From: Nitrogeniibacter aestuarii
GTDB taxonomy: Bacteria > Pseudomonadota > Gammaproteobacteria > Burkholderiales > Rhodocyclaceae
Length of the DNA: 64,000 nucleotides
Assembly (NCBI RefSeq): GCF_017309585.1
Contig: NZ_CP071321.1
Coordinates: 156,335 to 220,334 of the forward strand
Direction of reading: 5' to 3'
Positions 1 to 64,000 of the stretch are shown in pieces. Every line of letters begins with the position of its first letter. The first letter of the stretch is position 1. Made by a program: the position numbers and the translations under genes. The notes under the pieces were generated by a model. The model was not told where the DNA came from, did not search any database, and saw only the letters and a list, made by a program, of their open reading frames with translations.

Positions 1-5
1 AGGGT

Positions 6-2285
6 GTGGACTACGAAATCGTCTACGACCCCACCCAGTTCGTGCGTGCCTCCATCGAGTCGGTGGTGCACACCCTGCTAGAGGCCATCGCCCTGGTGGT
101 GATCGTGGTGATCCTGTTCCTGCAGACCTGGCGCGCGTCGATCATCCCGCTGCTGGCGGTGCCGGTGTCGGTGGTCGGCACCTTCGGGGTGATGCATCTG
201 TTCGGTTTTTCCATCAACGCGCTGTCCCTGTTCGGCCTGGTGCTGGCCATCGGTATCGTGGTCGACGACGCCATCGTGGTCGTGGAAAACGTGGAGCGCA
301 ACATCGAGGCCGGGCTGTCGCCGCGCGAGGCAAGCTACCGGGCCATGCGCGAGGTGTCGGGGCCGATCATTGCCATCGCCCTAGTGCTCATCGCGGTGTT
401 CGTGCCGCTGGCCTTCATCACCGGCCTCACCGGCCAGTTCTACCGCCAGTTCGCCCTCACCATCGCCATCTCGACCGTGATCTCGGCGATCAACTCGCTC
501 ACCCTGTCGCCCGCCCTGGCGGCCATGCTGCTCAAGGGCCATGACGCGCCGAAAGACGCGCTCACCCGGGGCATGGACAAAGTGTTCGGCCCGCTCTTCC
601 GCGGTTTCAACCACCTCTTCGGCCGGGGCGCCGAGGCCTACAGCGGCGGTGTGAAGAAGGCCATCGGCCGGCGTGCGCTCATGCTCGGGCTGTATCTGGG
701 GCTGGTGGGCCTGACCTGGGCCTTGTTCCAGGGCGTGCCCAAGGGCTTCGTGCCGGCGCAGGACAAGCAGTACCTGATCGGCTTCGCCCAGCTGCCCGAC
801 GGCGCCACGCTGGACCGCACCGAGGCGGTCATCCGCCAGATGGGCGAGATCGCCATGCAGGACCCGGGCGTGGAGCACGCGGTGGCCTTCCCCGGGCTGT
901 CGATCAACGGCTTCACCAACAGCTCCAGCTCCGGCATCGTGTTCACCCCGCTCAAGCCCTTCGACGAGCGCAAGGGGGCCGACCAGAGTGCCGGGGCCAT
1001 TGCCGGGCGTCTGAACCAGGCCTTTGCCCAGATCCAGGATGCCTTCATCGTCATCTTCCCGCCGCCGCCGGTGCAGGGGCTGGGGACGACCGGCGGCTTC
1101 AAGCTGCAGGTCGAAGACCGAGCTTCGCTGGGCTTCCCGGCCCTGAACGACGCGGTGCAGGCCTTCATGGCCAAGGCGCATGAGGCCCCTGAACTGGCGG
1201 GCATGTTCACCAGCTTCCAGGTGAACGTGCCGCAACTCTATGCCGATCTGGATCGCACCCGCGCCCGCCAGTTGGGCGTGGCGGTGACCGATGTGTTCGA
1301 CACCCTGCAGATCTATCTGGGCAGCCTGTATGTGAACGACTTCAACAAGTTCGGCCGGACCTATTCGGTACGCGTGCAGGCGGATTCACAGTTCCGTGCC
1401 CGCGCCGAGGACATCGGCCAGCTCAAGGTGCGTTCCGCCTCGGGCGAGATGATTCCGCTGTCGGCCCTGCTCAAGGTGTCGCCCAGCTTCGGGCCGGAGC
1501 GTGCCATGCGCTACAACGGCTTCCTGTCCGCCGACATCAATGGTGGTCCGGCGCCGGGCTATTCCTCCGGTCAGGCGCAGGACGCCATCAAGCGCATCGC
1601 GGCCGAAACCTTGCCCCCGGGCATTGCCTTCGAGTGGACCGAGCTGACCTATCAGGAAATCCTCGCCGGTGACTCGGCCCAGTGGATCTTCCCGCTGGCG
1701 ATTCTGCTGGTGTTCCTGGTGCTGGCCGCCCAGTACGAAAGCCTGACCCTGCCGCTGGCGATCCTGCTCATCGTGCCCATGAGTCTGCTCTCGGCCATGG
1801 CCGGGGTGTGGCTGTCGAACGGCGACAACAACGTGTTCACCCAGATCGGCCTGATGGTGCTGGTGGGCCTGTCGGCCAAGAACGCCATCCTGATCGTGGA
1901 GTTTGCCCGCGAGCTGGAGTTTGCCGGTCGCACGCCGCTGCAGGCGGCCATCGAGGCGAGCCGCCTGCGCTTGCGCCCGATCCTGATGACCTCCATGGCC
2001 TTCATCATGGGCGTGCTGCCCCTGGTGCTTGCCAGCGGGGCCGGCTCGGAGATGCGCCGCGCCATGGGTGTGGCGGTGTTCTCCGGCATGATCGGCGTGA
2101 CCGCCTTCGGCCTCTTCCTCACCCCGGTGTTCTATGTGGTGCTGCGCCGCCTGACCGGCAACCGCACCCTCAAGCTGCACGGGCACGAGGCCCACCTTGA
2201 AGCCTTCGCCGGCACCCCCGGTGCCCGACCCGGCCCCCGCCGCGCGTCGCGACGAACTGCTCTGAGCAGGAGGACGACATCATGA
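6..2285 (+). CDS. RND efflux transporter inner-membrane permease (HAE1/AcrB-MexB family), 5' end outside the window
   Basis: ORF open from the window edge. Conserved RND permease segments are present (VVDDAIVVVENVERN, TM-rich C-terminal half). Stop overlaps the downstream NodT gene start (ATGA). Confidence 0.9.
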   Translation: MDYEIVYDPTQFVRASIESVVHTLLEAIALVVIVVILFLQTWRASIIPLLAVPVSVVGTFGVMHLFGFSINALSLFGLVLAIGIVVDDAIVVVENVERNIEAGLSPREASYRAMREVSGPIIAIALVLIAVFVPLAFITGLTGQFYRQFALTIAISTVISAINSLTLSPALAAMLLKGHDAPKDALTRGMDKVFGPLFRGFNHLFGRGAEAYSGGVKKAIGRRALMLGLYLGLVGLTWALFQGVPKGFVPAQDKQYLIGFAQLPDGATLDRTEAVIRQMGEIAMQDPGVEHAVAFPGLSINGFTNSSSSGIVFTPLKPFDERKGADQSAGAIAGRLNQAFAQIQDAFIVIFPPPPVQGLGTTGGFKLQVEDRASLGFPALNDAVQAFMAKAHEAPELAGMFTSFQVNVPQLYADLDRTRARQLGVAVTDVFDTLQIYLGSLYVNDFNKFGRTYSVRVQADSQFRARAEDIGQLKVRSASGEMIPLSALLKVSPSFGPERAMRYNGFLSADINGGPAPGYSSGQAQDAIKRIAAETLPPGIAFEWTELTYQEILAGDSAQWIFPLAILLVFLVLAAQYESLTLPLAILLIVPMSLLSAMAGVWLSNGDNNVFTQIGLMVLVGLSAKNAILIVEFARELEFAGRTPLQAAIEASRLRLRPILMTSMAFIMGVLPLVLASGAGSEMRRAMGVAVFSGMIGVTAFGLFLTPVFYVVLRRLTGNRTLKLHGHEAHLEAFAGTPGARPGPRRASRRTALSRRTTS

Positions 2286-3721
2286 CCCTCAATACGACAT
2301 TGCTGACCCCCGTCCTCGCCGCCCTGGTGCTGGCGGGTTGTGCCTCCGCGCCACAGATCGACGCCAGTGCCCTGCCCACGGCACCGGCCCAGTACCGTGA
2401 AAACGATGCGCGCTGGATGCGCGCCGACACGGCCACGGTGGCGCCCCGCGCCGACTGGTGGACGCTGTTCGACGACCCCGTCCTCGACCAGCTTGAAACG
2501 CAAGCGGCCAAGAACAACAATGCCCTGCAAACCGCCGCCGCCAACCTGGCCCGTGCCCGCGCCGTGGCACGAATCACCGATGCCGACCGGGCACCCCAGG
2601 TGGGTGTCGGCGCACAGGTGACCCGCCAGGGCGGCCCGCTGGCCGAAGAGGCCGGCACTGCAGGCACACTCGGTCAGGTGGGGGCGAGCTTCTCCTATGA
2701 AGTGGATCTGTTCGGCCGCCTCTCCGAGGCGTCACGCGCAGCTCGCCTCGATGCCGACGCCCAGGCGGCCTTGCTCGACGACGCCCGCCTGCTGGTGCAT
2801 GGCGCGGTGGCGGAAACCTATCTGGCCATCCGCGTGCTCGACCAGGAGCGCCGTGTGGTGCGCGATACGGTGGCGGCCTACCGCAACACGCTGGACCTGA
2901 GCCGCCAGCGGCTCGACGCCGGCGACATCTCCGAACTCGATGTGGCGCGCATCGAGACCGAGCTGGCGGTCAACGAATCCGACGCCCTGGCGCTGGACCG
3001 CCGCCGTGCCGTGCTCGAACACGGTCTGGCGGTGCTGGTGGGGCAGGCCGCCTCGGACTTCACGCTCGAAGCCACCGACTGGACGGCCACCCTGCCGACC
3101 ATCCCCGCCGGCCTGCCCAGCGCCTTGCTGAGTCAGCGTCCGGACGTGCTGGCGGCGCAGCGGGCGGTGCTCGCGGCGCAGGCGCGGGTGGGCGTCGCCC
3201 AGGCGGCGTGGTTCCCCAACATCGCGCTGACCGGCAACGCCGGCTATGCCTCGACCGATCTGGAAGACCTGTTCAAGTGGTCGACCCGCGCCTGGGGGAT
3301 CGGTGCGCTCCTGTCCTTGCCCATCTTCGATGGCGGCCGGCGCGAGGCCGGTGTACAGAGTGCGCAGGCGGACCTCGACGGGGCGCTGAGTCGCTACCGG
3401 GAACAGGCGCTGGTGGCGTTCCGCGACGTGGAAGACCAGCTCGCCTCCCTGCGTCTGTTGTCCGAGCAATCCGATGCCCAGGCCCGCGCGGTCAATTCGG
3501 CCACGCGGGCCATGACCCTGTCCGAACATCGCTACGACAACGGGCTGGTGAGCCAGCTTGACCTGCTCGATGCGCGTCGCAGCGAGCTGGCCAGCCGACG
3601 GGTGGCCCTGCAGGTGAAAGCGGCGCGGTATCAGTCCACCGTCGCACTCATTCGCGCACTCGGTGGCCGCTGGGCGCCGGGTGGTGCAGCCGAGCCGGTG
3701 GCGCTGGCCAACACCCCTTGA
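2282..3721 (+). CDS. RND efflux outer-membrane factor lipoprotein, NodT/OprM family
   Basis: N-terminal lipobox (LVLAGCAS). TolC-like coiled-coil/beta-barrel repeat composition. Translationally coupled to the upstream permease. Confidence 0.88.
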   Translation: MTLNTTLLTPVLAALVLAGCASAPQIDASALPTAPAQYRENDARWMRADTATVAPRADWWTLFDDPVLDQLETQAAKNNNALQTAAANLARARAVARITDADRAPQVGVGAQVTRQGGPLAEEAGTAGTLGQVGASFSYEVDLFGRLSEASRAARLDADAQAALLDDARLLVHGAVAETYLAIRVLDQERRVVRDTVAAYRNTLDLSRQRLDAGDISELDVARIETELAVNESDALALDRRRAVLEHGLAVLVGQAASDFTLEATDWTATLPTIPAGLPSALLSQRPDVLAAQRAVLAAQARVGVAQAAWFPNIALTGNAGYASTDLEDLFKWSTRAWGIGALLSLPIFDGGRREAGVQSAQADLDGALSRYREQALVAFRDVEDQLASLRLLSEQSDAQARAVNSATRAMTLSEHRYDNGLVSQLDLLDARRSELASRRVALQVKAARYQSTVALIRALGGRWAPGGAAEPVALANTP

Positions 3722-3726
3722 TCAGT

Positions 3727-3891
3727 AATGCCGTTCAGTTAAGAGAATCCGAGCCTTATAGACGGGTCGCTCCCTCCCCTTCAAGGGGAGGGTTGGGGTG
3801 GGGATGGGGTGAAACTGGGCAGCTCAAACCCCATCCCCCTCCTGACCTCCCCCTTGAAGGGGGAGGAACCGTGCCTTAACTGAACGGCATT
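3727..3891. repeat. Compound palindromic intergenic element between two convergent genes
   Basis: 17-bp perfect terminal inverted repeats: AATGCCGTTCAGTTAAG at 3727-3743 and CTTAACTGAACGGCATT at 3875-3891. These enclose two internal perfect hairpins (CCCTCCCCTTCAAGGGGAGGG and CCTCCCCCTTGAAGGGGGAGG) and G-tract/C-tract complementarity (GGGGTGGGGATGGGG / CCCCATCCCCC). Confidence 0.6.
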
Positions 3892-3900
3892 ACCCCTTGA

Positions 3901-4209
3901 TCAGCTGCTTTCAAGACTGGCGAGAAAATGCTCGCGGGCGGATTCGAGCAGGTGAAGCTGCTCGACGGCGACCAGCCGGCGGGCGTGCTGATGGTAGAGG
4001 TCGAGCGCGGTGATGACATCGGCCAGGGCGACCGTGTCTGTCGGTGGTGCAACCGCCTGAGTGGCACCACCCACCGGTTTGAGGGTGGCGTGCTTGGGCA
4101 CGAACACGGTGCCGCCCTTTTCGGTGTTGGCGGTCATCGGACCGATCTTGGTGAAGACCTTGCCCTGCCATTCAAACTGCGCGCCGATGGGGAGGAGATG
4201 GATTTTCAT
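3901..4209 (-). CDS. hypothetical protein (102 aa)
   Basis: ORF on the minus strand. The start (MKIH at 4209) was chosen because the longer ORF would overlap the DUF2905 gene. No recognisable motifs. Confidence 0.45.
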   Translation of the reverse strand: MKIHLLPIGAQFEWQGKVFTKIGPMTANTEKGGTVFVPKHATLKPVGGATQAVAPPTDTVALADVITALDLYHQHARRLVAVEQLHLLESAREHFLASLESS

Positions 4210-4223
4210 TCGTGTCGGTCCGG

Positions 4224-4430
4224 TTATTTGCGCCACCACCACAGCAACAGCGAGACCACCACGGAGACGACGATGGAGGTCATCAGCGGAAAGTGAAAGC
4301 TGAAGCCCTCGCGCTGCATGTGGATGTCGCCGGGCAGGCGGCCCAGCGGCAGCTTGGCCAGCCAGGGCCACAGCAAGCCGACGGCGACCAGCAGCAGGCC
4401 GAGGAGGATGAGGGTGCGTTGCATGACCAC
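4224..4430 (-). CDS. DUF2905-family small membrane protein
   Basis: 68 aa. Sequence MQRTLILLGLLLVAVGLLWPWLAKLPLGRLPGDIHMQREGFSFHFPL matches the conserved DUF2905 pattern. Confidence 0.75.
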   Translation of the reverse strand: MVMQRTLILLGLLLVAVGLLWPWLAKLPLGRLPGDIHMQREGFSFHFPLMTSIVVSVVVSLLLWWWRK

Positions 4431-4565
4431 AGTCTACAAACTTTCACGGTCGCACGGCATGCCGTCGCGGATGTGATCGATGCCGCGCGATGAACGCCGG
4501 ATCCCGCGATACACTGGCGCCCTGAGATGGCAACGCCAATGGCATGAGCAGGAGAGAGCGGCGGC

Positions 4566-6266
4566 ATGATGATTGGTATCGATCTGGGCACCACCAACAG
4601 TCTGGTGGGGGTGTTTCGCGACGGTGAAGCGACCTTGATTCCCAATGCACTGGGGCATGTGCTGACCCCGTCCGCGGTCGGCATCGACGAGCAAGGCAAC
4701 ATGCTGGTGGGCTTGCCGGCACGCGAGCGCATCGCGACCCACCCGGATCACACCGCGATCGCCTTCAAGCGCTGGATGGGTACCGACAAGACCCTGATGC
4801 TGGGCAAGAAGCGTTTTCGCCCTGAAGAACTCTCTGCGCTGGTGCTGGGTGCGCTCAAGCGCGACGCCGAAGCGTTTCTCGGCGAGCCGGTCACCGAGGC
4901 CGTCATCAGCGTGCCGGCCTACTTCAACGAGGCGCAGCGCAAGGCCACCAAGACCGCGGCCGAACTGGCCGGGCTCAAGGTGGAGCGCCTGCTCAACGAG
5001 CCGACCGCTGCGGGGCTGGCCTACGGGCTGGCCGAACGTCAGGAGATGAGTACTTTTCTGGTCTTCGACCTGGGGGGCGGCACCTTCGACGTGTCGGTGC
5101 TGGAGTATTTCGAGGGCGTGGTCGAGGTGCGTGCCAGCGCGGGCGATACCCGGCTTGGCGGTGAGGACTTCGTGCAGGTGCTCATCCGCCTGTTTCTGGA
5201 GCGTTGCAAGGCGCTGAGTGCGGCCGATCGCGAACGCATCGAGCGCGACCAGAGCCTGTGGCGTATCGCCGAGCAGGCCAAGCGCGATCTGGGCGAGCAC
5301 GAGCAGGTCGTCATGCGCCTCCGGTTCGGTGACGCGACTCACGAACACACCATCACCCGGGCCGACTTCGAGGCCGCCTGCGCCGATCTGCTCCAGCGCC
5401 TGCGCCACCCCATCGAGCGCGCGCTCAAGGACGCTCAGCTCGACCCGGGCGCCTTGACCGAAATCGTGCTGGTGGGCGGTGCGAGCCGCATGCCGGTGGT
5501 GCGCCAGATGGTGACCCGGTTGTTCGGTCGGCTGCCGCTGCGCCATATCAACCCGGACGAGACCGTGGCCCGCGGTGCGGCGATTCAGGCGGCGCTGAAG
5601 GCGCGTGATGCGGCGCTGGACGAAGTGGTGCTCACCGACGTGATGCCGTTTTCCCTCGGCATCATCATCAGCCAGGAGACAGGTGGGCGGCGCATTCCCG
5701 ACCGGTTTTCGCCGATCATCGAACGCAATACCCCGGTACCGGTGTCGCGCGTAGGGAGCTACTGCACGGTCCGGGACCAGCAGGCCGCGATCTTTCTGGA
5801 TATTCGTCAGGGCGAATCGCCCGTGGGCTCGGACAACCTCAAGCTGGGCGAACTGGAAATGCCCGTTGCCGCCCTGCCGGCGGGCGAGGCCAACGTGGAT
5901 GTGCGCTTTACCTATGACGTGAACGGCCTGCTCGACATCGAAGTGACCGACACCCGCACCGGCCACAAGGTGAGCACCGTCATCAAGCAGTCTGAAAACG
6001 TGATGACCGAGGCGCAGATTGCCGAGGCGCTGGCTAAGCTCGCCGATCTCAAGGTGCACCCGCGCGAGAAGCAGGAAAACATCTATCTGGTGAATCGGGC
6101 CAAGCGGCTGTACGAAGACAACCTGGGCGAGGTGCGTCAGCAGATTCTCGACTGGCTCTCCCGTTTCGAGGGCATCCTCGAGTCCCAGGACGAGCGTCGC
6201 ATCCGTCAGGCACGCACGGACTTTGCCGCCGCGCTCGACAGCATCGATCGTGGCTTCATTCTCTGA
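4566..6266 (+). CDS. hscC: Hsp70-family chaperone HscC (Hsc62-like)
   Basis: [32 protein letters not shown] and related Hsp70 motifs. Collinear similarity to E. coli HscC including the short C-terminus. Followed by a J-domain membrane protein, as in hscC-djlC/djlB. Confidence 0.85.
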
Positions 6267-6278
6267 GCGGTCGCTGGC

Positions 6279-8264
6279 GTGAATGACCACTGGGACTGCC
6301 TGGGGCTCGAACCCACCGACGACCTGGCCACCATCAAGCGTGCCTATGCCAAGGCACTCAAGCTCAACCGGCCCGAGGACGATGCCGGCGCCTACCAGCG
6401 CCTGCGCGAGGCCTACGACTGGGCGCAGCAATTTGCGCGCTGGGCAAAGGCCAATCCCGGCTGGCGGGAGGAGGACGACGACCCGGACGAGGACGTCAGC
6501 GAGACGGATGAGGCTGCCGCGCCATCGGACCTCGACAGCCCGACGAGCAGCCACGAAACGCGCCCACCGCCAGAGCATGAAGTGCAGATCGCGGTATCAC
6601 CACCGGATCATCGTGCCTGGTGGCAGCGTGTCGGTGTCGATCCGGCCGCCGTGCTCATGCCGCACGATCGCGTGCTGCTCACGGGCGAGGGCGCGGCCGA
6701 ACCGCTCATCTTCGTGAGTGTGCTGGGGCAGGCCGCGCCAACCCTTGTGCCACGCTGGCATCGGCATGTGGTGCCTGAGCATGAAGCCACCTGGGCCGAC
6801 CCGATCTACGGTTTCGACGATCTGCACGCCGTCGACGCCAACGACGTGCTCGATGTGCTGGCCGACTGGCGTGACGCCGACGATCCGAATGAAGACCGCA
6901 GCGAAGCCCTCGTGCATCTGCTCCATCAGCTGCCGCTGCGCGAACAGGACGAGGTGCAGGTGCGGTGTGCCGGATTCGTGCTGGAGCAATCTGACCTTCC
7001 GCCCCGGCTGGTCCTCACGCTGGCAAACTGCTTCGACTGGGGGCGTGATTTCCGGCTCGAACAACTCATCGGTGAAGACGACGCGCTGGCGCTCTATGAG
7101 CGCATCGAGCGGGCGCGGGAAGATCTCGCCGAACTCGGGCCGCGAGGCCTCAGGGCCGCGCAGGCGCGCCTGTCTCGCTTGCTCGACTCGGCGCGGGCGC
7201 ATGCCGAAAAACGCTATGCCACCTTCTGGGCGCGCCTGCTCTTGAGCCCTGTGGCGCACTATCGTGATCTGAAGGCACCAGATGCGGCCGTCGTTCTCTC
7301 GGTTGCGGAGCTGCCAGTGCGGCCGCTCTCCAGCGCTGTGCGTGCCGTGTTCTTCGTTTGTCTGCTCGCCGTCGCTGCGCTCATCGGATTCATGCATGGC
7401 GTCGACGGCGTGCTCCATGCGCTTGGCGCCGGAACTGCGCTTGAGCCGCGACTGACCTACCCCTTGCTGCTTCTCGGGGGAGGCGCGCTCGGCTATTACA
7501 TGATGGCCGAATGGCCCCTGCCCGGGCTGGTCGGTATTTTCAGCCGGTTGGGCGGGACGCGGCCGGGCGAATGGCTGGCCCAGCAACGACACCAGCGCGT
7601 CACCTACTGGCTCTGGCTGGCCTATCTGCTGATTCTGACGGTGGGTTTGACCGTGCCTTACGACGCCATGCAGAGGGACGACGTGGCGATGGATCCCGGC
7701 GTCTGGATTGCGATATCGGCGCTCTTCAGTGCCTTGCCATTGCTTGCCCTATGGCCGCGCGGTGAAGCATGGGAGCCTCTGTATCTCCCCATGTGGGGCA
7801 TGTTCAGCGCGGTGCTGGGGGCAAACACCAGTCTGGGCTGGCTGATGTCGCTGCCCATTGCCGCGGCCTGGATCGTGCTGGCGGCGCTGGTCGCGGTGTG
7901 CCATGCCGCGCTGGCCGATCGCGTGGTCAATGGCTTCTTCGGGTTGATCCGTCCCACTGGTTTCCGCTGGGTCCTGTTCTTCATTTTCATCAAGGGCGTC
8001 GTGGTGTTCTATACCGCACTCGCCCTGATCACCCCGCCACTGTGGTTGTGCGTCTATGCGCGCGATGCGGGCTGGCAGAAGGTGTGGATGGCCATGATGA
8101 TCGCCTTCGGCCTGTGGGGGACCGGGCTGCTGGCGCTCGACGGCTTCAGCTTCATGGTGTGGCTCATGGTGACGCTCTTTGCCATGACGCGGCTCGACCG
8201 CCTGATCGCCAATACGCTCGACACGCGAGCCCTGGGCGCCGCCGGAGGCGACGCCCGCGCCTGA
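6279..8264 (+). CDS. J-domain co-chaperone with polytopic membrane C-terminal region (DjlC/DjlB-like)
   Basis: N-terminal J-domain (DLATIKRAYAKALKLNRPEDDAG...YQRLREAYD). Acidic linker. At least 8 hydrophobic helices in the C-terminal half. Directly downstream of hscC. Confidence 0.75.
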   Translation: MNDHWDCLGLEPTDDLATIKRAYAKALKLNRPEDDAGAYQRLREAYDWAQQFARWAKANPGWREEDDDPDEDVSETDEAAAPSDLDSPTSSHETRPPPEHEVQIAVSPPDHRAWWQRVGVDPAAVLMPHDRVLLTGEGAAEPLIFVSVLGQAAPTLVPRWHRHVVPEHEATWADPIYGFDDLHAVDANDVLDVLADWRDADDPNEDRSEALVHLLHQLPLREQDEVQVRCAGFVLEQSDLPPRLVLTLANCFDWGRDFRLEQLIGEDDALALYERIERAREDLAELGPRGLRAAQARLSRLLDSARAHAEKRYATFWARLLLSPVAHYRDLKAPDAAVVLSVAELPVRPLSSAVRAVFFVCLLAVAALIGFMHGVDGVLHALGAGTALEPRLTYPLLLLGGGALGYYMMAEWPLPGLVGIFSRLGGTRPGEWLAQQRHQRVTYWLWLAYLLILTVGLTVPYDAMQRDDVAMDPGVWIAISALFSALPLLALWPRGEAWEPLYLPMWGMFSAVLGANTSLGWLMSLPIAAAWIVLAALVAVCHAALADRVVNGFFGLIRPTGFRWVLFFIFIKGVVVFYTALALITPPLWLCVYARDAGWQKVWMAMMIAFGLWGTGLLALDGFSFMVWLMVTLFAMTRLDRLIANTLDTRALGAAGGDARA

Positions 8265-9389
8265 TCACGCCGCGTTGAGCGCCGTGTTGAGCGTGGCGAC
8301 GGTGCGGTCCACGTCCATCAGCTTGTCGAGGCCGAACAAGCCCACGCGGAAGCTCTTGAAGTCGGCAGGTTCGTCGCACTGTAGCGGCACGCCCGCAGCG
8401 GTCTGAAGGCCTTTGGTCATGAACGTTTTGCCGGTGTGGGTGGCGTCGTCTTCGGTGTAGCTCACCACCACGCCCGGCGCCTGGAAGCCTGGCGCCGCCA
8501 CACTCTTGAAGCCATGCCCTTCGAGCAGGTCGCGCACACGGCGGCCCAGCTCGATCTGGGCGCTCTTGAGCTTCTCGAACCCGATGCCCTCCATCTCCAG
8601 CATGGTATTGCGCATCTTCGTGATGCCATCGGTCGGCATGGTGGCGTGGTAGGCATGGCCGCCGCCGAGGTAGGCATTCATGATCTGCATCCACTTCTTC
8701 AGGTCGGCGGCGAAGCTGGTGCTGGTGGTCGTTTCGATGACCTCGAGTGCCCGCTGGCTCATCATCACCATGGCGCAGCAGGGTGAGCCGCTCCAGCCCT
8801 TTTGCGGCGCGCTGATGAGGATGTCCACACCGGTGGCCTGCATGTCCACCCACACGGTGCCCGAGGCAATGCAGTCGAGCACGAACAGGCCGCCCACCTC
8901 GTGCGTGGCCTCGGCCACGGCCTTGAGGTAGTCGTCGGGCAGGATCATGCCGGCGGCGGTTTCCACATGCGGCGCAAACACCATGGCCGGCTTCTCGGCG
9001 CGAATGGTCGCCACCACCTCATCGATGGGTGCCGGCGCAAAGGGGGCCTGATATTCATCGCTGGTGCGACGCGCCTTGAGTACCGTGTGGCTCGACGGAA
9101 TGTTGCCCATGTCGAAGATCTGCGTCCAGCGGAAGCTGAACCAGCCATTGCGGATCACCAGCGCCTTCTTGCCGGACGCGAACTGGCGCGCCACGGCCTC
9201 CATGCCGTAGGTGCCGCCGCCGGGTACCAGCACGGCCGATTCTGCCTTGTAGGTGTCTTTGAGAATCCGCGACACATCCCGCATGACCGTCTGGAACTTC
9301 TGCGACATGTGGTTGAGTGATCGGTCGGTGTAAACCACCGAGTATTCGAGCAAGCCGTCGGGATCGACGTCTGGTAACAAGCCTGGCAC
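8265..9389 (-). CDS. PLP-dependent aminotransferase, class V fold
   Basis: 374 aa. PLP-lysine region SAPQKGWSGSP. Overall class V aminotransferase architecture. Substrate not assignable from sequence. Confidence 0.7.
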   Translation of the reverse strand: MPGLLPDVDPDGLLEYSVVYTDRSLNHMSQKFQTVMRDVSRILKDTYKAESAVLVPGGGTYGMEAVARQFASGKKALVIRNGWFSFRWTQIFDMGNIPSSHTVLKARRTSDEYQAPFAPAPIDEVVATIRAEKPAMVFAPHVETAAGMILPDDYLKAVAEATHEVGGLFVLDCIASGTVWVDMQATGVDILISAPQKGWSGSPCCAMVMMSQRALEVIETTTSTSFAADLKKWMQIMNAYLGGGHAYHATMPTDGITKMRNTMLEMEGIGFEKLKSAQIELGRRVRDLLEGHGFKSVAAPGFQAPGVVVSYTEDDATHTGKTFMTKGLQTAAGVPLQCDEPADFKSFRVGLFGLDKLMDVDRTVATLNTALNAA

Positions 9390-9602
9390 GGGTGTCTCCC
9401 AATCTCTGGTCTGTGGCCGCTATTGGGTGCGACCTGAAACGTACAGCATGCCACCGTTTTCATGACGGCTCCACCCTGTGCGAAGCAGGGGGATCTGGCG
9501 CCTCTTGCGAGATCATTGAAATGGCATGATTTGCGGCTGTCTGTTTGCCAATGGCATAGTCTCGCGTACCATACAACCCCTCGTGTTTGTCCTGACCTTG
9601 CC

Positions 9603-12560
9603 ATGTTTTCCGAGTTTTCCACCGCCACGCGGCTGTACGATCTGAGCTGGCGCGACAGCGGCCCTGAGTTGCTGGTCGAAGCCTGGTGGGGCCATGAGGC
9701 CCTGTCGCAGGGGTTCGAGCTGTGCATCGACGCGCTGTCGACCGACGCACACCTGGCGCTCAAGGACTTTCTGGGCAAGGCGGTGAGCCTGCGCTGCGCC
9801 CTGCCCGACGGCAGCGCCAGCACCCGCAGCGGTCTCGTGCGCGCCGCCTTCAAGCTGGGCAGCGACGGCGGCTTCACCCGCCACCGGCTGGTGGTGGTGC
9901 CCTGGAGCTGGCTGCTCACGCAAACGCGCAACAACCGCGTCTTCCAGGACAAGAGCGTGGTCCAGATCGTCGAACAGGTATTCGCCACCCACCAGCAGTT
10001 CGCTGCCTGGCAGTGGAGCGATGAAGTGGCAGGCTTTCTGGAGCGCGTGCGTCCCCGCAGCTACTGCGTGCAATACGGCGAAACCGACTACGCCTTCATT
10101 TCCCGCCTGCTGGCCGAAGAGGGCATCGGCTGGTGCATGGAAGAAGACGACAGCGCCCCGGCCGGCCACCGCATGCGCCTGTTCGCCGACAGCGGCGCCT
10201 TCCCCGAAGACGTCCAGTCCCAGGTGGGCGGCATCCGCTTTCACCGCGCCGACTCGCAGGAAGAGAGCGACGCCATCGTCGCGCTCGGCGCCCACCGCAA
10301 GCTCGGCCTGTCGGTGGGCACCACGCTCAGCTACGACTACAAGCACAAGAAGATCGTCGCCACCAGCCTGCCCAGCGTGCAGCGCCCCGGCGGCCCCAAC
10401 GCCCCGGTGCTCGAAGACTTCGACGACGCCGGGCTCTACGCCTACGCCGACCGGGCCGAAGCCGAGCACTACGCCGGGCTCATGCTCGAAGCGCGCGAAG
10501 CACGCTTCAAGACCTTCATCGGCCGCGGCACCGTGCGCAGCTTCCGCCCCGGGCTGGCCTTCAGCCTGAGCGAATCGACGCTCGACGCCCTGGTCGACTC
10601 ACCCGACGACGCCACCGACGAGAACGCCACCCGCTTCGGCCTGCGCTCGGTGCTGCATGTGGGCATCAACAACCTCACCGGCGAAGCCATGGCCAGCATC
10701 GCCAAGCGCCTGTCCGGCGCACTGCACACCGACCCCGGCGCCTGGGAAGAGGCCGAGACACCCCGCGCCGACATCGCCCACGCCCCCGCCCAACTGCCCG
10801 ATCGCATCCTCGAACTGGCCTGCGAGCGCGGCTACGGCAACCAGTTCGACACCCAACGCCTCAGCGTGCCCTGGCGCCCCGTACTGGCCGACGGCACCGG
10901 CGAGCGCCTCAACCCGCGCCCCACCGCCCCCGGCCCCATGACCGCCATCGTCGTCGGCCCGCAGGGCGAAGCCAGCCCCAATGGTGCCGACGAGCTCTAC
11001 TGCGACAAATACGGACGCATCAAGGTGCGCTTCCACTGGCAGCAAGGCCTCGAAGCGGACGACAACCGCAGCTGCTGGCTGCGCGTGGCCAGCCGCCAGG
11101 CCGGCGAAGGCATGGGCTGGCAGTTTCTCCCGCGTATCGGGCAGGAAGTGCTCGTGGGCTTCCTGGGGCAGGACATCGACCGCCCCATCGTCATCGGCGC
11201 GCTCTACAACGGTCGGGGCGAGGGTGGCGTCGCCCCCACCCCGGGCGGCGAGACCGGCAGCGAATCGGACACCAGCGTCTTCACCCAGGCCACCGACCAC
11301 AGCCCCTCCGCCCAGGGCAACCTCAGCGCCGGCAACAGCCCCGCCTGGCACGGCGGCGCCTCCACGGGCCACGGCCACGCCGCTGCCCTGACCGGCTTCA
11401 AGACCAAGGAGTTTGGTGCCAACGGCAGCTACGCCGGCTACAACCAGCTCGTCTTCGACGACACTGACAGCCAGCAGCGCGTGCAGCTCAAGAGCACCGA
11501 ATCGACCAGCGAACTCAACCTCGGCCACCTCATCCACCAGGCCGACAACTACCGCGGCTCCTTCCGTGGCACCGGCGTCGAACTCAGAACCGATGCCTGG
11601 GGCGCCCTGCGCGCCGGCAACGGCTTGCTCATGAGCACCTGGGCCAAAGGCAGTGACCGAGAACCGGCCGGCGACAACAGCGCCGGCATGGCCCTGCTCA
11701 AGCAAGCCACCACCCTAGGCGAAACCCTCTCGGGCGCCGCCAAGACCCACCAGACCGTGCAACTGGCCAGCGCCCTGGGCTCCCAGGCCGCCAACCAGAG
11801 CGCCATCGACCCCGACGCCGCCCCCCTCAAGGCCCTGCACACCGTCGCCAGTGGCATGGTCGCCCGGGACAGCACCGGCGCCGCGAACAGCGACGCGGGC
11901 GCCAAGAACACCGCCGTGGGCGATGGCAAAGTCCCGCATCTCACCGATGCCGCCATCGTCCAGGCCGCCAAAGCCGGCCTGGCCATGGTTGCCGGGCAAC
12001 ACCTGCAATGGACCGTGGGCGAGACCGCCACCCTCATGAGCGGCCAGGACACCAACTTCGCCATCGCCGGCAAGACCCGTATCCACACCGGCCAGGCCAT
12101 CGGCCTGCTCGCCGGCGCCATTCAGCCCGGCGAGCAGAACACCGGCATCAAGCTCATTGCCGCACAAGGCGACATCGATGCCCAGGCCCAGAGCGACGAG
12201 ATGAAGTTCCAGAGCAAGAAGGACCTCAAACTCGTCTCGGCCAGCGCCAACATCGACTTTGCGGCGGCCAAGAAGATCGTCATGTCAGTCGGGGGCGGGG
12301 CGAGCATCACCATCGACGGGGGCATCACCGTGCAGTGCCCGGGGACGATTACGGTGCATGCGAGCAAGAAGAGTTTTAGTGGGCCGACGAGCGAGAGTTA
12401 CGCGTTGCCCGTCATGCCCACTGAGAACAGCGACTGGGTCAAGGTTGACGCGGTATACGACGACGCCTGGAACACCCGTTGGCCCTTGGACGACATGAAG
12501 CTCGATCTTGGCGGACAGCCGCTGGCCACCCACTTCAACCTCCCCAAGACCAAGGAGTAA
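9603..12560 (+). CDS. vgrG: Type VI secretion system spike protein VgrG
   Basis: 985 aa. gp27/gp5-like N-terminal modules (FELCIDALSTDAHLALKDFLGKAV, YCVQYGETDYAFISRLLAEEGIGW). G-rich beta-helical repeat region. ATG at 9603 is inside the longer tracked ORF and has an upstream purine-rich region. Confidence 0.9.
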   Translation: MFSEFSTATRLYDLSWRDSGPELLVEAWWGHEALSQGFELCIDALSTDAHLALKDFLGKAVSLRCALPDGSASTRSGLVRAAFKLGSDGGFTRHRLVVVPWSWLLTQTRNNRVFQDKSVVQIVEQVFATHQQFAAWQWSDEVAGFLERVRPRSYCVQYGETDYAFISRLLAEEGIGWCMEEDDSAPAGHRMRLFADSGAFPEDVQSQVGGIRFHRADSQEESDAIVALGAHRKLGLSVGTTLSYDYKHKKIVATSLPSVQRPGGPNAPVLEDFDDAGLYAYADRAEAEHYAGLMLEAREARFKTFIGRGTVRSFRPGLAFSLSESTLDALVDSPDDATDENATRFGLRSVLHVGINNLTGEAMASIAKRLSGALHTDPGAWEEAETPRADIAHAPAQLPDRILELACERGYGNQFDTQRLSVPWRPVLADGTGERLNPRPTAPGPMTAIVVGPQGEASPNGADELYCDKYGRIKVRFHWQQGLEADDNRSCWLRVASRQAGEGMGWQFLPRIGQEVLVGFLGQDIDRPIVIGALYNGRGEGGVAPTPGGETGSESDTSVFTQATDHSPSAQGNLSAGNSPAWHGGASTGHGHAAALTGFKTKEFGANGSYAGYNQLVFDDTDSQQRVQLKSTESTSELNLGHLIHQADNYRGSFRGTGVELRTDAWGALRAGNGLLMSTWAKGSDREPAGDNSAGMALLKQATTLGETLSGAAKTHQTVQLASALGSQAANQSAIDPDAAPLKALHTVASGMVARDSTGAANSDAGAKNTAVGDGKVPHLTDAAIVQAAKAGLAMVAGQHLQWTVGETATLMSGQDTNFAIAGKTRIHTGQAIGLLAGAIQPGEQNTGIKLIAAQGDIDAQAQSDEMKFQSKKDLKLVSASANIDFAAAKKIVMSVGGGASITIDGGITVQCPGTITVHASKKSFSGPTSESYALPVMPTENSDWVKVDAVYDDAWNTRWPLDDMKLDLGGQPLATHFNLPKTKE

Positions 12561-12566
12561 GGCCAG

Positions 12567-13769
12567 ATGGCTTCGGAAGACGAGGGCGCGAAGAAGTTGC
12601 TCACCCCACAGGGCGGCTCCGTCGCCGTGATGGCAAATCCGAGAAATGTCAGTGAGAAGGAGATTCACGACGACAGATTGCTGATCATTCAACGCCTTGA
12701 CGGTTGCTATGGCAATCTCGTTGAGCACATGGCACCAATGCAGGCGGCCTGGGATGCCAACCCCATGGTCGCGTTGGGCGAAGCGGCCATCGACGGTGCC
12801 AGCGCTGGTGTTGGTGACTGGGCCGACGACTTTGCCGACATGTTCGACAAGAAGACGTGGGTCGCGTTGGGGGACAAGTTGGAGCATGCGGCAGGCGCCG
12901 TCTACGACACCACCCGCGAGTATGCGGCGGATGTCTACCAGCGCATCGACGCGCTCTTCGAGAACGCCGACGATACCCTCGCCAACTGGGCATGGTGGCA
13001 AAGCCAGATCGAATCGGCCGAGCAGGCCGTCGTTGACGATCTCCAGCGAAAGTACGAAGCGATGAGGGAAACGGTTGATGACATCGAGGAGGTCATTGCC
13101 ATCGCCCAGCGGGTGTGGGCCTATCGGGACGACATTCTCAACCTCCCTAAGCTGATTGCAGAAGGTGACGCCAAAGCGGTGCAAGCCTTTGTCGACAACA
13201 CACTACCGAAGATCGACAAGGAACTGGCCGATGGCATTCGCAACGACCCGAATTTCTACGTCGTGCTGGAGATCATTCAGGACAATGACAGCGCGCTGGC
13301 CTATCTGAGTTACGTCAGCCTGGCCATCGAAGCCGTGCCGCCCAACTTCTACGCCTACCACGCCGGCAAGGGCGGCGCCTACCTGATGATTGAAGTGGTG
13401 CTGCTGATCGTCACCGCACTGCTATCGGCCGGCACCGTCGCCGCAGCACGCATCGCCGCACTCGGCGCGCGAATTGCCGCCAGCAGCGCCAAGGTCGCCG
13501 GCGTTGCCCGCAAGGTCGAAGCGGCGCAACGCGCCTTCGCCGCCTTTGTCCGCATGCTCGACGACTTCTCGGCCGCCGCCAACCAGCTCCACGCCCTGGG
13601 CGCCAAGCTCAACGTGGCGCGCCAGCGCGGCCTGCGTGTTGCGGGCAGCACAAAAACCACCATCACCGCCCGCCGCGCCGCCATCAAGCGCGACCGCCGC
13701 TGCCGCATCTGCGGCAGCAGCAAACACAGCACACCGCACGGGCGGCTGGGCACGGTCGAGTACGAATAA
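12567..13769 (+). CDS. VgrG-linked hypothetical protein; probable carrier/N-terminal part of a T6SS effector
   Basis: Starts 6 nt after the vgrG stop with RBS CAAGGAG. Hydrophobic/Ala-rich segment near residues 265-330. In the same reading frame as the downstream AHH gene, separated only by TAA at 13767-13769. Confidence 0.5.
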   Translation: MASEDEGAKKLLTPQGGSVAVMANPRNVSEKEIHDDRLLIIQRLDGCYGNLVEHMAPMQAAWDANPMVALGEAAIDGASAGVGDWADDFADMFDKKTWVALGDKLEHAAGAVYDTTREYAADVYQRIDALFENADDTLANWAWWQSQIESAEQAVVDDLQRKYEAMRETVDDIEEVIAIAQRVWAYRDDILNLPKLIAEGDAKAVQAFVDNTLPKIDKELADGIRNDPNFYVVLEIIQDNDSALAYLSYVSLAIEAVPPNFYAYHAGKGGAYLMIEVVLLIVTALLSAGTVAAARIAALGARIAASSAKVAGVARKVEAAQRAFAAFVRMLDDFSAAANQLHALGAKLNVARQRGLRVAGSTKTTITARRAAIKRDRRCRICGSSKHSTPHGRLGTVEYE

Positions 13770-13784
13770 GGAGAAGAAGGCACA

Positions 13785-14462
13785 ATGCTCGGCAACGTAC
13801 TGAAGGACGCCAAGTACCTCAAACGCATCAAGGACGCCACGGACCTGCTCTCCGACCCCGGCCACCCGCGCCACCACGGAATCAAGATGCAGGCGCATCA
13901 TGTGATTTCGGCGGAGGGGGTGAAGAAGTCTGGTCTTGGGAACGATCTCGTTCGATTTGGCTATGACATCAACCTGTTGGACAATCTGGTCTTCATTCCC
14001 TCGACGCTACAGGGCGCGTGCCACTTGGGCGTGCAGCCGCACCGGGGAGATCACAGGGCGCCGGTCGAGGGGGATGAGTTTGATGATGATCGGAAGCGAC
14101 CGGATGACTACCATAGAACGATCGCCAAGCGAGTCAATGAGTTGAAGCGCCTGCTTACCGACAATTGCCCGGCCGAGGATCCGGACCGGCGGCGGACGAT
14201 TCACCAGAAGATGGATGAGATCAGCAAGAAAATTGCGAAACTCATCCGAATCGTCCCGAGTAAAGCTCCTCTGACGAGAGTTGCGAAGCACTTCGGCCCG
14301 ACATCAAAGATCGGCTGCGGCGGGGTCGATTCGATTCCTCGCCACGAAGACCATCCCTGCCCGGTGGAGCGACATCACCACGGTCAGCAAGGCCCCGGCC
14401 AGAAGGACGAGCAAATCACATACCGGAAAGATAAGCCGTATCAGTTGAAGGTGGGACGATGA
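13785..14462 (+). CDS. AHH-family HNH/EndoVII-fold nuclease toxin domain protein
   Basis: A-H-H motif in MQAHHVISAEGVKKSG. Followed by DINLLDNLVFIPST and a His-rich segment (GACHLGVQPHRGDH), as expected for AHH nucleases of polymorphic toxin systems. Stop overlaps the first immunity-like gene (ATGA). Confidence 0.72.
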   Translation: MLGNVLKDAKYLKRIKDATDLLSDPGHPRHHGIKMQAHHVISAEGVKKSGLGNDLVRFGYDINLLDNLVFIPSTLQGACHLGVQPHRGDHRAPVEGDEFDDDRKRPDDYHRTIAKRVNELKRLLTDNCPAEDPDRRRTIHQKMDEISKKIAKLIRIVPSKAPLTRVAKHFGPTSKIGCGGVDSIPRHEDHPCPVERHHHGQQGPGQKDEQITYRKDKPYQLKVGR

Positions 14463-15085
14463 GCGCAGGCAGGTTTGACAATGACTACTATTTTGTCCAC
14501 GAAGTCCCTCACGATGAGCGTCTTCCATACCTGACACCCGATGAAGACACGTCGCGCAAACCCTATACGTCCAAGCGACTCCCGATGCATACCAAACCGT
14601 TGATTTTCCACAACGGCTCCTTGGATTATCAAAAGGCGAACCGCATCACTCCGTACGATCCGCCCCCGGAAATCCTCTTCAGTGGCTCCGACGTTGTCGT
14701 CAAGGACAAGCTGCGCGACAAACTCCTGCCGCTGGAAATTCCCAACCTCGCCATCCAGCCGGCGATCTACATCGACCACAAAAACAACTGGCACGAGGAC
14801 TACTGGTATCTGACATTCACCGAGTTGTTCGATTGCTGGGATCGAGAGAGGTCTTACTACGACCCCGATCCGGTCGATTTCGACGATGTGAAGCTCTACG
14901 AGGTGTACACCTACTCGCTCGACGAAAAGGTGTTGGAAGAAACGCCGCTCGAATCTCGGCGCCTGTTCAAGATGGGTAGCACCACGGAAGGTCCGGTTGT
15001 CGTCCACGTCTCCATTGCAAGCTGGTTCGGACTTAGCGGCGCAGTGCTTGTGCCCATCGCCGAGTATGGGGTGTCATTTCCCTGA
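14459..15085 (+). CDS. putative immunity protein, tandem paralog 1 of 3 (207 aa)
   Basis: Immediately downstream of, and ATGA-coupled to, the AHH toxin gene. Shares the conserved core LPLEIPNLAIQPAIYIDHKNNWHEDYWYLTFTELFDCWDRER with paralogs 2 and 3. No secretion signal. Confidence 0.6.
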   Translation: MSAGRFDNDYYFVHEVPHDERLPYLTPDEDTSRKPYTSKRLPMHTKPLIFHNGSLDYQKANRITPYDPPPEILFSGSDVVVKDKLRDKLLPLEIPNLAIQPAIYIDHKNNWHEDYWYLTFTELFDCWDRERSYYDPDPVDFDDVKLYEVYTYSLDEKVLEETPLESRRLFKMGSTTEGPVVVHVSIASWFGLSGAVLVPIAEYGVSFP

Positions 15086-15112
15086 AGCGAGAGCGGTGTT
15101 GAAGGTCGGACG

Positions 15113-15736
15113 ATGAGCACAGGAAAATTCGATAGCGACTACTACTTTGTTAGAAAAGCGCAAGACGAGCGTTTGCCGTCGTTGACACCCGACGAAGATA
15201 CATCTCGCAAGCCTTATACGTCGGAGCGGCTTCCGATGCATACCAAGCCATTGATCTTCTTCAACGGTGCGTCGGATTTTCAGAAGAGCAATCACATACG
15301 GCCAAGTGACCCGGCTCCAGACATCCTTTTCAGCGGTTCGGATGTCCTCGTCAAAGACGAAGTACGCGATAAACTTCTGCCGCTGGAAATCCCCAACCTC
15401 GCCATCCAGCCTGCCATCTACATCGACCACAAGAACAACTGGCATGAGGACTACTGGTATCTGACGTTCACCGAGTTGTTCGATTGCTGGGATCGTGAGC
15501 GATCGTCATATCGGCCCAAGCCCATCGATTTCGATGGAGTGAAGATCTACAACGTACGTCAATATTCCCTGAACGATGACCTGCTTGACGAAACCCCACT
15601 CGAGTCCAGACGGCTGTTCAAGATGGGTGGCACGCTGGATGGCTTCGTCGTCGTCCATGTCTCCATTGCGAGCTGGTTCGGACTCAGCGGCGCAGTGCTT
15701 GTGCCCATCGCCGAGTACGGGGTGTCATTTCCTTGA
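15113..15736 (+). CDS. putative immunity protein, tandem paralog 2 of 3 (207 aa)
   Basis: Divergent N-terminal ~60 aa and residues ~135-170. Conserved core and C-terminus. Preceded by a 27-nt spacer whose last 17 nt mimic the 3' end of the AHH gene. Confidence 0.6.
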   Translation: MSTGKFDSDYYFVRKAQDERLPSLTPDEDTSRKPYTSERLPMHTKPLIFFNGASDFQKSNHIRPSDPAPDILFSGSDVLVKDEVRDKLLPLEIPNLAIQPAIYIDHKNNWHEDYWYLTFTELFDCWDRERSSYRPKPIDFDGVKIYNVRQYSLNDDLLDETPLESRRLFKMGGTLDGFVVVHVSIASWFGLSGAVLVPIAEYGVSFP

Positions 15737-15763
15737 AGCGAGAGCGGTGCTGAAGGTCGGACG

Positions 15764-16387
15764 ATGAGCACAGGAAAATTCGACGGCGAATACTATTTCG
15801 TGCTGAAGGACAGGGCAGAGGGAATGCCAGAAATGACGCCGGATGAGGACACCGCAAGGAAGGGCTATCGGTTCACTCGGCTTCCGCTGCACACGAAGCC
15901 TCTGATATTTCACAACGGCTCATTGGAGCATCAACGAGCAAATCGAATTAGGCCCATCGACCCGCCTCCCGAAATTCTATTCGATGGCTCCGACGTCCTC
16001 GTCAAAGACGAAGTACGCGACAAACTCCTGCCGCTTGAAATCCCAAACCTCGCCATCCAGCCTGCCATCTACATCGACCACAAGAACAACTGGCATGAGG
16101 ACTACTGGTATCTGACATTCACCGAGTTGTTCGATTGCTGGGATCGAGAGAGGTCTTACTACGACCCCGATCCGGTCGATTTCGACGATGTGAAGCTCTA
16201 CGAGGTGTACACCTACTCGCTCGACGAAAAGGAGTTGGAAGAAACCCCGCTCGAATCTCGGCGCCTGTTCAAGATGGGTAGCACCACGGAAGGTCCGGTT
16301 GTCGTCCACGTCTCCATCGCGAGCTGGTTCGGGCGCAGCGGCGCAGTGCTGGTGCCCATCGTCGAGTACGGGGTGTCATTTCCCTAA
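15764..16387 (+). CDS. putative immunity protein, tandem paralog 3 of 3 (207 aa)
   Basis: C-terminal 150 aa nearly identical to paralog 1. N-terminus distinct. Same junction sequence as paralog 2. Confidence 0.6.
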   Translation: MSTGKFDGEYYFVLKDRAEGMPEMTPDEDTARKGYRFTRLPLHTKPLIFHNGSLEHQRANRIRPIDPPPEILFDGSDVLVKDEVRDKLLPLEIPNLAIQPAIYIDHKNNWHEDYWYLTFTELFDCWDRERSYYDPDPVDFDDVKLYEVYTYSLDEKELEETPLESRRLFKMGSTTEGPVVVHVSIASWFGRSGAVLVPIVEYGVSFP

Positions 16388-17284
16388 GACCGTCTTGGCC
16401 TCCGATTTGGTGCTTCCCTTGGATACAAATTTTCAAGGCTGGATGGAAATTGCTTGGGCCCGAAGACATCCCTGCTCGAAGCCTGCGACGAGTACGTCAC
16501 CTTGCTCAACCTGCGCAACTGGGAAAAGCTTTGCGAGCGCTACGTGACCGAACAGATCTACGTGCACTCAAAGCTGATGGTTGTGGATGACCGGATCGCG
16601 CTCATTGGCAGTGCCAACATCGATGACCGCAGCTTGCTGGGCGAACGCGATTCGGAACTGGCGGTACTGGTGATTGACGACACCCATGAGAAGGCCGACA
16701 TCGGCCTGGGCCGGCAGACGCCGGTGCGCAAGTTTGCGCGGGAACTGCGCATGGACATCTGGAAGAAGCTGTTCGGAATCACCGGCAATGTGCGCCCGGC
16801 CACGCATCTGCAGGCGGCCATCGAACAGCCGGTCAAGCCAGCCAGTTGGAAGGCGATTCAGAAGCAGGCGCGGGAGAATGCCGAGGCGTATGAGAAGGCG
16901 TTTGAGTTTGTTCCGAGGAATTGGGTAGATGAGGTCGAAGGCAGGGTTCCTGCCAAGATCTTGCCCACTTGGGATTCAAGCTCCGACGTGCCTGAGGGAA
17001 TAGCGGCCAATTGGGGAAAGAAAGGCTATCTGAAATCGCCATTACCGTTCCAGTCGGAATTCTGGGGTAAGCCACGTTACAACCCGACCGCCGTGGCCGG
17101 CCTCAACGACATCAAAGGATTCATTACCGCCCTGCCCGTTCACTGGACCGAAGGCGAGAATATCAAGTTTGTGTTCCCGACATCGCTAGTGGTGCAGAAC
17201 GATCGTACACCGGCCGGTACGCCGCTAAAGACCGCTTGGGACGCAACGCAAGAAGACCAAGCTATAACGGACGAACACGTATGA
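16388..17284 (+). pseudogene. Orphan C-terminal fragment of a phospholipase D-family (Tle5-like) T6SS effector; no start codon
   Basis: Frame opens immediately after the TAA of immunity paralog 3, with no ATG/GTG and no RBS. Contains one PLD HKD motif (HSKLMVVDDRIALIGSANIDDRS = HxKx4Dx6GSxN). The first HKD repeat is missing. ATGA overlap with the downstream lipoprotein gene. Confidence 0.65.
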
Positions 17285-18375
17285 GCTACCGGAATATTGC
17301 GATGGCCCTCGGGCTTTGTCTGCCGCTGGGCGCTTGCGCCGACAAGCCTGCAAACCAGACATGGCCAATCGAATGCGTAGGGCGCATGCAGATTTCGTTG
17401 CCGGGCGAGGCCGATCAGGCAGCCTTACCAAGTTCGGCATTCATTGAACAGTTTGCCGCAACTCAGACAAAGCGTATCCGGCACACGTACTCAGATGGGT
17501 CGTACGCTTCGCGGGTCAATTTATATTTTCGCGCCGGCGTGGAAGTCAGTCAAAAACTCAGCAATCAGGAAGTCGCGAATCTGAAGGGGGCCATCAAGGA
17601 GCGAAATATCCGGGTACAGCAGCATGCGAAAGACCAAGGCGGACAAGTGACATATTTGAATACTGGTCCGCTTGAAGGCTCAGTGCTGGTGCGAAGCGAT
17701 GTGTTTTACATCTCTTCCACATTGATATTTGGCCAACATGCGCTGACATGGAAACTTCGCACGGACGAAAAACGCTTTGACGAAGTGAAGGCTTTGGCTA
17801 ACGGTTTGAGCACGAACCTTCGTCCCCGCCCCCTTTTCGACACCCCCCACGAACCTGGCGTCTGCCTGCCCTATGCCTTCATCCGCGACGACGGCACCAC
17901 CCCGCACAGCATCGCCATGAGCTACCGGCTCAATGATCACCCGGACATCGTCATCAATCTGGAGAGCAGTAGCGCAAGCCCCACACCGAAAAAGGGCGAC
18001 CATGCCCGCCCGGATACCGTCACAGACGAGACGCGCACGAGTGATTTCTGGAACCAGCAGATGACATGGCTGCACACGTTCAAAACCCACTGGAAGCGCC
18101 CATTCTCCATGCGCAGTGTGGACATCGCCGGTCGTAAAGGCACGGCATCGTTCGTGGAAGTGGTGCGCGAAAAAGGCGGTCCCACCGACCACATCTATCT
18201 CGTGGTCGCGCGCGGCAATCCGGACGCCCCCGAGGCTGAGCCGGACATCCGCTTGTTCGTCGAGCAGACGCAGGAGAACGCCACCAAGCGCGGCATTACG
18301 CCGCTGACGCAGGACGAGGTGCAAGCGCTGGCCGAGCAGATCACTGCGAGCGTGTCGATCAGGCCCACTCTCTGA
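17281..18375 (+). CDS. lipoprotein, putative periplasmic immunity protein (Tli-like) for the PLD effector
   Basis: Signal peptide plus lipobox (MALGLCLPLGAC). Translationally coupled to the PLD fragment. Matches the usual tle-tli arrangement. Confidence 0.55.
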   Translation: MSYRNIAMALGLCLPLGACADKPANQTWPIECVGRMQISLPGEADQAALPSSAFIEQFAATQTKRIRHTYSDGSYASRVNLYFRAGVEVSQKLSNQEVANLKGAIKERNIRVQQHAKDQGGQVTYLNTGPLEGSVLVRSDVFYISSTLIFGQHALTWKLRTDEKRFDEVKALANGLSTNLRPRPLFDTPHEPGVCLPYAFIRDDGTTPHSIAMSYRLNDHPDIVINLESSSASPTPKKGDHARPDTVTDETRTSDFWNQQMTWLHTFKTHWKRPFSMRSVDIAGRKGTASFVEVVREKGGPTDHIYLVVARGNPDAPEAEPDIRLFVEQTQENATKRGITPLTQDEVQALAEQITASVSIRPTL

Positions 18376-18519
18376 TCGCTTACCGCAAGTCTTCTGGACC
18401 ATGCAAACCCTCGTGGGTGGCCGTAAGAGCCTGCTCAACGGCATTCGCAGGGGGTTGAAGGCACTGCTGGTTGCAGTAGGCTGGCAAACCGTTGCGCCAA
18501 AAGATCGATGAAGAAGTTA

Positions 18520-18548
18520 ATCAGGGCGCCGCGGCGCCCTGATTTATT
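18520..18548 (-). terminator. Palindromic GC hairpin terminator (bidirectional), downstream of phasin
   Basis: TCAGGGCGCCGCGGCGCCCTGA followed by TTTATTG. Lies between the convergent island end and the phasin stop. Confidence 0.5.
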
Positions 18549-18566
18549 GCGTTCAAGCCCGGAAGT

Positions 18567-19082
18567 TCAAGCCGTCTTCTTAACCGCCACCCGACGGCGC
18601 GTCACCGGCTTCTTCTCCACAGCCGTGGTGCTCTGTTCCATCGTCTTCAGCATGCTCGCGCCGGCTTCGGCGGCCAGTTCGGCGCTTTCTTCGACGGCTT
18701 GTGTCATCAGTTCGGCGGCTTCGACCATCACTTCAGTGCCGGCCGGGCTCCAGCGCTGCAGATCTTCGTAGCTGGCGTGGGCGGTGCGCTGGATGGTGGC
18801 CAGCTGGGCGTTGAGCAGGTCGACCCACTTTTCGTAGCTGTTGGTGAACACCTGCATGGCGCTTTGCAGCACCGAGACGGCGGTGTCCACCTGCACGGGG
18901 CTCGGTTGAGCGCCGGAGAGCATGGTCTGGGCGCGCTCGGCCTGGGTGTCGAAGCTGTCGCGGGCGTGCTGGAGCGAGAGCTGCATCATTTTCTCGATGG
19001 TATCCACGCTCAATTGACCATAGGCGTGCAGGTGGTCGATGGATTCGATCTGGTGTTCTTTGACGAGCGCTTGGGCAATCAT
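18567..19082 (-). CDS. phaP: phasin-family PHA granule-associated protein
   Basis: 171 aa from MIAQALVKEH with RBS GAGG. Ala/Gln/Glu-rich amphipathic helical composition typical of phasins (TIGR01841-like). Confidence 0.8.
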   Translation of the reverse strand: MIAQALVKEHQIESIDHLHAYGQLSVDTIEKMMQLSLQHARDSFDTQAERAQTMLSGAQPSPVQVDTAVSVLQSAMQVFTNSYEKWVDLLNAQLATIQRTAHASYEDLQRWSPAGTEVMVEAAELMTQAVEESAELAAEAGASMLKTMEQSTTAVEKKPVTRRRVAVKKTA

Positions 19083-19197
19083 GGGTTTGACCTCACTGGG
19101 TTGTCCGGGGGGTTGTCGGGAGCATAAGGGTGTTCTGTGACATCCATATGGAGGCATTGCCTACGGGATGAACGCAGGGTATGTAGGATAAGACCGA

Positions 19198-19213
19198 TTG
19201 TGCATTGCACCAA
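19198..19213. promoter_or_regulatory. Palindromic operator-like site upstream of phasin (possible PhaR box)
   Basis: TTGTGCATTGCACCAA (GTGCA-T-TGCAC core) about 115 nt upstream of the phaP start, in the divergent phaP/MFS intergenic region. Confidence 0.25.
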
Positions 19214-19438
19214 ACCCGGTACAATGTTCCTACAAAACTAATTTGCGTTCCAGCGTTGGCCGGTGATCCCGGCACTGCAGTTCGATCGGACAGGAACGCG
19301 CGCGGGTTGTGCTCACAGAGCAGCCCATTTGGTGATCGCGTAAGCGCGCACTGGTCACGTCGATCGTGTCTGCGTGCCTTTGTCCGGTCGAGGTCGCGGT
19401 GGTTGATCCACCTGGTCGAAGCTGACGCCTGGAGAAAC

Positions 19439-20692
19439 ATGCTTCCGGTTGTCGCTCGTATCTTGGCGCTGCTCTCAGGGACGATCCTCTTGCTTTTGGG
19501 GGTCGGCCTGCTCAATACGCTCCTCGTGCTTCGCGGGGCGCTCGAAGGCTTTTCCGACAGCATCCTCGGCCTCATGGGGTCGAGTTATTTCGCTGGCTTC
19601 CTTGTCGGCACCTTGCTGGTGCCGCGTCTTATCAAACGAATCGGCCACATTCGTGGCTTTGCATTCTTCACTGCGGCGGTCGGTGCGGCCGTGCTCGGTC
19701 ATCTCATGGTGATCGACCCCTGGGTGTGGATTGCACTGCGCGTCATTGCTGGGGCCGCTATCGTCGGGCTCTACATCGTGATCGAGAGCTGGCTGTCCAG
19801 TGATGCGGGTGAAGCGCTACGCGGGCGGGTGTTCGCGGTGTACATGGTGTGTAACCTGGGCGCCCTGGCGGCGGCGCAACAGTTGCTGAATGTGGATGCG
19901 CCTTCCGGTTACTTGCTGTTCGTGATTGCGGCGTTTTTCGTGAGTCTGGCGGCCATGCCGGTGTCGGCGACACGTTTGCCGCCGCCCGAACTGCCCAGCG
20001 GCGAACGCATGACACTACTGGCCTGTTATCGTAAGGCGCCGGTCGCGGTCACCACAGGCGTGTTGTCGGGGCTGGCCATGGGCGCTTTCTGGAGTCTGGG
20101 CGCCGTTTATGTCGGCCGCCTCGGGGCGGACGAGACGGTCGCGGCCGATTTCATGACGGCGGCGATTCTGGGCGGCGTCGCCCTTCAATGGCCCATTGGC
20201 CACTTTTCTGACGGTAACGACCGCCGCCGTACGCTGGTGGTGGTGGCCCTGATCACTGCGGCGGCTTCGGCGGGCATGCTGATGGTCGGGGCGGATTACT
20301 GGCTCATGCTCGCAGCCACGTTTGCCTTTGGCGGTGTGGCGTTTTCTCTGTACCCGATTGCGGTCGCTCACCTCGTCGACCACCTGCGAGCCGAAGAAAT
20401 TCTCAGCGGCAGCGCATCTTTACTACTCTTTCATGGAGGCGGCGCCGCGGTCGGTCCGATGATCGCCGGGGCGCTGATGAGCCATCTGGGGCCCATGGCC
20501 CTGCCGATTCACTTCATGGTGATGACCCTGCTGCTGGCGGGCATTGCCTTCTGGCACACGCGCCGACGTGCCGACGTCATCGTCGATGAGCCGGCCGTGT
20601 TCGTGCCCATGGTGCGTACCTCTCAGGGTGCGCTGGACATGATGGCGGCGGACCATGCGACCGCAGCCAGTACAGAAACCCACGCCAATTGA
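19439..20692 (+). CDS. MFS transporter
   Basis: 417 aa, 12 predicted TM helices. RBS GGAGAAAC before the ATG at 19439. ATGA-type overlap with the downstream gene. Confidence 0.8.
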   Translation: MLPVVARILALLSGTILLLLGVGLLNTLLVLRGALEGFSDSILGLMGSSYFAGFLVGTLLVPRLIKRIGHIRGFAFFTAAVGAAVLGHLMVIDPWVWIALRVIAGAAIVGLYIVIESWLSSDAGEALRGRVFAVYMVCNLGALAAAQQLLNVDAPSGYLLFVIAAFFVSLAAMPVSATRLPPPELPSGERMTLLACYRKAPVAVTTGVLSGLAMGAFWSLGAVYVGRLGADETVAADFMTAAILGGVALQWPIGHFSDGNDRRRTLVVVALITAAASAGMLMVGADYWLMLAATFAFGGVAFSLYPIAVAHLVDHLRAEEILSGSASLLLFHGGGAAVGPMIAGALMSHLGPMALPIHFMVMTLLLAGIAFWHTRRRADVIVDEPAVFVPMVRTSQGALDMMAADHATAASTETHAN

Positions 20693-20703
20693 GGATAACA
20701 ACG

Positions 20704-23001
20704 ATGATTCTTGCAACCGATCTGGATGGTACTTTTCTGGCGGGCGACCCCGAAAACCGCGCCCGCCTGTATCAGCTCATCAACAACCACCCCGAGATCA
20801 CGCTGGTCTTCGTGACCGGCCGGGGGCTCGAAGTGGTCATGCCCCTGCTCGATGACCCCACCATCCCTCAACCCGATTTCATCATCTGCGACGTGGGTGC
20901 CACCGTCGTCGAAGGTACGCATCTGCAGTCGGTGGAGCCGATCCAGTCGTCGATCGATGCCATCTGGCCCGGTCAGCACGTCGTTGCCGAACAGGTGGCC
21001 GACATCCCCGGCATTCGTCGCCAGAAGATTCCGCAGCAGCGCCGCTGCTCGTACTTCTGCGATGCAGAGGCGGTCACCGACGAGCTGCGCAAGCGGGTCG
21101 AGGCACTGGGTTGCGAGTTGCTGTATTCGGCCGACAAGTATCTGGACGTGCTGCCCAAAGGGATCAACAAGGGCAACACGCTGGTTCAGCTGGTCGATCT
21201 GCTCGAAGTGCCGCGGGACGAGGTGATTGTCGCCGGCGATACGCTGAACGATCTGTCCATGTTCGAGGTGGGCCTGTTCGGGGTGGCCGTGGGCGAGTCA
21301 GAACAAGGCCTGCTCGACGCCACCCGCGACCGCTCCAAGATCCTTCACGCCAAGCACACTGGCTGTGGCGGCATTCTCGAAGCCTTGTCGCACTTCGGCT
21401 TCCTGGGCCAGGGGGCGGTGGCCGCCGAGCTGGCCGAGCTGTCCAAGCCAGGGCGCTCAGAGCTGGTGATGGTGTATCACCGCCTGCCCTACGAAGAAAC
21501 CTGGGAGAACGGCGAGCTGGTGCGTCGTCGGCCCACGTCCCCCAACGGCATCATGCCGACGCTGTTCTCGTTCTTCAAAGGCGGCAAGCGCGGCGCCTGG
21601 GTGGCCTGGTCCATCCACGACCCCGAGAGCGGCCGCCCTTTTGAAACCCACACCGTGGTGGATCGCAAGGAATTCCCGGGCCTGGTGGCGGCGCGCGTAG
21701 CGCTCACCAAGAACGACGTGGACGTCTTCTACAAGCGTTTTTCCAAGGAAGCCTTCTGGCCGACGCTGCATACCTTCTGGGAGCGCGCGCACTTCCGCGA
21801 GGAAGACTGGGAGGTGTTTCTCAAGGTGAACCGCATGTTCGCCGAGCGCACTGCGGCCGAGGCCGCCGAGGGCGCGCTGGTGTGGCTGCATGACTACAAC
21901 CTGTGGATGGTGCCGGCCTTCCTGCGCGAGTTCCGCCCCGATCTGCGTATCGCCTTCTTCCACCACACCTACTTCCCGTCTGCCGATGTGTTCAACGTGC
22001 TGCCGTGGCGCCGCGAGATCATCGGCAGCCTGATGCAGTGCGACTACATCGGCTTCCATATCCCGCGTCAGGTGGAGAACTTCATCGATGCCGCGCAGGG
22101 GGTGCTGCCGGTCAAGGTGGTCGAGCGCAAGGCCAGTGCGCCACGCTTCCGCACCTATGGCTGCGCGGTGGGCGTGGACACCTACGCCACCACAATCGAG
22201 GTGCACAATCGCCGCATCGGGCTGGGCGCCCACCCGGTCGGGCTCGACGTGGGCCGCATCGAGAAGATTCTGGCCGAGCAGTCGACCCAGAAGCGTATGG
22301 AAGCCTTGCGGGCCGAGCTGGCGGGCAAGCGCATGGTGCTGTCGGTGGAGCGCCTGGACTACACCAAGGGCACGCTGCAGAAGATCGAGGCCTTTGAGCG
22401 CCTGCTTGAAAAGCATCCCGAGTTCCACGGCAAGGTCACCCTGGTGACTGTGTGTGTGCCGGCGGCCAAGGAAATGACCATCTACCAGCAGTTGCAGGAG
22501 CAGATCGAGCGCGCCGTGGGGCGGGTCAACGGCCGTTTCTCCACCGTGGGCTGGACGCCGCTGCAGTTCTTCTTCCGTCCGCTGCCCTTCGAAGAGGTGG
22601 TGAGCTACTACGCCATGGCCGACGTCATGTGGATCACCCCATTGCGCGATGGCCTCAACCTGGTGGCCAAGGAATACGTCGCCACGCAGGGCCTCACCAA
22701 CGGCAAGGGCACCCTGGTGCTGTCCGAGTTTGCCGGCGTGGCGGCCGAGCTGCATGGCACCTTGCTCACCAATCCGCACGACCCGGCCGATCTGGAAGAC
22801 AAGATCTACCTGGGGCTGACCATGAGTGGTTCGAATGGCGACCCGGCCGGGCGCATCCGTCAGCAGTTCGGCATCGTCCAGCACAACGATGTGCACGCCT
22901 GGGGGCAGGAGTTCATGGAGGCGGTCAAGGCGGTGGATACCACCCCGCTGGAAGACCGTGAAGAGCCTGCGATGGCATCCGAACTCAGCGGTGTAAGCTG
23001 A
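20704..23001 (+). CDS. Bifunctional HAD-IIB sugar-phosphate phosphatase / GT20 glycosyltransferase (GgpPS-like glucosylglycerol-phosphate or trehalose-6-P phosphatase-synthase fusion)
   Basis: N-terminal HAD motif I (ATDLDGTFL) and motif III (VIVAGDTLNDLSM). C-terminal GT20/OtsA-like motifs (VVYHRLPYEE, LVWLHDYNLWMVPAFLRE, FFHHTYFPS, VSYYAMADVMWITPLRDGLNLVAKEY). RBS GAGGATAACAACGATG. Confidence 0.75.
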   Translation: MILATDLDGTFLAGDPENRARLYQLINNHPEITLVFVTGRGLEVVMPLLDDPTIPQPDFIICDVGATVVEGTHLQSVEPIQSSIDAIWPGQHVVAEQVADIPGIRRQKIPQQRRCSYFCDAEAVTDELRKRVEALGCELLYSADKYLDVLPKGINKGNTLVQLVDLLEVPRDEVIVAGDTLNDLSMFEVGLFGVAVGESEQGLLDATRDRSKILHAKHTGCGGILEALSHFGFLGQGAVAAELAELSKPGRSELVMVYHRLPYEETWENGELVRRRPTSPNGIMPTLFSFFKGGKRGAWVAWSIHDPESGRPFETHTVVDRKEFPGLVAARVALTKNDVDVFYKRFSKEAFWPTLHTFWERAHFREEDWEVFLKVNRMFAERTAAEAAEGALVWLHDYNLWMVPAFLREFRPDLRIAFFHHTYFPSADVFNVLPWRREIIGSLMQCDYIGFHIPRQVENFIDAAQGVLPVKVVERKASAPRFRTYGCAVGVDTYATTIEVHNRRIGLGAHPVGLDVGRIEKILAEQSTQKRMEALRAELAGKRMVLSVERLDYTKGTLQKIEAFERLLEKHPEFHGKVTLVTVCVPAAKEMTIYQQLQEQIERAVGRVNGRFSTVGWTPLQFFFRPLPFEEVVSYYAMADVMWITPLRDGLNLVAKEYVATQGLTNGKGTLVLSEFAGVAAELHGTLLTNPHDPADLEDKIYLGLTMSGSNGDPAGRIRQQFGIVQHNDVHAWGQEFMEAVKAVDTTPLEDREEPAMASELSGVS

Positions 23002-23230
23002 CCGGCGACTCGCCAGGAGCGCCCCAGGCATAGACCTCCAGGGCGTCGTGGTCGCATTTGCAGCAATCGCCGCAGGTCTGGGCCGGGAGCTTGTGCACCC
23101 GGCCTTTTCTTTCGAGGGTCTCGAGCATGGCGCGCAGGGCGTCGGGCGCCATGCCCAGTTTGAGTGAGAGGTCCTGAACGCTCGCGCGCTGATGTTCGCG
23201 CAGCACATCCCGAAGCTTGTTGATCAGCAT
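22985..23230 (-). CDS. feoC: FeoC-like ferrous iron transport regulator (winged-helix plus Cys cluster)
   Basis: 81 aa. LRDVLREH...DLSLKLGMAPDALRAMLETLERKGRV followed by CGDCCKC. Directly downstream of feoB. Confidence 0.6.
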   Translation of the reverse strand: MLINKLRDVLREHQRASVQDLSLKLGMAPDALRAMLETLERKGRVHKLPAQTCGDCCKCDHDALEVYAWGAPGESPVSLHR

Positions 23231-23240
23231 TGCCGGCCCC

Positions 23241-25559
23241 TCAAGTGCTGGATGCCACGGCAGGCGCGGCAAGACGTTTGCCCTGGTGGCGCAGGGCGAG
23301 GAAGACCGCGCCGATCGCCACGACCACGATGCCCACCTCGGTGGCAGAGCGGCTGGGATGCTGGGCAAAGGTGGCCAACTGGTAGTACAGGGTGGCCAGC
23401 CCGTAGGCCAGCCCGGTGGTCCACAACGACACAAAGCTCGCCCAGCGACCGCCCGCTTCCTGGTAAATGGCCGCCACGGTGGCGCTGCACGGCATGTAGA
23501 GCAGGATGAACAGCAAATAGGCGAAGGCCCCGGCCGCGCCGTCAAACCGGGCGGCCATGGCACCGAAAGTGCCGACCGACACGGCTTGTTCGGCCGCTGT
23601 TGCCTCGGTATCGCTCAGATCGCCCACGCTCACCCCCAGCGGATCGGTCCAGCCGCCCAGGGCATCCATGAGGTTGACCGGGATGGTTTCGGCCGCAGCG
23701 ACGAGACCGCCCCAGACGCTGAACGGCGCAGCCTCGGTCTCCGGCGCGTCCTGCTGGGCCAGTGCGGTATAGGCCGCATCCAGCGTCCCGACCACGGCCT
23801 CTTTGGCAAGCACGCCGGTGACGATGCCCACGGCCGCTGGCCAGTTGTCCTCATGCAGACCCATCGGGGCAAACACCGGGCTCACCGCGCGACCCACTTC
23901 GGCCAGCACCGACCTGTCGCTGTTGTCATTGCCGAAGCTGCCATCGGTGCCCACGTTGTTGAGCAGGGTGATGACCAGCACCATGGGCACGATCACGCGA
24001 CCGGCACCGACGACAAAGCTCTTGAGCCGCGACCAGGTGTGGATCATCACGCCCTTGGCGGTGGGCAGGTGGTAGGGCGGCAGCTCCATGATGTAGGGCG
24101 CGCTTTCGCCCGACAGCAAGGTGCGCTTGAGCGCCAGCCCGGTGATCACCGCCGCGGCGATGCCGATCAGGTAGAGGGCAAACACCACGTTCTGCGCGCC
24201 CTGCGGGAAGAACGCCGCGGCGAACAGCACATATACCGGCAGGCGCGCCCCGCAGGACATGAAGGGCACCATGGCCATGGTCATCAGGCGATCGCGTTTG
24301 CGCTCCAGCGTGCGGGTGGACATCACCGCCGGCACGTTGCAGCCGAAACCCACGATCAGCGGCACGAAGGACTTGCCCGGCAGGCCCATCCAGTTCATCA
24401 GCCGGTCCATCACGAACGCGGCGCGGGCCATGTATCCCGAGTCTTCCAGCACTGACAGGAACAGGTACAGGCAGGCGATCACCGGGATGAAGGTCGCCAC
24501 GGTCTGAACACCGCCACCCACGCCATTGGCCACCAGCACGGTGAGCCACTGGGGCATGTTCATGGCCGCCATGATGTGGCCGAGGCCGTCGACCATGAGC
24601 GTGCCCACGGCCATGTCGAAGAAATCGATGAAGGCGCTGCCGATGTTGATGGTGAACATGAACATCAGGTACATCACGCCCAGGAAGATGGGAATGCCGA
24701 GCACCCGGTTGAGCACCACGCGGTCAATGCGCGCCGTGGTGTCCCGTGGGACTTCGCCGATCACGCGCACCGCGTTGCCGGCAATGGCGTTCGCGAGGGT
24801 GTAGCGCGCATCGGCGACGAGGATGTCCACATCATCGTTCAGTTCGGCCTGCAGCCTGCGCGCGCGCTCGGCACCCACGGGCCCGACGGCCTGCATGGCC
24901 AGATCGTCGCCTTCGAGCAGACGTACCGACAACCAGCGCGCCGACACATGGGTGTCGAGGGCCGCGGGCAGCGCGAGCGGCTCGAGTTGCGCCATGGCCG
25001 TGGCCAGGCTGGCTTCGTAAGTGACGTCGGCGGTGGCCCTGGGCAGGCGGACAAGCGCATCGTGAATGGCCAGGCGGAGTCGATCAATGCCGTCGCCTTG
25101 TGCCGCGCTGGCCAGCACCACCGGTACGCCCAGTGACTTCTCCAGTGCATCCGGATCGAGGGCCAGGCCCTTGGCCCGCGCCACATCGGTCATGTTGAGC
25201 ACCAGCAGCATGGGCACGCCCATTTCGGCCAGCTCGATGGTGAGATACAGGTTGCGCTCCAGATTGGAGGCATCGACCACGTTGACGATCAGACTCGCCT
25301 CGTTGGCGTGGATGTAGTCCCGCGCCAGTTTTTCATCGAGCGACACCTCGCCATCGACCACATCCAGCGAGTAGGTGCCGGGCAGATCGACCACTTCAAC
25401 CGCCTGACCCGTGAAGCGGTATTCACCGTGCTTGCGCTCGACCGTCACGCCGGGCCAGTTGCCCACATGCTGGCGGGCGCCGGTCAGCGCGTTGAAGACG
25501 GTGGTCTTGCCGCAGTTGGGGTTGCCCACCAGGGCGATGGTCTGGCGTTGTTGCATCAC
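23241..25559 (-). CDS. feoB: Ferrous iron transporter FeoB
   Basis: G-protein motifs (IALVGNPNCGKTTVFNALTG, DLPGTYSL). Polytopic membrane C-terminal domain with the Gate motif regions. Overlaps the feoA stop. Confidence 0.9.
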   Translation of the reverse strand: MMQQRQTIALVGNPNCGKTTVFNALTGARQHVGNWPGVTVERKHGEYRFTGQAVEVVDLPGTYSLDVVDGEVSLDEKLARDYIHANEASLIVNVVDASNLERNLYLTIELAEMGVPMLLVLNMTDVARAKGLALDPDALEKSLGVPVVLASAAQGDGIDRLRLAIHDALVRLPRATADVTYEASLATAMAQLEPLALPAALDTHVSARWLSVRLLEGDDLAMQAVGPVGAERARRLQAELNDDVDILVADARYTLANAIAGNAVRVIGEVPRDTTARIDRVVLNRVLGIPIFLGVMYLMFMFTINIGSAFIDFFDMAVGTLMVDGLGHIMAAMNMPQWLTVLVANGVGGGVQTVATFIPVIACLYLFLSVLEDSGYMARAAFVMDRLMNWMGLPGKSFVPLIVGFGCNVPAVMSTRTLERKRDRLMTMAMVPFMSCGARLPVYVLFAAAFFPQGAQNVVFALYLIGIAAAVITGLALKRTLLSGESAPYIMELPPYHLPTAKGVMIHTWSRLKSFVVGAGRVIVPMVLVITLLNNVGTDGSFGNDNSDRSVLAEVGRAVSPVFAPMGLHEDNWPAAVGIVTGVLAKEAVVGTLDAAYTALAQQDAPETEAAPFSVWGGLVAAAETIPVNLMDALGGWTDPLGVSVGDLSDTEATAAEQAVSVGTFGAMAARFDGAAGAFAYLLFILLYMPCSATVAAIYQEAGGRWASFVSLWTTGLAYGLATLYYQLATFAQHPSRSATEVGIVVVAIGAVFLALRHQGKRLAAPAVASST

Positions 25560-25804
25560 AACTTCTCCACTTCCAGCGCGTCGGCCTCGTCCTTGCGCAG
25601 CGACAGCGCCGAGCCGCGCACGCGGATTTCCACCGGATCGCCCATGGGGGCGACGCGCACCACCGTGAACGGGGTGCCCGGAGTGAGGCCCATGGACAGG
25701 AGCTTGCGACGATAGGCCTTGCCGGTCGGATTAAAGCCGGCGATCTTCGCCTGGTCGCCAACCGCAAGGTGCTTGAGCATCATCGTCATGTCGCTGGAAA
25801 TCAT
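25556..25804 (-). CDS. feoA: FeoA
   Basis: SH3-like FeoA signature (LAVGDQAKIAGF...GLTPGTPFTVVRVAPMGDPVEIRVRGSALSLRKDEA). The start may be an internal Met (MTMML). Confidence 0.8.
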   Translation of the reverse strand: MISSDMTMMLKHLAVGDQAKIAGFNPTGKAYRRKLLSMGLTPGTPFTVVRVAPMGDPVEIRVRGSALSLRKDEADALEVEKL

Positions 25805-25819
25805 CAGGGTCTCGAGTGT

Positions 25820-25856
25820 AAGTGAAAATTATTCCTATTTGCACTTCGATTAACTT
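25820..25856 (-). promoter_or_regulatory. AT-rich promoter region with Fur-box-like sequence upstream of feoABC
   Basis: GTGAAAATTATTCCTATTTGCACTTCGATTAAC is a 35-bp AT-rich patch in a GC-rich genome, 15-50 nt upstream of feoA. It matches the 19-bp Fur consensus only partially (~11/19). Confidence 0.3.
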
Positions 25857-26244
25857 GCGCTGGATCAATCTTTCCGGAAATTCTCGCAAGGACGGCAAGG
25901 GCTCCCGCAAGAACAGGGCCATGGCGGGTTCATCCAGAGGGTCGTGTCCGGCCGACTCGACTAAGTGCTTGGATAGGCAGCGTTTTGACCTGGTGTTGGG
26001 GGCGCGGTTTGGGTGGGGGTGTGCTCGGCCGTGTGTGTCGGGTTTGCGACATCCCGCGCTCGCTTGTCTCGGCGGCGATAGCGGTCTGGCGGCGTGCCGG
26101 CCGATGTCGGGAATTTTGACACCGGGCGCTCGTTGCTTGAAAGAATGCGGCTCAAAGAGGGCTTTGATGCCGTTGGCCTGATGTGTGCTTGCGACTGATT
26201 GACGCATCAACTCCCGTCAGTCACACAGTCACGAGGTCGGAAGA

Positions 26245-26853
26245 ATGAGAAATCTGTTGTTTGCAGCGGTGCTGCTGATGTCCGGGGCGGCCCATGCGGC
26301 ATTGCTCGGCACCACCGTTACCGCGACCGGGACATATTCGAACCCGCTGGGTCTGGTCAATGACGGATTCATCCCCCCCGAAACGACGCCCTGGGCCAGC
26401 GGGACCAACGTGTTCTGGAGCGACGGGGGCAACAACACCGTTCGATTCGTTTTCGACCTGGGCGCTGATTTTCTGGTCAGGGATATTCTCGTGTCGGTGG
26501 ACAACAATGACGCCTATCGCGCGCAGTACTCGACAGACGCGTCGAACTGGACCGATCTGTTCATCATCCCGAGTGCCGGGGGTGAGATTTCCCCGATCCA
26601 GGGAGGCCTGGATACCCTGACCAGCGAGGCCGCATCGCTCGAATATCTGCCCGCCATGGACTTCGCCGGGCAGATCGCGCGCTACATTTCGTTCGAGGCG
26701 ATTGGCGGCGACAGCAGCTACGCGCTGGCTGAATTGCAGATCTTCGGCGACGAATTGCCGGTTGACCGCCCGGTGCCGGCGCCCGGCACCGCATTGCTGC
26801 TGGCGGCTGGCCTGGCCGCGATGCGTTTTTCCCGCCAGCGCCGGGGGCGCTGA
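26245..26853 (+). CDS. PEP-CTERM sorting-domain secreted protein (galactose-binding-like N-terminal domain)
   Basis: Signal peptide (LLMSGAAHA). C-terminal VPAPGTALLLAAGLAAMRFSRQRRGR (PEP-variant motif, TM helix, basic tail). Confidence 0.75.
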   Translation: MRNLLFAAVLLMSGAAHAALLGTTVTATGTYSNPLGLVNDGFIPPETTPWASGTNVFWSDGGNNTVRFVFDLGADFLVRDILVSVDNNDAYRAQYSTDASNWTDLFIIPSAGGEISPIQGGLDTLTSEAASLEYLPAMDFAGQIARYISFEAIGGDSSYALAELQIFGDELPVDRPVPAPGTALLLAAGLAAMRFSRQRRGR

Positions 26854-26863
26854 GTCCCGCAGC

Positions 26864-28738
26864 TCACATCACGCGAGCGCCGCGTTTCCAGAAGAACTTG
26901 CTGCCGAACTGCTTGTTGTCGCCGTCCACGCAGATCACGATGGTTTCATCCGGCAGTTCAACGGTCTCGAGGATGCGGCGCTGAATGTCTTCTGCACGAT
27001 CCCGGTTGTGGCGCCGAAGGGCGCCGGTGATGCTGAACCCCAGCACGTAGAGCGGTCGGTCGGGCTGGTGCCGGACGCGCTTGCGCAGCAGATAGGCCTT
27101 GCGCACGCCGCCGATGCCTGACAGTTGTTCGCGCAAGCGTGCGAGTTGCGCGTCCGGCAATTCATGGCGCTCGAAGGTGTCGTCCAGACGCACCTCGTTA
27201 CGCTCCTTGTTCGCCAGGTACTCAAGTTCGCTGCGTTCCACCAGGCGCTCGTGCCAGGCGTCGGCTTCCTCTTTCCGGCCGTGTCGCCAGTGGTAGTCGC
27301 GCAAGGCTTCGCTGCCGGGGGCGATGGCAGCCTCATCCACGGTCATGGCGCGTTCGATCAGTGGCTGCCCGCCATCATCGTCGCGGTCGAGCAGGCGGGT
27401 GCCTACCGAATAGAGCACGACCGGGTCGTCCGGGACGCGTTCGAGCAGCGCCCTGAGTTGTGCCAGCGCGCCATCGGCATCGTCGCCGATGCTTTCGGTC
27501 AGTCGCGCCCGCTCCAGCGCCTCGTCCCGGGGGAGCGGGGCCTCGGTCTGCGCGCGCTCATCCAGTGCCGCCAAACGGGCACGCCCTTCCTGGACCTCGC
27601 GGTAGCGCTCGTCCCATGACGGGGCGATGGCCTCTCGCCACTGGTGGTCGAAGGCCTCCGTGATCGGCTCGAGTGCATCGCCAAGCAGGCGGTCGGCCGA
27701 GGTGCCGTCAGTTGGCGGGGCCAGCCTTGGCTGGGCGTCGAAGGCGGCCAGGCGGTCCTTGAGCGCCGGGTGCGTGTCGCCCGAGCCGGTCTGGCGGGCC
27801 ATGGCCTGTTCGAGCCAGCTGCGGGTCGAGTCTGCATCCACATCGTCGACAAAGTGCCGACCCATGCCGGTGTACGGCAGGACATTGGGCTGCGCCTGAT
27901 CGTCGGCCTGGCGGTGCAGTTGCGGCCAGAAGCGTTCGGACAGATAGCTGCTCATGACCTCGACGCCGGTCAGTGCCTCGGCGGCGGCCTCTGGCGACGT
28001 CAAACGCACGGCCGTGGCGTCCGCCTGATATTCGTTGGCACGCGCCATCGGGAATGAATAGGCGGTGAAATACGGGACGAAACGGTTGAGGAAGGGCTTG
28101 AACAGAAATCCGCCCCGGCTCTCAGTGGCTTCGAGCACATCCACCAGTCGCGCCCAGCGCAGCCGCTGGCGGTAGATCCAGTTCGACACCCGTCCGTGAC
28201 CCCGGGCCAGGTGGCCGAATTCATGTGCCAGCACGGCCTTGAACTGTTCGACACTGAGCGACTTCATCAGCGGCAGGCCGATCAGCAGATAGTTGCGTGG
28301 CCAGCCGAAGACGCCCAGTCGCGGTGACTGAACCACGCCTGCGTTGAAGTCGTCGGTGACCAGCACGTGATGAAAGCGGGGGGCGTCGAGGTCTCGACGC
28401 AGGGCTTCGATCATGGCGAACAGTTCAGGACTGTCCTGGGCGGTGACTTCGGTGCCGGTCGGCGGCGGGATCTTGACCCACAAAGCCTTGATCACCATCC
28501 ACAGAAAGATGCCGACGATGAAGATCAGCTTGATCGCCAAGGCCTTGAGCACGGCCACGGAGGCAACCAGGCCGACCAGCAGCGCCACGATCAACAGCAG
28601 GATGCCCATGACGTAAGCGTTACCCAGAGCCGCCAGTCCGAGCACGCGCGCCGTGTAGGCCCCGGGGCGGGTGTGCGCGTCGTTTTCGAGGCGTGCGACC
28701 AGTGCGTCGAATTCATCACGTGTCATGGTGGTCACCAT
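26864..28738 (-). CDS. M48-family zinc metallopeptidase, membrane-anchored
   Basis: HEFGH zinc motif (HEXXH). TM helices flanking. Long TPR-like helical C-terminal region. Confidence 0.8.
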   Translation of the reverse strand: MVTTMTRDEFDALVARLENDAHTRPGAYTARVLGLAALGNAYVMGILLLIVALLVGLVASVAVLKALAIKLIFIVGIFLWMVIKALWVKIPPPTGTEVTAQDSPELFAMIEALRRDLDAPRFHHVLVTDDFNAGVVQSPRLGVFGWPRNYLLIGLPLMKSLSVEQFKAVLAHEFGHLARGHGRVSNWIYRQRLRWARLVDVLEATESRGGFLFKPFLNRFVPYFTAYSFPMARANEYQADATAVRLTSPEAAAEALTGVEVMSSYLSERFWPQLHRQADDQAQPNVLPYTGMGRHFVDDVDADSTRSWLEQAMARQTGSGDTHPALKDRLAAFDAQPRLAPPTDGTSADRLLGDALEPITEAFDHQWREAIAPSWDERYREVQEGRARLAALDERAQTEAPLPRDEALERARLTESIGDDADGALAQLRALLERVPDDPVVLYSVGTRLLDRDDDGGQPLIERAMTVDEAAIAPGSEALRDYHWRHGRKEEADAWHERLVERSELEYLANKERNEVRLDDTFERHELPDAQLARLREQLSGIGGVRKAYLLRKRVRHQPDRPLYVLGFSITGALRRHNRDRAEDIQRRILETVELPDETIVICVDGDNKQFGSKFFWKRGARVM

Positions 28739-28822
28739 TCAGTGCGCTTGAAATGCCGGGCAGCCTAGCATGGCGTTTGCATGATCCGTGAGGAAAAATG
28801 CCTCAAGTCGCCGAGCGGCCGG

Positions 28823-30469
28823 TCACGGCGTCTGCCCGGTGTTTGCGGGGCCTTGAGCGATGTCGGACCAGGCCAGCTCGAACTTCGCCAGATACTTGCG
28901 CAGGCGGTCGGCGTCGTTGACCACCTTCCGCTCGGTGCGCGAGATGTCGAACAGCTGTCGGCCGGCCTCCGACAGGCTCTTGCAGCGACGGCATTCGGCC
29001 ACTACTGCGGCCAGTTGAAGCCGGTCGAAACGATCGAGCGCATCGAGCCGATCCCCCAGCAGGGCGCGCAGACCGGCGGCGTCCGTCTCGCCGGCCTCCA
29101 CCGCCCACGCGTGTCTGAGGCGCTCGATTTCCTCTGCCACAATCGCCTCGTTGATCCGCCCGGCATCCGCCAGGGTCGCCATACGCGTGACCGAGGCCGA
29201 CAGCTCGCGAAAGTTGCCGCTCCAGCGCGCCTCGGGCGAGGTGGCAAAGCGCAGCCAGGCGCGTTTGGCCTCCACGTTGAAGCGCACTGCCTTGCCCAGT
29301 TCGCGGGCATGGCGCTCGAGTTCGAAATCCAGGTTGGGTTCGATGTCCTCGACCCGTTCGGCCAGGCCCGGCAGGGGGAAGGTCCACAGGTTGATCCGGG
29401 CATAGAGGTCTTCGCGGAATTTGCCCTCGCGCACCCATTGGCGCAGGTCGCGGTGGGTGCCGGCGATGAGCATGAAGTCGCTGCTCACCTCGGTGTCGCC
29501 GCCAAAGGGAAAGAAGTGCTTCTCTTCAATCGCCTTGAGCAGCATCGCCTGCTCGTCCAGGCCCAGCTCGCCGATTTCGTCCAGAAACAGCATGCCGTCG
29601 TGGGCCGCCCGCAGCAGGCCGGCGCGCTCGGTCTGCGCACCGGTAAAAGCCCCCTTCACATGGCCGAACAGGGCCGACATGGCCATGTCGCCGCGCAGGG
29701 TGGCGCAGTTCACCTCAACAAATCGCCCCTTCACCTGGTGACGGCGCTGGCGCAGTTCGAAAATGCGTCGTGCCAGAAAGCTCTTGCCCGCGCCGGTGGG
29801 CCCTACCAGCAGCACCGGCGCGGTGGAGCGCACCGCCACCTTCTCGATCTGCTCGATGGTGCGGTTGAAGGTGGCGTTGCGGGTGGCGATACCGCTCTTG
29901 AGGAAAGAGACGGTCTCCTCCGCCTCGCGGGCAAAGCGGGTGGCAATGGCGTCGTAGCGGGACAGATCCAGATCGATGACGGTGTGGGTGCCGCGCACGT
30001 CGCGGGGTTCGCCTTCGTTGGCCTCAGTGCGGCGCTTGCGCGGTGGCGCGGTCTGAAGCAGCCGCGCGGGCAGATAGTGCGCCTCGGTGAGCAGAAACCA
30101 GCAGATCTGCGCCACATGGGTGCCGGTGGTGATGTGGACGAGGTAGTCCTCGGCCTCGGTGTCGAAGGCATAGCCACGGGCGAAATCGTGCAGCGCGCCG
30201 TAAACCTCGCCGAAGTCCCACGGGTCGCGCAGCTCGATCTCCACCGAGCGCACCTCCGTCGCGGGCGACACCTCGGCAATGTCGAGCTTCACCTTGCTGG
30301 CCAGCCCCCGATTGCGGGCGTCGTGGATCAACTCGAGCCGATGCACCGGCAGGCCGTCCTGCTGGCACAGCCCCACCGTGGGTCGCCATTTCTGCCAGCG
30401 TTGCTGCCCCCGGCCACCGTAGTCGAGCACGGTGCCGAGAAAGCCGATCACGACGTTCTTGCGGTTCAT
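28823..30469 (-). CDS. rtcR: RtcR, sigma54-dependent transcriptional activator with N-terminal CARF domain
   Basis: N-terminal MNRKNVVIGFLGTVLDYGG (CARF-type). AAA+ sigma54 interaction module with Walker A GPTGAGKS and GAFTGA motif (HVKGAFTGA). C-terminal HTH. Divergent from an rtcB-containing operon. Confidence 0.85.
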   Translation of the reverse strand: MNRKNVVIGFLGTVLDYGGRGQQRWQKWRPTVGLCQQDGLPVHRLELIHDARNRGLASKVKLDIAEVSPATEVRSVEIELRDPWDFGEVYGALHDFARGYAFDTEAEDYLVHITTGTHVAQICWFLLTEAHYLPARLLQTAPPRKRRTEANEGEPRDVRGTHTVIDLDLSRYDAIATRFAREAEETVSFLKSGIATRNATFNRTIEQIEKVAVRSTAPVLLVGPTGAGKSFLARRIFELRQRRHQVKGRFVEVNCATLRGDMAMSALFGHVKGAFTGAQTERAGLLRAAHDGMLFLDEIGELGLDEQAMLLKAIEEKHFFPFGGDTEVSSDFMLIAGTHRDLRQWVREGKFREDLYARINLWTFPLPGLAERVEDIEPNLDFELERHARELGKAVRFNVEAKRAWLRFATSPEARWSGNFRELSASVTRMATLADAGRINEAIVAEEIERLRHAWAVEAGETDAAGLRALLGDRLDALDRFDRLQLAAVVAECRRCKSLSEAGRQLFDISRTERKVVNDADRLRKYLAKFELAWSDIAQGPANTGQTP

Positions 30470-30805
30470 GAGTTTCGCCAGAAAGATAAAAAACTAGCCA
30501 TTTGTATCTGATTTTAGCGACCGTGTTAAGCGCGTACATGACGAATGGCAATGCCGATAAAAAATTTTGTCTATTGAAAACATGAGTTTGCGATCTTTTT
30601 GAATCCTCTGTCGTATTTCTGGCACGCCCTTCGCAGTACAGAGATCAACCGCGGAATCACCGCTGGAGTACGGGTTGAGGTTCTGGATGCCTCGCCGGTG
30701 CGCTCCCGCCGGATGACGTTGTGTGGGGCGTATGCCGCCTCGGTGAAGAAACGGTGTGCTGGATGCGTGTTGGTACGTTGATTCAGGTTCGACTCCTGAC
30801 ATCCC

Positions 30806-30880
30806 CGTTCGGTAGCTCATTTGGATAGAGCAGCAGATTTCGATCTGTTGGTGGCGGGTTCGAATCCCGCTCGAACACCA
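30806..30880 (+). ncRNA. tRNA-like element (tRNA mimic or degenerate tRNA) with 3' CCA
   Basis: Canonical D-arm (TA-GCTC-ATTTGGATA-GAGC). Canonical T-arm (GCGGG-TTCGAAT-CCCGC). 6-7 bp acceptor pairing (CGTTCGG / TCGAACA) followed by encoded CCA. The anticodon arm is aberrant: CAGAT-TTCG-ATCTG with a UUCG-type tetraloop, or a 6-nt loop. Confidence 0.5.
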
Positions 30881-31126
30881 GCCTGATTAGCTGGCATTTA
30901 TTTCAAGCAGTACCCGCCGGTTGTGGCGGAAAGGGCGGCGGCCCACGCGGCCAACGCCCCGCCCGCCACCGCCGTGCCGGCCGGCCCTTGTGGCTCGCCA
31001 CGGGCAGCGATGGCAACACCTGACGGGTTGGAGGGCGCTTCGGTGACTTCCACTGCCCAAAGGCCTTGCCCCCGCACCCCGAGGCGCCCCGCAGGCGGCC
31101 CGCCGGCACGGCGACAGACTGGTAGA

Positions 31127-31390
31127 GGGGTCATCCCTCGCCATTCGCTGGATCGCGTTGTGCTCATGGCGCTTCGCTGGAACATCTTGAGGCTCGTCGC
31201 ATTGTGCGCATCTGCCTTTTGGAGGGATTCGCAGTAGCCATGAGCACAACCCTGCGGGCTCACCCCTGCTGGGCTCCATGGCCGCGTTGCGACTCCTTGA
31301 CTGGGGGCCACCCAGTCTGCGTCCCCGCGCCTTGCCCTGCAGCCCAGCAGGAGTGATCGCGCCAACGAATGGCGAGGGATGACCCCTCCC
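31127..31390. ncRNA. Candidate long-stem structured RNA (Y-RNA-like architecture) between rtcR and the band-7 gene
   Basis: 23-bp perfect inverted repeat: GAGGGGTCATCCCTCGCCATTCG at 31127-31149 and CGAATGGCGAGGGATGACCCCTC at 31368-31390. Extended by GATCGCG/CGCGATC. Internal hairpin GTGCTCATGGC...GCCATGAGCAC. No convincing ORF. Confidence 0.35.
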
Positions 31391-31426
31391 GGCCACAAGC
31401 CGAAAACAGATGATTGGAGAATAAAA

Positions 31427-32575
31427 ATGAACATGTTGTGGAAGCGATTCGTGGTGAACCAGACCCAGCGCGCGCTGTTGCTGCGCGAGGGCAACTTCGA
31501 GCGTGTGCTCGAGCCGGGTGTGCATCGTGTGATGGACCCGTTCGACCGCTACGCCATCCAGTGCTGGAGCGTGCAGGCGCCGCACTTTGATCACCCGCTG
31601 GCTGAAACCCTGCGTCGTGAGCGGGGCGCGGTGATCGAACAGTACTTCGATGTGATGGACACCAATGAAGATCAGGTGGGCCTGCGCTTCGAGAACAAGA
31701 TGCTGGTCGAGATCGTGCCGCCGGGCGCCCGTCGCCTGTACTGGAAAGGCCCGGCCGAGGTGCGCTTCGAGGTGGTCGAGCTGGCCGAAGGCGCCGAGGT
31801 GCCGGCGCGTGTGGCGCGTCTGCTGAACCAGTCCAACCTGCGTAGCCGCGTGGTGACCGGGCTGGCCGGGGTGTTGAGCCTGCAAGTGCCGGCCTGGCAT
31901 CTGGGTGTGCTGAAGATCGACGGCAAGGTCGAGCGCCTGCTGGAGCCTGGTTTCGTGGCCTTCTGGCGCTTCAACCGCGAGGTGAGCGTCGAGCTGGTCG
32001 ATACCCGTCTGCAAACCTTGGAAGTGAGCGGGCAGGAGATCCTGACCCGCGACAAGGTCGGCCTGCGGGTGAACCTTGCCGCCACCTGGCGCTTTGCCGA
32101 CGTGCTGGCTGCGTTTGCCGCCACACCGAAGCCGGTGGAGCACCTGTACCGCGAACTGCAGTTCGGTTTGCGGGCGGCGGTGGGCACCCGGTCGCTCGAT
32201 GAGTTGCTGGAAAACAAGCAGCTCATCGACGAGGTGGTGAGCCAGCACCTGGCCCAGAAGCTGGCCGGGCAGGGCATCGAGGTGCATAGCGTGGGCGTGC
32301 GGGACATCGTTCTGCCGGGCGAGATGAAGACGATTCTCGCCCAGGTGGTCGAGGCGGAGAAATCCGCCCAGGCGAACGTGATCCGTCGCCGCGAAGAAAC
32401 CGCCGCCACCCGCTCGCTGCTCAACACCGCCAAGGTGATGGAAGAGAACCCGACGGCCCTGCGCCTGAAGGAGCTCGAAACCCTGGAGCGTGTGGCCGAG
32501 CGTATCGACCGCATCTCGGTGTTCGGTGGCCTGGACCAGGTGCTGAACGGCCTGGTGAGCATCAAGTCCGGGTGA
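31427..32575 (+). CDS. SPFH/band-7 (stomatin/prohibitin-like) domain protein
   Basis: 382 aa from MNMLWKRF with RBS GGAGAATAAAAATG. Band-7 core. Characteristic C-terminal coiled-coil (IRRREETAATRSLLNTAKVMEENPTALRLKELETLERVAE). Confidence 0.8.
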   Translation: MNMLWKRFVVNQTQRALLLREGNFERVLEPGVHRVMDPFDRYAIQCWSVQAPHFDHPLAETLRRERGAVIEQYFDVMDTNEDQVGLRFENKMLVEIVPPGARRLYWKGPAEVRFEVVELAEGAEVPARVARLLNQSNLRSRVVTGLAGVLSLQVPAWHLGVLKIDGKVERLLEPGFVAFWRFNREVSVELVDTRLQTLEVSGQEILTRDKVGLRVNLAATWRFADVLAAFAATPKPVEHLYRELQFGLRAAVGTRSLDELLENKQLIDEVVSQHLAQKLAGQGIEVHSVGVRDIVLPGEMKTILAQVVEAEKSAQANVIRRREETAATRSLLNTAKVMEENPTALRLKELETLERVAERIDRISVFGGLDQVLNGLVSIKSG

Positions 32576-32654
32576 GATTGGGACACGGCTTCGCCCGTGT
32601 CGGCCCGGCCGGGTGCGAGGCGATGGCTTCGCACCCGTTGGGGGAGGGCTTGGC

Positions 32655-32865
32655 GGGGCTGAGCGCGAAATGGCGAGCGGCCGGAAATGATTGCCGATAC
32701 CGGTGAAGGGTAAAACCGAAGGCTTTGGAAACGGGCGGTATTTGAGGATGCAGCTGCGGGGTCTGCGTAAGGTTCCGTACGTGGCGCGCGTTTAAAGCAC
32801 TGTTTCGCACGGGTGTCATGCCCCGTGTCGGCCTATTGCGGGTTCGAGTCCCGCCAGCCCCGCCA
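32655..32865 (+). ncRNA. Candidate structured RNA with tRNA/tmRNA-like terminal module
   Basis: 5' GGGGCTG pairs with 3' CAGCCCC, which is followed by discriminator G and CCA. Perfect T-arm GCGGG-TTCGAGT-CCCGC sits immediately before the 3' acceptor strand. Internal hairpins (CACGGG...CCCGTG; CCGG...CCGG). No tmRNA tag ORF. ~211 nt. Confidence 0.45.
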
Positions 32866-32913
32866 AGCCCTTCCCGGAGGGGAAAACGTTGCCCGGATGC
32901 ACGGGAGTGAAAC

Positions 32914-33321
32914 ATGAAAAGCAACAAACAACGCCGCGCCGAAATCATGGCGGCCCGACGCCAGCGCAAGCGGCTGCGGACGGTGGCGACTCAACTCGAG
33001 CAGCGCCGCGTGCCGCTCGCGGCCAACGCCCTGCCGGTGGACGCGGCCGCGCTGATGCCCACCAACAGTTACGGCGCACCCGTGTGGCAGACGCGCGGTT
33101 TCTATCTGGACCTTGCCTTCACCTGCAAGGACTGCGGTGCCGAGTGCCTGTGGACGGCGCAGCGACAGAAGTGGTGGTATGAAGTGGCCAAGGGCCACCC
33201 CGATTCCACCGCCGTGCGATGCAAACCCTGCCGCGCCAAAGAGCGCGCCAGAAAAGAGACGGCCCGCCGTGTGGCGCTGGCCGGTCTGCAAAAGAAAATG
33301 GAAGCAAAGGAACACCCATGA
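32914..33321 (+). CDS. zinc-ribbon domain protein (135 aa), translationally coupled to rtcB
   Basis: CKDCGAEC...RCKPCRA four-Cys ribbon. Basic N-terminus. Stop overlaps the rtcB ATG (ATGA). Possible weak sigma54-like GG-N10-GC element (AGGGGAAAACGTTGCC) about 20 nt upstream. Confidence 0.6.
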   Translation: MKSNKQRRAEIMAARRQRKRLRTVATQLEQRRVPLAANALPVDAAALMPTNSYGAPVWQTRGFYLDLAFTCKDCGAECLWTAQRQKWWYEVAKGHPDSTAVRCKPCRAKERARKETARRVALAGLQKKMEAKEHP

Positions 33322-34553
33322 AGATCGAACAACAACACGATCACGACATCCTGCACGCGGGACAGGGCGCGCCCATCAAGCTGTGGACCCACGGCGTGCC
33401 GGTCGAAGACGATGCCCGCCAGCAACTCATCAACACCGCGCAGATGCCCTTCATCTACAAGCATCTGGCCGTGATGCCGGATGTGCATCTGGGCAAGGGC
33501 TCGACCATCGGCAGCGTGATCCCCACCCGTGGCGCCATCATCCCGGCGGCCGTCGGTGTGGATATCGGCTGCGGCATGATGGCCGCCCGCACCACGCTCA
33601 CCGCGGCCGACCTGCCGGACAACCTGCACGGCCTGCGCACCGCCATCGAAAAGGCCGTGCCGCACGGGCGCAACATGACCCGAGGCAAGCGCGACCAGGG
33701 GAGCTGGGGTCGCCCGCCCGAGCTGGTGGATGCTTACTGGAAGGCGCTGCTGCCGGGCTTCAACCGCATTACCGAAAAGGCGCCGCGTTTGAAGAACACC
33801 AACAACCATAACCATTTGGGGACGCTCGGTACGGGCAACCACTTCATCGAAGTGTGCCTGGATGAGGCCGAGCGCGTGTGGATCATGCTGCATTCGGGTT
33901 CGCGCGGTGTGGGCAACGCCATCGGCCGCCACTACATCGAACTGGCCCAGGCCGACATGCGCCAGCACATCGCCAATCTGCCGGACCGCGACCTCGCCTA
34001 CTTCGAAGAAGGCTCGCAGCACTTCGACGACTATGTCGAGGCCGTGGGCTGGGCGCAGGACTACGCCCGCAAGAACCGCGAAGTGATGATGCAGCACGTG
34101 ATCGCCGCCACCCGTACCGTGATCGAAAAGCCCTTCCAGGCGGATGTGGAGGCGGTGAACTGCCACCACAACTACGTGCAGCGCGAAACCCACTTCGGGC
34201 ACAAGGTGCTGGTGACGCGAAAAGGCGCTGTGTCCGCCCAGAAAGGCCAGCTCGGCATCATCCCCGGCTCCATGGGCGCACGCAGCTACATCGTGCGCGG
34301 CAAGGGCAACCCGGAGAGCTTCTGCTCATGCAGCCACGGAGCAGGACGCACCATGAGCCGCAACGCCGCCAAGAAGCGTTTCTCGATCGAAGACCAGATT
34401 CGCGCGACCGAAGGCGTGGAATGCCGCAAGGATGCATCGGTGATTGACGAAATCCCGATGGCGTATAAGGATATCGACGCCGTCATGGCCGCGCAGGACG
34501 CGCTGGTGGAGGTGGTGCACACCTTGAAGCAGGTGGTGTGTGTGAAGGGGTGA
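33318..34553 (+). CDS. rtcB: RNA-splicing ligase RtcB (3'-phosphate/5'-hydroxyl RNA ligase)
   Basis: 411 aa. HLGKGSTIGSVIPT, GVDIGCGM, HNHLGTLGTGNHFIE, MLHSGSRGVGNAIG, NCHHNY and AHGAGR motifs of RtcB. Confidence 0.9.
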   Translation: MKIEQQHDHDILHAGQGAPIKLWTHGVPVEDDARQQLINTAQMPFIYKHLAVMPDVHLGKGSTIGSVIPTRGAIIPAAVGVDIGCGMMAARTTLTAADLPDNLHGLRTAIEKAVPHGRNMTRGKRDQGSWGRPPELVDAYWKALLPGFNRITEKAPRLKNTNNHNHLGTLGTGNHFIEVCLDEAERVWIMLHSGSRGVGNAIGRHYIELAQADMRQHIANLPDRDLAYFEEGSQHFDDYVEAVGWAQDYARKNREVMMQHVIAATRTVIEKPFQADVEAVNCHHNYVQRETHFGHKVLVTRKGAVSAQKGQLGIIPGSMGARSYIVRGKGNPESFCSCSHGAGRTMSRNAAKKRFSIEDQIRATEGVECRKDASVIDEIPMAYKDIDAVMAAQDALVEVVHTLKQVVCVKG

Positions 34554-34583
34554 TAGCTAAAATAAATTTGCTCTGGGGCTAGT

Positions 34584-35948
34584 ATGGATAATCTGAATTA
34601 TTCCGAATCTGATTTTGGTGAAAGGTTAAACAAAGTACTTTCAGCGTCAAAGCCGATAAACAGCATTGAATTTTTAAAAGGTAGAGATAGAGAGCTAGAA
34701 ACCATAAAACGCGCTCTATACGCTGACGGGAGGCACGTTTTTATCTTCGGAGATCGAGGTGTCGGGAAGAGTTCACTGGGCCAAACTGCTGCGATCGCAT
34801 ACCAAAGTTCGGATGCAGAACCAATCTTCGTTTCGGGGTCACCTGACGATTCATTCTCATCCATAGTGGCCAACATAGTGGCGCGAGCGATTAGCAAGCC
34901 GCGTACGAAAAGCGTAAAAAATTCGAAAAAAATTTCGCTTTCTTTTAGAGGTCTTTCGATTGGTGAAGGGGAAGATGTCAGCCCAATCGATATCGAATCT
35001 AACATCCAAACAATTGGTGATGCTGTTGAACTGCTCAGGCAGGCTGGAAAAGAGCACTCAGCTAAGCCTATCATTGTAATTGACGAGTTTGATACGATTT
35101 CCAGTCTCGATGAGAGAAACAAGTTCTCATATCTTCTCAAGCAGTTGGGAGATCAAGCAGTAAACATCAAATTCATTTTTACTGGAATTGCTCGGTCTCT
35201 AGATGAATTATTAGGAGTGCATCAATCGGCGTATCGGCAACTCGAGACAGTTGAACTGCCTCGCCTTGGCTGGGACGCTCGCCGCGAAATCGTAACTTCA
35301 ACTGCGGCTGCATTCAATATCACTGTGGATAACGATGTAAATTGGCGCATATGTATGGTGAGCGATGGGTATCCATACTACATACATCTTGTGTTGGAAA
35401 AGATTTTATGGGCAGCTTACATTCTAGAGCCTGATATCTCGGAGATTGGATGGGATTTGTTTCATGAAGGTTTGCACGAAGCCATTTTGGCAACAAGTGC
35501 AGAGTTGAAGCGGCCTTACGAAAAAGCGGTATTGCACAGAGAAGAATCATACGAAGATGTTGTATGGGCAACCGCTGATCATGACGATTTAATGAGGTCG
35601 TTGAATGATATGTATGAATCGTACAGATTGGTTGTAGAAAAAAGGAATGATGCGCGCGAAGTTTTAGACCGGGGGAGATTTTCCGCGCTGGTGCGTAAGC
35701 TCAAAGACGCAAGCTACGGTTCTGTACTTACAAGTGTTGAGTCGCGTAAAGGCTGGTATTCCTACAGAGAAAAAATGCTACGCGGATTCGTTCGAATGCA
35801 AGCGCACGTTAACGGTGTCGAGTTGACTGGTGATCGACCAACGCCGAGACAGACGCAGCACGTTGGGAACGCGCGAAAGGGTTACAAAGGCGCAGCTTTG
35901 CCGCGCGGTGTTCGCCAGCGTTCAAAAATCGGAAGTTGGGACGATTGA
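34584..35948 (+). CDS. P-loop NTPase of the AAA_16/Arch_ATPase (ORC/Cdc6-like) type, encoded on a low-GC island
   Basis: Walker A (FIFGDRGVGKSSL) preceded by LKGRDRELETIKRAL. Walker B (PIIVIDEFD). 454 aa. Codon and GC content sharply lower than the flanks (AT-rich from 34555 to ~36540). Confidence 0.8.
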   Translation: MDNLNYSESDFGERLNKVLSASKPINSIEFLKGRDRELETIKRALYADGRHVFIFGDRGVGKSSLGQTAAIAYQSSDAEPIFVSGSPDDSFSSIVANIVARAISKPRTKSVKNSKKISLSFRGLSIGEGEDVSPIDIESNIQTIGDAVELLRQAGKEHSAKPIIVIDEFDTISSLDERNKFSYLLKQLGDQAVNIKFIFTGIARSLDELLGVHQSAYRQLETVELPRLGWDARREIVTSTAAAFNITVDNDVNWRICMVSDGYPYYIHLVLEKILWAAYILEPDISEIGWDLFHEGLHEAILATSAELKRPYEKAVLHREESYEDVVWATADHDDLMRSLNDMYESYRLVVEKRNDAREVLDRGRFSALVRKLKDASYGSVLTSVESRKGWYSYREKMLRGFVRMQAHVNGVELTGDRPTPRQTQHVGNARKGYKGAALPRGVRQRSKIGSWDD

Positions 35949-35964
35949 AAGCGGTGTTGCGAAA

Positions 35965-36040
35965 CAGGGGGCAGACCTCGGTATTTAACTTAATTAGCCA
36001 GGTTCGAATGTTGAGCGCCTAAAACCGAGCTCTGCCCCCT
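35965..36040. repeat. Long-stem hairpin downstream of the ATPase gene (possible terminator or element boundary)
   Basis: CAGGGGGCAGACCTCGGT ... ACCGAGCTCTGCCCCCT forms a ~16-bp stem around a 41-nt AT-rich loop that contains GGTTCGAAT. Followed by TATTTCGG. Confidence 0.35.
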
Positions 36041-36083
36041 ATTTCGGCTTGTGTGAAGGGGTGAGAGTTTCTGAGGGTTATGA

Positions 36084-36524
36084 ATGCACGTACTAAAAGA
36101 GGGTAAAGAAGCGTTCCTTGAGTTCTTGAGAAATTTGACGCCGCAAGCTTTGCTTTTGGGTATAGCATTGGTCTCGGGGCGCAATCTCACGCTCACGTGC
36201 TGCTACCCAGAAAATGCGGCACAAACTCTTGCGGCGTTCGGATTCGGTGGGCTCGCTCTGCTTGCAGCATGGTCGAGTTCAGCTCTATTTATTGAAAAAT
36301 ACTTCGTTGCAGCTGACGATATGGAGGGAATTTCGCTGCAACTTAAGCGGGATGGATTAGTCGGAATTAATTATATGAAAGAGCTACTCAAACACGCATG
36401 CCGAAGACACAAAATTCTTTTCGTTGAGGCAATTTTCATTGTTTTCGTAGTTGAGTTCGCGATTGCAGCAGTATTTGTAGTGGCAATTGCAAATGCAGCG
36501 GGAATTGTTCGACTAATGAAATAG
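36084..36524 (+). CDS. small membrane protein (146 aa) on the low-GC island
   Basis: 2-3 predicted TM helices (ALLLGIALVS, LAAFGFGGLALLAAW, FIVFVVEFAIAAVFVVAIANAA). Low-GC codon usage like the upstream ATPase. No homolog recognisable by eye. Confidence 0.45.
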   Translation: MHVLKEGKEAFLEFLRNLTPQALLLGIALVSGRNLTLTCCYPENAAQTLAAFGFGGLALLAAWSSSALFIEKYFVAADDMEGISLQLKRDGLVGINYMKELLKHACRRHKILFVEAIFIVFVVEFAIAAVFVVAIANAAGIVRLMK

Positions 36525-36769
36525 CCCGCGTAGGGCGCATTAACCGAAGGCCAATGCGCCGCATGTCTTCCGCGAAGCGTCTTCGACTCGACATACCCTC
36601 TTTCCAGGGAGCCCTGCACGCTCAACCCCGCTGACAAGGTCATTGACCCACTCGAGGTGGGGCGTTGTGGCGAATTCGCGCATGAAAAAGGCGACAGCCT
36701 CAACGGATAGCGCATTGCTGCCCTGCACCAAATTCGCGAGAATAAAGGCCACCAAGTTGGCAGGGGACG

Positions 36770-38038
<1,269 letters not shown>

Positions 38039-38402
38039 GCGTCCCCTACGCCCCTCGGTCATTCGAGAGACGCAGCTTTCCGCGGGTCAGACGACCCGTA
38101 TTTCCTCGGGCGCGCTGGAAGCGCGATGCTCGCCATCAACCTGAGCGAAGGTGAAGTCGAAGTGGGCGCGTTGGGCCCCGGAGCCCATGCGCTGTGCCGG
38201 GCTCGTGGCGGGCACCGTGGCCGACCCTGCGTTGCTTGTCGAAATCAATGCGCTGCTGGCAGTGGAGATGGCGGCGGACGAGAGCGGGGCGCTGGACGCG
38301 TTTTTCTGTCGGTTGGTGACATCGGACTGGAAATCCGAATATCGGGCGTAGTCGGCAGCGCGGCGTCGGGCACGCAGATTCAATGCTGACACGGAAAACC
38401 AT

Positions 38403-38894
38403 ATGGCATATCATGGGCAGCCGTCATTGAAATCAGGAGGCGATCCGATGCCGACGCCGCAATCCCCGACACTTTCGAACCCCATCAATAACGGGAGCCG
38501 CAGGGGGAGTGACAAGTGGGGTTCAGGCCATTTCGCTGCGCCGCGCGGAAGTCGACAACACAATGGTGTTGATATTTCTGCTTCGTTAGGTGAGGCCGTG
38601 CTTTCTCCGATCGATGCGAAGGTCGTTCGCGTTGCCTATCCGTATGCCACGGATTTGTCTTTGACCGGCATCTTGCTGGAGGGCGTGGGCCGCCATGCGG
38701 GTTTCACGGTAAAGATTTTCTACATGTCACCCGAGCAATCGAAAATCGGCAAACAGGTGTCTGCAGGCGAACGCATCGGCGCGGCTCAGAGTCTGCTCAC
38801 CAAGTATCCTGGCATCAAAAACCATATCCACCTCGAAGTACGCCAGAATGGTGTCGTGATTGACCCCCAGTCCCTGATGCCCACTTTGCACTGA
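38403..38894 (+). CDS. M23/LytM-family metallopeptidase domain protein, no signal peptide
   Basis: HxGxD-type motif (QHNGVDI) and HxH motif (HIHLEV). 163 aa. Hydrophilic N-terminus without a Sec signal. Confidence 0.75.
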   Translation: MAYHGQPSLKSGGDPMPTPQSPTLSNPINNGSRRGSDKWGSGHFAAPRGSRQHNGVDISASLGEAVLSPIDAKVVRVAYPYATDLSLTGILLEGVGRHAGFTVKIFYMSPEQSKIGKQVSAGERIGAAQSLLTKYPGIKNHIHLEVRQNGVVIDPQSLMPTLH

Positions 38895-38897
38895 CCC

Positions 38898-39338
38898 ATG
38901 AAGAAGCTCCTCATTGCCATCGGAATGGCGGCGCTGCTGTCCGCGTGCCAGACGACCGGTGATTTCTCGGGTTCTCTGGAAGCGCGACGCTCGGCGGTGG
39001 ATGAGGCGGGTGCGCCCTGCGTTCGCGTTCATGTGGCCGGCGACTACCGGCTGGTGGAAAATGCGTGCCCCGGTGCGGATGCGCGTCGCATCACGCTCAT
39101 CGATCAGGCCGGTGAGCGCTACTACGCGTCATACGACCCGACATTCACGCGCTGGGCGTGGACAGAGGGGTGCGCGACCGAGGGCGCTTGCGCGTACACA
39201 TTGAAGGTACGAGAGGGCGCCATCACTGCGTTCACCTATCGCTTTGCCATCAACCTGAGCGAAGGTGAAATCGATGTGGAGGTGGCGGGCGATACCTTGG
39301 TGGTCGTCCGCAAACAGATCGTCGATCAGCCGTCCTGA
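38898..39338 (+). CDS. lipoprotein (146 aa), candidate immunity partner of the upstream M23 peptidase
   Basis: Signal peptide plus lipobox (AALLSAC). 4 nt after the M23 stop. Six Cys residues in the mature part. Confidence 0.6.
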   Translation: MKKLLIAIGMAALLSACQTTGDFSGSLEARRSAVDEAGAPCVRVHVAGDYRLVENACPGADARRITLIDQAGERYYASYDPTFTRWAWTEGCATEGACAYTLKVREGAITAFTYRFAINLSEGEIDVEVAGDTLVVVRKQIVDQPS

Positions 39339-39420
39339 GTCGAGCGCGACGGCGGGCGCCAGCGACATTGCGTCGCCAGCGCCCGGTCAGTGGGGCCGCT
39401 GTCTTTGTGGCGGGTTTGCC

Positions 39421-40017
39421 TCAGCGCCAGCCCAGCACCAGACTCAGCACCAGGCTCATCACCACCGTCAGGCCGATCCACGCAGCAACGCCGGCGAAGG
39501 TGATCCGATTGCTGATGTGGTGTGCGGCATCCGCGTCGTCAACATGCAGCAAGGTGCGCACGCCGTGGCGAATGAGCGCGGCGGTGCCGAGCCATGCAAT
39601 GGCCAGCATCAGCACGTTGAAGGTCATGCTCGGCACGAACAGCATCAGCGAGGTCAGCCACAGGGGCACCGGTGCGATGGCGGCCAAGCTGAAGCTCTGT
39701 GCATACGTGGGCTGGGTGTCCGAGCTCTCGGCGATCTGCCGGATCACGTCGGCCATCAAGAACACCATGGCCAGCTCGACCGCGAAGAAAATCCCGCCGA
39801 CGATCAGGGCTTCGCCCATGCCAAGCGCCGGGGCCAGGGCAGGGAAGACGGCGCCGGGCGCCGTGGTGCTCGCGTACAGGTACATCAGTGGTGGGAGCAG
39901 GGACAAGGGCGCGGCAACGGCGAGCAACATGCGGATGACGCTCGGATGTTTTCGATCGATGTACTGCCAGCCGCGGGACTCGGAAATCAGCATGTGAGGC
40001 AGGTCTGCAAGAGACAT
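39421..40017 (-). CDS. Yip1-domain membrane protein
   Basis: 198 aa. Five hydrophobic helices with Yip1/DUF1282-like organisation. Confidence 0.6.
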   Translation of the reverse strand: MSLADLPHMLISESRGWQYIDRKHPSVIRMLLAVAAPLSLLPPLMYLYASTTAPGAVFPALAPALGMGEALIVGGIFFAVELAMVFLMADVIRQIAESSDTQPTYAQSFSLAAIAPVPLWLTSLMLFVPSMTFNVLMLAIAWLGTAALIRHGVRTLLHVDDADAAHHISNRITFAGVAAWIGLTVVMSLVLSLVLGWR

Positions 40018-40392
40018 GGTGTCCTCCTTGGTGGTCAGCGCACCGGCGCCATGCCGGCGCTCACAAACTCAGTGTAGACCATGGAATGAGTGCCATTTTC
40101 AGTTGAGGCTCGGCCCGACGTCTGTCGCCGGCGTGCCTCTCGACCTCGCCGTCCGCAACCACATCCTCGAAGCGCTCGCTACCACGGCGCGTGAGTGTTC
40201 GGGGCATCGAACCTGTCTGCACGCACCGGCGTCGCACCTTTATCGCCGGCGCACGGTCGGCATCATTGCCATCTCGATGGCGAAAAAGAACGTTTGCGGC
40301 GATTCGCAGGGCGAGACGGTGCCGATGAAGAAGGACCTCGGTGTGTTGTGCAGGCAGATCTCTGATCAGCCCTTCCGAGCGAGTAACGAGGC

Positions 40393-40428
40393 GAAAAAAA
40401 TGCCCGGGAAACACCCGGGCATTTTTCA
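40393..40428 (-). terminator. Rho-independent terminator (usable on both strands)
   Basis: AAAAAAATGCCCGGGAAACACCCGGGCATTTTTCAT just downstream of the OMP gene stop. Confidence 0.6.
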
Positions 40429-40444
40429 TGACGCCAGTTCCAGA

Positions 40445-41071
40445 TCAGAACTTGACCATGACGCCGACCGTGACCAGATCGACGTCGCCTTCGCCGGTGC
40501 GATCTTCATCGCCCACGTCGAAGAAACGTTCCCACTCGGCGCGCATGGCGAAACTGTCGTTGAAGGCGTATTCGGCACCCAGACCGAGAACCAGGTTGAC
40601 TTCATTGTCGTCGACGCTGGAAACCGCGTTGCCGCCGGGGCCGGACGCCGAAACGTCGACTTCGTTTTCGGAGAAATACACACCGCCCTTGCCCAGCAGC
40701 GAGAACGCGTCATTGAGGGGCAGGAAGCCGACCGCTTCGACAAAAATGCCATGGCTCTTCCAGTCGGCCTCGAGTGAGCCGCCGGTGAAGGTGGCGTCGT
40801 ACTGGGACGAGCCGAGATTGACGTAACCGCCTTCGATGGCGAAGTGCTGATTGAAGCGGTAGCCGCCATAGACCTTGAAGGCGACATCCTCTTCATCGAC
40901 ATCGCTCGACAGACCGGTGACGCCGACGGAACGCAGTGCGTCATCGAAGCTGCTCTTGTCGATGTCGACTGACGCGACGCCAGCAGAAAGACCCATGTAT
41001 GCGTCCTGAGCCTGCGCCATGGACGTCAAGCCAATCGCAAGTCCGATGGCGACGAGTGTTTTCTTGATCAT
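40445..41071 (-). CDS. outer-membrane beta-barrel protein (OmpA-N/OmpW-like small barrel)
   Basis: Signal peptide MIKKTLVAIGLAIGLTSMAQA. Alternating amphipathic beta-strands. C-terminal aromatic residue (VKF). Confidence 0.7.
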   Translation of the reverse strand: MIKKTLVAIGLAIGLTSMAQAQDAYMGLSAGVASVDIDKSSFDDALRSVGVTGLSSDVDEEDVAFKVYGGYRFNQHFAIEGGYVNLGSSQYDATFTGGSLEADWKSHGIFVEAVGFLPLNDAFSLLGKGGVYFSENEVDVSASGPGGNAVSSVDDNEVNLVLGLGAEYAFNDSFAMRAEWERFFDVGDEDRTGEGDVDLVTVGVMVKF

Positions 41072-41457
41072 GAATGCTCCTGAATGATGTGCCTTTATGT
41101 TGATTGTCATGGCATATACAGAATGAGTCCGGGATTGTAACAAAACCCTTCATGCGTATCCAAAGCGAATTTTCAGAATCACGACGGTGCTTGGGGTGTT
41201 GTCGGGAACACGGGTTGGCGGCTCGACGCCGCGAGCGCAGCGGCCAGGCACTTAATCCTTTGGCTAATGAACGCGGGTGCAGTCTCCTCATTTGCCAAGG
41301 CGCTATTCGCTAGTGAAATGTATCGAGAGAGCCGAAGCTGGTAGTGAGTTGAACTGCATCTTGCTTACAAAGTAACCATGAAGTGTTCATGGTTACTGCC
41401 TACCCTGTCAGGACGACCCCGAGGCGTCGGGCATAACTAAAGCACAGGGAGCAACTC

Positions 41458-44049
41458 ATGAATCCGTCCGCAACGCGTGAGCGGTACAAGGCCCTCTTTT
41501 CATTCTCGGCCGGCTTGTTCTTCATGGTCTGCGCGCCCGCGCAGGCGCAGAGTCTCAGCATTGACGAAGTGAAATGGGAAAGTGGTGACCACCTGCTGGT
41601 CGGCAAGGGGGAGGCTCCGAGGCGATCCACGATCCGGGTGCTCAACGCAGGTGACGGCTCACTGATTACCACCATCGAAAGCGGCCGGCGCAGCGAATGG
41701 CGGCTGCGCCAGGGGATGGATCGACCGCCCTGTCGATTGCGGGTTGAAGCTGGCGCGCTGTCGGCCGAGCGCAATGTGCAAGAAGCCGGCAGTGATTGTG
41801 ATAGCGGCGCCACTGAGCCGCCGCCTCCGCCGCCTGCCGGTGGGACGTCCATCAATTCCACCAGCACCAGCCTCAACAGTGCGATGACTCCGGTGACCGA
41901 GCAGTCGCTGGGCGATGGCAATGCGTATGCCCTGTTTGCTGCCAACGATCTGGGCATGCACTGTGCCGATCTGGACTACCAGATCTTCAGCATCCTGCCG
42001 CCGTTCAACGTGGTGCACGCTCAGGTCGTTCGCAAGGGCGCCGACCCGCAGCTGATGGACGACAGTAACATCGAGGTGGTGTATTCGGCGGCATCGAACG
42101 CCAACGATCCCGCTCAGGCCAACAGCACGGCCGCCGAGCGTGGCGAGGTGATCTACAAAGGCAACTTCTGGCAGACCATGCCGGGTGACGCCAACCCCCT
42201 CTGGTACGAAGCCTATGCGCCCCTGTACTTCGGTCTGCTCCAACCGGGTGACCTGAGCGAGGACGCGGGTTTGCCGGTGCCCGATTCGATGAAACTGTCA
42301 GGTACGCCCGAGGCTTATTGTCTGGCGGGTTATCTGGCAGGAAGCGAGGGGCCGGAGGGGCCACGGGTCAAATGTGATCTGTCCCAGGCGACCATGCCGG
42401 GGCATCTCAACCCCTATCTGGCGAACGCGCCGAAAACCTTCGGGCGCTTCGACCGGGAGGTGAATTTTTTCAACGGCCTGCTGGGCGGACTCGGGCTGGG
42501 CGCCATCGTCCCGGAGACCAACTGGTTCTCGGCCGAGGGCATCCCCATCATGCCGGTGGACGATCAGGGCCGGACGAATCCGTATCCGCTCATGCGCGTG
42601 CAGGCCAAAGACCGGACGACTGGAGCGATCCTGGCGAGCACCGACGTGGTGCTGCCGGTGGCGACGGAGGCCGATTGCCAGGGTTGTCATGCGCGCACCT
42701 TCGATTGCGAAGACGTGAACCAGACCTATGGTTACACGCTGCAGTGCTCGGAACAGGCGCTTGATCGGGCGCACCCCGAGATCGTTGGCTATGTCCCGCC
42801 GGTGGTGGCCGAGAGTGGGCAGGCGCCGGGAGACACCCTGGAGCAGCGCATGCTCAACGCCGCCAAGATCAATATCCTGCGTCTGCACGATGCCAAGTGG
42901 GGCACCACGCTGGACAGCACCCGGCGCGTGGTGTGCGCCAGCTGCCACTATTCGCCCGCACTGGATCTGGCGCAACTCGGGCCCACGGACTCGCCGGCGA
43001 CCGAACAGACCCAGCACATTTCCATGTCGCGGGCCATGCACAAGCACCATGGCGATCTGATGGCCAAGTCCCTGGCGGCGGCGCTGTTCCCGGACATGCC
43101 GGCACCGAACGATCCGATTCGAGATGAACCGGTGGCCAGTCATCTCGACCGCTTCCCGCTGGCGGATGCGGCTTCGACGCAGACTGTCACCGAGTACGTG
43201 CTGGAGCAAAGTTGTTACTCCTGCCACCCGGGCAAGCGGACCCAGTGCTTGCGTGGCGCCATGGCCAACGGCGGCGTCGTATGCCAGGACTGCCATGGCG
43301 ACATGGCCACGGTGGGTGACGACTTTACCCACCGGTTTCCCTCCACGGCCGGAGCCATGGACACCAGCAAGCGCATTCCCTGGGCGGTGGAGCCGGGCTG
43401 CCAGTCCTGCCACGTGGGCGACGCGACTCATCAGCCGGGCAACACTCAAGGCTTCATCTACGCCGAGGACGGCATCCGCCTGCTTCGCGCCTATCGCAGC
43501 GGTGATGGCTCGGCGACGCCGATTCGCGCGCGTGACTCCCGGTTTGCCGAGAACCAGGTCACCAACAGCCTCGGTCAGCCGGTGGATCTGCTCTATCGGC
43601 TGAGCAAGGGCCATGGTGGTCTGTCCTGCGAGGGCTGCCATGGCAGCACCCATGCGATTTTTCCCAACCCCAATGCGGACGCCAACGACAACGTGGCGGC
43701 CACGCAGATTCAGGGACACTCAGGCACGGTGATCGAGTGCAACGCGTGTCATACCGGTATCTTGCCCAACCGCATGGATGGCCCTCACGGCATGCATCCG
43801 GTGGGTGCGGGGAGCGACTGGAACGAAGGGCACGAGGATGTGGCCGAACGCGACACCACCGCATGCAAGAGCTGTCACGGCCCGGATGGTGCCGGCACGG
43901 TACTCGCTCGCACCGCGACCGAACGTACCTGGCTGTGCAAGGACGAGAAGGGCAGTCTGTGCAGCCGCGAGGATCAGCGGATCACCGTGTCGAAGGGGAC
44001 TGTGGTCAGTTGCACCTTGTGTCACGAAAACAAGATCAATGGCGACTGA
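41458..44049 (+). CDS. secreted multiheme c-type cytochrome (nine CxxCH motifs)
   Basis: Signal peptide. Motifs CQGCH, CASCH, CYSCH, CQDCH, CQSCH, CEGCH, CNACH, CKSCH and CTLCH in the C-terminal 450 aa. Heme-free ~300-aa N-terminal domain. Confidence 0.85.
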   Translation: MNPSATRERYKALFSFSAGLFFMVCAPAQAQSLSIDEVKWESGDHLLVGKGEAPRRSTIRVLNAGDGSLITTIESGRRSEWRLRQGMDRPPCRLRVEAGALSAERNVQEAGSDCDSGATEPPPPPPAGGTSINSTSTSLNSAMTPVTEQSLGDGNAYALFAANDLGMHCADLDYQIFSILPPFNVVHAQVVRKGADPQLMDDSNIEVVYSAASNANDPAQANSTAAERGEVIYKGNFWQTMPGDANPLWYEAYAPLYFGLLQPGDLSEDAGLPVPDSMKLSGTPEAYCLAGYLAGSEGPEGPRVKCDLSQATMPGHLNPYLANAPKTFGRFDREVNFFNGLLGGLGLGAIVPETNWFSAEGIPIMPVDDQGRTNPYPLMRVQAKDRTTGAILASTDVVLPVATEADCQGCHARTFDCEDVNQTYGYTLQCSEQALDRAHPEIVGYVPPVVAESGQAPGDTLEQRMLNAAKINILRLHDAKWGTTLDSTRRVVCASCHYSPALDLAQLGPTDSPATEQTQHISMSRAMHKHHGDLMAKSLAAALFPDMPAPNDPIRDEPVASHLDRFPLADAASTQTVTEYVLEQSCYSCHPGKRTQCLRGAMANGGVVCQDCHGDMATVGDDFTHRFPSTAGAMDTSKRIPWAVEPGCQSCHVGDATHQPGNTQGFIYAEDGIRLLRAYRSGDGSATPIRARDSRFAENQVTNSLGQPVDLLYRLSKGHGGLSCEGCHGSTHAIFPNPNADANDNVAATQIQGHSGTVIECNACHTGILPNRMDGPHGMHPVGAGSDWNEGHEDVAERDTTACKSCHGPDGAGTVLARTATERTWLCKDEKGSLCSREDQRITVSKGTVVSCTLCHENKINGD

Positions 44050-44264
44050 TGGCGCGGGCGCGGGCGTGGGCCGGCCGGCCGGGGGGGGCATGGATGACGT
44101 CGGAATTTTTTACATTCGGAAACAGGTGGCTTTGCGGGAGCTGATACAAGTGTTTGAAAAAAAGCGGCTTTCCTGATCTGGTATATCGATTGCTTAGTTG
44201 TGAGCATATGTAAGCACGTGTTACCGAGTTGCCTTCACCGGGCAGCCACTGACTGGAGTAAAAA

Positions 44265-45206
44265 ATGAGTTCTTCGATCCTGAAACTGGGCCGTGTTGCC
44301 GCAGTGATCGCCTCTGCCATGGCGCTCTCGACGCCCGCGCACGCTATTCTTATCGACAACGGTATCGCTCAGGGCACGCTGGGTGCCTGGGAGGTTGATG
44401 TGGTCGGTGGCGGTCAGACCCGCAACGGTACGGTGACGGCCCTGAACCAGGCCACGAACACCGTCGAGACAGCTGAAGTGATCTACGATTACTACACCTA
44501 TCTCAATGTGGGTGGCACGGGCATCCAGCTGTCCACGGGTGGGCAGGCTGCATCCGCCAACGGTGTCACCAGCTCCGGTTCTTTCACCGGGACGACGGGT
44601 GCGACAGTCAACTGGTCGGTCGAAAGCAGCATCGCTGCCGGTAGCAGCATCATGACCAACACCTTCACCTTCACCTCAACCGGTGATCTGGGTGAAATTT
44701 CCCTGTTCCAGTATCTGGACGAAGACGTGGTTGGCGCCGGTGACGACGTTTTCTTCACGCGTGGCTCGGCAGCCGGTAGTGATCTCGAACTGTTCACCAT
44801 CGACAACAACCGCGGGTTCGGCGTGAGCCACGGCGGAGCCTACTCCGATGGGCAAGGTCTGCTGAACGCCACCTTCATTGGTTGGGCCGTGGACAACTAC
44901 AACGACATGAAGCCGCGCCTGGGGGCTGGTACCCAGACCGTTTCGCTCGCTGGCAACGTTGACCCGGCTCTGTCCACCTCGGTCAACCCGTTTGTGGGTA
45001 ACGTGATCGGTCCGGTGGATGTGGTTTCCGTGCTGGGCTGGGCGATTGACCCGACGGCGCAGACCGCGACCATCATCACGACCCTCGGTGGCGTGCCCGA
45101 TGTCCGTCAGATCGACAACAACGACGTGCCGGAGCCCGGCACCATTGCCTTGTTGGCCGCCGCTCTGGGTGGCCTCGGTTTCAGCCGCCGCAACAAGCGC
45201 GCCTGA
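44265..45206 (+). CDS. PEP-CTERM sorting-domain secreted protein
   Basis: Signal peptide (SAMALSTPAHA). C-terminal VPEPGTIALLAAALGGLGFSRRNKRA. Confidence 0.75.
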   Translation: MSSSILKLGRVAAVIASAMALSTPAHAILIDNGIAQGTLGAWEVDVVGGGQTRNGTVTALNQATNTVETAEVIYDYYTYLNVGGTGIQLSTGGQAASANGVTSSGSFTGTTGATVNWSVESSIAAGSSIMTNTFTFTSTGDLGEISLFQYLDEDVVGAGDDVFFTRGSAAGSDLELFTIDNNRGFGVSHGGAYSDGQGLLNATFIGWAVDNYNDMKPRLGAGTQTVSLAGNVDPALSTSVNPFVGNVIGPVDVVSVLGWAIDPTAQTATIITTLGGVPDVRQIDNNDVPEPGTIALLAAALGGLGFSRRNKRA

Positions 45207-45250
45207 GCCTTGCGTGGTCGGGCTCAGCTCCTTCAGGAGCGGTGCCCGCC

Positions 45251-45282
45251 AAAAAAAGCCCCGCAATTGCGGGGCTTTTTTT
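45251..45282 (+). terminator. Rho-independent terminator
   Basis: AAAAAAAGCCCCGCAATTGCGGGGCTTTTTTT. Confidence 0.7.
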
Positions 45283-45318
45283 GGGCGTGCCGATGCCGAT
45301 TGACTCGGCGTCACACGT

Positions 45319-45975
45319 TCAATGATGGGCAAACACGGCTTCATTTCCCCACAGCTCGGTGACGCGGGCGTCACGGCCGCAGGCCTGCCGATAGAATTTG
45401 TAAGCCTCGGCTTTCGATTTCAGGCCGCGCCGGGTCAGCACGGTGTCATCCTTTTTGTAGTAGTCCTGGTGGTACGCCTCGGCCGGGGTAAAGGGCGTGG
45501 CGGTGAGGATGGGGGTTACCACCGGCTTGCCCAGCGCTTTCTGGGCTTCAAGCTTGGCCGCCTCGGCCAATGCGCGTTCCTCGGGCGAGTGAACGAACAC
45601 AGCGGTGCGATAGCTCTCTCCCCGGTCGCAGAACTGGCCGCCCGCGTCGGTCGGGTCGATGCTGCGAAAGAACAGATACAGCAACTTTTCTTCGCTCACT
45701 TGTGCCGGGTCATAGCGGATCTGGACCGCCTCGTAATGCCCCGTGCCGCCACCCGAGACCTGCTTGTAGGTGGGGTTCTCGGTATGACCGCCGGTGTAGC
45801 CCGAAATCACCTCGGTGACACCGGGCACTGATTCGAAATCCGATTCCACACACCAGAAGCAGCCGCCGGCAACCACCAGCTGATCTGTCCCGGCCTGGGC
45901 CGGCGTCGCGAAGAGCCAGCCTGCGCTGGCGAACGTCAATGCCGCTGCAAGGCGACGAAGCCTGATCGTGTTCAT
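45319..45975 (-). CDS. msrA: peptide methionine sulfoxide reductase MsrA, periplasmic form
   Basis: Signal peptide then the GCFWC active-site motif and conserved MsrA core (YHQDYY). Confidence 0.85.
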
Positions 45976-46207
45976 GTGCATTTCTCTTGGTCGGTAAAGG
46001 TGATACCCATCTGACGGTGAAGGAGGGCGGAGGCTTACATTCACATCCACCTTCCGCCCGAGGTTGGGCTGTCGGGTATCAAAATACGGCACCCGAAGAT
46101 TCGTTCTGATGATCAAGGACCAAAATTCTTCCACTCCAGAGTCACCTGCGATTTCATGCTCGCACCGCAACCCGGATGTGCCTCTGCACATCCGTTCAGG
46201 AGTAGGA

Positions 46208-46336
46208 CATGAAAACCGTTCGAAAAAACAGTCAGCATCCTGTCTCTGTACTGGCCATGGTCGGCCTGACGCTCTGGATGGCGACCGCCATCGGCGCTGC
46301 CGGTGGCGTACTGATGAAATGGTATGGCGCACTGAT
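46208..46336 (+). CDS. possible small membrane peptide (42 aa)
   Basis: Strong RBS AGGAGTAGGAC before the ATG. One hydrophobic helix. Below the ORF-track size cutoff. Speculative. Confidence 0.25.
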
Positions 46337-46480
46337 GATGGGATCGTTCCAGCTGCCGCTGGTTCCGTAACCGTCTTCTCTGATCACGCTTCGGGTTCGT
46401 GCCCGGAGCCGTCTGCGCAATGTGCCACTGGCGTTCATGGCATGGCTCGACTAGGCTCGCGTGCTTAAAGAGGAGCGCGC

Positions 46481-46918
46481 GTGTTCAAGTACTCAATGAT
46501 CAATCCTGTCGATGCGGGCACGGTACGCCGGTGCGATTGCTGGGGCGAGGGGCATTTCGGCGCGCCGCGGGGGTGTCGAACGCATCGCGGCGTGGACATC
46601 GTCGCTCGCGCCGACGCACCGGTGTTCTCACCGATGCATGCGCTTGTGGTGCGTGTCGCCGAGCCCTACGATGACGACGCCGTGCTGTCGGGCGTCCTGC
46701 TGCAAGGGATCGACGCCCACGCCGGGCTTGAGGCCAAGCTCTTCTATGTACTCCCCGACCTCGCGCTGATGGGGCAATGCGTGCGCGCCGGCGCCGTGAT
46801 CGGCCGTGTTCAGAGCTTGCAGGCCCGCTACCCGGGTATCACCGATCATGTGCATCTGGAGGTGCGCGCCCAGGCAGTACCCATCGACCCGGTACCCCTC
46901 ATTGCCGATTTGAGCTGA
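46481..46918 (+). CDS. M23/LytM-family metallopeptidase domain protein, paralog of the 38403 gene; no signal peptide
   Basis: THRGVDI (HxGxD-type) and HVHLEV (HxH). Collinear similarity to the other M23 ORF (GHFGAPRG...GVDI...LEV...IDP). Confidence 0.75.
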   Translation: MFKYSMINPVDAGTVRRCDCWGEGHFGAPRGCRTHRGVDIVARADAPVFSPMHALVVRVAEPYDDDAVLSGVLLQGIDAHAGLEAKLFYVLPDLALMGQCVRAGAVIGRVQSLQARYPGITDHVHLEVRAQAVPIDPVPLIADLS

Positions 46919-46965
46919 GCGCACGGCAGAACCTGCTGCGCGTGCTAGACTGCGCGCCGGCCAGT

Positions 46966-49014
46966 ATGACATTCGATTCGCTCTCGCGACCCGCCCGACG
47001 CACCGTTTCCGATCTCTCTTCCATGCACACGTACGATGAAAACGCCTTGCGTGCCCAGTTGCTGTCCACCCATTCCAAGGCCTTCGCCGAAGGTGTGGCC
47101 AGCCTGAGTGCGGTGATCCGTCAAGGTGTACCGGTGTCTGCCCGTCTTGTGGCCGACGCGCTGGCGGTGCGAGTTGGGGATGCTGCGGGTCGCATGGACA
47201 TCCTCGGGGCGCTGCGCCATGTGCCATCCGACGCGGCTGTCCTCGATCTGGTGGATGCCACCTGGCGTCAGGCACTGGCCGAGGACGATGACCCCCGGGT
47301 CAGAGCGCGCGCAGCAGAGTATCTGGCCGAGTCGCCGCGAAGTGGACGCCTTCCGTTGCTCAATGCGCTGGGTGGGGACCCCGATCCCGACGTGCGCCTG
47401 AGTGCGGCCCGGGCGCTGAGCGTGTTCTCCACGCCTGCCCAGCTTGAGCATCTGATGATGCTGTACCGGGAAGAGTCCGACCAGCGTGTGCGCTCGGGGA
47501 TCATTCCCCTGCTGGCGCAGACACGGGATGAAACCGTACTGCCCATCCTCGCCAAGGCCATCGAGGATGAAACACTTCGGCCGGCCGTGCTCGAAGCCCT
47601 GCAGGAACACTTCAGTTTCGACGACTTGCTTGCGACTGAAGGCGAGATCGGTGGTGCCAGTCTCGGCCAGCGGCTGCAGGGTTTCATCGGTTTCGGTCCC
47701 GTGGGCTGCGCCAGGCGCCTGGTCGACCGGGTGCGCTCGATCATGAGTGCAGATCCCGAGCCGCGACACCGTGCGCTGGCGACCGCATGCATGCATTACT
47801 TCGATGTGGCCGCACCCGACGTACTCAGGGCGCTGAACGACGTTGCGCTCGAGGTGCGTCGCGCGGCACTGGAAGTCCTCACCACCATCGATTGCCCCGG
47901 TGCCTCGCCCGTGCTGAAGGCCATGTATGCGCGCGATCGCGGTTTGCGGCGCGAGATCCTGGCCGCATTGGGGCAGCAGCGCGAGGCTTCGGTGGTGAGC
48001 TTTCTGGGCGAGGCATACCGCAGTTCGCCCGATGACGACGAGGCCCGGCTTGGTGCCATCGAAGGGCTGGCTGATCTGGGTATGGCCGAGGGCCTCCCGA
48101 TCCTGGCGCTCGCCATGGGGGACGCGTCCGGCTGGAACCGGAACTCGGCGGCGGCCGGTATCTGGAAAGTCTTGACCTTTCTCGATCTGCCGCCCGACGT
48201 GGACGTCATCTCCACCGTGGTGGAGGCACTGGTGCCCGCCCTGCGCGATGCGCATCCGCACGTGGCCCACCATGCGGCACGTGCGCTGGGTGTCACCGCC
48301 AGCGAGGTCGCGGCGCGCCACCTGATCGAGGCGCTCGCTCGCACGGGAGACGAACTGGCCGGTGAAATTTTCCTGTCGCTCGGCGAACTCCAGTCCCGGG
48401 CGGCGCTGCCGCAGCTTTTGTCGGTTCGGCCAGGCGTCTCGTTCCGGCTGCTCGAATCGGCGCTCACGGCCTTGAGCCGGTATGAAGACCCGGGCTTGCT
48501 GCCCGCGTTGATCGAGCGCGTGTCCTGGCCCGCGGCCGGACTGGGGGCCCGAGAGCATCTCATCGATCGCATCATGCTCATGGGTGGCCCCGAGGCGCGC
48601 AACTGTCTGATCCGCTGTCTGGATGACGATGACGAATTCGTGCGCGAGCGGGCGGCAAGCGCGCTGGAAGGTTACGAGCATCCGGACGTGATCCGCGCGC
48701 TCGCCGCGCGTCTGCAGGATGCGGCAGAGACGGAAGACGTACAGATTGCAGCCGCGCGAAGCCTGTCGAGCATGCGCGTGACGGGCACACTCGAGGCCCT
48801 CAAGCCGTTGCTCGACTCGCCCCTGCCGCGCGTGCGTCGAGGGGCCTTGCTCGCGATCGCAAGCATTCCGGGCCCGGCCCGGCTGCGAGCCATCGACCGG
48901 GCGCTGGATGATGAAGATGAAAGCGTTCGCGAGACGGCCATCGAAATCGGCGAGATGCTCGCCGAGGATGAGGATGCGACCTTCTTCCATTGGGGATCGG
49001 TGCGATACGAGTGA
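46966..49014 (+). CDS. HEAT/PBS-lyase-like repeat protein
   Basis: Repeated helical units with DPDVRLSAARALS and DPRVRARAAEYL-type motifs over ~680 aa. Start chosen at MTFDS (46966) after the M23 stop. Confidence 0.6.
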   Translation: MTFDSLSRPARRTVSDLSSMHTYDENALRAQLLSTHSKAFAEGVASLSAVIRQGVPVSARLVADALAVRVGDAAGRMDILGALRHVPSDAAVLDLVDATWRQALAEDDDPRVRARAAEYLAESPRSGRLPLLNALGGDPDPDVRLSAARALSVFSTPAQLEHLMMLYREESDQRVRSGIIPLLAQTRDETVLPILAKAIEDETLRPAVLEALQEHFSFDDLLATEGEIGGASLGQRLQGFIGFGPVGCARRLVDRVRSIMSADPEPRHRALATACMHYFDVAAPDVLRALNDVALEVRRAALEVLTTIDCPGASPVLKAMYARDRGLRREILAALGQQREASVVSFLGEAYRSSPDDDEARLGAIEGLADLGMAEGLPILALAMGDASGWNRNSAAAGIWKVLTFLDLPPDVDVISTVVEALVPALRDAHPHVAHHAARALGVTASEVAARHLIEALARTGDELAGEIFLSLGELQSRAALPQLLSVRPGVSFRLLESALTALSRYEDPGLLPALIERVSWPAAGLGAREHLIDRIMLMGGPEARNCLIRCLDDDDEFVRERAASALEGYEHPDVIRALAARLQDAAETEDVQIAAARSLSSMRVTGTLEALKPLLDSPLPRVRRGALLAIASIPGPARLRAIDRALDDEDESVRETAIEIGEMLAEDEDATFFHWGSVRYE

Positions 49015-49051
49015 GTGTGTGGCGCGTCTGACGGCGGCAATCGGAGAATCC

Positions 49052-49645
49052 ATGAAACCTGGTGCGAGAACATTGTTGTGCGTGACACTGGCTGTGACCT
49101 TGAACGCTCAGGCCGGGGTCACGCCGCAAGCACTGTCCGAGGCCGCCATAACGCGTACGCAGCATGTGGTGAAGTACGACGGCAGCTACCGTTCGATTGC
49201 CTACCCCAACGGGGATGTGCCCGCCGGGACCGGCGTGTGCACCGATGTCGTCATCCGCAGTTACCGCGCCCTGGGCATCGACCTGCAACAGCAGGTGCAC
49301 GAGGACATGCGGGCCCATTTTTCGCGCTACCCGTCGAAGCGACTCTGGGGGCTGACTCGCACCGATACCAATATCGATCATCGTCGTGTGCCCAATCTTC
49401 AGGTGTTCTTCAGCCGGCACGGGCAGGCCTTGCCGAGCTCGCACAACGCGGCGGACTATGCGGCCGGCGACATCGTTACCTGGATGCTGCCGGGCAACCT
49501 GCCCCACATCGGCATCGTGACCGATCAGATCGATCCGGCGAGCGGGACACCGAAAGTGGTGCACAACATCGGCGCAGGGCCCCAACTCGACACCGTCCTG
49601 TTCGCGTGGCCAGTCACCGGGCACTATCGATACATGCCGAAGTGA
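49052..49645 (+). CDS. DUF1287-family secreted protein
   Basis: Signal peptide. YDGSYRSIAYPNGDVPAGTGVCTDVVIRSYRALGIDLQ core typical of DUF1287. RBS GGAGAATCCATG. Confidence 0.65.
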   Translation: MKPGARTLLCVTLAVTLNAQAGVTPQALSEAAITRTQHVVKYDGSYRSIAYPNGDVPAGTGVCTDVVIRSYRALGIDLQQQVHEDMRAHFSRYPSKRLWGLTRTDTNIDHRRVPNLQVFFSRHGQALPSSHNAADYAAGDIVTWMLPGNLPHIGIVTDQIDPASGTPKVVHNIGAGPQLDTVLFAWPVTGHYRYMPK

Positions 49646-49872
49646 GCGGCTATCCGGCCGGAGGGCGACATACCGGCCGGAAAACGCGCTGCACGCAAGA
49701 CGCTCCACCCCCGCAGATGGTGACCTGATCACGGTGTTTGAAACAAAAGTATGACTTGCGAGGCTGTTCTGCGAAATCTGCCCGGGCCTTCGGCCGAAGA
49801 GGCTGGTAGATTTCCGGGGTATCGCTGACGGAGATCGGCGACATTTCGAGAACAGACAGTGAATCAACCCTG

Positions 49873-50451
49873 ATGAGCAACATGCTGAACGTGCGCGAGG
49901 CCATCGCCTGCATCAAGGTCGGCGCGCCCGACATGGACGGCGACGCCGCCCTGCATCTGACCGGAGACGATGCCCCGGTCCTGACGCCCCTCGGGGCCAA
50001 CATGAATATCGCCTATCTGGTCGATGATGGTGCTTCGCTCGTCTATGTGCAGGCGCGCCACCTGGACCAGCTCGACGGTCGCCGTGACCGCCTGGCCCGG
50101 CTTGGCTTGCGCAATCTGATGAAGCTGGCCGGAGAGCGCATGAAAGTGCGCACCTACAACAACATCTATGCGGTTTTTCTGGATGGCCACTTCGAGGCCA
50201 GCCTGACCCTGCTCAACGAGCTCTGGGACGAAACGCTGGCGGGCATGGTCCCCAACGGGCCGATCGTGGCCATGCCGACCCGCGATGTGCTCGCGTTCTG
50301 CGATGCAGAGTCCCGTCAGGGCATTGCCGAATTGCAGGACATGGTCGCGCGCGTGTGGCGCGACGGCACCCCGGATCACGCCCTCAGTCGCGATCTGTTC
50401 TATCGAACCGAACAGCGCTGGAAAACGATGCGATCGGCGAGCATGCGCTAA
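49873..50451 (+). CDS. hypothetical protein (192 aa)
   Basis: Clean ORF with typical codon bias. No motif assignable. Confidence 0.5.
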   Translation: MSNMLNVREAIACIKVGAPDMDGDAALHLTGDDAPVLTPLGANMNIAYLVDDGASLVYVQARHLDQLDGRRDRLARLGLRNLMKLAGERMKVRTYNNIYAVFLDGHFEASLTLLNELWDETLAGMVPNGPIVAMPTRDVLAFCDAESRQGIAELQDMVARVWRDGTPDHALSRDLFYRTEQRWKTMRSASMR

Positions 50452-50543
50452 GGCGCGCAGCGGCCGCGCTTTCAGCGCGGAATCAGGGTTAATTCGCAGA
50501 CGCCGGTGCCGATATGTTTCATCGAGACCCTTTGGAAATCACG

Positions 50544-52160
50544 ATGAAACTCACCGTCAAAACGCAGATGATGACCACCCTTGGTGTGGTGACGAGCTTG
50601 CTGGCCTTGCTGCTGCTCATTACTTTCAACATGGCGGGCGAGGCGGAGCGCCAGACGCAACTGCAGGCAGAGCACGCTCAGGCGGCCGACGCCGTTCAGG
50701 AATTCCGCTATCGGGTCGCACAGGTACAGCAGTTCCTTACCGATGTGAGCGCTACAGGCGACGAAGCGGGGTATCAGGAATCGTCGGAACACTACGCCGC
50801 CGGACTCGCTGCCCTGGGCGCGCTCGAAACGGCGCGGCCGGCCTTGGCTGCCTCAATCACTGACGTCCGTCGTCGATTTGCCAGTTTTGATGAGGTCGGG
50901 CGTCAGATGGCAGCGGCCTATGTGTCTCAAGGGCGCGAAGCCGGCAATACGTTGATGAAGATGCCGGACTCCGGTTTCGACGCCCGCGCGAGCGCTCTGG
51001 TTGAAGCGATGAGCCCCCTCATCGAGAGCATCGAACGTGATCGCAAGAACGCCCGGCAGCTCTTCGCTGACGAGGTTCACCTCGGCGCAATGGCTGTTCT
51101 GGCGCTTGAACTGGTGATTCTGGCAGCGGCCGGGGGCATGCTCTGGCATCTGGCCGTGCGGGTCTTCCGTAATCTCGGCGGAGAGCCCGAGGCCGCACGC
51201 GAGATCGCCGACCGTATTGCCAATGGTGATCTGAGCCAAGATCTGTCCAACGATCGTGCCCCGGCGGGTTCCCTGATGGCTTCCATGGCCCGGATGCAGG
51301 CGCGCCTGCGTGATTTTGTGGGGACCACGAATCAGGCCATCCAGAACGTGAATGACGTGTCTACATCGCTTTCGGCGGCGGGGTCGCACCTGAAGGGCTC
51401 AGCCCACGATGCCAGTGGCGCCACGTCGGCCATGGCAGCGACGGTGTCGCAGCTGGCCGGCAACCTGGAGGAAATTGCGACCAATGCCAATGGGGCGCGG
51501 GACACCAGTGAAAGCTCCGGCCGTCTGGCAGATGAAGGCAGAAATCTCATGAGCCATACTGCGGCCGACATGGGGCGAATCGAGCAGGCCACCAACGAAG
51601 CTGCCCAAGGGCTGGCACGACTGGGACAGGCGTCTGACAGCATCAGCCGGGTCATCGACATGATTCGCGAGGTGGCCGACCAGACCAACTTGTTGGCATT
51701 GAATGCGGCCATCGAAGCAGCACGAGCCGGCGAATCGGGGCGCGGCTTTGCGGTGGTGGCGGACGAAGTGCGCAAGCTTGCCGAACGCACCGCATCGTCC
51801 ACCAACGAAATCCAGGCCTTGGTGAGCGAAGTACGGGGGACCTCGGAGGCGGCCATTGCCACCATCGGTGACGTGGTCGGTCGCGTCAACGAAGGCGCCG
51901 GTCGCGCGCGCGCAGCGGACGAAACCATGGCGAGTATTCACGCGCAAACCCAGCAGGTGGTACGTATGGTGACGAGCATCAGCCAGTCACTGGGTGAGCA
52001 GGAGGTTGCCCATACCGATCTGGTGCGTCGTATGAGCGCACTGGCGGGCAACTCGGAGCTCAACAGTGAAGCCGCGGGTGATCTGGCGAATCATGCCGCT
52101 CGCATGCAGAGTCTGTCGCTCGAGCTCAAGCAAACGGTCGCGTGGATGCACGTACGTTGA
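50544..52160 (+). CDS. methyl-accepting chemotaxis protein
   Basis: N-terminal TM plus periplasmic region. HAMP domain. Conserved MA signalling domain ([36 protein letters not shown]). Confidence 0.85.
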
Positions 52161-52492
52161 GGTACAGACCCGATGGGGCAGCCGCGCCCAGCGCGTCAGT
52201 TGCGGGGTGATCGACAGGTTTTCCCGACCTCGCCGTCAGGCGTCATCACCGAGCCCCAGGCTGCGCCGAGCCGCCACGCAGCCCGCACGGCCCAGACTGC
52301 CAGGACGGCCGCAAGTGCTTCAGGGTGAAGGCCGGTATCGTCCGGTGAAGTAACGTTGCCGGGCGGTAGGGGGCGATTTGCCTGTTTGCGCTTGAGTCGG
52401 TTGCGGCGCAAGCAACATGCCGGCAAGCCCTTGCAAATCCAGATCTTGATCTGTCAAGCCACAAACGCGCCGGGCGGCCGGCGGGCTGCCCG

Positions 52493-53614
52493 TCAGGCCT
52501 GCGCGCTCGCCTGCGCGTGGATGGCGTTCGCGGACTCGGGATCAGCCGGAGACACTGACGCATGGAGCACCGGTGTCGACAGATCGATGCCATGCGCGCG
52601 CGCCCCGGCGATGAGTGCGGCCAGCACACGTTGCCGGGTGCTGAGTACCCGTCGTACGTCCTTGGTGTAGTAGAACACCGTCCACTCCACCGCGAAGTCG
52701 CCGGCGTCCGTGGCGCGCAGCTCCGGCGGGGCCTTGTGCTCCACGGGCAGATCCTTGTCCGCAGCCAGTTCGGTGAAGACCGCATCCACATAGGCCTGCA
52801 TCGCTTCCTGCGGGGTGTCGTAGCCCACCTTCAGCTTGATCGCCTCACGCAGGCCCTTGGCCGACGCGAACTTCGACAGGTTGTGGATGGTGGTGCCGCG
52901 CAAGGTGGCATTGCTGATCATGGTGCGGTGGTTGTTGGCCAGGTTCAGCAGTTCGGAATGGAATATCTTGGTCTTGAACACGGTGGCCACCGTCGGGTCG
53001 GTTTCGCCCAGCTCGATCACGTCGCCTTCCTCGACCAGTCGGCTGTTGAGAATCACCAGCCCGCTGATGATGTCCGGCGCCCAGGCGCCCTGGGTGAGGG
53101 CCAGAATCACACCGAAGAAGCCGATTACGCCACCCGCCTCGAGCAGGCTGTGAAAGCCCATGATCTGCACTTCGGCAATGAGCACCACCACGAACAGCAG
53201 AATGCTCGAGAGCAACCCGAGCAGGCGGGTGTTGTAGGTCTCGACCCAGACCGTGTTGCCGTTGACCTCCCGCTTCTTGCCGAAGCGCCGCTTGATGAGA
53301 AAGTTGGCCAGGTGGGCCGTGAGATACCCCAGGAACGCCACCAGCACCGCGGCCAGCAGTCGTGTCATCCACGAATGCGACGCCACCGGCAGCACCAGCG
53401 CATTGAACACCACCAGCATCAGCACCAGCACGTTGGCGGCGCGAAAGTAATGCAGCTTGCTGGCAAAGCCCTCGTCAGACACCGGCTTGTTGCTCAAGCG
53501 GGCGAGGATGGGCCGCGAGAAGACGAGAAGCAGGATGTTGGCGACGATCAACCCCAGCTCGATGCTGGAGAAGGCGTCTGCCAGCGGGGGCAGGGAGAAG
53601 CCGAGAACGTTCAT
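52493..53614 (-). CDS. MscS-family mechanosensitive channel
   Basis: Three N-terminal TM helices and the conserved MscS beta-domain (GDVIELGETDPTVATVFKTKI..HRTMISN). Confidence 0.8.
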   Translation of the reverse strand: MNVLGFSLPPLADAFSSIELGLIVANILLLVFSRPILARLSNKPVSDEGFASKLHYFRAANVLVLMLVVFNALVLPVASHSWMTRLLAAVLVAFLGYLTAHLANFLIKRRFGKKREVNGNTVWVETYNTRLLGLLSSILLFVVVLIAEVQIMGFHSLLEAGGVIGFFGVILALTQGAWAPDIISGLVILNSRLVEEGDVIELGETDPTVATVFKTKIFHSELLNLANNHRTMISNATLRGTTIHNLSKFASAKGLREAIKLKVGYDTPQEAMQAYVDAVFTELAADKDLPVEHKAPPELRATDAGDFAVEWTVFYYTKDVRRVLSTRQRVLAALIAGARAHGIDLSTPVLHASVSPADPESANAIHAQASAQA

Positions 53615-53789
53615 GACAGGTGGGGGCGACACGTTGGACCGGCCGTCATGCTCGCACACTCCGGGCGCTGCCGGGCACCTAGGACGATGTTTCCATTGCC
53701 GATGGCATGAATTCGTGATGTTCTATGCCGGCGCGATGTGCAGCCTGCCCATCGCCATGCCCTTGTCGCCGGTTCAACAGGAGTTTTTC

Positions 53790-54488
53790 ATGATCTCACG
53801 CCCCTTCCGCTTCAACACCCTGCGGGCCGCGCTGGCCGCGTCCGCCTTGCTGACCCTCAGCATGCCCGCCTCGGCACTTGACACGTATTTTCTGAACATC
53901 GATTCGATCAAGGGCGGCAGCGTGATCGAAGGCCACGAGGAGGCGATCGACATCCAGTCTTTCAACTGGGGTGTGTCGGTCAGCGCTGACGGGGCCGGCG
54001 GACGCACCACCGCGCGCCCGGTCTTCAGCGATTTCCTGTGGACTCAGACGGCGGACGTCTCCACCCCCATGCTGTTCCAGGCGGTCTCCGCAGGCAGGGC
54101 TCTGCCCAAGGCCACCTTCGAAGCGGTACGCACGCTCGGCGGCGGGCTTGAGACCTACTTCCAGATGGAATTCGACAAGGTGATCATCACCTCCATGTCC
54201 CTCGGCGGCAGTTCCGGCGGCGCGGTCAGTGTGGTGGGCAGTTTCGCCTATCAGGCCGTCACCATGACCTACTGGGGCATGGACCCGAGGACCGGGGCGA
54301 CGGGGACGCCGGTGAGCGCCACCTACAACCTGGAAACCGGCCAGGGCGATCTGGCGGCGTTGTCGGGCATCTATTCGGCCGCCCTGATCGGCGCGCCCGT
54401 GGTGGCAGTGCCGGAGCCGCAGACCTACGCCATGCTGCTGGCCGGTCTCGGGCTGGTGTCCCTGGTGGCGCGGCGGCGGAAGCGCTGA
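53790..54488 (+). CDS. Hcp-fold (T6SS tube protein-like) domain protein with Sec signal peptide and C-terminal PEP-CTERM anchor
   Basis: Signal peptide (AALAASALLTLSMPASA). Hcp signature FLNIDSIKGGSVIEGHEEAIDIQSFNWGVSVS, plus FSDFLWTQTADVSTPMLFQAVSAGRALPKATF and YQAVTMTYWG segments collinear with Hcp1. C-terminal VPEPQTYAMLLAGLGLVSLVARRRKR. Confidence 0.75.
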   Translation: MISRPFRFNTLRAALAASALLTLSMPASALDTYFLNIDSIKGGSVIEGHEEAIDIQSFNWGVSVSADGAGGRTTARPVFSDFLWTQTADVSTPMLFQAVSAGRALPKATFEAVRTLGGGLETYFQMEFDKVIITSMSLGGSSGGAVSVVGSFAYQAVTMTYWGMDPRTGATGTPVSATYNLETGQGDLAALSGIYSAALIGAPVVAVPEPQTYAMLLAGLGLVSLVARRRKR

Positions 54489-54585
54489 GCGCATTGTGAC
54501 AACGCCCGGCCGGAGCCGGGCGCATTCTAGGGTGCCGAACATGATGGTCAATCCGGCATGGCGATTGCCTCGTGTGCCGGGGCGT

Positions 54586-55185
54586 TTAGCCGGGCAGTGC
54601 GTCCGCGGTCGGGACGACGCGGGCAAACAGATCGCCGAGCGCGGCGAGGCTTGCCTGCTGCAGGAGTGCCGCCGGCACGGTCTGGCCGTCCGGCCCCGGC
54701 AGGTCGCGGGTCGCGGTGGCCGTGGCAACGACGATCGGGTTCAGCCCGAGATTGAAGGCGCCGCGGGCCGTCGAGTTGATGCACATGTGGGTCATGAAAC
54801 CCACGATGATCACGTCCTTGCGGCCGATTTCGGCAATGTGTTTCTCGAGGTCGGTACCGATGAACGCGTTGGGCAGATGCTTGACGATGACCGGTTCGCC
54901 TGCTCCGGGCGCCACGGGGTCGGCAATGGCGCCGATGCGCTCGCGGATATCGTAGGGGCTGCCGGGGCCGGCATCGTGCTGGATGTGGAACACCGGGCAG
55001 TCCAGGGCGCGGGCACGCTGGAGCACATGGGCCGCTTCGGCCAGCGCGTCCTCGACGCCCGCCAGCTGCATCAGGCCTTCGCGGTAGGTTTGCTGACAGT
55101 CCACCAGAACGAGGGCGCAATCGCCCAGGGCAGGGATGGCGTCGGGCAGGCCGGCAACGTTGCGAAGGGTGGTGAGCTTGGTCAT
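54586..55185 (-). CDS. isochorismatase-family cysteine hydrolase
   Basis: Conserved catalytic layout: D...K...C (VIIVGFMTHMCINSTARGA). Confidence 0.8.
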   Translation of the reverse strand: MTKLTTLRNVAGLPDAIPALGDCALVLVDCQQTYREGLMQLAGVEDALAEAAHVLQRARALDCPVFHIQHDAGPGSPYDIRERIGAIADPVAPGAGEPVIVKHLPNAFIGTDLEKHIAEIGRKDVIIVGFMTHMCINSTARGAFNLGLNPIVVATATATRDLPGPDGQTVPAALLQQASLAALGDLFARVVPTADALPG

Positions 55186-55238
55186 GATGTGTTCCCTGAT
55201 TTCAGAATGTGGTGTGACACACCCTAACGCGTGAGGAT

Positions 55239-56168
55239 GTGATTTCGATGGGCATCCATGCAGGACAGCCCGGCAGCGATGCAGCCTGTTTCGACTGGAA
55301 CGAAGTGCGCTTCGTGCTCGCCATCGCGCGCGCCGGCTCGATGGTCGACGCCAGTACCGTGCTCGGGGTCGATCAGACCACGGTGTCCCGACGCCTGCGC
55401 GGCCTGGAGCAGGCGCTGGGCACGCCGCTGTTCGAACGCCATCGTGGCCGCATGCGTCCGACCGGCGCCGGCCTGCAGGTGATCGAGCACGGTTCGCGCA
55501 TCGAGCGTGAGATGGTCGCGATCCACCACGTGGTGGCAGACACCGATGCCCAGGTGCGCGGCGTGACCCGGGTGACTGCCGTCGACACGCTGGTGACCCA
55601 TTACCTGTCTGGCCTGGTGGGGCCGGCCCGATGCGCCCTGCCGACGCTCTCCATCGAACTCATCGCCACCAATCACAATCTCGACCTTGCCCGGCGAGAG
55701 GCCGACATTGCCATCCGCCTGGCCCGTCCGACCGAGGGTGATCTGGTGGCGCGGCGTCTGGGCGAACTGGGCATGGGCGTTTTCGGCCGTGCCGACCGCG
55801 TGGGCGACAGCCTCTGCTTCGATCCCGAGGTCCCCTGGCTGACCTACGACCGGGACATGATGTCGCTGCCCGAGATGGCCTGGCTGGCGCAGCGCATCCG
55901 GCCGTCGGCGGTGGTCTTCCGCAGCAACTGCATCGACGCCCTCGCGCGAGCCGCTGTGGATGGTGTGGGTCTGGCCGTGCTGCCCCGTGTGGTCGGCGCC
56001 GCGCATCCGGCCTTGCGCTGCATGCCCTTCGCCGTGCCCGGTCGTGACATCTGGATGGTCATCGCACGCGAATTGCGCGACTTGCCTCGCGTGCGCGTTC
56101 TGGCCGACTGGCTGGTCCAGCGTTTCGCGGCGGACGACCTGTGGCTTCGCGACGGGCTGAGACGATGA
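55239..56168 (+). CDS. LysR-family transcriptional regulator
   Basis: N-terminal HTH (VRFVLAIARAGSMVDASTVLGVDQTTVSRRLRGLEQALGTPLFER). LysR substrate-binding fold. Divergent from the isochorismatase gene. Confidence 0.8.
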   Translation: MISMGIHAGQPGSDAACFDWNEVRFVLAIARAGSMVDASTVLGVDQTTVSRRLRGLEQALGTPLFERHRGRMRPTGAGLQVIEHGSRIEREMVAIHHVVADTDAQVRGVTRVTAVDTLVTHYLSGLVGPARCALPTLSIELIATNHNLDLARREADIAIRLARPTEGDLVARRLGELGMGVFGRADRVGDSLCFDPEVPWLTYDRDMMSLPEMAWLAQRIRPSAVVFRSNCIDALARAAVDGVGLAVLPRVVGAAHPALRCMPFAVPGRDIWMVIARELRDLPRVRVLADWLVQRFAADDLWLRDGLRR

Positions 56169-56869
56169 GCGCCCGCGCCCGGCTTGGCGGGCTGTGTCTG
56201 ATCGCTTCCCTCGCCGCCTGTACCACGGCGACGCCTGATGCGCCGGGTCAGGCACAGGCACCCGTCGGTCCCGTCCTGTCGGCACCGGAGGCCGCGCGGT
56301 CGTATGCGGTCGACCCGCAGGCCAGCCGCATTCGCTTCATTGTTCGCCGGGGTGGCAGCCTGGCCCGACTGGGGCATAACCATGTGATCATGGCCCGGCA
56401 GATCAAGGGGGTGATCCGGTCGGCGGATTCGCCACAGCGCTCCACCGTCGAACTCAGCCTGCCGGTGAGCGGTTTCGAGGTCGATCCGCCGGACGAGCGC
56501 GCCGCGCTGGGCGAAGGCTTCGGCCCGGTGTCCGAGGCGGCCGTGGCGGGCACACGCAAGAACATGCTCGGTGACAAGGTGCTGGAGGCCGCCCGCTTCC
56601 CGGTCGTCACCATCGAGACGGTGCGCGTTGTGCCGAAGGCATCCGATTGGGACATCACGGTCCGGATCACGCTGCACGGGGTCGCGCGCGACCTCACGGT
56701 GCCGGTGCAGGTGACTCGGGACGGGGCGATGTTGCGCGCACGCGCCGAATTTTCGGTTCGTCAGCGTGATTTCGGCATCACGCCGCTGTCGGTGCTGGGC
56801 GGCGCCCTGCAGGTTGAAGACGAGGTGGCGGTGAGCATGTCGCTGGTGGCCCTGGCCGACGACGCCTGA
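56165..56869 (+). CDS. YceI-like periplasmic/lipoprotein domain protein
   Basis: Lipobox (LIASLAAC). YceI core (SRIRFIV...LGHNHV). ATGA overlap with the LysR gene. Confidence 0.75.
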   Translation: MSARARLGGLCLIASLAACTTATPDAPGQAQAPVGPVLSAPEAARSYAVDPQASRIRFIVRRGGSLARLGHNHVIMARQIKGVIRSADSPQRSTVELSLPVSGFEVDPPDERAALGEGFGPVSEAAVAGTRKNMLGDKVLEAARFPVVTIETVRVVPKASDWDITVRITLHGVARDLTVPVQVTRDGAMLRARAEFSVRQRDFGITPLSVLGGALQVEDEVAVSMSLVALADDA

Positions 56870-56946
56870 GTCGCCCCTGCGACAATCCGTCTCTGTGCGG
56901 CGTGTCGCGCAACGGCTAGGCTACGCACACCTCTTTTGATTGCTTT

Positions 56947-56973
56947 CGCGCCCCGGTCTGGGGCGCTTTTTTT
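56947..56973 (+). terminator. Rho-independent terminator
   Basis: GCGCCCCGGTCTGGGGCGC followed by T8. Confidence 0.65.
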
Positions 56974-57017
56974 TGGGGCGTCGCAACGGGGGCGCGGGCC
57001 CGTCATAGAATCGCGGC

Positions 57018-57893
57018 ATGGCCGAAGACGACTACCTCATCCTGCCCAGTCCGTTTGACGTCGCGCCGGGCAGGGTGCTCCTGCGCGAACCGCGTGACGC
57101 CGACCCGACGGTGCTTGAAGCGCGGCTGCGTGCCGGCACCTACGAGCACCCCTTCGTGGTGGATGACGGCGAACATCTGACGCTGTATCTGGGCTCGATC
57201 GAGCTTATCCAGACGGTCATGGACAAGAACGATCCTCAAGCGCTCATGCCCGGTTACAGCCAGGCCATGATGATGTTCCTGCTTTTCAATCCGCAGCCAC
57301 GCGACATCCTCATGGTGGGGCTGGGGGGCGGGGCCCTGCTCAAGGCCTGTCGTGCCCAGTTGCCTCGCGCGCGCATCGAGGCGGTGGATGTGGACCCGGC
57401 GGTGCTGGGTTGGCGGACGCTGTTTCAGCTGCCGCTCGATGATGCCCGGCTTGCGGTGAGCGTGGGTGACGGGGGTGTGTTCGTCGCGGCGCATCGGGGC
57501 GAGGTGGATGTCCTCATGATCGATGCCTTCGACGAGACCGGTTTCGCCCCTTCGCTGGATCGCCACGAGTTCGTCGCCCATGCCCACGCCGCGCTCTCGG
57601 CGCGCGGGCTGATGGTCACCAATCTGGCCGGGCCCGGCGCCGCCTACGGTGAGTTCCTCATGGCGATTCGCGAGGTGTTCGACGATCAGCTGCTGGTGGT
57701 GCCGGTGAGGGATGACGGCAATCACGTCCTGCTGGCCTTCAAGGACCCGTCGATGAGACCGGTCTGGCACCGGGTTCAGCGCATGGCCGCAGCGCTTGAA
57801 GCGCGCACGAAGCTTGCACTCGGGCGCTTCGTCGACGACGCGCAACGCATCGGTTGGCGGCGCCTGCCAGACACCCTGTGGCAGGCTGACTGA
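57018..57893 (+). CDS. spermidine/spermine synthase-like methyltransferase-fold protein
   Basis: ILMVGLGGG and VLMIDAFD motifs of aminopropyltransferase-like proteins. Confidence 0.65.
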   Translation: MAEDDYLILPSPFDVAPGRVLLREPRDADPTVLEARLRAGTYEHPFVVDDGEHLTLYLGSIELIQTVMDKNDPQALMPGYSQAMMMFLLFNPQPRDILMVGLGGGALLKACRAQLPRARIEAVDVDPAVLGWRTLFQLPLDDARLAVSVGDGGVFVAAHRGEVDVLMIDAFDETGFAPSLDRHEFVAHAHAALSARGLMVTNLAGPGAAYGEFLMAIREVFDDQLLVVPVRDDGNHVLLAFKDPSMRPVWHRVQRMAAALEARTKLALGRFVDDAQRIGWRRLPDTLWQAD

Positions 57894-58043
57894 GCGTGAT
57901 CCGGATCACGCCCGGCAATGGCTTCGGCGCCGGGTTGGTCGGAACGGTCGACCAGATCACGCTGTTCACCCGGCGGGTTACATAAAGTGGCGACGCACTG
58001 GGCGCTTGCGCCCGCACACCGCTTCGGGGAACAAGGAACAAGA

Positions 58044-58748
58044 ATGAAAGCAAAACACCTGATCGCACTTGCACTGGCCTCCGTGGCGGGTGCGGCCAAC
58101 GCAAATCTCATCGCCAACGGTGATTTCAATGCAGGCCTGTCCGGCTGGACGCTCCAGAATGGCGGTAGTGGCGCCTGGTATGCCGATGGCGTCGGCACGA
58201 CAACCCCGTTCAGCAATCACCAGACCAGCAGCGCCGGCGGTGGTGCCGGGACCTACGCGGTGACCGACCAGGGGGGTGGTGGCTTGCACGTGATGTCGCA
58301 AGTCTTCACCGTCAGCGCAAACCAGCAGGTGACGGTCGAGTTCGATCTGTTCGCCAACAGCTATGGCGGTAACGTCATCGACTGTGGTGTGATTGCCTAC
58401 AACGTTGGCCCGTGCCAATACACCATGGTGGATATCGTGCGCGCCAACGTGAATCCGCTCTCGCGTTCGGGCGGTGACGTCGTCGCCACACTGCTCTCAC
58501 CGTTCGTGGATCCGCTGTCGAATCCCAATCCGTTCACCAGTTACGCCTTTGATGTCTCCGCATTCCTTGCCGCGGGTGGCGATTTCCGTCTGCGCTTTGC
58601 CGAAGTGGATAATCGTGGCTACCTCAACGTGGGCGTAGACAACGTCAGTGTGCTGGCTGAAAGCGTGGTGCCGGAGCCTGCCTCCATCGCCCTGATCGGC
58701 CTTGGCCTCACCGGCCTGATGGTGTCCCGCCGCAAGAAGCAGTCCTGA
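58044..58748 (+). CDS. PEP-CTERM sorting-domain secreted protein
   Basis: Signal peptide (ALALASVAGAANA). C-terminal VPEPASIALIGLGLTGLMVSRRKKQS. Confidence 0.75.
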   Translation: MKAKHLIALALASVAGAANANLIANGDFNAGLSGWTLQNGGSGAWYADGVGTTTPFSNHQTSSAGGGAGTYAVTDQGGGGLHVMSQVFTVSANQQVTVEFDLFANSYGGNVIDCGVIAYNVGPCQYTMVDIVRANVNPLSRSGGDVVATLLSPFVDPLSNPNPFTSYAFDVSAFLAAGGDFRLRFAEVDNRGYLNVGVDNVSVLAESVVPEPASIALIGLGLTGLMVSRRKKQS

Positions 58749-58779
58749 TGCACGCGTGAGCCCAAGGCGCATTGCGTTG

Positions 58780-58809
58780 AAAAAAGCCCGGCACATGCCG
58801 GGCTTTTTT
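58780..58809 (+). terminator. Rho-independent terminator shared by convergent genes
   Basis: AAAAAAGCCCGGCACATGCCGGGCTTTTTT. Confidence 0.7.
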
Positions 58810-58829
58810 CATGAGCGTGGCGGGCGCGC

Positions 58830-59606
58830 TCAGCTTGTGGGCGCGTCACGCTTGAGTGTCTTCGCCAGCCCCTCGATCAGGTCTCCGGGCATGGGGAACA
58901 CGATGGTGTTGCTGCGGTCGTTGGCCACCTGGGTGAGGGTCTGCAGGTAACGCAGCTGCATGGCGCCGGGCTCGCGGCCGAGCATCTGGGCGGCCTCCAT
59001 GAGGCCGACGGCGGCCTGCTTTTCGCCCTCGGCATGGATCACCTTGGCCCGCCGCTCGCGCTCGGCCTCGGCCTGGCGGGCGATGGCGCGGATCATCGAC
59101 TCGTCGATGTCCACATGCTTGATCTCCACGTTGGCCACCTTGATGCCCCAGGCGTCGGTCTGAGCGTCGAGGATCTTCTGCACGTCCATGTTGAGCCGGT
59201 CGCGTTCGGTGAGCATCTCGTCCAGCTCGTGCTTGCCGAGCACCGCCCGCAGCGTCGTCTGGGCCAGCTGGCCGGTGGCCATCAGGTAGTTTTCCACCTG
59301 GATGATGGCTTTCTGCGGGTCCACCACGCGGAAGTACACCACCGCATTGACCTTCACCGACACGTTGTCGCGGGAGATCACGTCCTGGCTGGGCACGTCC
59401 ATGGTCACCACGCGCAGGTCCACCCGCACCATCTGCTGCAGCCCGGGGATGAGGATGATCAGGCCGGGCCCCTTCACGCTGGAGAAGCGCCCGAGGGTGA
59501 ACACCACGCCGCGCTCGTATTCGCGCAGGATCTTGATCGACGCGGCAATGAGTGCGATCAGGACGATGAGGATGGGCGCAATGCCCGTGAGTGTATCGAA
59601 GTTCAT
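58830..59606 (-). CDS. qmcA: SPFH/stomatin-family protein (QmcA-like)
   Basis: N-terminal TM then stomatin core ([14 protein letters not shown]...[41 protein letters not shown]). ATGA-coupled to the upstream nfeD. Confidence 0.85.
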
Positions 59607-61024
59607 GACTGACTCCCGTGATCGGTGTCGATGGGGGTGACGCTGAGGGTGAGGCCGTCCAGATCGGTGACGCGGATGGCGGTGCCGGGGGACAGGCCGG
59701 CGGGGTTGCGCAGTTGCCACCACTCGCCGTCAACATGCGCCCACAGGGCACCGTCGTCGCGGGTGTCCACATAGCCGGCGGCGCCGATGAGTGATTCGCG
59801 TCCGCTCGCGATCGGCCGCTGGCGGCTCTTCACGAGCAGGTTGCCGGCCAGGAAAATCAGCCCGGCCGCGGCCAGTGCGACGCCACCGAGGAAGGGCAGC
59901 GAGATGCCAAAGCCGGGCACGTCGCGATCCATGAGAAACAGCCCCCCGAGCATGAAGCTGATGATGCCGCCGATGCCCAGCACGCCGAAGCTGGGCATGA
60001 ACACCTCGGCGCCCATGAGCAGCATGCCGAAGGCGATGAGCGCCACGCCGGCCCAGTTGATGGGCAGCATCTGCAGGGCATACAGCGCCAGCAGCAGGCA
60101 GATGGCGCCGGCCACGCCCGGCACGCCGAAGCCGGGGCTGGTGAACTCCACGAACAGCCCGTAGAAGCCGATCATCATCAGCACCACGGCCAGTTGCGGG
60201 TTGGCCAGCACCGCCAGCACCTGGTGCCGCCAGCTCGGCGCAATGCGCTCGATGGTGGCGTCCGCCGTGTGCAGCGTGCGCATGCCGTCGTGCAGGCGTA
60301 CCTCGCGCCCGTCGAGCTGGCGCAGCAGATCGGGCAGGTCGGTGGCGATGATCTCGATCACGCCGCTCTCGAGCGCGGCCTTGGCCGACAGGCTGGCCGC
60401 GTCCCGCACGGCTTCTTCGGCAAAGCTCACATCGCGTCCGCGCAGTTCGGCCAGACTGCGGATATAGGCAATGGCATCGTTGGTGGCCTTGCGGGCGAGG
60501 GTGTCGCCGCCCAGTGAGGGTGTGATGCTTTCCTTGTCTGCTTCACCCTCGCCGGCCTCGGCCGGCGTGTCGGGCTTGCCACTGCCCCCGGGCATACCGC
60601 CCACGGCCACCGGTGAGGCGGCGCCCAGATTGGTGGCCGGGGTCATGGCCGCCACATGGCTCGCGTAGAGGATGAAGGTGCCGGCGCTGGCGGCGCGCGC
60701 GCCTTCCGGATGTACCCAGGTCACCACCGGCACGGGGGAGGCCAGAATGGCCTTGATGATCTGGCGCATGGAGGTGTCCAGGCCACCGGGGGTGTCGAGG
60801 GCAATGACGATCGCCTCAAGCCCGTCAGCCGGCTGCAGGCCACCGACGATGAAGTCCGCCGAGGCCGGCCCGATCACCTCGGCCACCTCCAGCACACGCA
60901 CCTGTGCGGCCTGGGCAACGCCGCCGAGAAGGGGCAGCAGACCCAGCAGCATCAAGAGCGATTGTCTCAGATAGCGCAGCGCGCACATGCGGGCCTCCCG
61001 CAACGGGTGAATGGCTTCAGTCAC
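59603..61024 (-). CDS. nfeD: NfeD-family membrane-bound ClpP-class serine protease (stomatin operon partner)
   Basis: ClpP-like N-terminal domain. Multiple TM helices. C-terminal OB-fold tail ([27 protein letters not shown]). Start may be the internal Met at 60988. Confidence 0.8.
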
Positions 61025-61099
61025 TTCAAGTCTAGATCACCGGGTCTGACGCGCGTGTGCCTCGCGGGTTCCCCGGGCTTTCCCGTACCATGGCGGCGA

Positions 61100-61348
61100 A
61101 TGCATTTCGACCATGAGGCGCCCCGAGCCGTGACTGACGAGCAACCCAACAATCCACTCCACGGTATCACCCTTGAGCGGGTGGTGACCGAACTGTCCGA
61201 GCATTACGGCTGGGCGGGCCTGGCGCAGCGGGTGAACATCAACTGCTTCAAGAACGAGCCCTCGGTAAAGTCCTCGCTCAAATTCCTGCGCCGCACACCC
61301 TGGGCACGGGCCGAGGTCGAAGCTCTGTACGTGGACACCTTCAGCTGA
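61100..61348 (+). CDS. DUF2132 (VF530-like) small protein
   Basis: 82 aa. [53 protein letters not shown] matches the conserved DUF2132 core. Confidence 0.6.
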
Positions 61349-61436
61349 CCGGGCGTCGACGCCGGCGGGCGCGGGCGCCCATTGTCCCTGACGTGCGTGG
61401 GGTCTATGCTCTTGCGCGTGATCCCTGTCCAGGTGT

Positions 61437-62525
61437 TTGCGTAAGGTGCTTCTGATCGAGTTCTTCCGGCATCGGCGTGATGCGGCCACTGGCCAGCGCA
61501 TCCGCCTCGGGCGCAGCCGCCAGCTCGATCGCATCTTCCGCCGCATTCTCATCGCCGGTTGCGTGCTGCTGCTCATGTTCGCGGTGGGTAGCGTCGGTTT
61601 CTACTTCATCGGCGGCGAGGCCACCACCTGGTCAGATGCCGTCTACATGACGCTCATCACCCTCTCGACCGTCGGCTACGAAGAAGTCATGCCCATTCAG
61701 GGCACGGCCGACCGCCTGTTTACCGGCATCATCTCGCTGGTGGGGTTCGGCGCGGTCACCTTCATGTTCACCACCCTGTCGGTCTTCTTCCTCGAAGGCG
61801 ATCTGGACGAGACCCTGCGGAGACGACGCATGGAAAAGCACATCAGCAAACTCAAGGGCCACTACCTGATCTGCGGCTACGGCCGGGTGGGGCGCAACGT
61901 GGCCGAGGAGCTTGACGCCACGCACCGGCCCTACGTCGTGATCGACGCTGACGAGGAACGGCTTGCCGCCGCCCGCGAACGCCAGCCCGATCTGCTCTGT
62001 CTGGCGGGCGACGCCAGCGACGACGACCTCCTGCTGGCCGCCAATATCGAGGCGGCCGCCGGCGTGTTCGCCGTCACCGACGACGACAGTCGCAACCTGA
62101 TGATCGCCCTCACGGCCAAACAGCTGTGCCGCTCGACCCGCGTGGTGGCACGCTGCATGGAAGTGCGCAACAGCCCCAAGCTGCGCAAGGCCGGCGCCGA
62201 CATGGTCATCGCGCCGGATTTCACCGGTGGCCTGCGCATCGCCGCCGCCATGCTGCGCCCCGGTGTGCTGAGTTTTCTCGATGACCTGATCCGTTCGGAG
62301 ACCGCGCACCGGGTCGAAGAGATTCCCCTCCCCGAAGGCTTTGCATCCCGCCCGCTCGAAACCCTCGATCTGCCGGGCAAGGACGTGGTGTTGCTCGGCG
62401 TGCGCGAGCACCGGCACTTCCGCTTCAACCCGTCGGCCGATACCTGTCTTCAGGCGGGGCAGGTGCTGGTGGTGATGTGCGCGCCGGAAGCCCGCAAGGC
62501 CGTCGAGCAGGCCATCACCGGATAG
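61437..62525 (+). CDS. Kch-like cation channel with RCK (TrkA-N/TrkA-C) domain; non-canonical selectivity filter
   Basis: Two TM helices plus pore helix. Filter is TLSTVGYEEV (GYE instead of GYG). RCK Rossmann motif ICGYGRVGRNVAEEL. GTG start assumed. Confidence 0.65.
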   Translation: MRKVLLIEFFRHRRDAATGQRIRLGRSRQLDRIFRRILIAGCVLLLMFAVGSVGFYFIGGEATTWSDAVYMTLITLSTVGYEEVMPIQGTADRLFTGIISLVGFGAVTFMFTTLSVFFLEGDLDETLRRRRMEKHISKLKGHYLICGYGRVGRNVAEELDATHRPYVVIDADEERLAAARERQPDLLCLAGDASDDDLLLAANIEAAAGVFAVTDDDSRNLMIALTAKQLCRSTRVVARCMEVRNSPKLRKAGADMVIAPDFTGGLRIAAAMLRPGVLSFLDDLIRSETAHRVEEIPLPEGFASRPLETLDLPGKDVVLLGVREHRHFRFNPSADTCLQAGQVLVVMCAPEARKAVEQAITG

Positions 62526-62553
62526 CGATGGGCGCCATCGTGGGGTGCCGGTC

Positions 62554-63087
62554 TTATTCGACCACGAGTCGTCCGTTCGACCAGCGCACGACCTCAAACT
62601 CACCACACTGAAGGCATTTGTACCAGTTCATCGTATTGCCGCTCAGTTCAAGGGCGCTGAACGCCGCTTCGCTTCGGTCTGTGACCATGTGAGCTTGTGG
62701 TGTATTGCCTGTCAGCGCCAGCAGGAAGCGGCCGGTTTGTCCTGCCGGGGTCCTGTAGACGCCAACGAGGTATCGCTCTGGCGCGCCGTCTCCATTGAGA
62801 TCGGCTGACGCGCTCAACCGGAGTTGAGTATTGGTCAGTGCTTTCAGTTCGGTATCGGAGACAATCGCTTCCAGCTTTTTCAGCGTAAGTTCGCTCGCAC
62901 CTGACCACGCCGGATTCAATTGCGAGATGGGTATGCCCGCTACTTGTTGATCGTTTGCGTCCAGATGGAGCGTGAGCCACCACGCCGTGAGGGGCTCGGC
63001 GGGAGCCGGGGGCTCAGCGCTGGTGCAGGCTGCTGACAGCGAGATGCACGTGATCGCTGCACCGTACTTGAGCTTACCAATCCACAT
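62554..63087 (-). CDS. lipoprotein (177 aa), candidate immunity partner of the upstream M15 peptidase
   Basis: Signal peptide plus lipobox (ISLSAAC). Overlaps the 3' end of the M15 peptidase gene by 14 nt. Confidence 0.5.
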   Translation of the reverse strand: MWIGKLKYGAAITCISLSAACTSAEPPAPAEPLTAWWLTLHLDANDQQVAGIPISQLNPAWSGASELTLKKLEAIVSDTELKALTNTQLRLSASADLNGDGAPERYLVGVYRTPAGQTGRFLLALTGNTPQAHMVTDRSEAAFSALELSGNTMNWYKCLQCGEFEVVRWSNGRLVVE

Positions 63088-63535
63088 GCCAGTGACGACC
63101 TCCTGCGGCGCGTGGCTCACGAATGACGTGGGCTCCCAGCGCGCGAATTCTTGCTTCGATCCGGTTCAGTGTGTTTGCGTTGCCCACAGGCCAGCTGATG
63201 TCACGGGCTGAATTCGATAGATGCTTCGAGACAACAGCCCCGTTGCGTACAGCACGAGTGATGATGATCTCAAAGGCGTCGATCGTATCGTCAAGCGACG
63301 CGTTCATGTTGGTCAGATACCACTGATCCATCTCATGAATGTGGGGCCGGGGAAGATAGGTCCGGATAAATTCGTTTCGATCAGCGCGGATACGCTCTGC
63401 CATCAATTCAGCTTGGCGGCGCAGCGTTCGAGCGCGGCCGGTGATGCGAATGCCAGCCGATGGAAATTCTTTTTGAATGGTGGCGATCAGTTGATCGATT
63501 GTGGAGACTCTTCCCGATAAAACGGCGGAAGCCAT
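63074..63535 (-). CDS. LAS-type zinc peptidase, M15 (VanY/D-Ala-D-Ala carboxypeptidase-like) family; no signal peptide
   Basis: H-x6-D motif (SKHLSNSARDIS) and HxH motif (RHWHVDW). 153 aa. Confidence 0.6.
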   Translation of the reverse strand: MASAVLSGRVSTIDQLIATIQKEFPSAGIRITGRARTLRRQAELMAERIRADRNEFIRTYLPRPHIHEMDQWYLTNMNASLDDTIDAFEIIITRAVRNGAVVSKHLSNSARDISWPVGNANTLNRIEARIRALGAHVIREPRAAGGRHWHVDW

Positions 63536-63653
63536 GGCGCGTCCTGATTTGAGACAGATCGGGTCAGGATAGGTACGTGCCAAAAAATGTCAAATGAATT
63601 AATAGGGCGCCCGGTGCCTGTCGCCTGTTCCCGAGAGCGTCGAGCCGTGCCGC

Positions 63654-64000
63654 TCAGGGGGCCGTCAGCGTCTTCAGGTTGTGGCGCATGAGCCCGGTGT
63701 AGGTGTCGGCGCCGTCCTTGCGGGACAAGGCGTCGGCATACAGGGCGCCGCCCACGGTGGCGCCGGTCTCGCGCCCGATGCGCTGGATCAGGCGGTCGTC
63801 TGCCAGGGTTTCGAGATACACCCGATCCACGTTCAGCTCGCGCAACTGGCGGATCAGGTCCGCCACGGCAGCGGCCGAGGGCGCGGCTTCGTTCGACAGG
63901 CCCGCTGGCGCCAGAAAGTGCAGTCCATAGGCATGGGCGAAATAGCCGAAAGCGTCGTGCGGTGTCACCACCGTGCGTCGCGATGGCGGCAGGCTGGCAA
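63654..64000 (-). CDS. metal ABC transporter substrate-binding protein (ZnuA/TroA family), C-terminal part; gene continues beyond the window
   Basis: C-terminal TroA-fold segment (PHDAFGYFAHAYGL...VDRVYLETLADDRLIQRIGRETGATV). ORF runs off the window end. Confidence 0.7.
   Translation of the reverse strand, partial: ASLPPSRRTVVTPHDAFGYFAHAYGLHFLAPAGLSNEAAPSAAAVADLIRQLRELNVDRVYLETLADDRLIQRIGRETGATVGGALYADALSRKDGADTYTGLMRHNLKTLTAP

What the first reader, a model, noticed from the sequence alone, without database searches (positions are those of the whole stretch)
34555..36540. Low-GC ~2-kb island inserted right after rtcB: AAA_16-like P-loop NTPase plus small membrane protein, a candidate two-gene defence module
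Base composition drops abruptly at the rtcB stop and recovers at about 36540. The island encodes a 454-aa NTPase with an Arch_ATPase-type Walker A region (GRDRELETIKRAL...FIFGDRGVGKSSL) and a 146-aa protein with 2-3 TM helices. NTPase sensor plus small membrane effector is a recurring architecture among abortive-infection and defence systems. Landing in an RNA-damage-response operon, exactly where rtcA is expected, adds to the interest. The island is bounded distally by a 16-bp-stem hairpin and a non-coding stretch holding a possible gene fragment on the minus strand.
Basis: partly seen in the sequence, partly recalled or inferred. Interest (0 to 1): 0.7.

Follow-up and report, generated by a model that had tools for sequence, protein, structure and literature searches.

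The report
Foreign ATPase cassette inserted after rtcB
Directly behind the RNA-repair ligase gene rtcB, this bacterium carries two separately acquired foreign genes: a lone Orc/Cdc6-like ATPase that elsewhere travels on plasmids, prophages and defence islands, and a rare small membrane protein. They do not form a conserved two-gene system, and the same slot holds known anti-phage genes in other bacteria.

Summary
The low-GC island is real. GC is 0.459 against 0.638±0.031 for the rest of the window (z −5.9), and GC3 is 0.43/0.42 against 0.85 in rtcB. Both ORFs are genuine genes. The two-gene-module reading fails. ATPase homologues (37–67% identity, 22 loci) share no conserved neighbour, and homologues of the 146-aa protein never sit beside such an ATPase. 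A 15-nt exact repeat of rtcB's last codons (34539 and 36050) brackets only the ATPase plus a hairpin, so this 1.5-kb promoterless cassette was inserted between rtcB and the small gene.

An RlaP relic at 38151–38351 shows that an rtcB-rlaP(-rtcA) operon was broken here. In other genomes the same slot after rtcB holds AbiJ-like, DruH and GHKL-ATPase genes. This suggests a recurrent cargo site inside an RtcR/σ54 operon. Organism: Nitrogeniibacter aestuarii.

The parts
28823..30469 (-). rtcR (σ54 enhancer-binding activator with an RtcR/CARF-type N-terminus), divergent from the operon
   Evidence: ORF. The same gene in the second assembly, L093, carries Pfam RtcR + Sigma54_activat. It is 67–73% identical to rtcR beside rtcB in relatives.
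30620..30635 (+). σ54-type promoter candidate TGGCACGCCCTTCGCA, the likely start of the operon transcript
   Evidence: One mismatch to TGGCAC-N5-TTGCW, located in the rtcR–operon intergenic region. This is a pattern match only; across the window such matches are no more frequent than chance.
30756..30879 (+). YrlA-like / tRNA-like RNA at the head of the operon (context, not part of the island)
   Evidence: Rfam tRNA 47 bits; YrlA 30 bits, E 2e-4, below the gathering score. ARAGORN reports an abnormal anticodon loop.
31379..32575 (+). SPFH/Band-7 gene of the operon
   Evidence: Pfam Band_7 2.8e-33. The gene is syntenic with rtcR and rtcB in at least 17 related loci.
32914..33321 (+). zf_Tbcl (treble-clef zinc finger) gene; its stop overlaps the rtcB start
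   Evidence: Pfam zf_Tbcl 1.6e-13. Conserved upstream of rtcB in 10 loci.
33318..34553 (+). rtcB (RNA 3'-phosphate ligase), 411 aa
   Evidence: Pfam RtcB 5e-131. 89% identical to Cognatazoarcus halotolerans RtcB.
34539..34553 (+). Direct repeat copy 1, TGTGTGAAGGGGTGA: the last four codons plus stop of rtcB, forming the left junction of the ATPase cassette
   Evidence: (D8, 17 of 18 nt): the 15-mer occurs only twice in the window. An exact match of at least 15 nt to the junction appeared in 0.07% of simulated downstream regions. None of 79 related loci has a repeat of 12 nt or more.
34554..36049 (+). ATPase cassette (1,496 bp, GC 0.45): a 30-nt leader without a promoter match, the ATPase gene and the hairpin
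   Evidence: Bounded by the direct repeat. No promoter-like or terminator-like site lies between rtcB and the ATPase start.
34584..35948 (+). Solitary AAA+ ATPase, 454 aa: ATPase_2/Orc1-Cdc6-like core + lid + winged helix, with a conserved disordered C-terminal tail
35960..36046 (+). Long imperfect hairpin (26-nt arms, 35-nt loop) at the 3' end of the ATPase cassette
   Evidence: I1. RNA fold −41.9 kcal/mol, z −2.1. No U-tract, no Rfam match, no copy in IMG/VR. Not conserved downstream of homologues.
36050..36064 (+). Direct repeat copy 2, TGTGTGAAGGGGTGA: the right junction of the ATPase cassette
36084..36524 (+). Small membrane protein, 146 aa, of a rare family with an invariant N-terminal FLEFLRNLTP motif. 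It is the older cargo and lay about 30 nt after the rtcB stop before the ATPase insertion.
   Evidence: 12 homologues, the closest four at 45–49% identity over the full length and the rest at 31–48%. Model pLDDT 81, all-helical. Hydropathy. No Pfam, PADLOC, NCBIfam or PHROG match.
36523..36560 (+). Distal junction: motif AGCCCGCGTAGGGCG followed by the palindrome GGCGCATT…AATGCGCC. GC recovers from here.
   Evidence: The same AGCCYGYGTAGGSCG motif follows the stop codon of unrelated post-rtcB cargo genes in L018 and L016.
36561..36769 (.).
   Evidence: No homologue found.
36770..38038 (+). (PE)n-repeat protein with a weak J-domain match and native-like GC. It lies between rtcB and the rlaP relic, so it too is secondary at this position.
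   Evidence: Pfam DnaJ 6.8e-6, 26.5 bits, just below the cut-off of 27.8. Tandem 12-nt repeat. GC3 0.70.
38151..38351 (+). Relic of rlaP (PF10127 nucleotidyltransferase): the remnant of the ancestral rtcB-rlaP(-rtcA) operon
   Evidence: tblastn against L017 RlaP residues 191–224, 59% identity, E 1e-5. Matches RlaP genes at 35 loci, each about 0.6 kb or more after rtcB. Pfam RlaP E 0.033. No RtcA match anywhere in the window.

Best explanation
The 2-kb low-GC stretch is a stack of two independently acquired, promoterless single-gene cargos. They sit in a slot directly 3' of rtcB, inside a decayed RtcR/σ54 RNA-repair operon of Nitrogeniibacter aestuarii.

Shown:
- The ancestral operon continued with rlaP; a relic survives at 38151–38351. 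rtcA is absent from the window.
- The small membrane-protein gene (36084–36524) once lay about 30 nt after the rtcB stop.
- Later a 1.5-kb cassette (34554–36049), holding only the ATPase gene and a terminal hairpin, was inserted exactly at the rtcB stop codon. The insertion duplicated the last 15 nt of rtcB.
- The ATPase belongs to a well-defined family of about 450 aa that always occurs without a conserved partner. It is found on plasmids, an integrative element, at prophage accessory-gene ('moron') positions and next to restriction or abortive-infection genes.
- Its fold is AAA+ of the ATPase_2/Orc1-Cdc6 type: base, lid and winged helix, with intact Walker A and B motifs and no fused effector.

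Inferred:
- The cassette entered by Campbell-type or site-specific recombination of a circular intermediate that carried a copy of the rtcB 3' end.
- Both genes are transcribed by read-through from the RtcR-dependent promoter.
- The ATPase acts alone as an ATP-dependent nucleic-acid-binding switch that assembles on incoming (phage or plasmid) DNA and blocks its replication or establishment. That would make it a single-gene exclusion or defence function carried by mobile elements.
- The small membrane protein is an unrelated accessory gene of unknown role.
For: Foreign origin: GC and GC3.

Nested insertion: the exact 15-nt direct repeat at 34539 and 36050 occurred in fewer than 0.1% of simulations, and no repeat of 12 nt or more exists in 79 control loci. 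An independent parallel exists in L113, where a ~97-nt imperfect duplication of the rtcB 3' end flanks a 0.6-kb low-GC insert.

Broken operon: rlaP relic. rtcB-rlaP-rtcA is the common arrangement in relatives and in the literature (PMC12776372).

No partner.

Family and fold.

Mobile and defence contexts:
- B. multivorans element with integrase, relaxase and toxin–antitoxin genes.
- Herbaspirillum, between insertion sequences and integrases.
- Resolvase + RT-trypsin + ResIII/RE_endonuc.
- MmeI + DUF4365 + Abi_C.
- Y. pestis pMT1 and a B. cenocepacia plasmid.
- Mycobacteriophage Kevin1 gp30, in the stretch between the lysis genes and the integrase/repressor genes.
- Prophage positions immediately downstream of a cI-like repressor, and between antiterminator Q and the downstream late region.

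Same slot elsewhere holds defence genes: an AbiJ/Abi_C-like gene between rtcB and rtcA in L136, the DruH N-terminus in L127, and GHKL(+DUF4325) proteins in L018 and L121.

Read-through: a 30-nt gap, with no promoter-like or terminator-like site.

Both assemblies of the species carry the same arrangement.
Against: There is no functional evidence for defence. PADLOC and NCBIfam give only P-loop-local hits (mad8 5e-4, PtuA 8e-3, DS8 2e-5). Several homologue contexts contain no recognisable defence gene. The protein has no effector domain, so how binding would harm an invader is conjecture.

No integrase or recombinase accompanies the cassette, and no empty site was found in a close relative. The nearest RtcB fetched is 89% identical and its flanks are not syntenic.

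The hairpin after the ATPase might terminate transcription before the small gene. RtcR activation is reported to need RtcA as well as RtcB (PMC9650030 abstract), and rtcA is missing from the window, so inducibility is uncertain.
Confidence: 0.55

Rival explanations
1. One reading: the ATPase (sensor) and the small membrane protein (effector) form one two-gene abortive-infection or defence system acquired as a unit.
For: The genes are adjacent, on the same strand and of the same low GC (0.45 and 0.45, GC3 0.43 and 0.42). NTPase plus membrane protein is a common defence architecture (general knowledge). Both assemblies of the species carry both genes.
Against: The two genes co-occur in none of seven ATPase loci and none of three small-protein loci. 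No family is shared among neighbours across 22 loci. The 15-nt repeat of the rtcB end separates the two genes. A strong hairpin lies between them.
Confidence: 0.08
2. The ATPase is a selfish mobile-element gene with a replication, partition or target-selection role (Orc/Cdc6-like initiator, or a TnsC/MuB-like DNA-bound regulator), stranded here without function for the host.
Against: It is never found with a transposase operon or a conserved replication module. In the prophages whose neighbours were annotated it lies at accessory-gene positions, downstream of a cI-like repressor (L162) or of antiterminator Q (L166), rather than beside a recognised replication gene. The gene is intact with invariant catalytic residues, and the family shows 65% mean column identity across taxa, which implies selection in each host.
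Confidence: 0.2
3. The ATPase (and perhaps the small protein) has been recruited as a working accessory of RNA repair, replacing RlaP/RtcA functions, for example as an RNA-binding chaperone for RtcB.
For: It is in the operon, promoterless and 30 nt after rtcB. rtc operons do recruit varied accessory genes (HEAT-repeat, ~200-aa, SPFH and zf_Tbcl genes).
Against: None of the homologue loci examined lies near rtcB or any RNA-repair gene. None of about 140 other rtcB loci has this ATPase. The composition marks it as a recent import.
Confidence: 0.07
4. Neutral junk: recently imported DNA without function, on its way to decay like the neighbouring rlaP relic.
For: The locus is visibly decaying: rlaP relic, duplicated lipoprotein-gene fragments and loss of rtcA. 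One viral homologue is split into two ORFs.
Against: Both ORFs are full-length, with all invariant family residues intact. The arrangement is identical in two assemblies.
Confidence: 0.1

Closest known systems
PF01637 ATPase_2 ('archaeal ATPase') proteins with solved structures: PABY2304 (2qen) and SSO1545 (2fna)
   Different: Sequence identity is only about 15%. This family has its own conserved C-terminal extension and a disordered basic/aromatic tail. It is bacterial and borne on mobile elements. The structural relatives have no known function, so they give no mechanism.
Orc1/Cdc6 replication initiators (2qby, 1fnn, 1w5s, 2v1u)
   Different: No origin context and no replication genes alongside. 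The gene sits at accessory positions in phages and plasmids. Identity is 13–16%. DNA binding has not been tested.
STAND/AVAST (Avs) and nSTAND defence NTPases
   Different: There is no N-terminal effector domain (the P-loop starts about 50 residues in) and no C-terminal repeat sensor. The whole protein is 454 aa. Fold neighbours rank below the ATPase_2/ORC group. No Avs or other PADLOC model matches beyond the P-loop.
TnsC / MuB AAA+ DNA-bound regulators of transposition
   Different: No transposase, TnsB/TniQ or MuA gene lies nearby in any locus. The Pfam TniB hit is only E 0.024.
Prophage accessory genes and core-genome defence hotspots (e.g. rexAB downstream of λ cI; Pseudomonas aeruginosa core defence hotspots, PMC10250203)
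   Same: Homologues lie directly downstream of a cI-like repressor, or between Q and the late genes. The slot after rtcB holds varying cargo between genomes, including AbiJ-like and DruH genes.
   Different: Here the cargo is promoterless and embedded within an operon, 4–70 nt after the rtcB stop. In two cases it is flanked by a duplicated rtcB 3' end. A hotspot at rtcB was not found described in the papers searched.
RtcR-associated defence operons (CoCoNuT Type II/III-A systems; PMC11090510)
   Same: These provide a precedent for a CARF-containing RtcR homologue placed next to, and proposed to regulate, defence genes.
   Different: There RtcR homologues accompany McrBC-type CoCoNuT genes. Here a bona fide rtcR–rtcB RNA-repair operon has acquired unrelated cargo downstream of rtcB. 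Regulation is untested.
Integron gene cassettes
   Same: A promoterless single ORF followed by an imperfect inverted repeat, inserted downstream of a resident promoter.
   Different: By eye, the hairpin has no paired R''/R' core sites (RYYYAAC / GTTRRRY) at its ends, and no intI was noticed among the ORFs examined (neither was searched systematically). The junction repeat is 15 nt of the rtcB coding sequence rather than a 7-nt core site. I do not consider this a member.

Membership tests
AAA+ / P-loop NTPase | Walker A (GxxxxGK[ST]) and Walker B (hhhhDE) motifs in an αβα core | tested here: met
   GDRGVGKSS at 56–64 and VIDEFD at 165–170. G56–S64 and D167–D170 are invariant in 41 sequences. 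The model has a five-stranded core. Pfam AAA_16, AAA_22 and AAA are above their cut-offs.
PF01637 ATPase_2 / Orc1-Cdc6-like clade | Profile score above the curated threshold, and an AAA+ base + lid + C-terminal winged-helix architecture | tested here: met
Orc1/Cdc6 replication initiator (function) | Association with an origin of replication or a replication module; sequence-specific origin binding | tested here: not met
   No conserved replication neighbour across 22 loci. In prophages the gene is at accessory positions. DNA binding itself cannot be tested with these tools.
STAND / Avs defence NTPases | Tripartite architecture: N-terminal effector, central NTPase, C-terminal repeat sensor (TPR/WD40/LRR-like) | tested here: not met
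   The 454-aa protein has its Walker A at residue 56 and no repeat region. The Pfam nSTAND1 match covers only profile positions 16–212 of 379. Among the 150 best family hits the full-length ones are 415–465 aa, with one of 576 aa.
Any catalogued anti-phage system (PADLOC-DB 2.0, NCBIfam 20.0 antiphage models) | Full-length match to a system protein model, together with the system's partner genes | tested here: not met
   Best hits are mad8 5e-4 (residues 46–89), PtuA 8e-3, DS8 2.3e-5 (22 bits against a cut-off of 790) and Sll1717 5.9e-4 (19 against 75). All are local to the P-loop. The small protein has no hit.
Two-gene defence module (ATPase + membrane effector) | Conserved co-occurrence and adjacency of the two genes across unrelated genomes | tested here: not met
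   The direct repeat also separates the genes.
Anti-phage defence gene (function) | Protection against phage or plasmid on expression; loss of protection in Walker mutants | not testable with these tools
   Only contextual evidence is available: neighbours MmeI, Abi_C, DUF4365, RT-trypsin and ResIII/RE_endonuc; accessory-gene positions in prophages; and defence cargo in the same slot elsewhere.
Horizontally acquired genomic islet | Compositional deviation, discrete boundaries with flanking direct repeats, sporadic distribution | tested here: met
   z −5.9, GC3 0.43 against 0.85. 15-nt direct repeat. Absent from about 140 other rtcB loci. Homologues are scattered over Burkholderia, Herbaspirillum, Yersinia plasmids, phages and other taxa.
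Integrase-borne integrative element | Own tyrosine or serine recombinase next to the att sites | tested here: not met
   Only the ATPase ORF lies between the repeats. The minus-strand ORF at 36540–36770 has no homologue, so it cannot be called an integrase relic.
Integron cassette | attC with paired R''/L''–L'/R' sites (RYYYAAC…GTTRRRY) and a nearby intI/attI | not tested
   Checked only by reading the sequence: the hairpin arms do not end in core sites and the junction repeat is rtcB coding sequence. No attC or intI search was run, and no intI was noticed among the ORFs examined.
RtcR-regulated rtc RNA-repair operon | rtcR divergent from a σ54 promoter driving rtcB and rtcA (± rlaP) | tested here: inconclusive
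   rtcR, a σ54-like site, rtcB and an rlaP relic are present. rtcA is absent from the 64-kb window. The promoter is a pattern match only.

The most novel reading that the evidence does not exclude
The few bases after the rtcB stop codon are a recurrent docking site where promoterless single-gene defence cassettes are plugged into the RtcR(CARF)/σ54 RNA-damage-inducible operon. Examples are this Orc/Cdc6-like ATPase, AbiJ-like, DruH and GHKL-STAS genes. The cell would then switch them on when cleaved tRNA signals an attack. Under this reading the solitary, effector-less ATPase family (phrog_6841) is a new single-gene anti-phage or anti-plasmid system that works by ATP-dependent assembly on invading DNA.
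Probability: 0.2. Interest if true: 0.8.

Novelty: new member of a known kind. Interest (0 to 1): 0.5.

Why it matters
If the ATPase protects against phage or plasmids, it would add a compact, single-gene, effector-less AAA+ system to the defence catalogue. The family is widespread: 495 clusters at 50% identity, found on plasmids including Yersinia pestis pMT1 and in prophages of mycobacteria and enterobacteria.

The more general lead concerns the site itself. The 3' end of rtcB behaves as a slot for promoterless cargo, some of it bona fide defence genes. That links the CARF-controlled RNA-damage response to defence-gene expression, and the link can be tested directly by RT-PCR across the junctions and by RtcR induction. 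If neither idea holds, this is an ordinary horizontally acquired islet in a decaying operon.

Tried and rejected
- Integron-cassette reading of the hairpin and repeat: set aside after reading the sequence, since no R''/R' core sites or intI were noticed and the repeat is rtcB coding sequence. No attC or intI search was run.
- REP element reading of the distal GTAG + palindrome: left open. The only other copy of GCGTAGGGCGCAT in the window (17374) lies inside an ORF and looks coincidental.
- Hairpin as a known RNA or a repeated mobile end: no Rfam hit, no copy in IMG/VR, and not conserved downstream of seven homologues.
- Minus-strand 'gene fragment' as an integrase relic: no homologue.
- Empty site in relatives: the genome scan with RtcB returned 80 loci, but none shares the downstream flank. 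The species' own second assembly has the same insert.
- 'Any GC drop after rtcB means foreign cargo': rejected. Photorhabdus and Xenorhabdus loci drop in GC although rlaP follows directly, and many 'first ORFs' in high-GC loci are spurious.
- HEAT-repeat and ~200-aa genes between rtcB and rlaP were first taken for inserts, but they recur across genera and are conserved operon accessories.
- PDB sequence search with the family profile gave only P-loop-level hits to Lon. The BFVD fold search gave only clamp-loader-type AAA+ proteins.
- Literature searches found no description of this family or of an rtcB hotspot. Burroughs & Aravind 2016 is not held in the library.
Full report
**1. The observation**

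A sliding GC profile shows a sharp fall from about 0.64 to 0.43–0.52 beginning at the rtcB stop (34553). GC recovers between 36450 and 36750. The 34555–36540 segment has GC 0.459, against a mean of 0.638 (sd 0.031, minimum 0.541) for all other 2-kb windows (z = −5.9). Third-position GC is 0.43 and 0.42 for the two ORFs, against 0.85 for rtcB, rtcR and the SPFH gene. It is the most deviant stretch in the 64 kb.

ORF 34584–35948 (454 aa) matches AAA_16 (9e-11), ATPase_2 and nSTAND1, all above their curated cut-offs. ORF 36084–36524 (146 aa) has no family match. It does have 12 homologues: the closest four are 45–49% identical over the full length and the rest 31–48%, and all share an invariant N-terminal FLEFLRNLTP motif. 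It has two clear hydrophobic segments and one weaker one, and an all-helical model (pLDDT 81). Both are therefore real genes.

Two descriptive details are wrong:
- The long hairpin (26-nt arms, 35960–35985 and 36021–36046) lies between the genes, not distally.
- The supposed minus-strand gene fragment (36540–36770) has no detectable homologue.

**2. Organism and operon**

The ATPase is 100% identical to an 'AAA family ATPase' of Nitrogeniibacter aestuarii. A second assembly of that species carries the same rtcR / SPFH / zf_Tbcl / rtcB / ATPase / small-gene order.

Upstream lie:
- rtcR (28823–30469, minus strand);
- a σ54-type site, TGGCACGCCCTTCGCA, at 30620–30635;
- a tRNA-like/YrlA-like RNA;
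- an SPFH gene and a zf_Tbcl gene whose stop overlaps the rtcB start.

The rtcR–SPFH–zf_Tbcl–rtcB arrangement recurs in Chitinimonas, Chitiniphilus, Pseudomonas sp. 21 and Accumulibacter, among others. In many relatives rtcB is followed by rlaP (PF10127, 1.1e-92) and rtcA (RTC, 1.5e-79). That order is also described for Pseudomonas (PMC12776372).

In the window, a 34-residue stretch at 38184–38285, within the 66-codon ORF 38151–38351, is 59% identical to RlaP residues 191–224 (E 1e-5). The ORF matches RlaP genes at 35 fetched loci. No RtcA match exists anywhere in the window. The ancestral rtcB-rlaP(-rtcA) operon has therefore been broken, and everything between 34554 and about 38150 is secondary. 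The next expected gene is rlaP. About half of 79 related loci have neither gene within 10 kb downstream of rtcB.

**3. The island is two insertions, not one**

The last 15 nt of rtcB, TGTGTGAAGGGGTGA (34539–34553), recur exactly at 36050–36064, directly after the ATPase gene and its hairpin. With flanking bases, 17 of 18 nt match. The 15-mer occurs nowhere else in the window. An exact match of at least 15 nt between the 50-nt junction and a simulated 2.5-kb downstream region arose in 0.07% of trials. None of 79 related loci has a repeat of 12 nt or more of its own rtcB end within 8 kb.

Similarity does not extend further upstream, so this is not a second rtcB remnant. The repeat brackets a 1,496-bp unit (34554–36049) made of a 30-nt leader, the ATPase gene and the hairpin. 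Removing it would leave the small gene about 30 nt after the rtcB stop, behind a GAGGG ribosome-binding site. So the ATPase cassette was inserted later, between rtcB and an older cargo gene.

An independent parallel exists in metagenome contig L113. There a ~97-nt imperfect (88%) duplication of the rtcB 3' end flanks a 0.6-kb low-GC insert carrying an LprI-like lipoprotein gene.

I infer Campbell-type or site-specific integration of a circular intermediate that carries a copy of the rtcB end. No recombinase gene accompanies the cassette, so this step is not shown.

**4. The pair is not a conserved module**

- Seven independent genomic contexts of ATPase homologues (55–67% identity) contain no homologue of the small protein by tblastn.
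- Three contexts of the small protein's homologues (Massilia sp. METH4 and two metagenome contigs) contain no AAA_16 ATPase.
- I clustered all ORFs within 2.5 kb of the ATPase gene at 35 loci. No neighbour family was shared across the 22 loci with homologues of at least 37% identity, apart from backbone genes of closely related prophages.

**5. What the ATPase is**

The family is tight. Mean column identity is 65% over 41 sequences, including the far C-terminus. It has 495 clusters at 50% identity with E < 1e-30. Among the 150 best hits the full-length ones are about 415–465 aa (one is 576 aa), so fused effectors are at most rare. It corresponds to phrog_6841, a PHROG of unknown function (1.8e-86).

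PADLOC and NCBIfam give only P-loop-local hits, far below their cut-offs. It is not a member of any catalogued defence system and fails the architectural definition of Avs/STAND.

**6. Where the family lives**

- B. multivorans: next to an integrase, a relaxase, a PAAR toxin cluster and RelB/ParE.
- Herbaspirillum: between transposases and integrases.
- After H-NS genes and beside a tRNA gene.
- Next to a resolvase, an RT-trypsin protein and a ResIII/RE_endonuc enzyme.
- Next to MmeI, DUF4365 and Abi_C.
- On conjugative Burkholderia, Paraburkholderia and Cupriavidus plasmids and in 63 Yersinia plasmid records; on Y. pestis CO92 pMT1 it lies after parAB, 38% identity.
- As gp30 of mycobacteriophage Kevin1, in the stretch between the lysis genes and the integrase/repressor genes.
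- In IMG/VR prophages, directly downstream of a cI-like HTH_3/Peptidase_S24 repressor (L162), or between antiterminator Q and the next late genes (L166).

These are classic positions for accessory genes expressed from prophages and for defence or exclusion genes. No experiment supports that role, and some contexts are uninformative.

**7. The slot after rtcB**

Two other Rhodocyclales carry a different low-GC gene directly after a nearly identical rtcB end. Denitromonas iodatirespirans (L016) has an unknown 306-aa protein after a gap of 4 nt. A Rhodocyclaceae MAG (L018) has a 417-aa HATPase_c + DUF4325 protein that matches the N-terminal part of a PADLOC DrmA model at 2.4e-41.

A metagenome scan with the rtcB 3'-end pattern added further cases:
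- an AbiJ/Abi_C-like gene sitting between rtcB and rtcA in a complete rtcR–SPFH–rtcB operon (L136; Abi_C 4.4e-20, AbiJ 7.9e-23);
- the N-terminus of Druantia DruH (L127, 1.1e-46);
- another GHKL protein (L121);
- a ParA-like ATPase (L145);
- several unknowns (L156, L157, L158; also L021 from the genome set).

Roughly a dozen of 131 rtcB loci with enough downstream sequence hold such unrelated cargo. Four of them hit defence models. The cargo lies on the same strand and starts 4–70 nt after the stop codon.

In the window, L016 and L018, the cargo's own stop codon is followed within 0–8 nt by the shared motif AGCCYGYGTAGGSCG. This motif may be the old right edge of the slot, or a common cassette end. 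I could not decide which.

HEAT-repeat and ~200-aa genes between rtcB and rlaP in other genera are conserved operon accessories, not inserts.

**8. Mechanism, with the level of support**

Shown:
- foreign composition;
- nested insertion marked by the direct repeat;
- a broken operon;
- a solitary, mobile ATPase family with an ATPase_2/Orc1-Cdc6-like fold and intact catalytic motifs;
- defence genes occupying the same slot elsewhere.

Inferred:
- Expression is by read-through from the RtcR/σ54 promoter. The gap is 30 nt, with no promoter-like or terminator-like site.
- The ATPase acts alone by ATP-dependent assembly on nucleic acid, by analogy with Orc/Cdc6, TnsC and MuB. This would exclude competing phage or plasmid DNA.
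- The small membrane protein has an unrelated, unknown role.

Caveats:
- RtcR activation is reported to require RtcA and RtcB (PMC9650030 abstract), and rtcA is missing from the window.
- The hairpin may stop transcription before the small gene.

A precedent for RtcR homologues placed beside defence genes exists in CoCoNuT systems (PMC11090510).

**9. Verdict**

The most likely reading is an ordinary but neatly resolved pair of horizontally acquired cargo genes.

The more novel reading remains open at about 20%: an rtcB-end docking site that places defence cassettes under RNA-damage control, together with a new effector-less single-gene defence ATPase. It can be tested directly.

Noticed in passing
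window 30620-30879: A σ54-type promoter-like site (30620–30635) is followed by a tRNA-like RNA at 30806–30879 (Rfam tRNA 47 bits, abnormal anticodon loop). The RNA also matches the Y-RNA-like family YrlA weakly (30756–30860, 30 bits, E 2e-4, below gathering). It heads the SPFH–zf_Tbcl–rtcB operon, and no Ro/rsr gene was seen nearby.
   Followed up: partly
window 36523-36537; L018 12513-12527; L016 12141-12155: The shared 15-nt motif AGCCYGYGTAGGSCG lies 0–8 nt after the stop codon of three unrelated cargo genes that follow rtcB in three Rhodocyclales. In the window it runs into a GTAG + 8-bp palindrome (REP-like). It may be the old edge of the cargo slot or a common cassette end.
   Followed up: partly
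L113 (oriented) 1100-1196 and 1811-1907: In a metagenome contig, a ~97-nt imperfect (88%) duplication of the rtcB 3' end flanks a 0.6-kb low-GC insert. The insert carries a minus-strand LprI-like lipoprotein gene. This is an independent example of insertion at the rtcB stop with duplication of the target.
   Followed up: partly
L136 (oriented) 8781-9524; L127 92-1000; L018 11259-12512; L121 474-1532: Known defence-type genes occupy the position immediately after rtcB in other genomes. They are an AbiJ/Abi_C-like gene between rtcB and rtcA, a Druantia DruH N-terminus, and two GHKL-ATPase proteins resembling the N-terminal part of a PADLOC DrmA model (the L018 one also carries DUF4325).
   Followed up: partly
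window 36770-38038: A protein with a long (Pro-Glu)n repeat, encoded by a 12-nt tandem repeat at 36974–37243, and a borderline J-domain match. A 36%-identical homologue lies next to a truncated rtcR in an Aromatoleum MAG (L020 7599–8333).
   Followed up: no
window 38040-38400: A mosaic of gene debris. A 62-nt copy (81% identity) of the 5' end of the lipoprotein gene 38898–39338 sits at 38071–38132. It is followed by a second piece of that gene (an 'INLSEGE' stretch) and then the rlaP relic at 38151–38351. An M23 peptidase gene (38403–38894) sits where rtcA would be.
   Followed up: partly
L019, L023, L026, L035, L036, L049, L062, L073 (between rtcB and rlaP): A HEAT-repeat protein (446–531 aa), a ~200-aa protein with an N-terminal LRxRLxxAGCVFEF motif, or both, recur between rtcB and rlaP-rtcA in several genera. 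They appear to be conserved, uncharacterised accessories of some rtc operons.
   Followed up: partly
window 12500-18400: A lower-GC (0.51–0.57) toxin/immunity-like region. It contains a 225-aa protein with an 'AHH' motif (13785–14462), three tandem ~207-aa paralogues (14459–16387) and a phospholipase-D-like C-terminal fragment (16454–17284).
   Followed up: no
ATPase residues ~415-454 (window 35826-35945): The C-terminal tail is predicted to be disordered (pLDDT about 50) yet is strongly conserved among close homologues (GNARxGYxGPxxPxGVR). It may be an interaction or regulatory peptide.
   Followed up: no
L170 5968-7372: In one IMG/VR viral contig the ATPase homologue is split into two ORFs (269 + 167 aa), probably a pseudogene.
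   Followed up: no
L011 5324-7417 (Massilia sp. METH4): A homologue of the small membrane protein lies about 0.7 kb downstream of a σ54 enhancer-binding protein gene, next to a contractile-injection-system cluster. In N. aestuarii the small gene also sits in a σ54-type operon. This may be coincidence.
   Followed up: no
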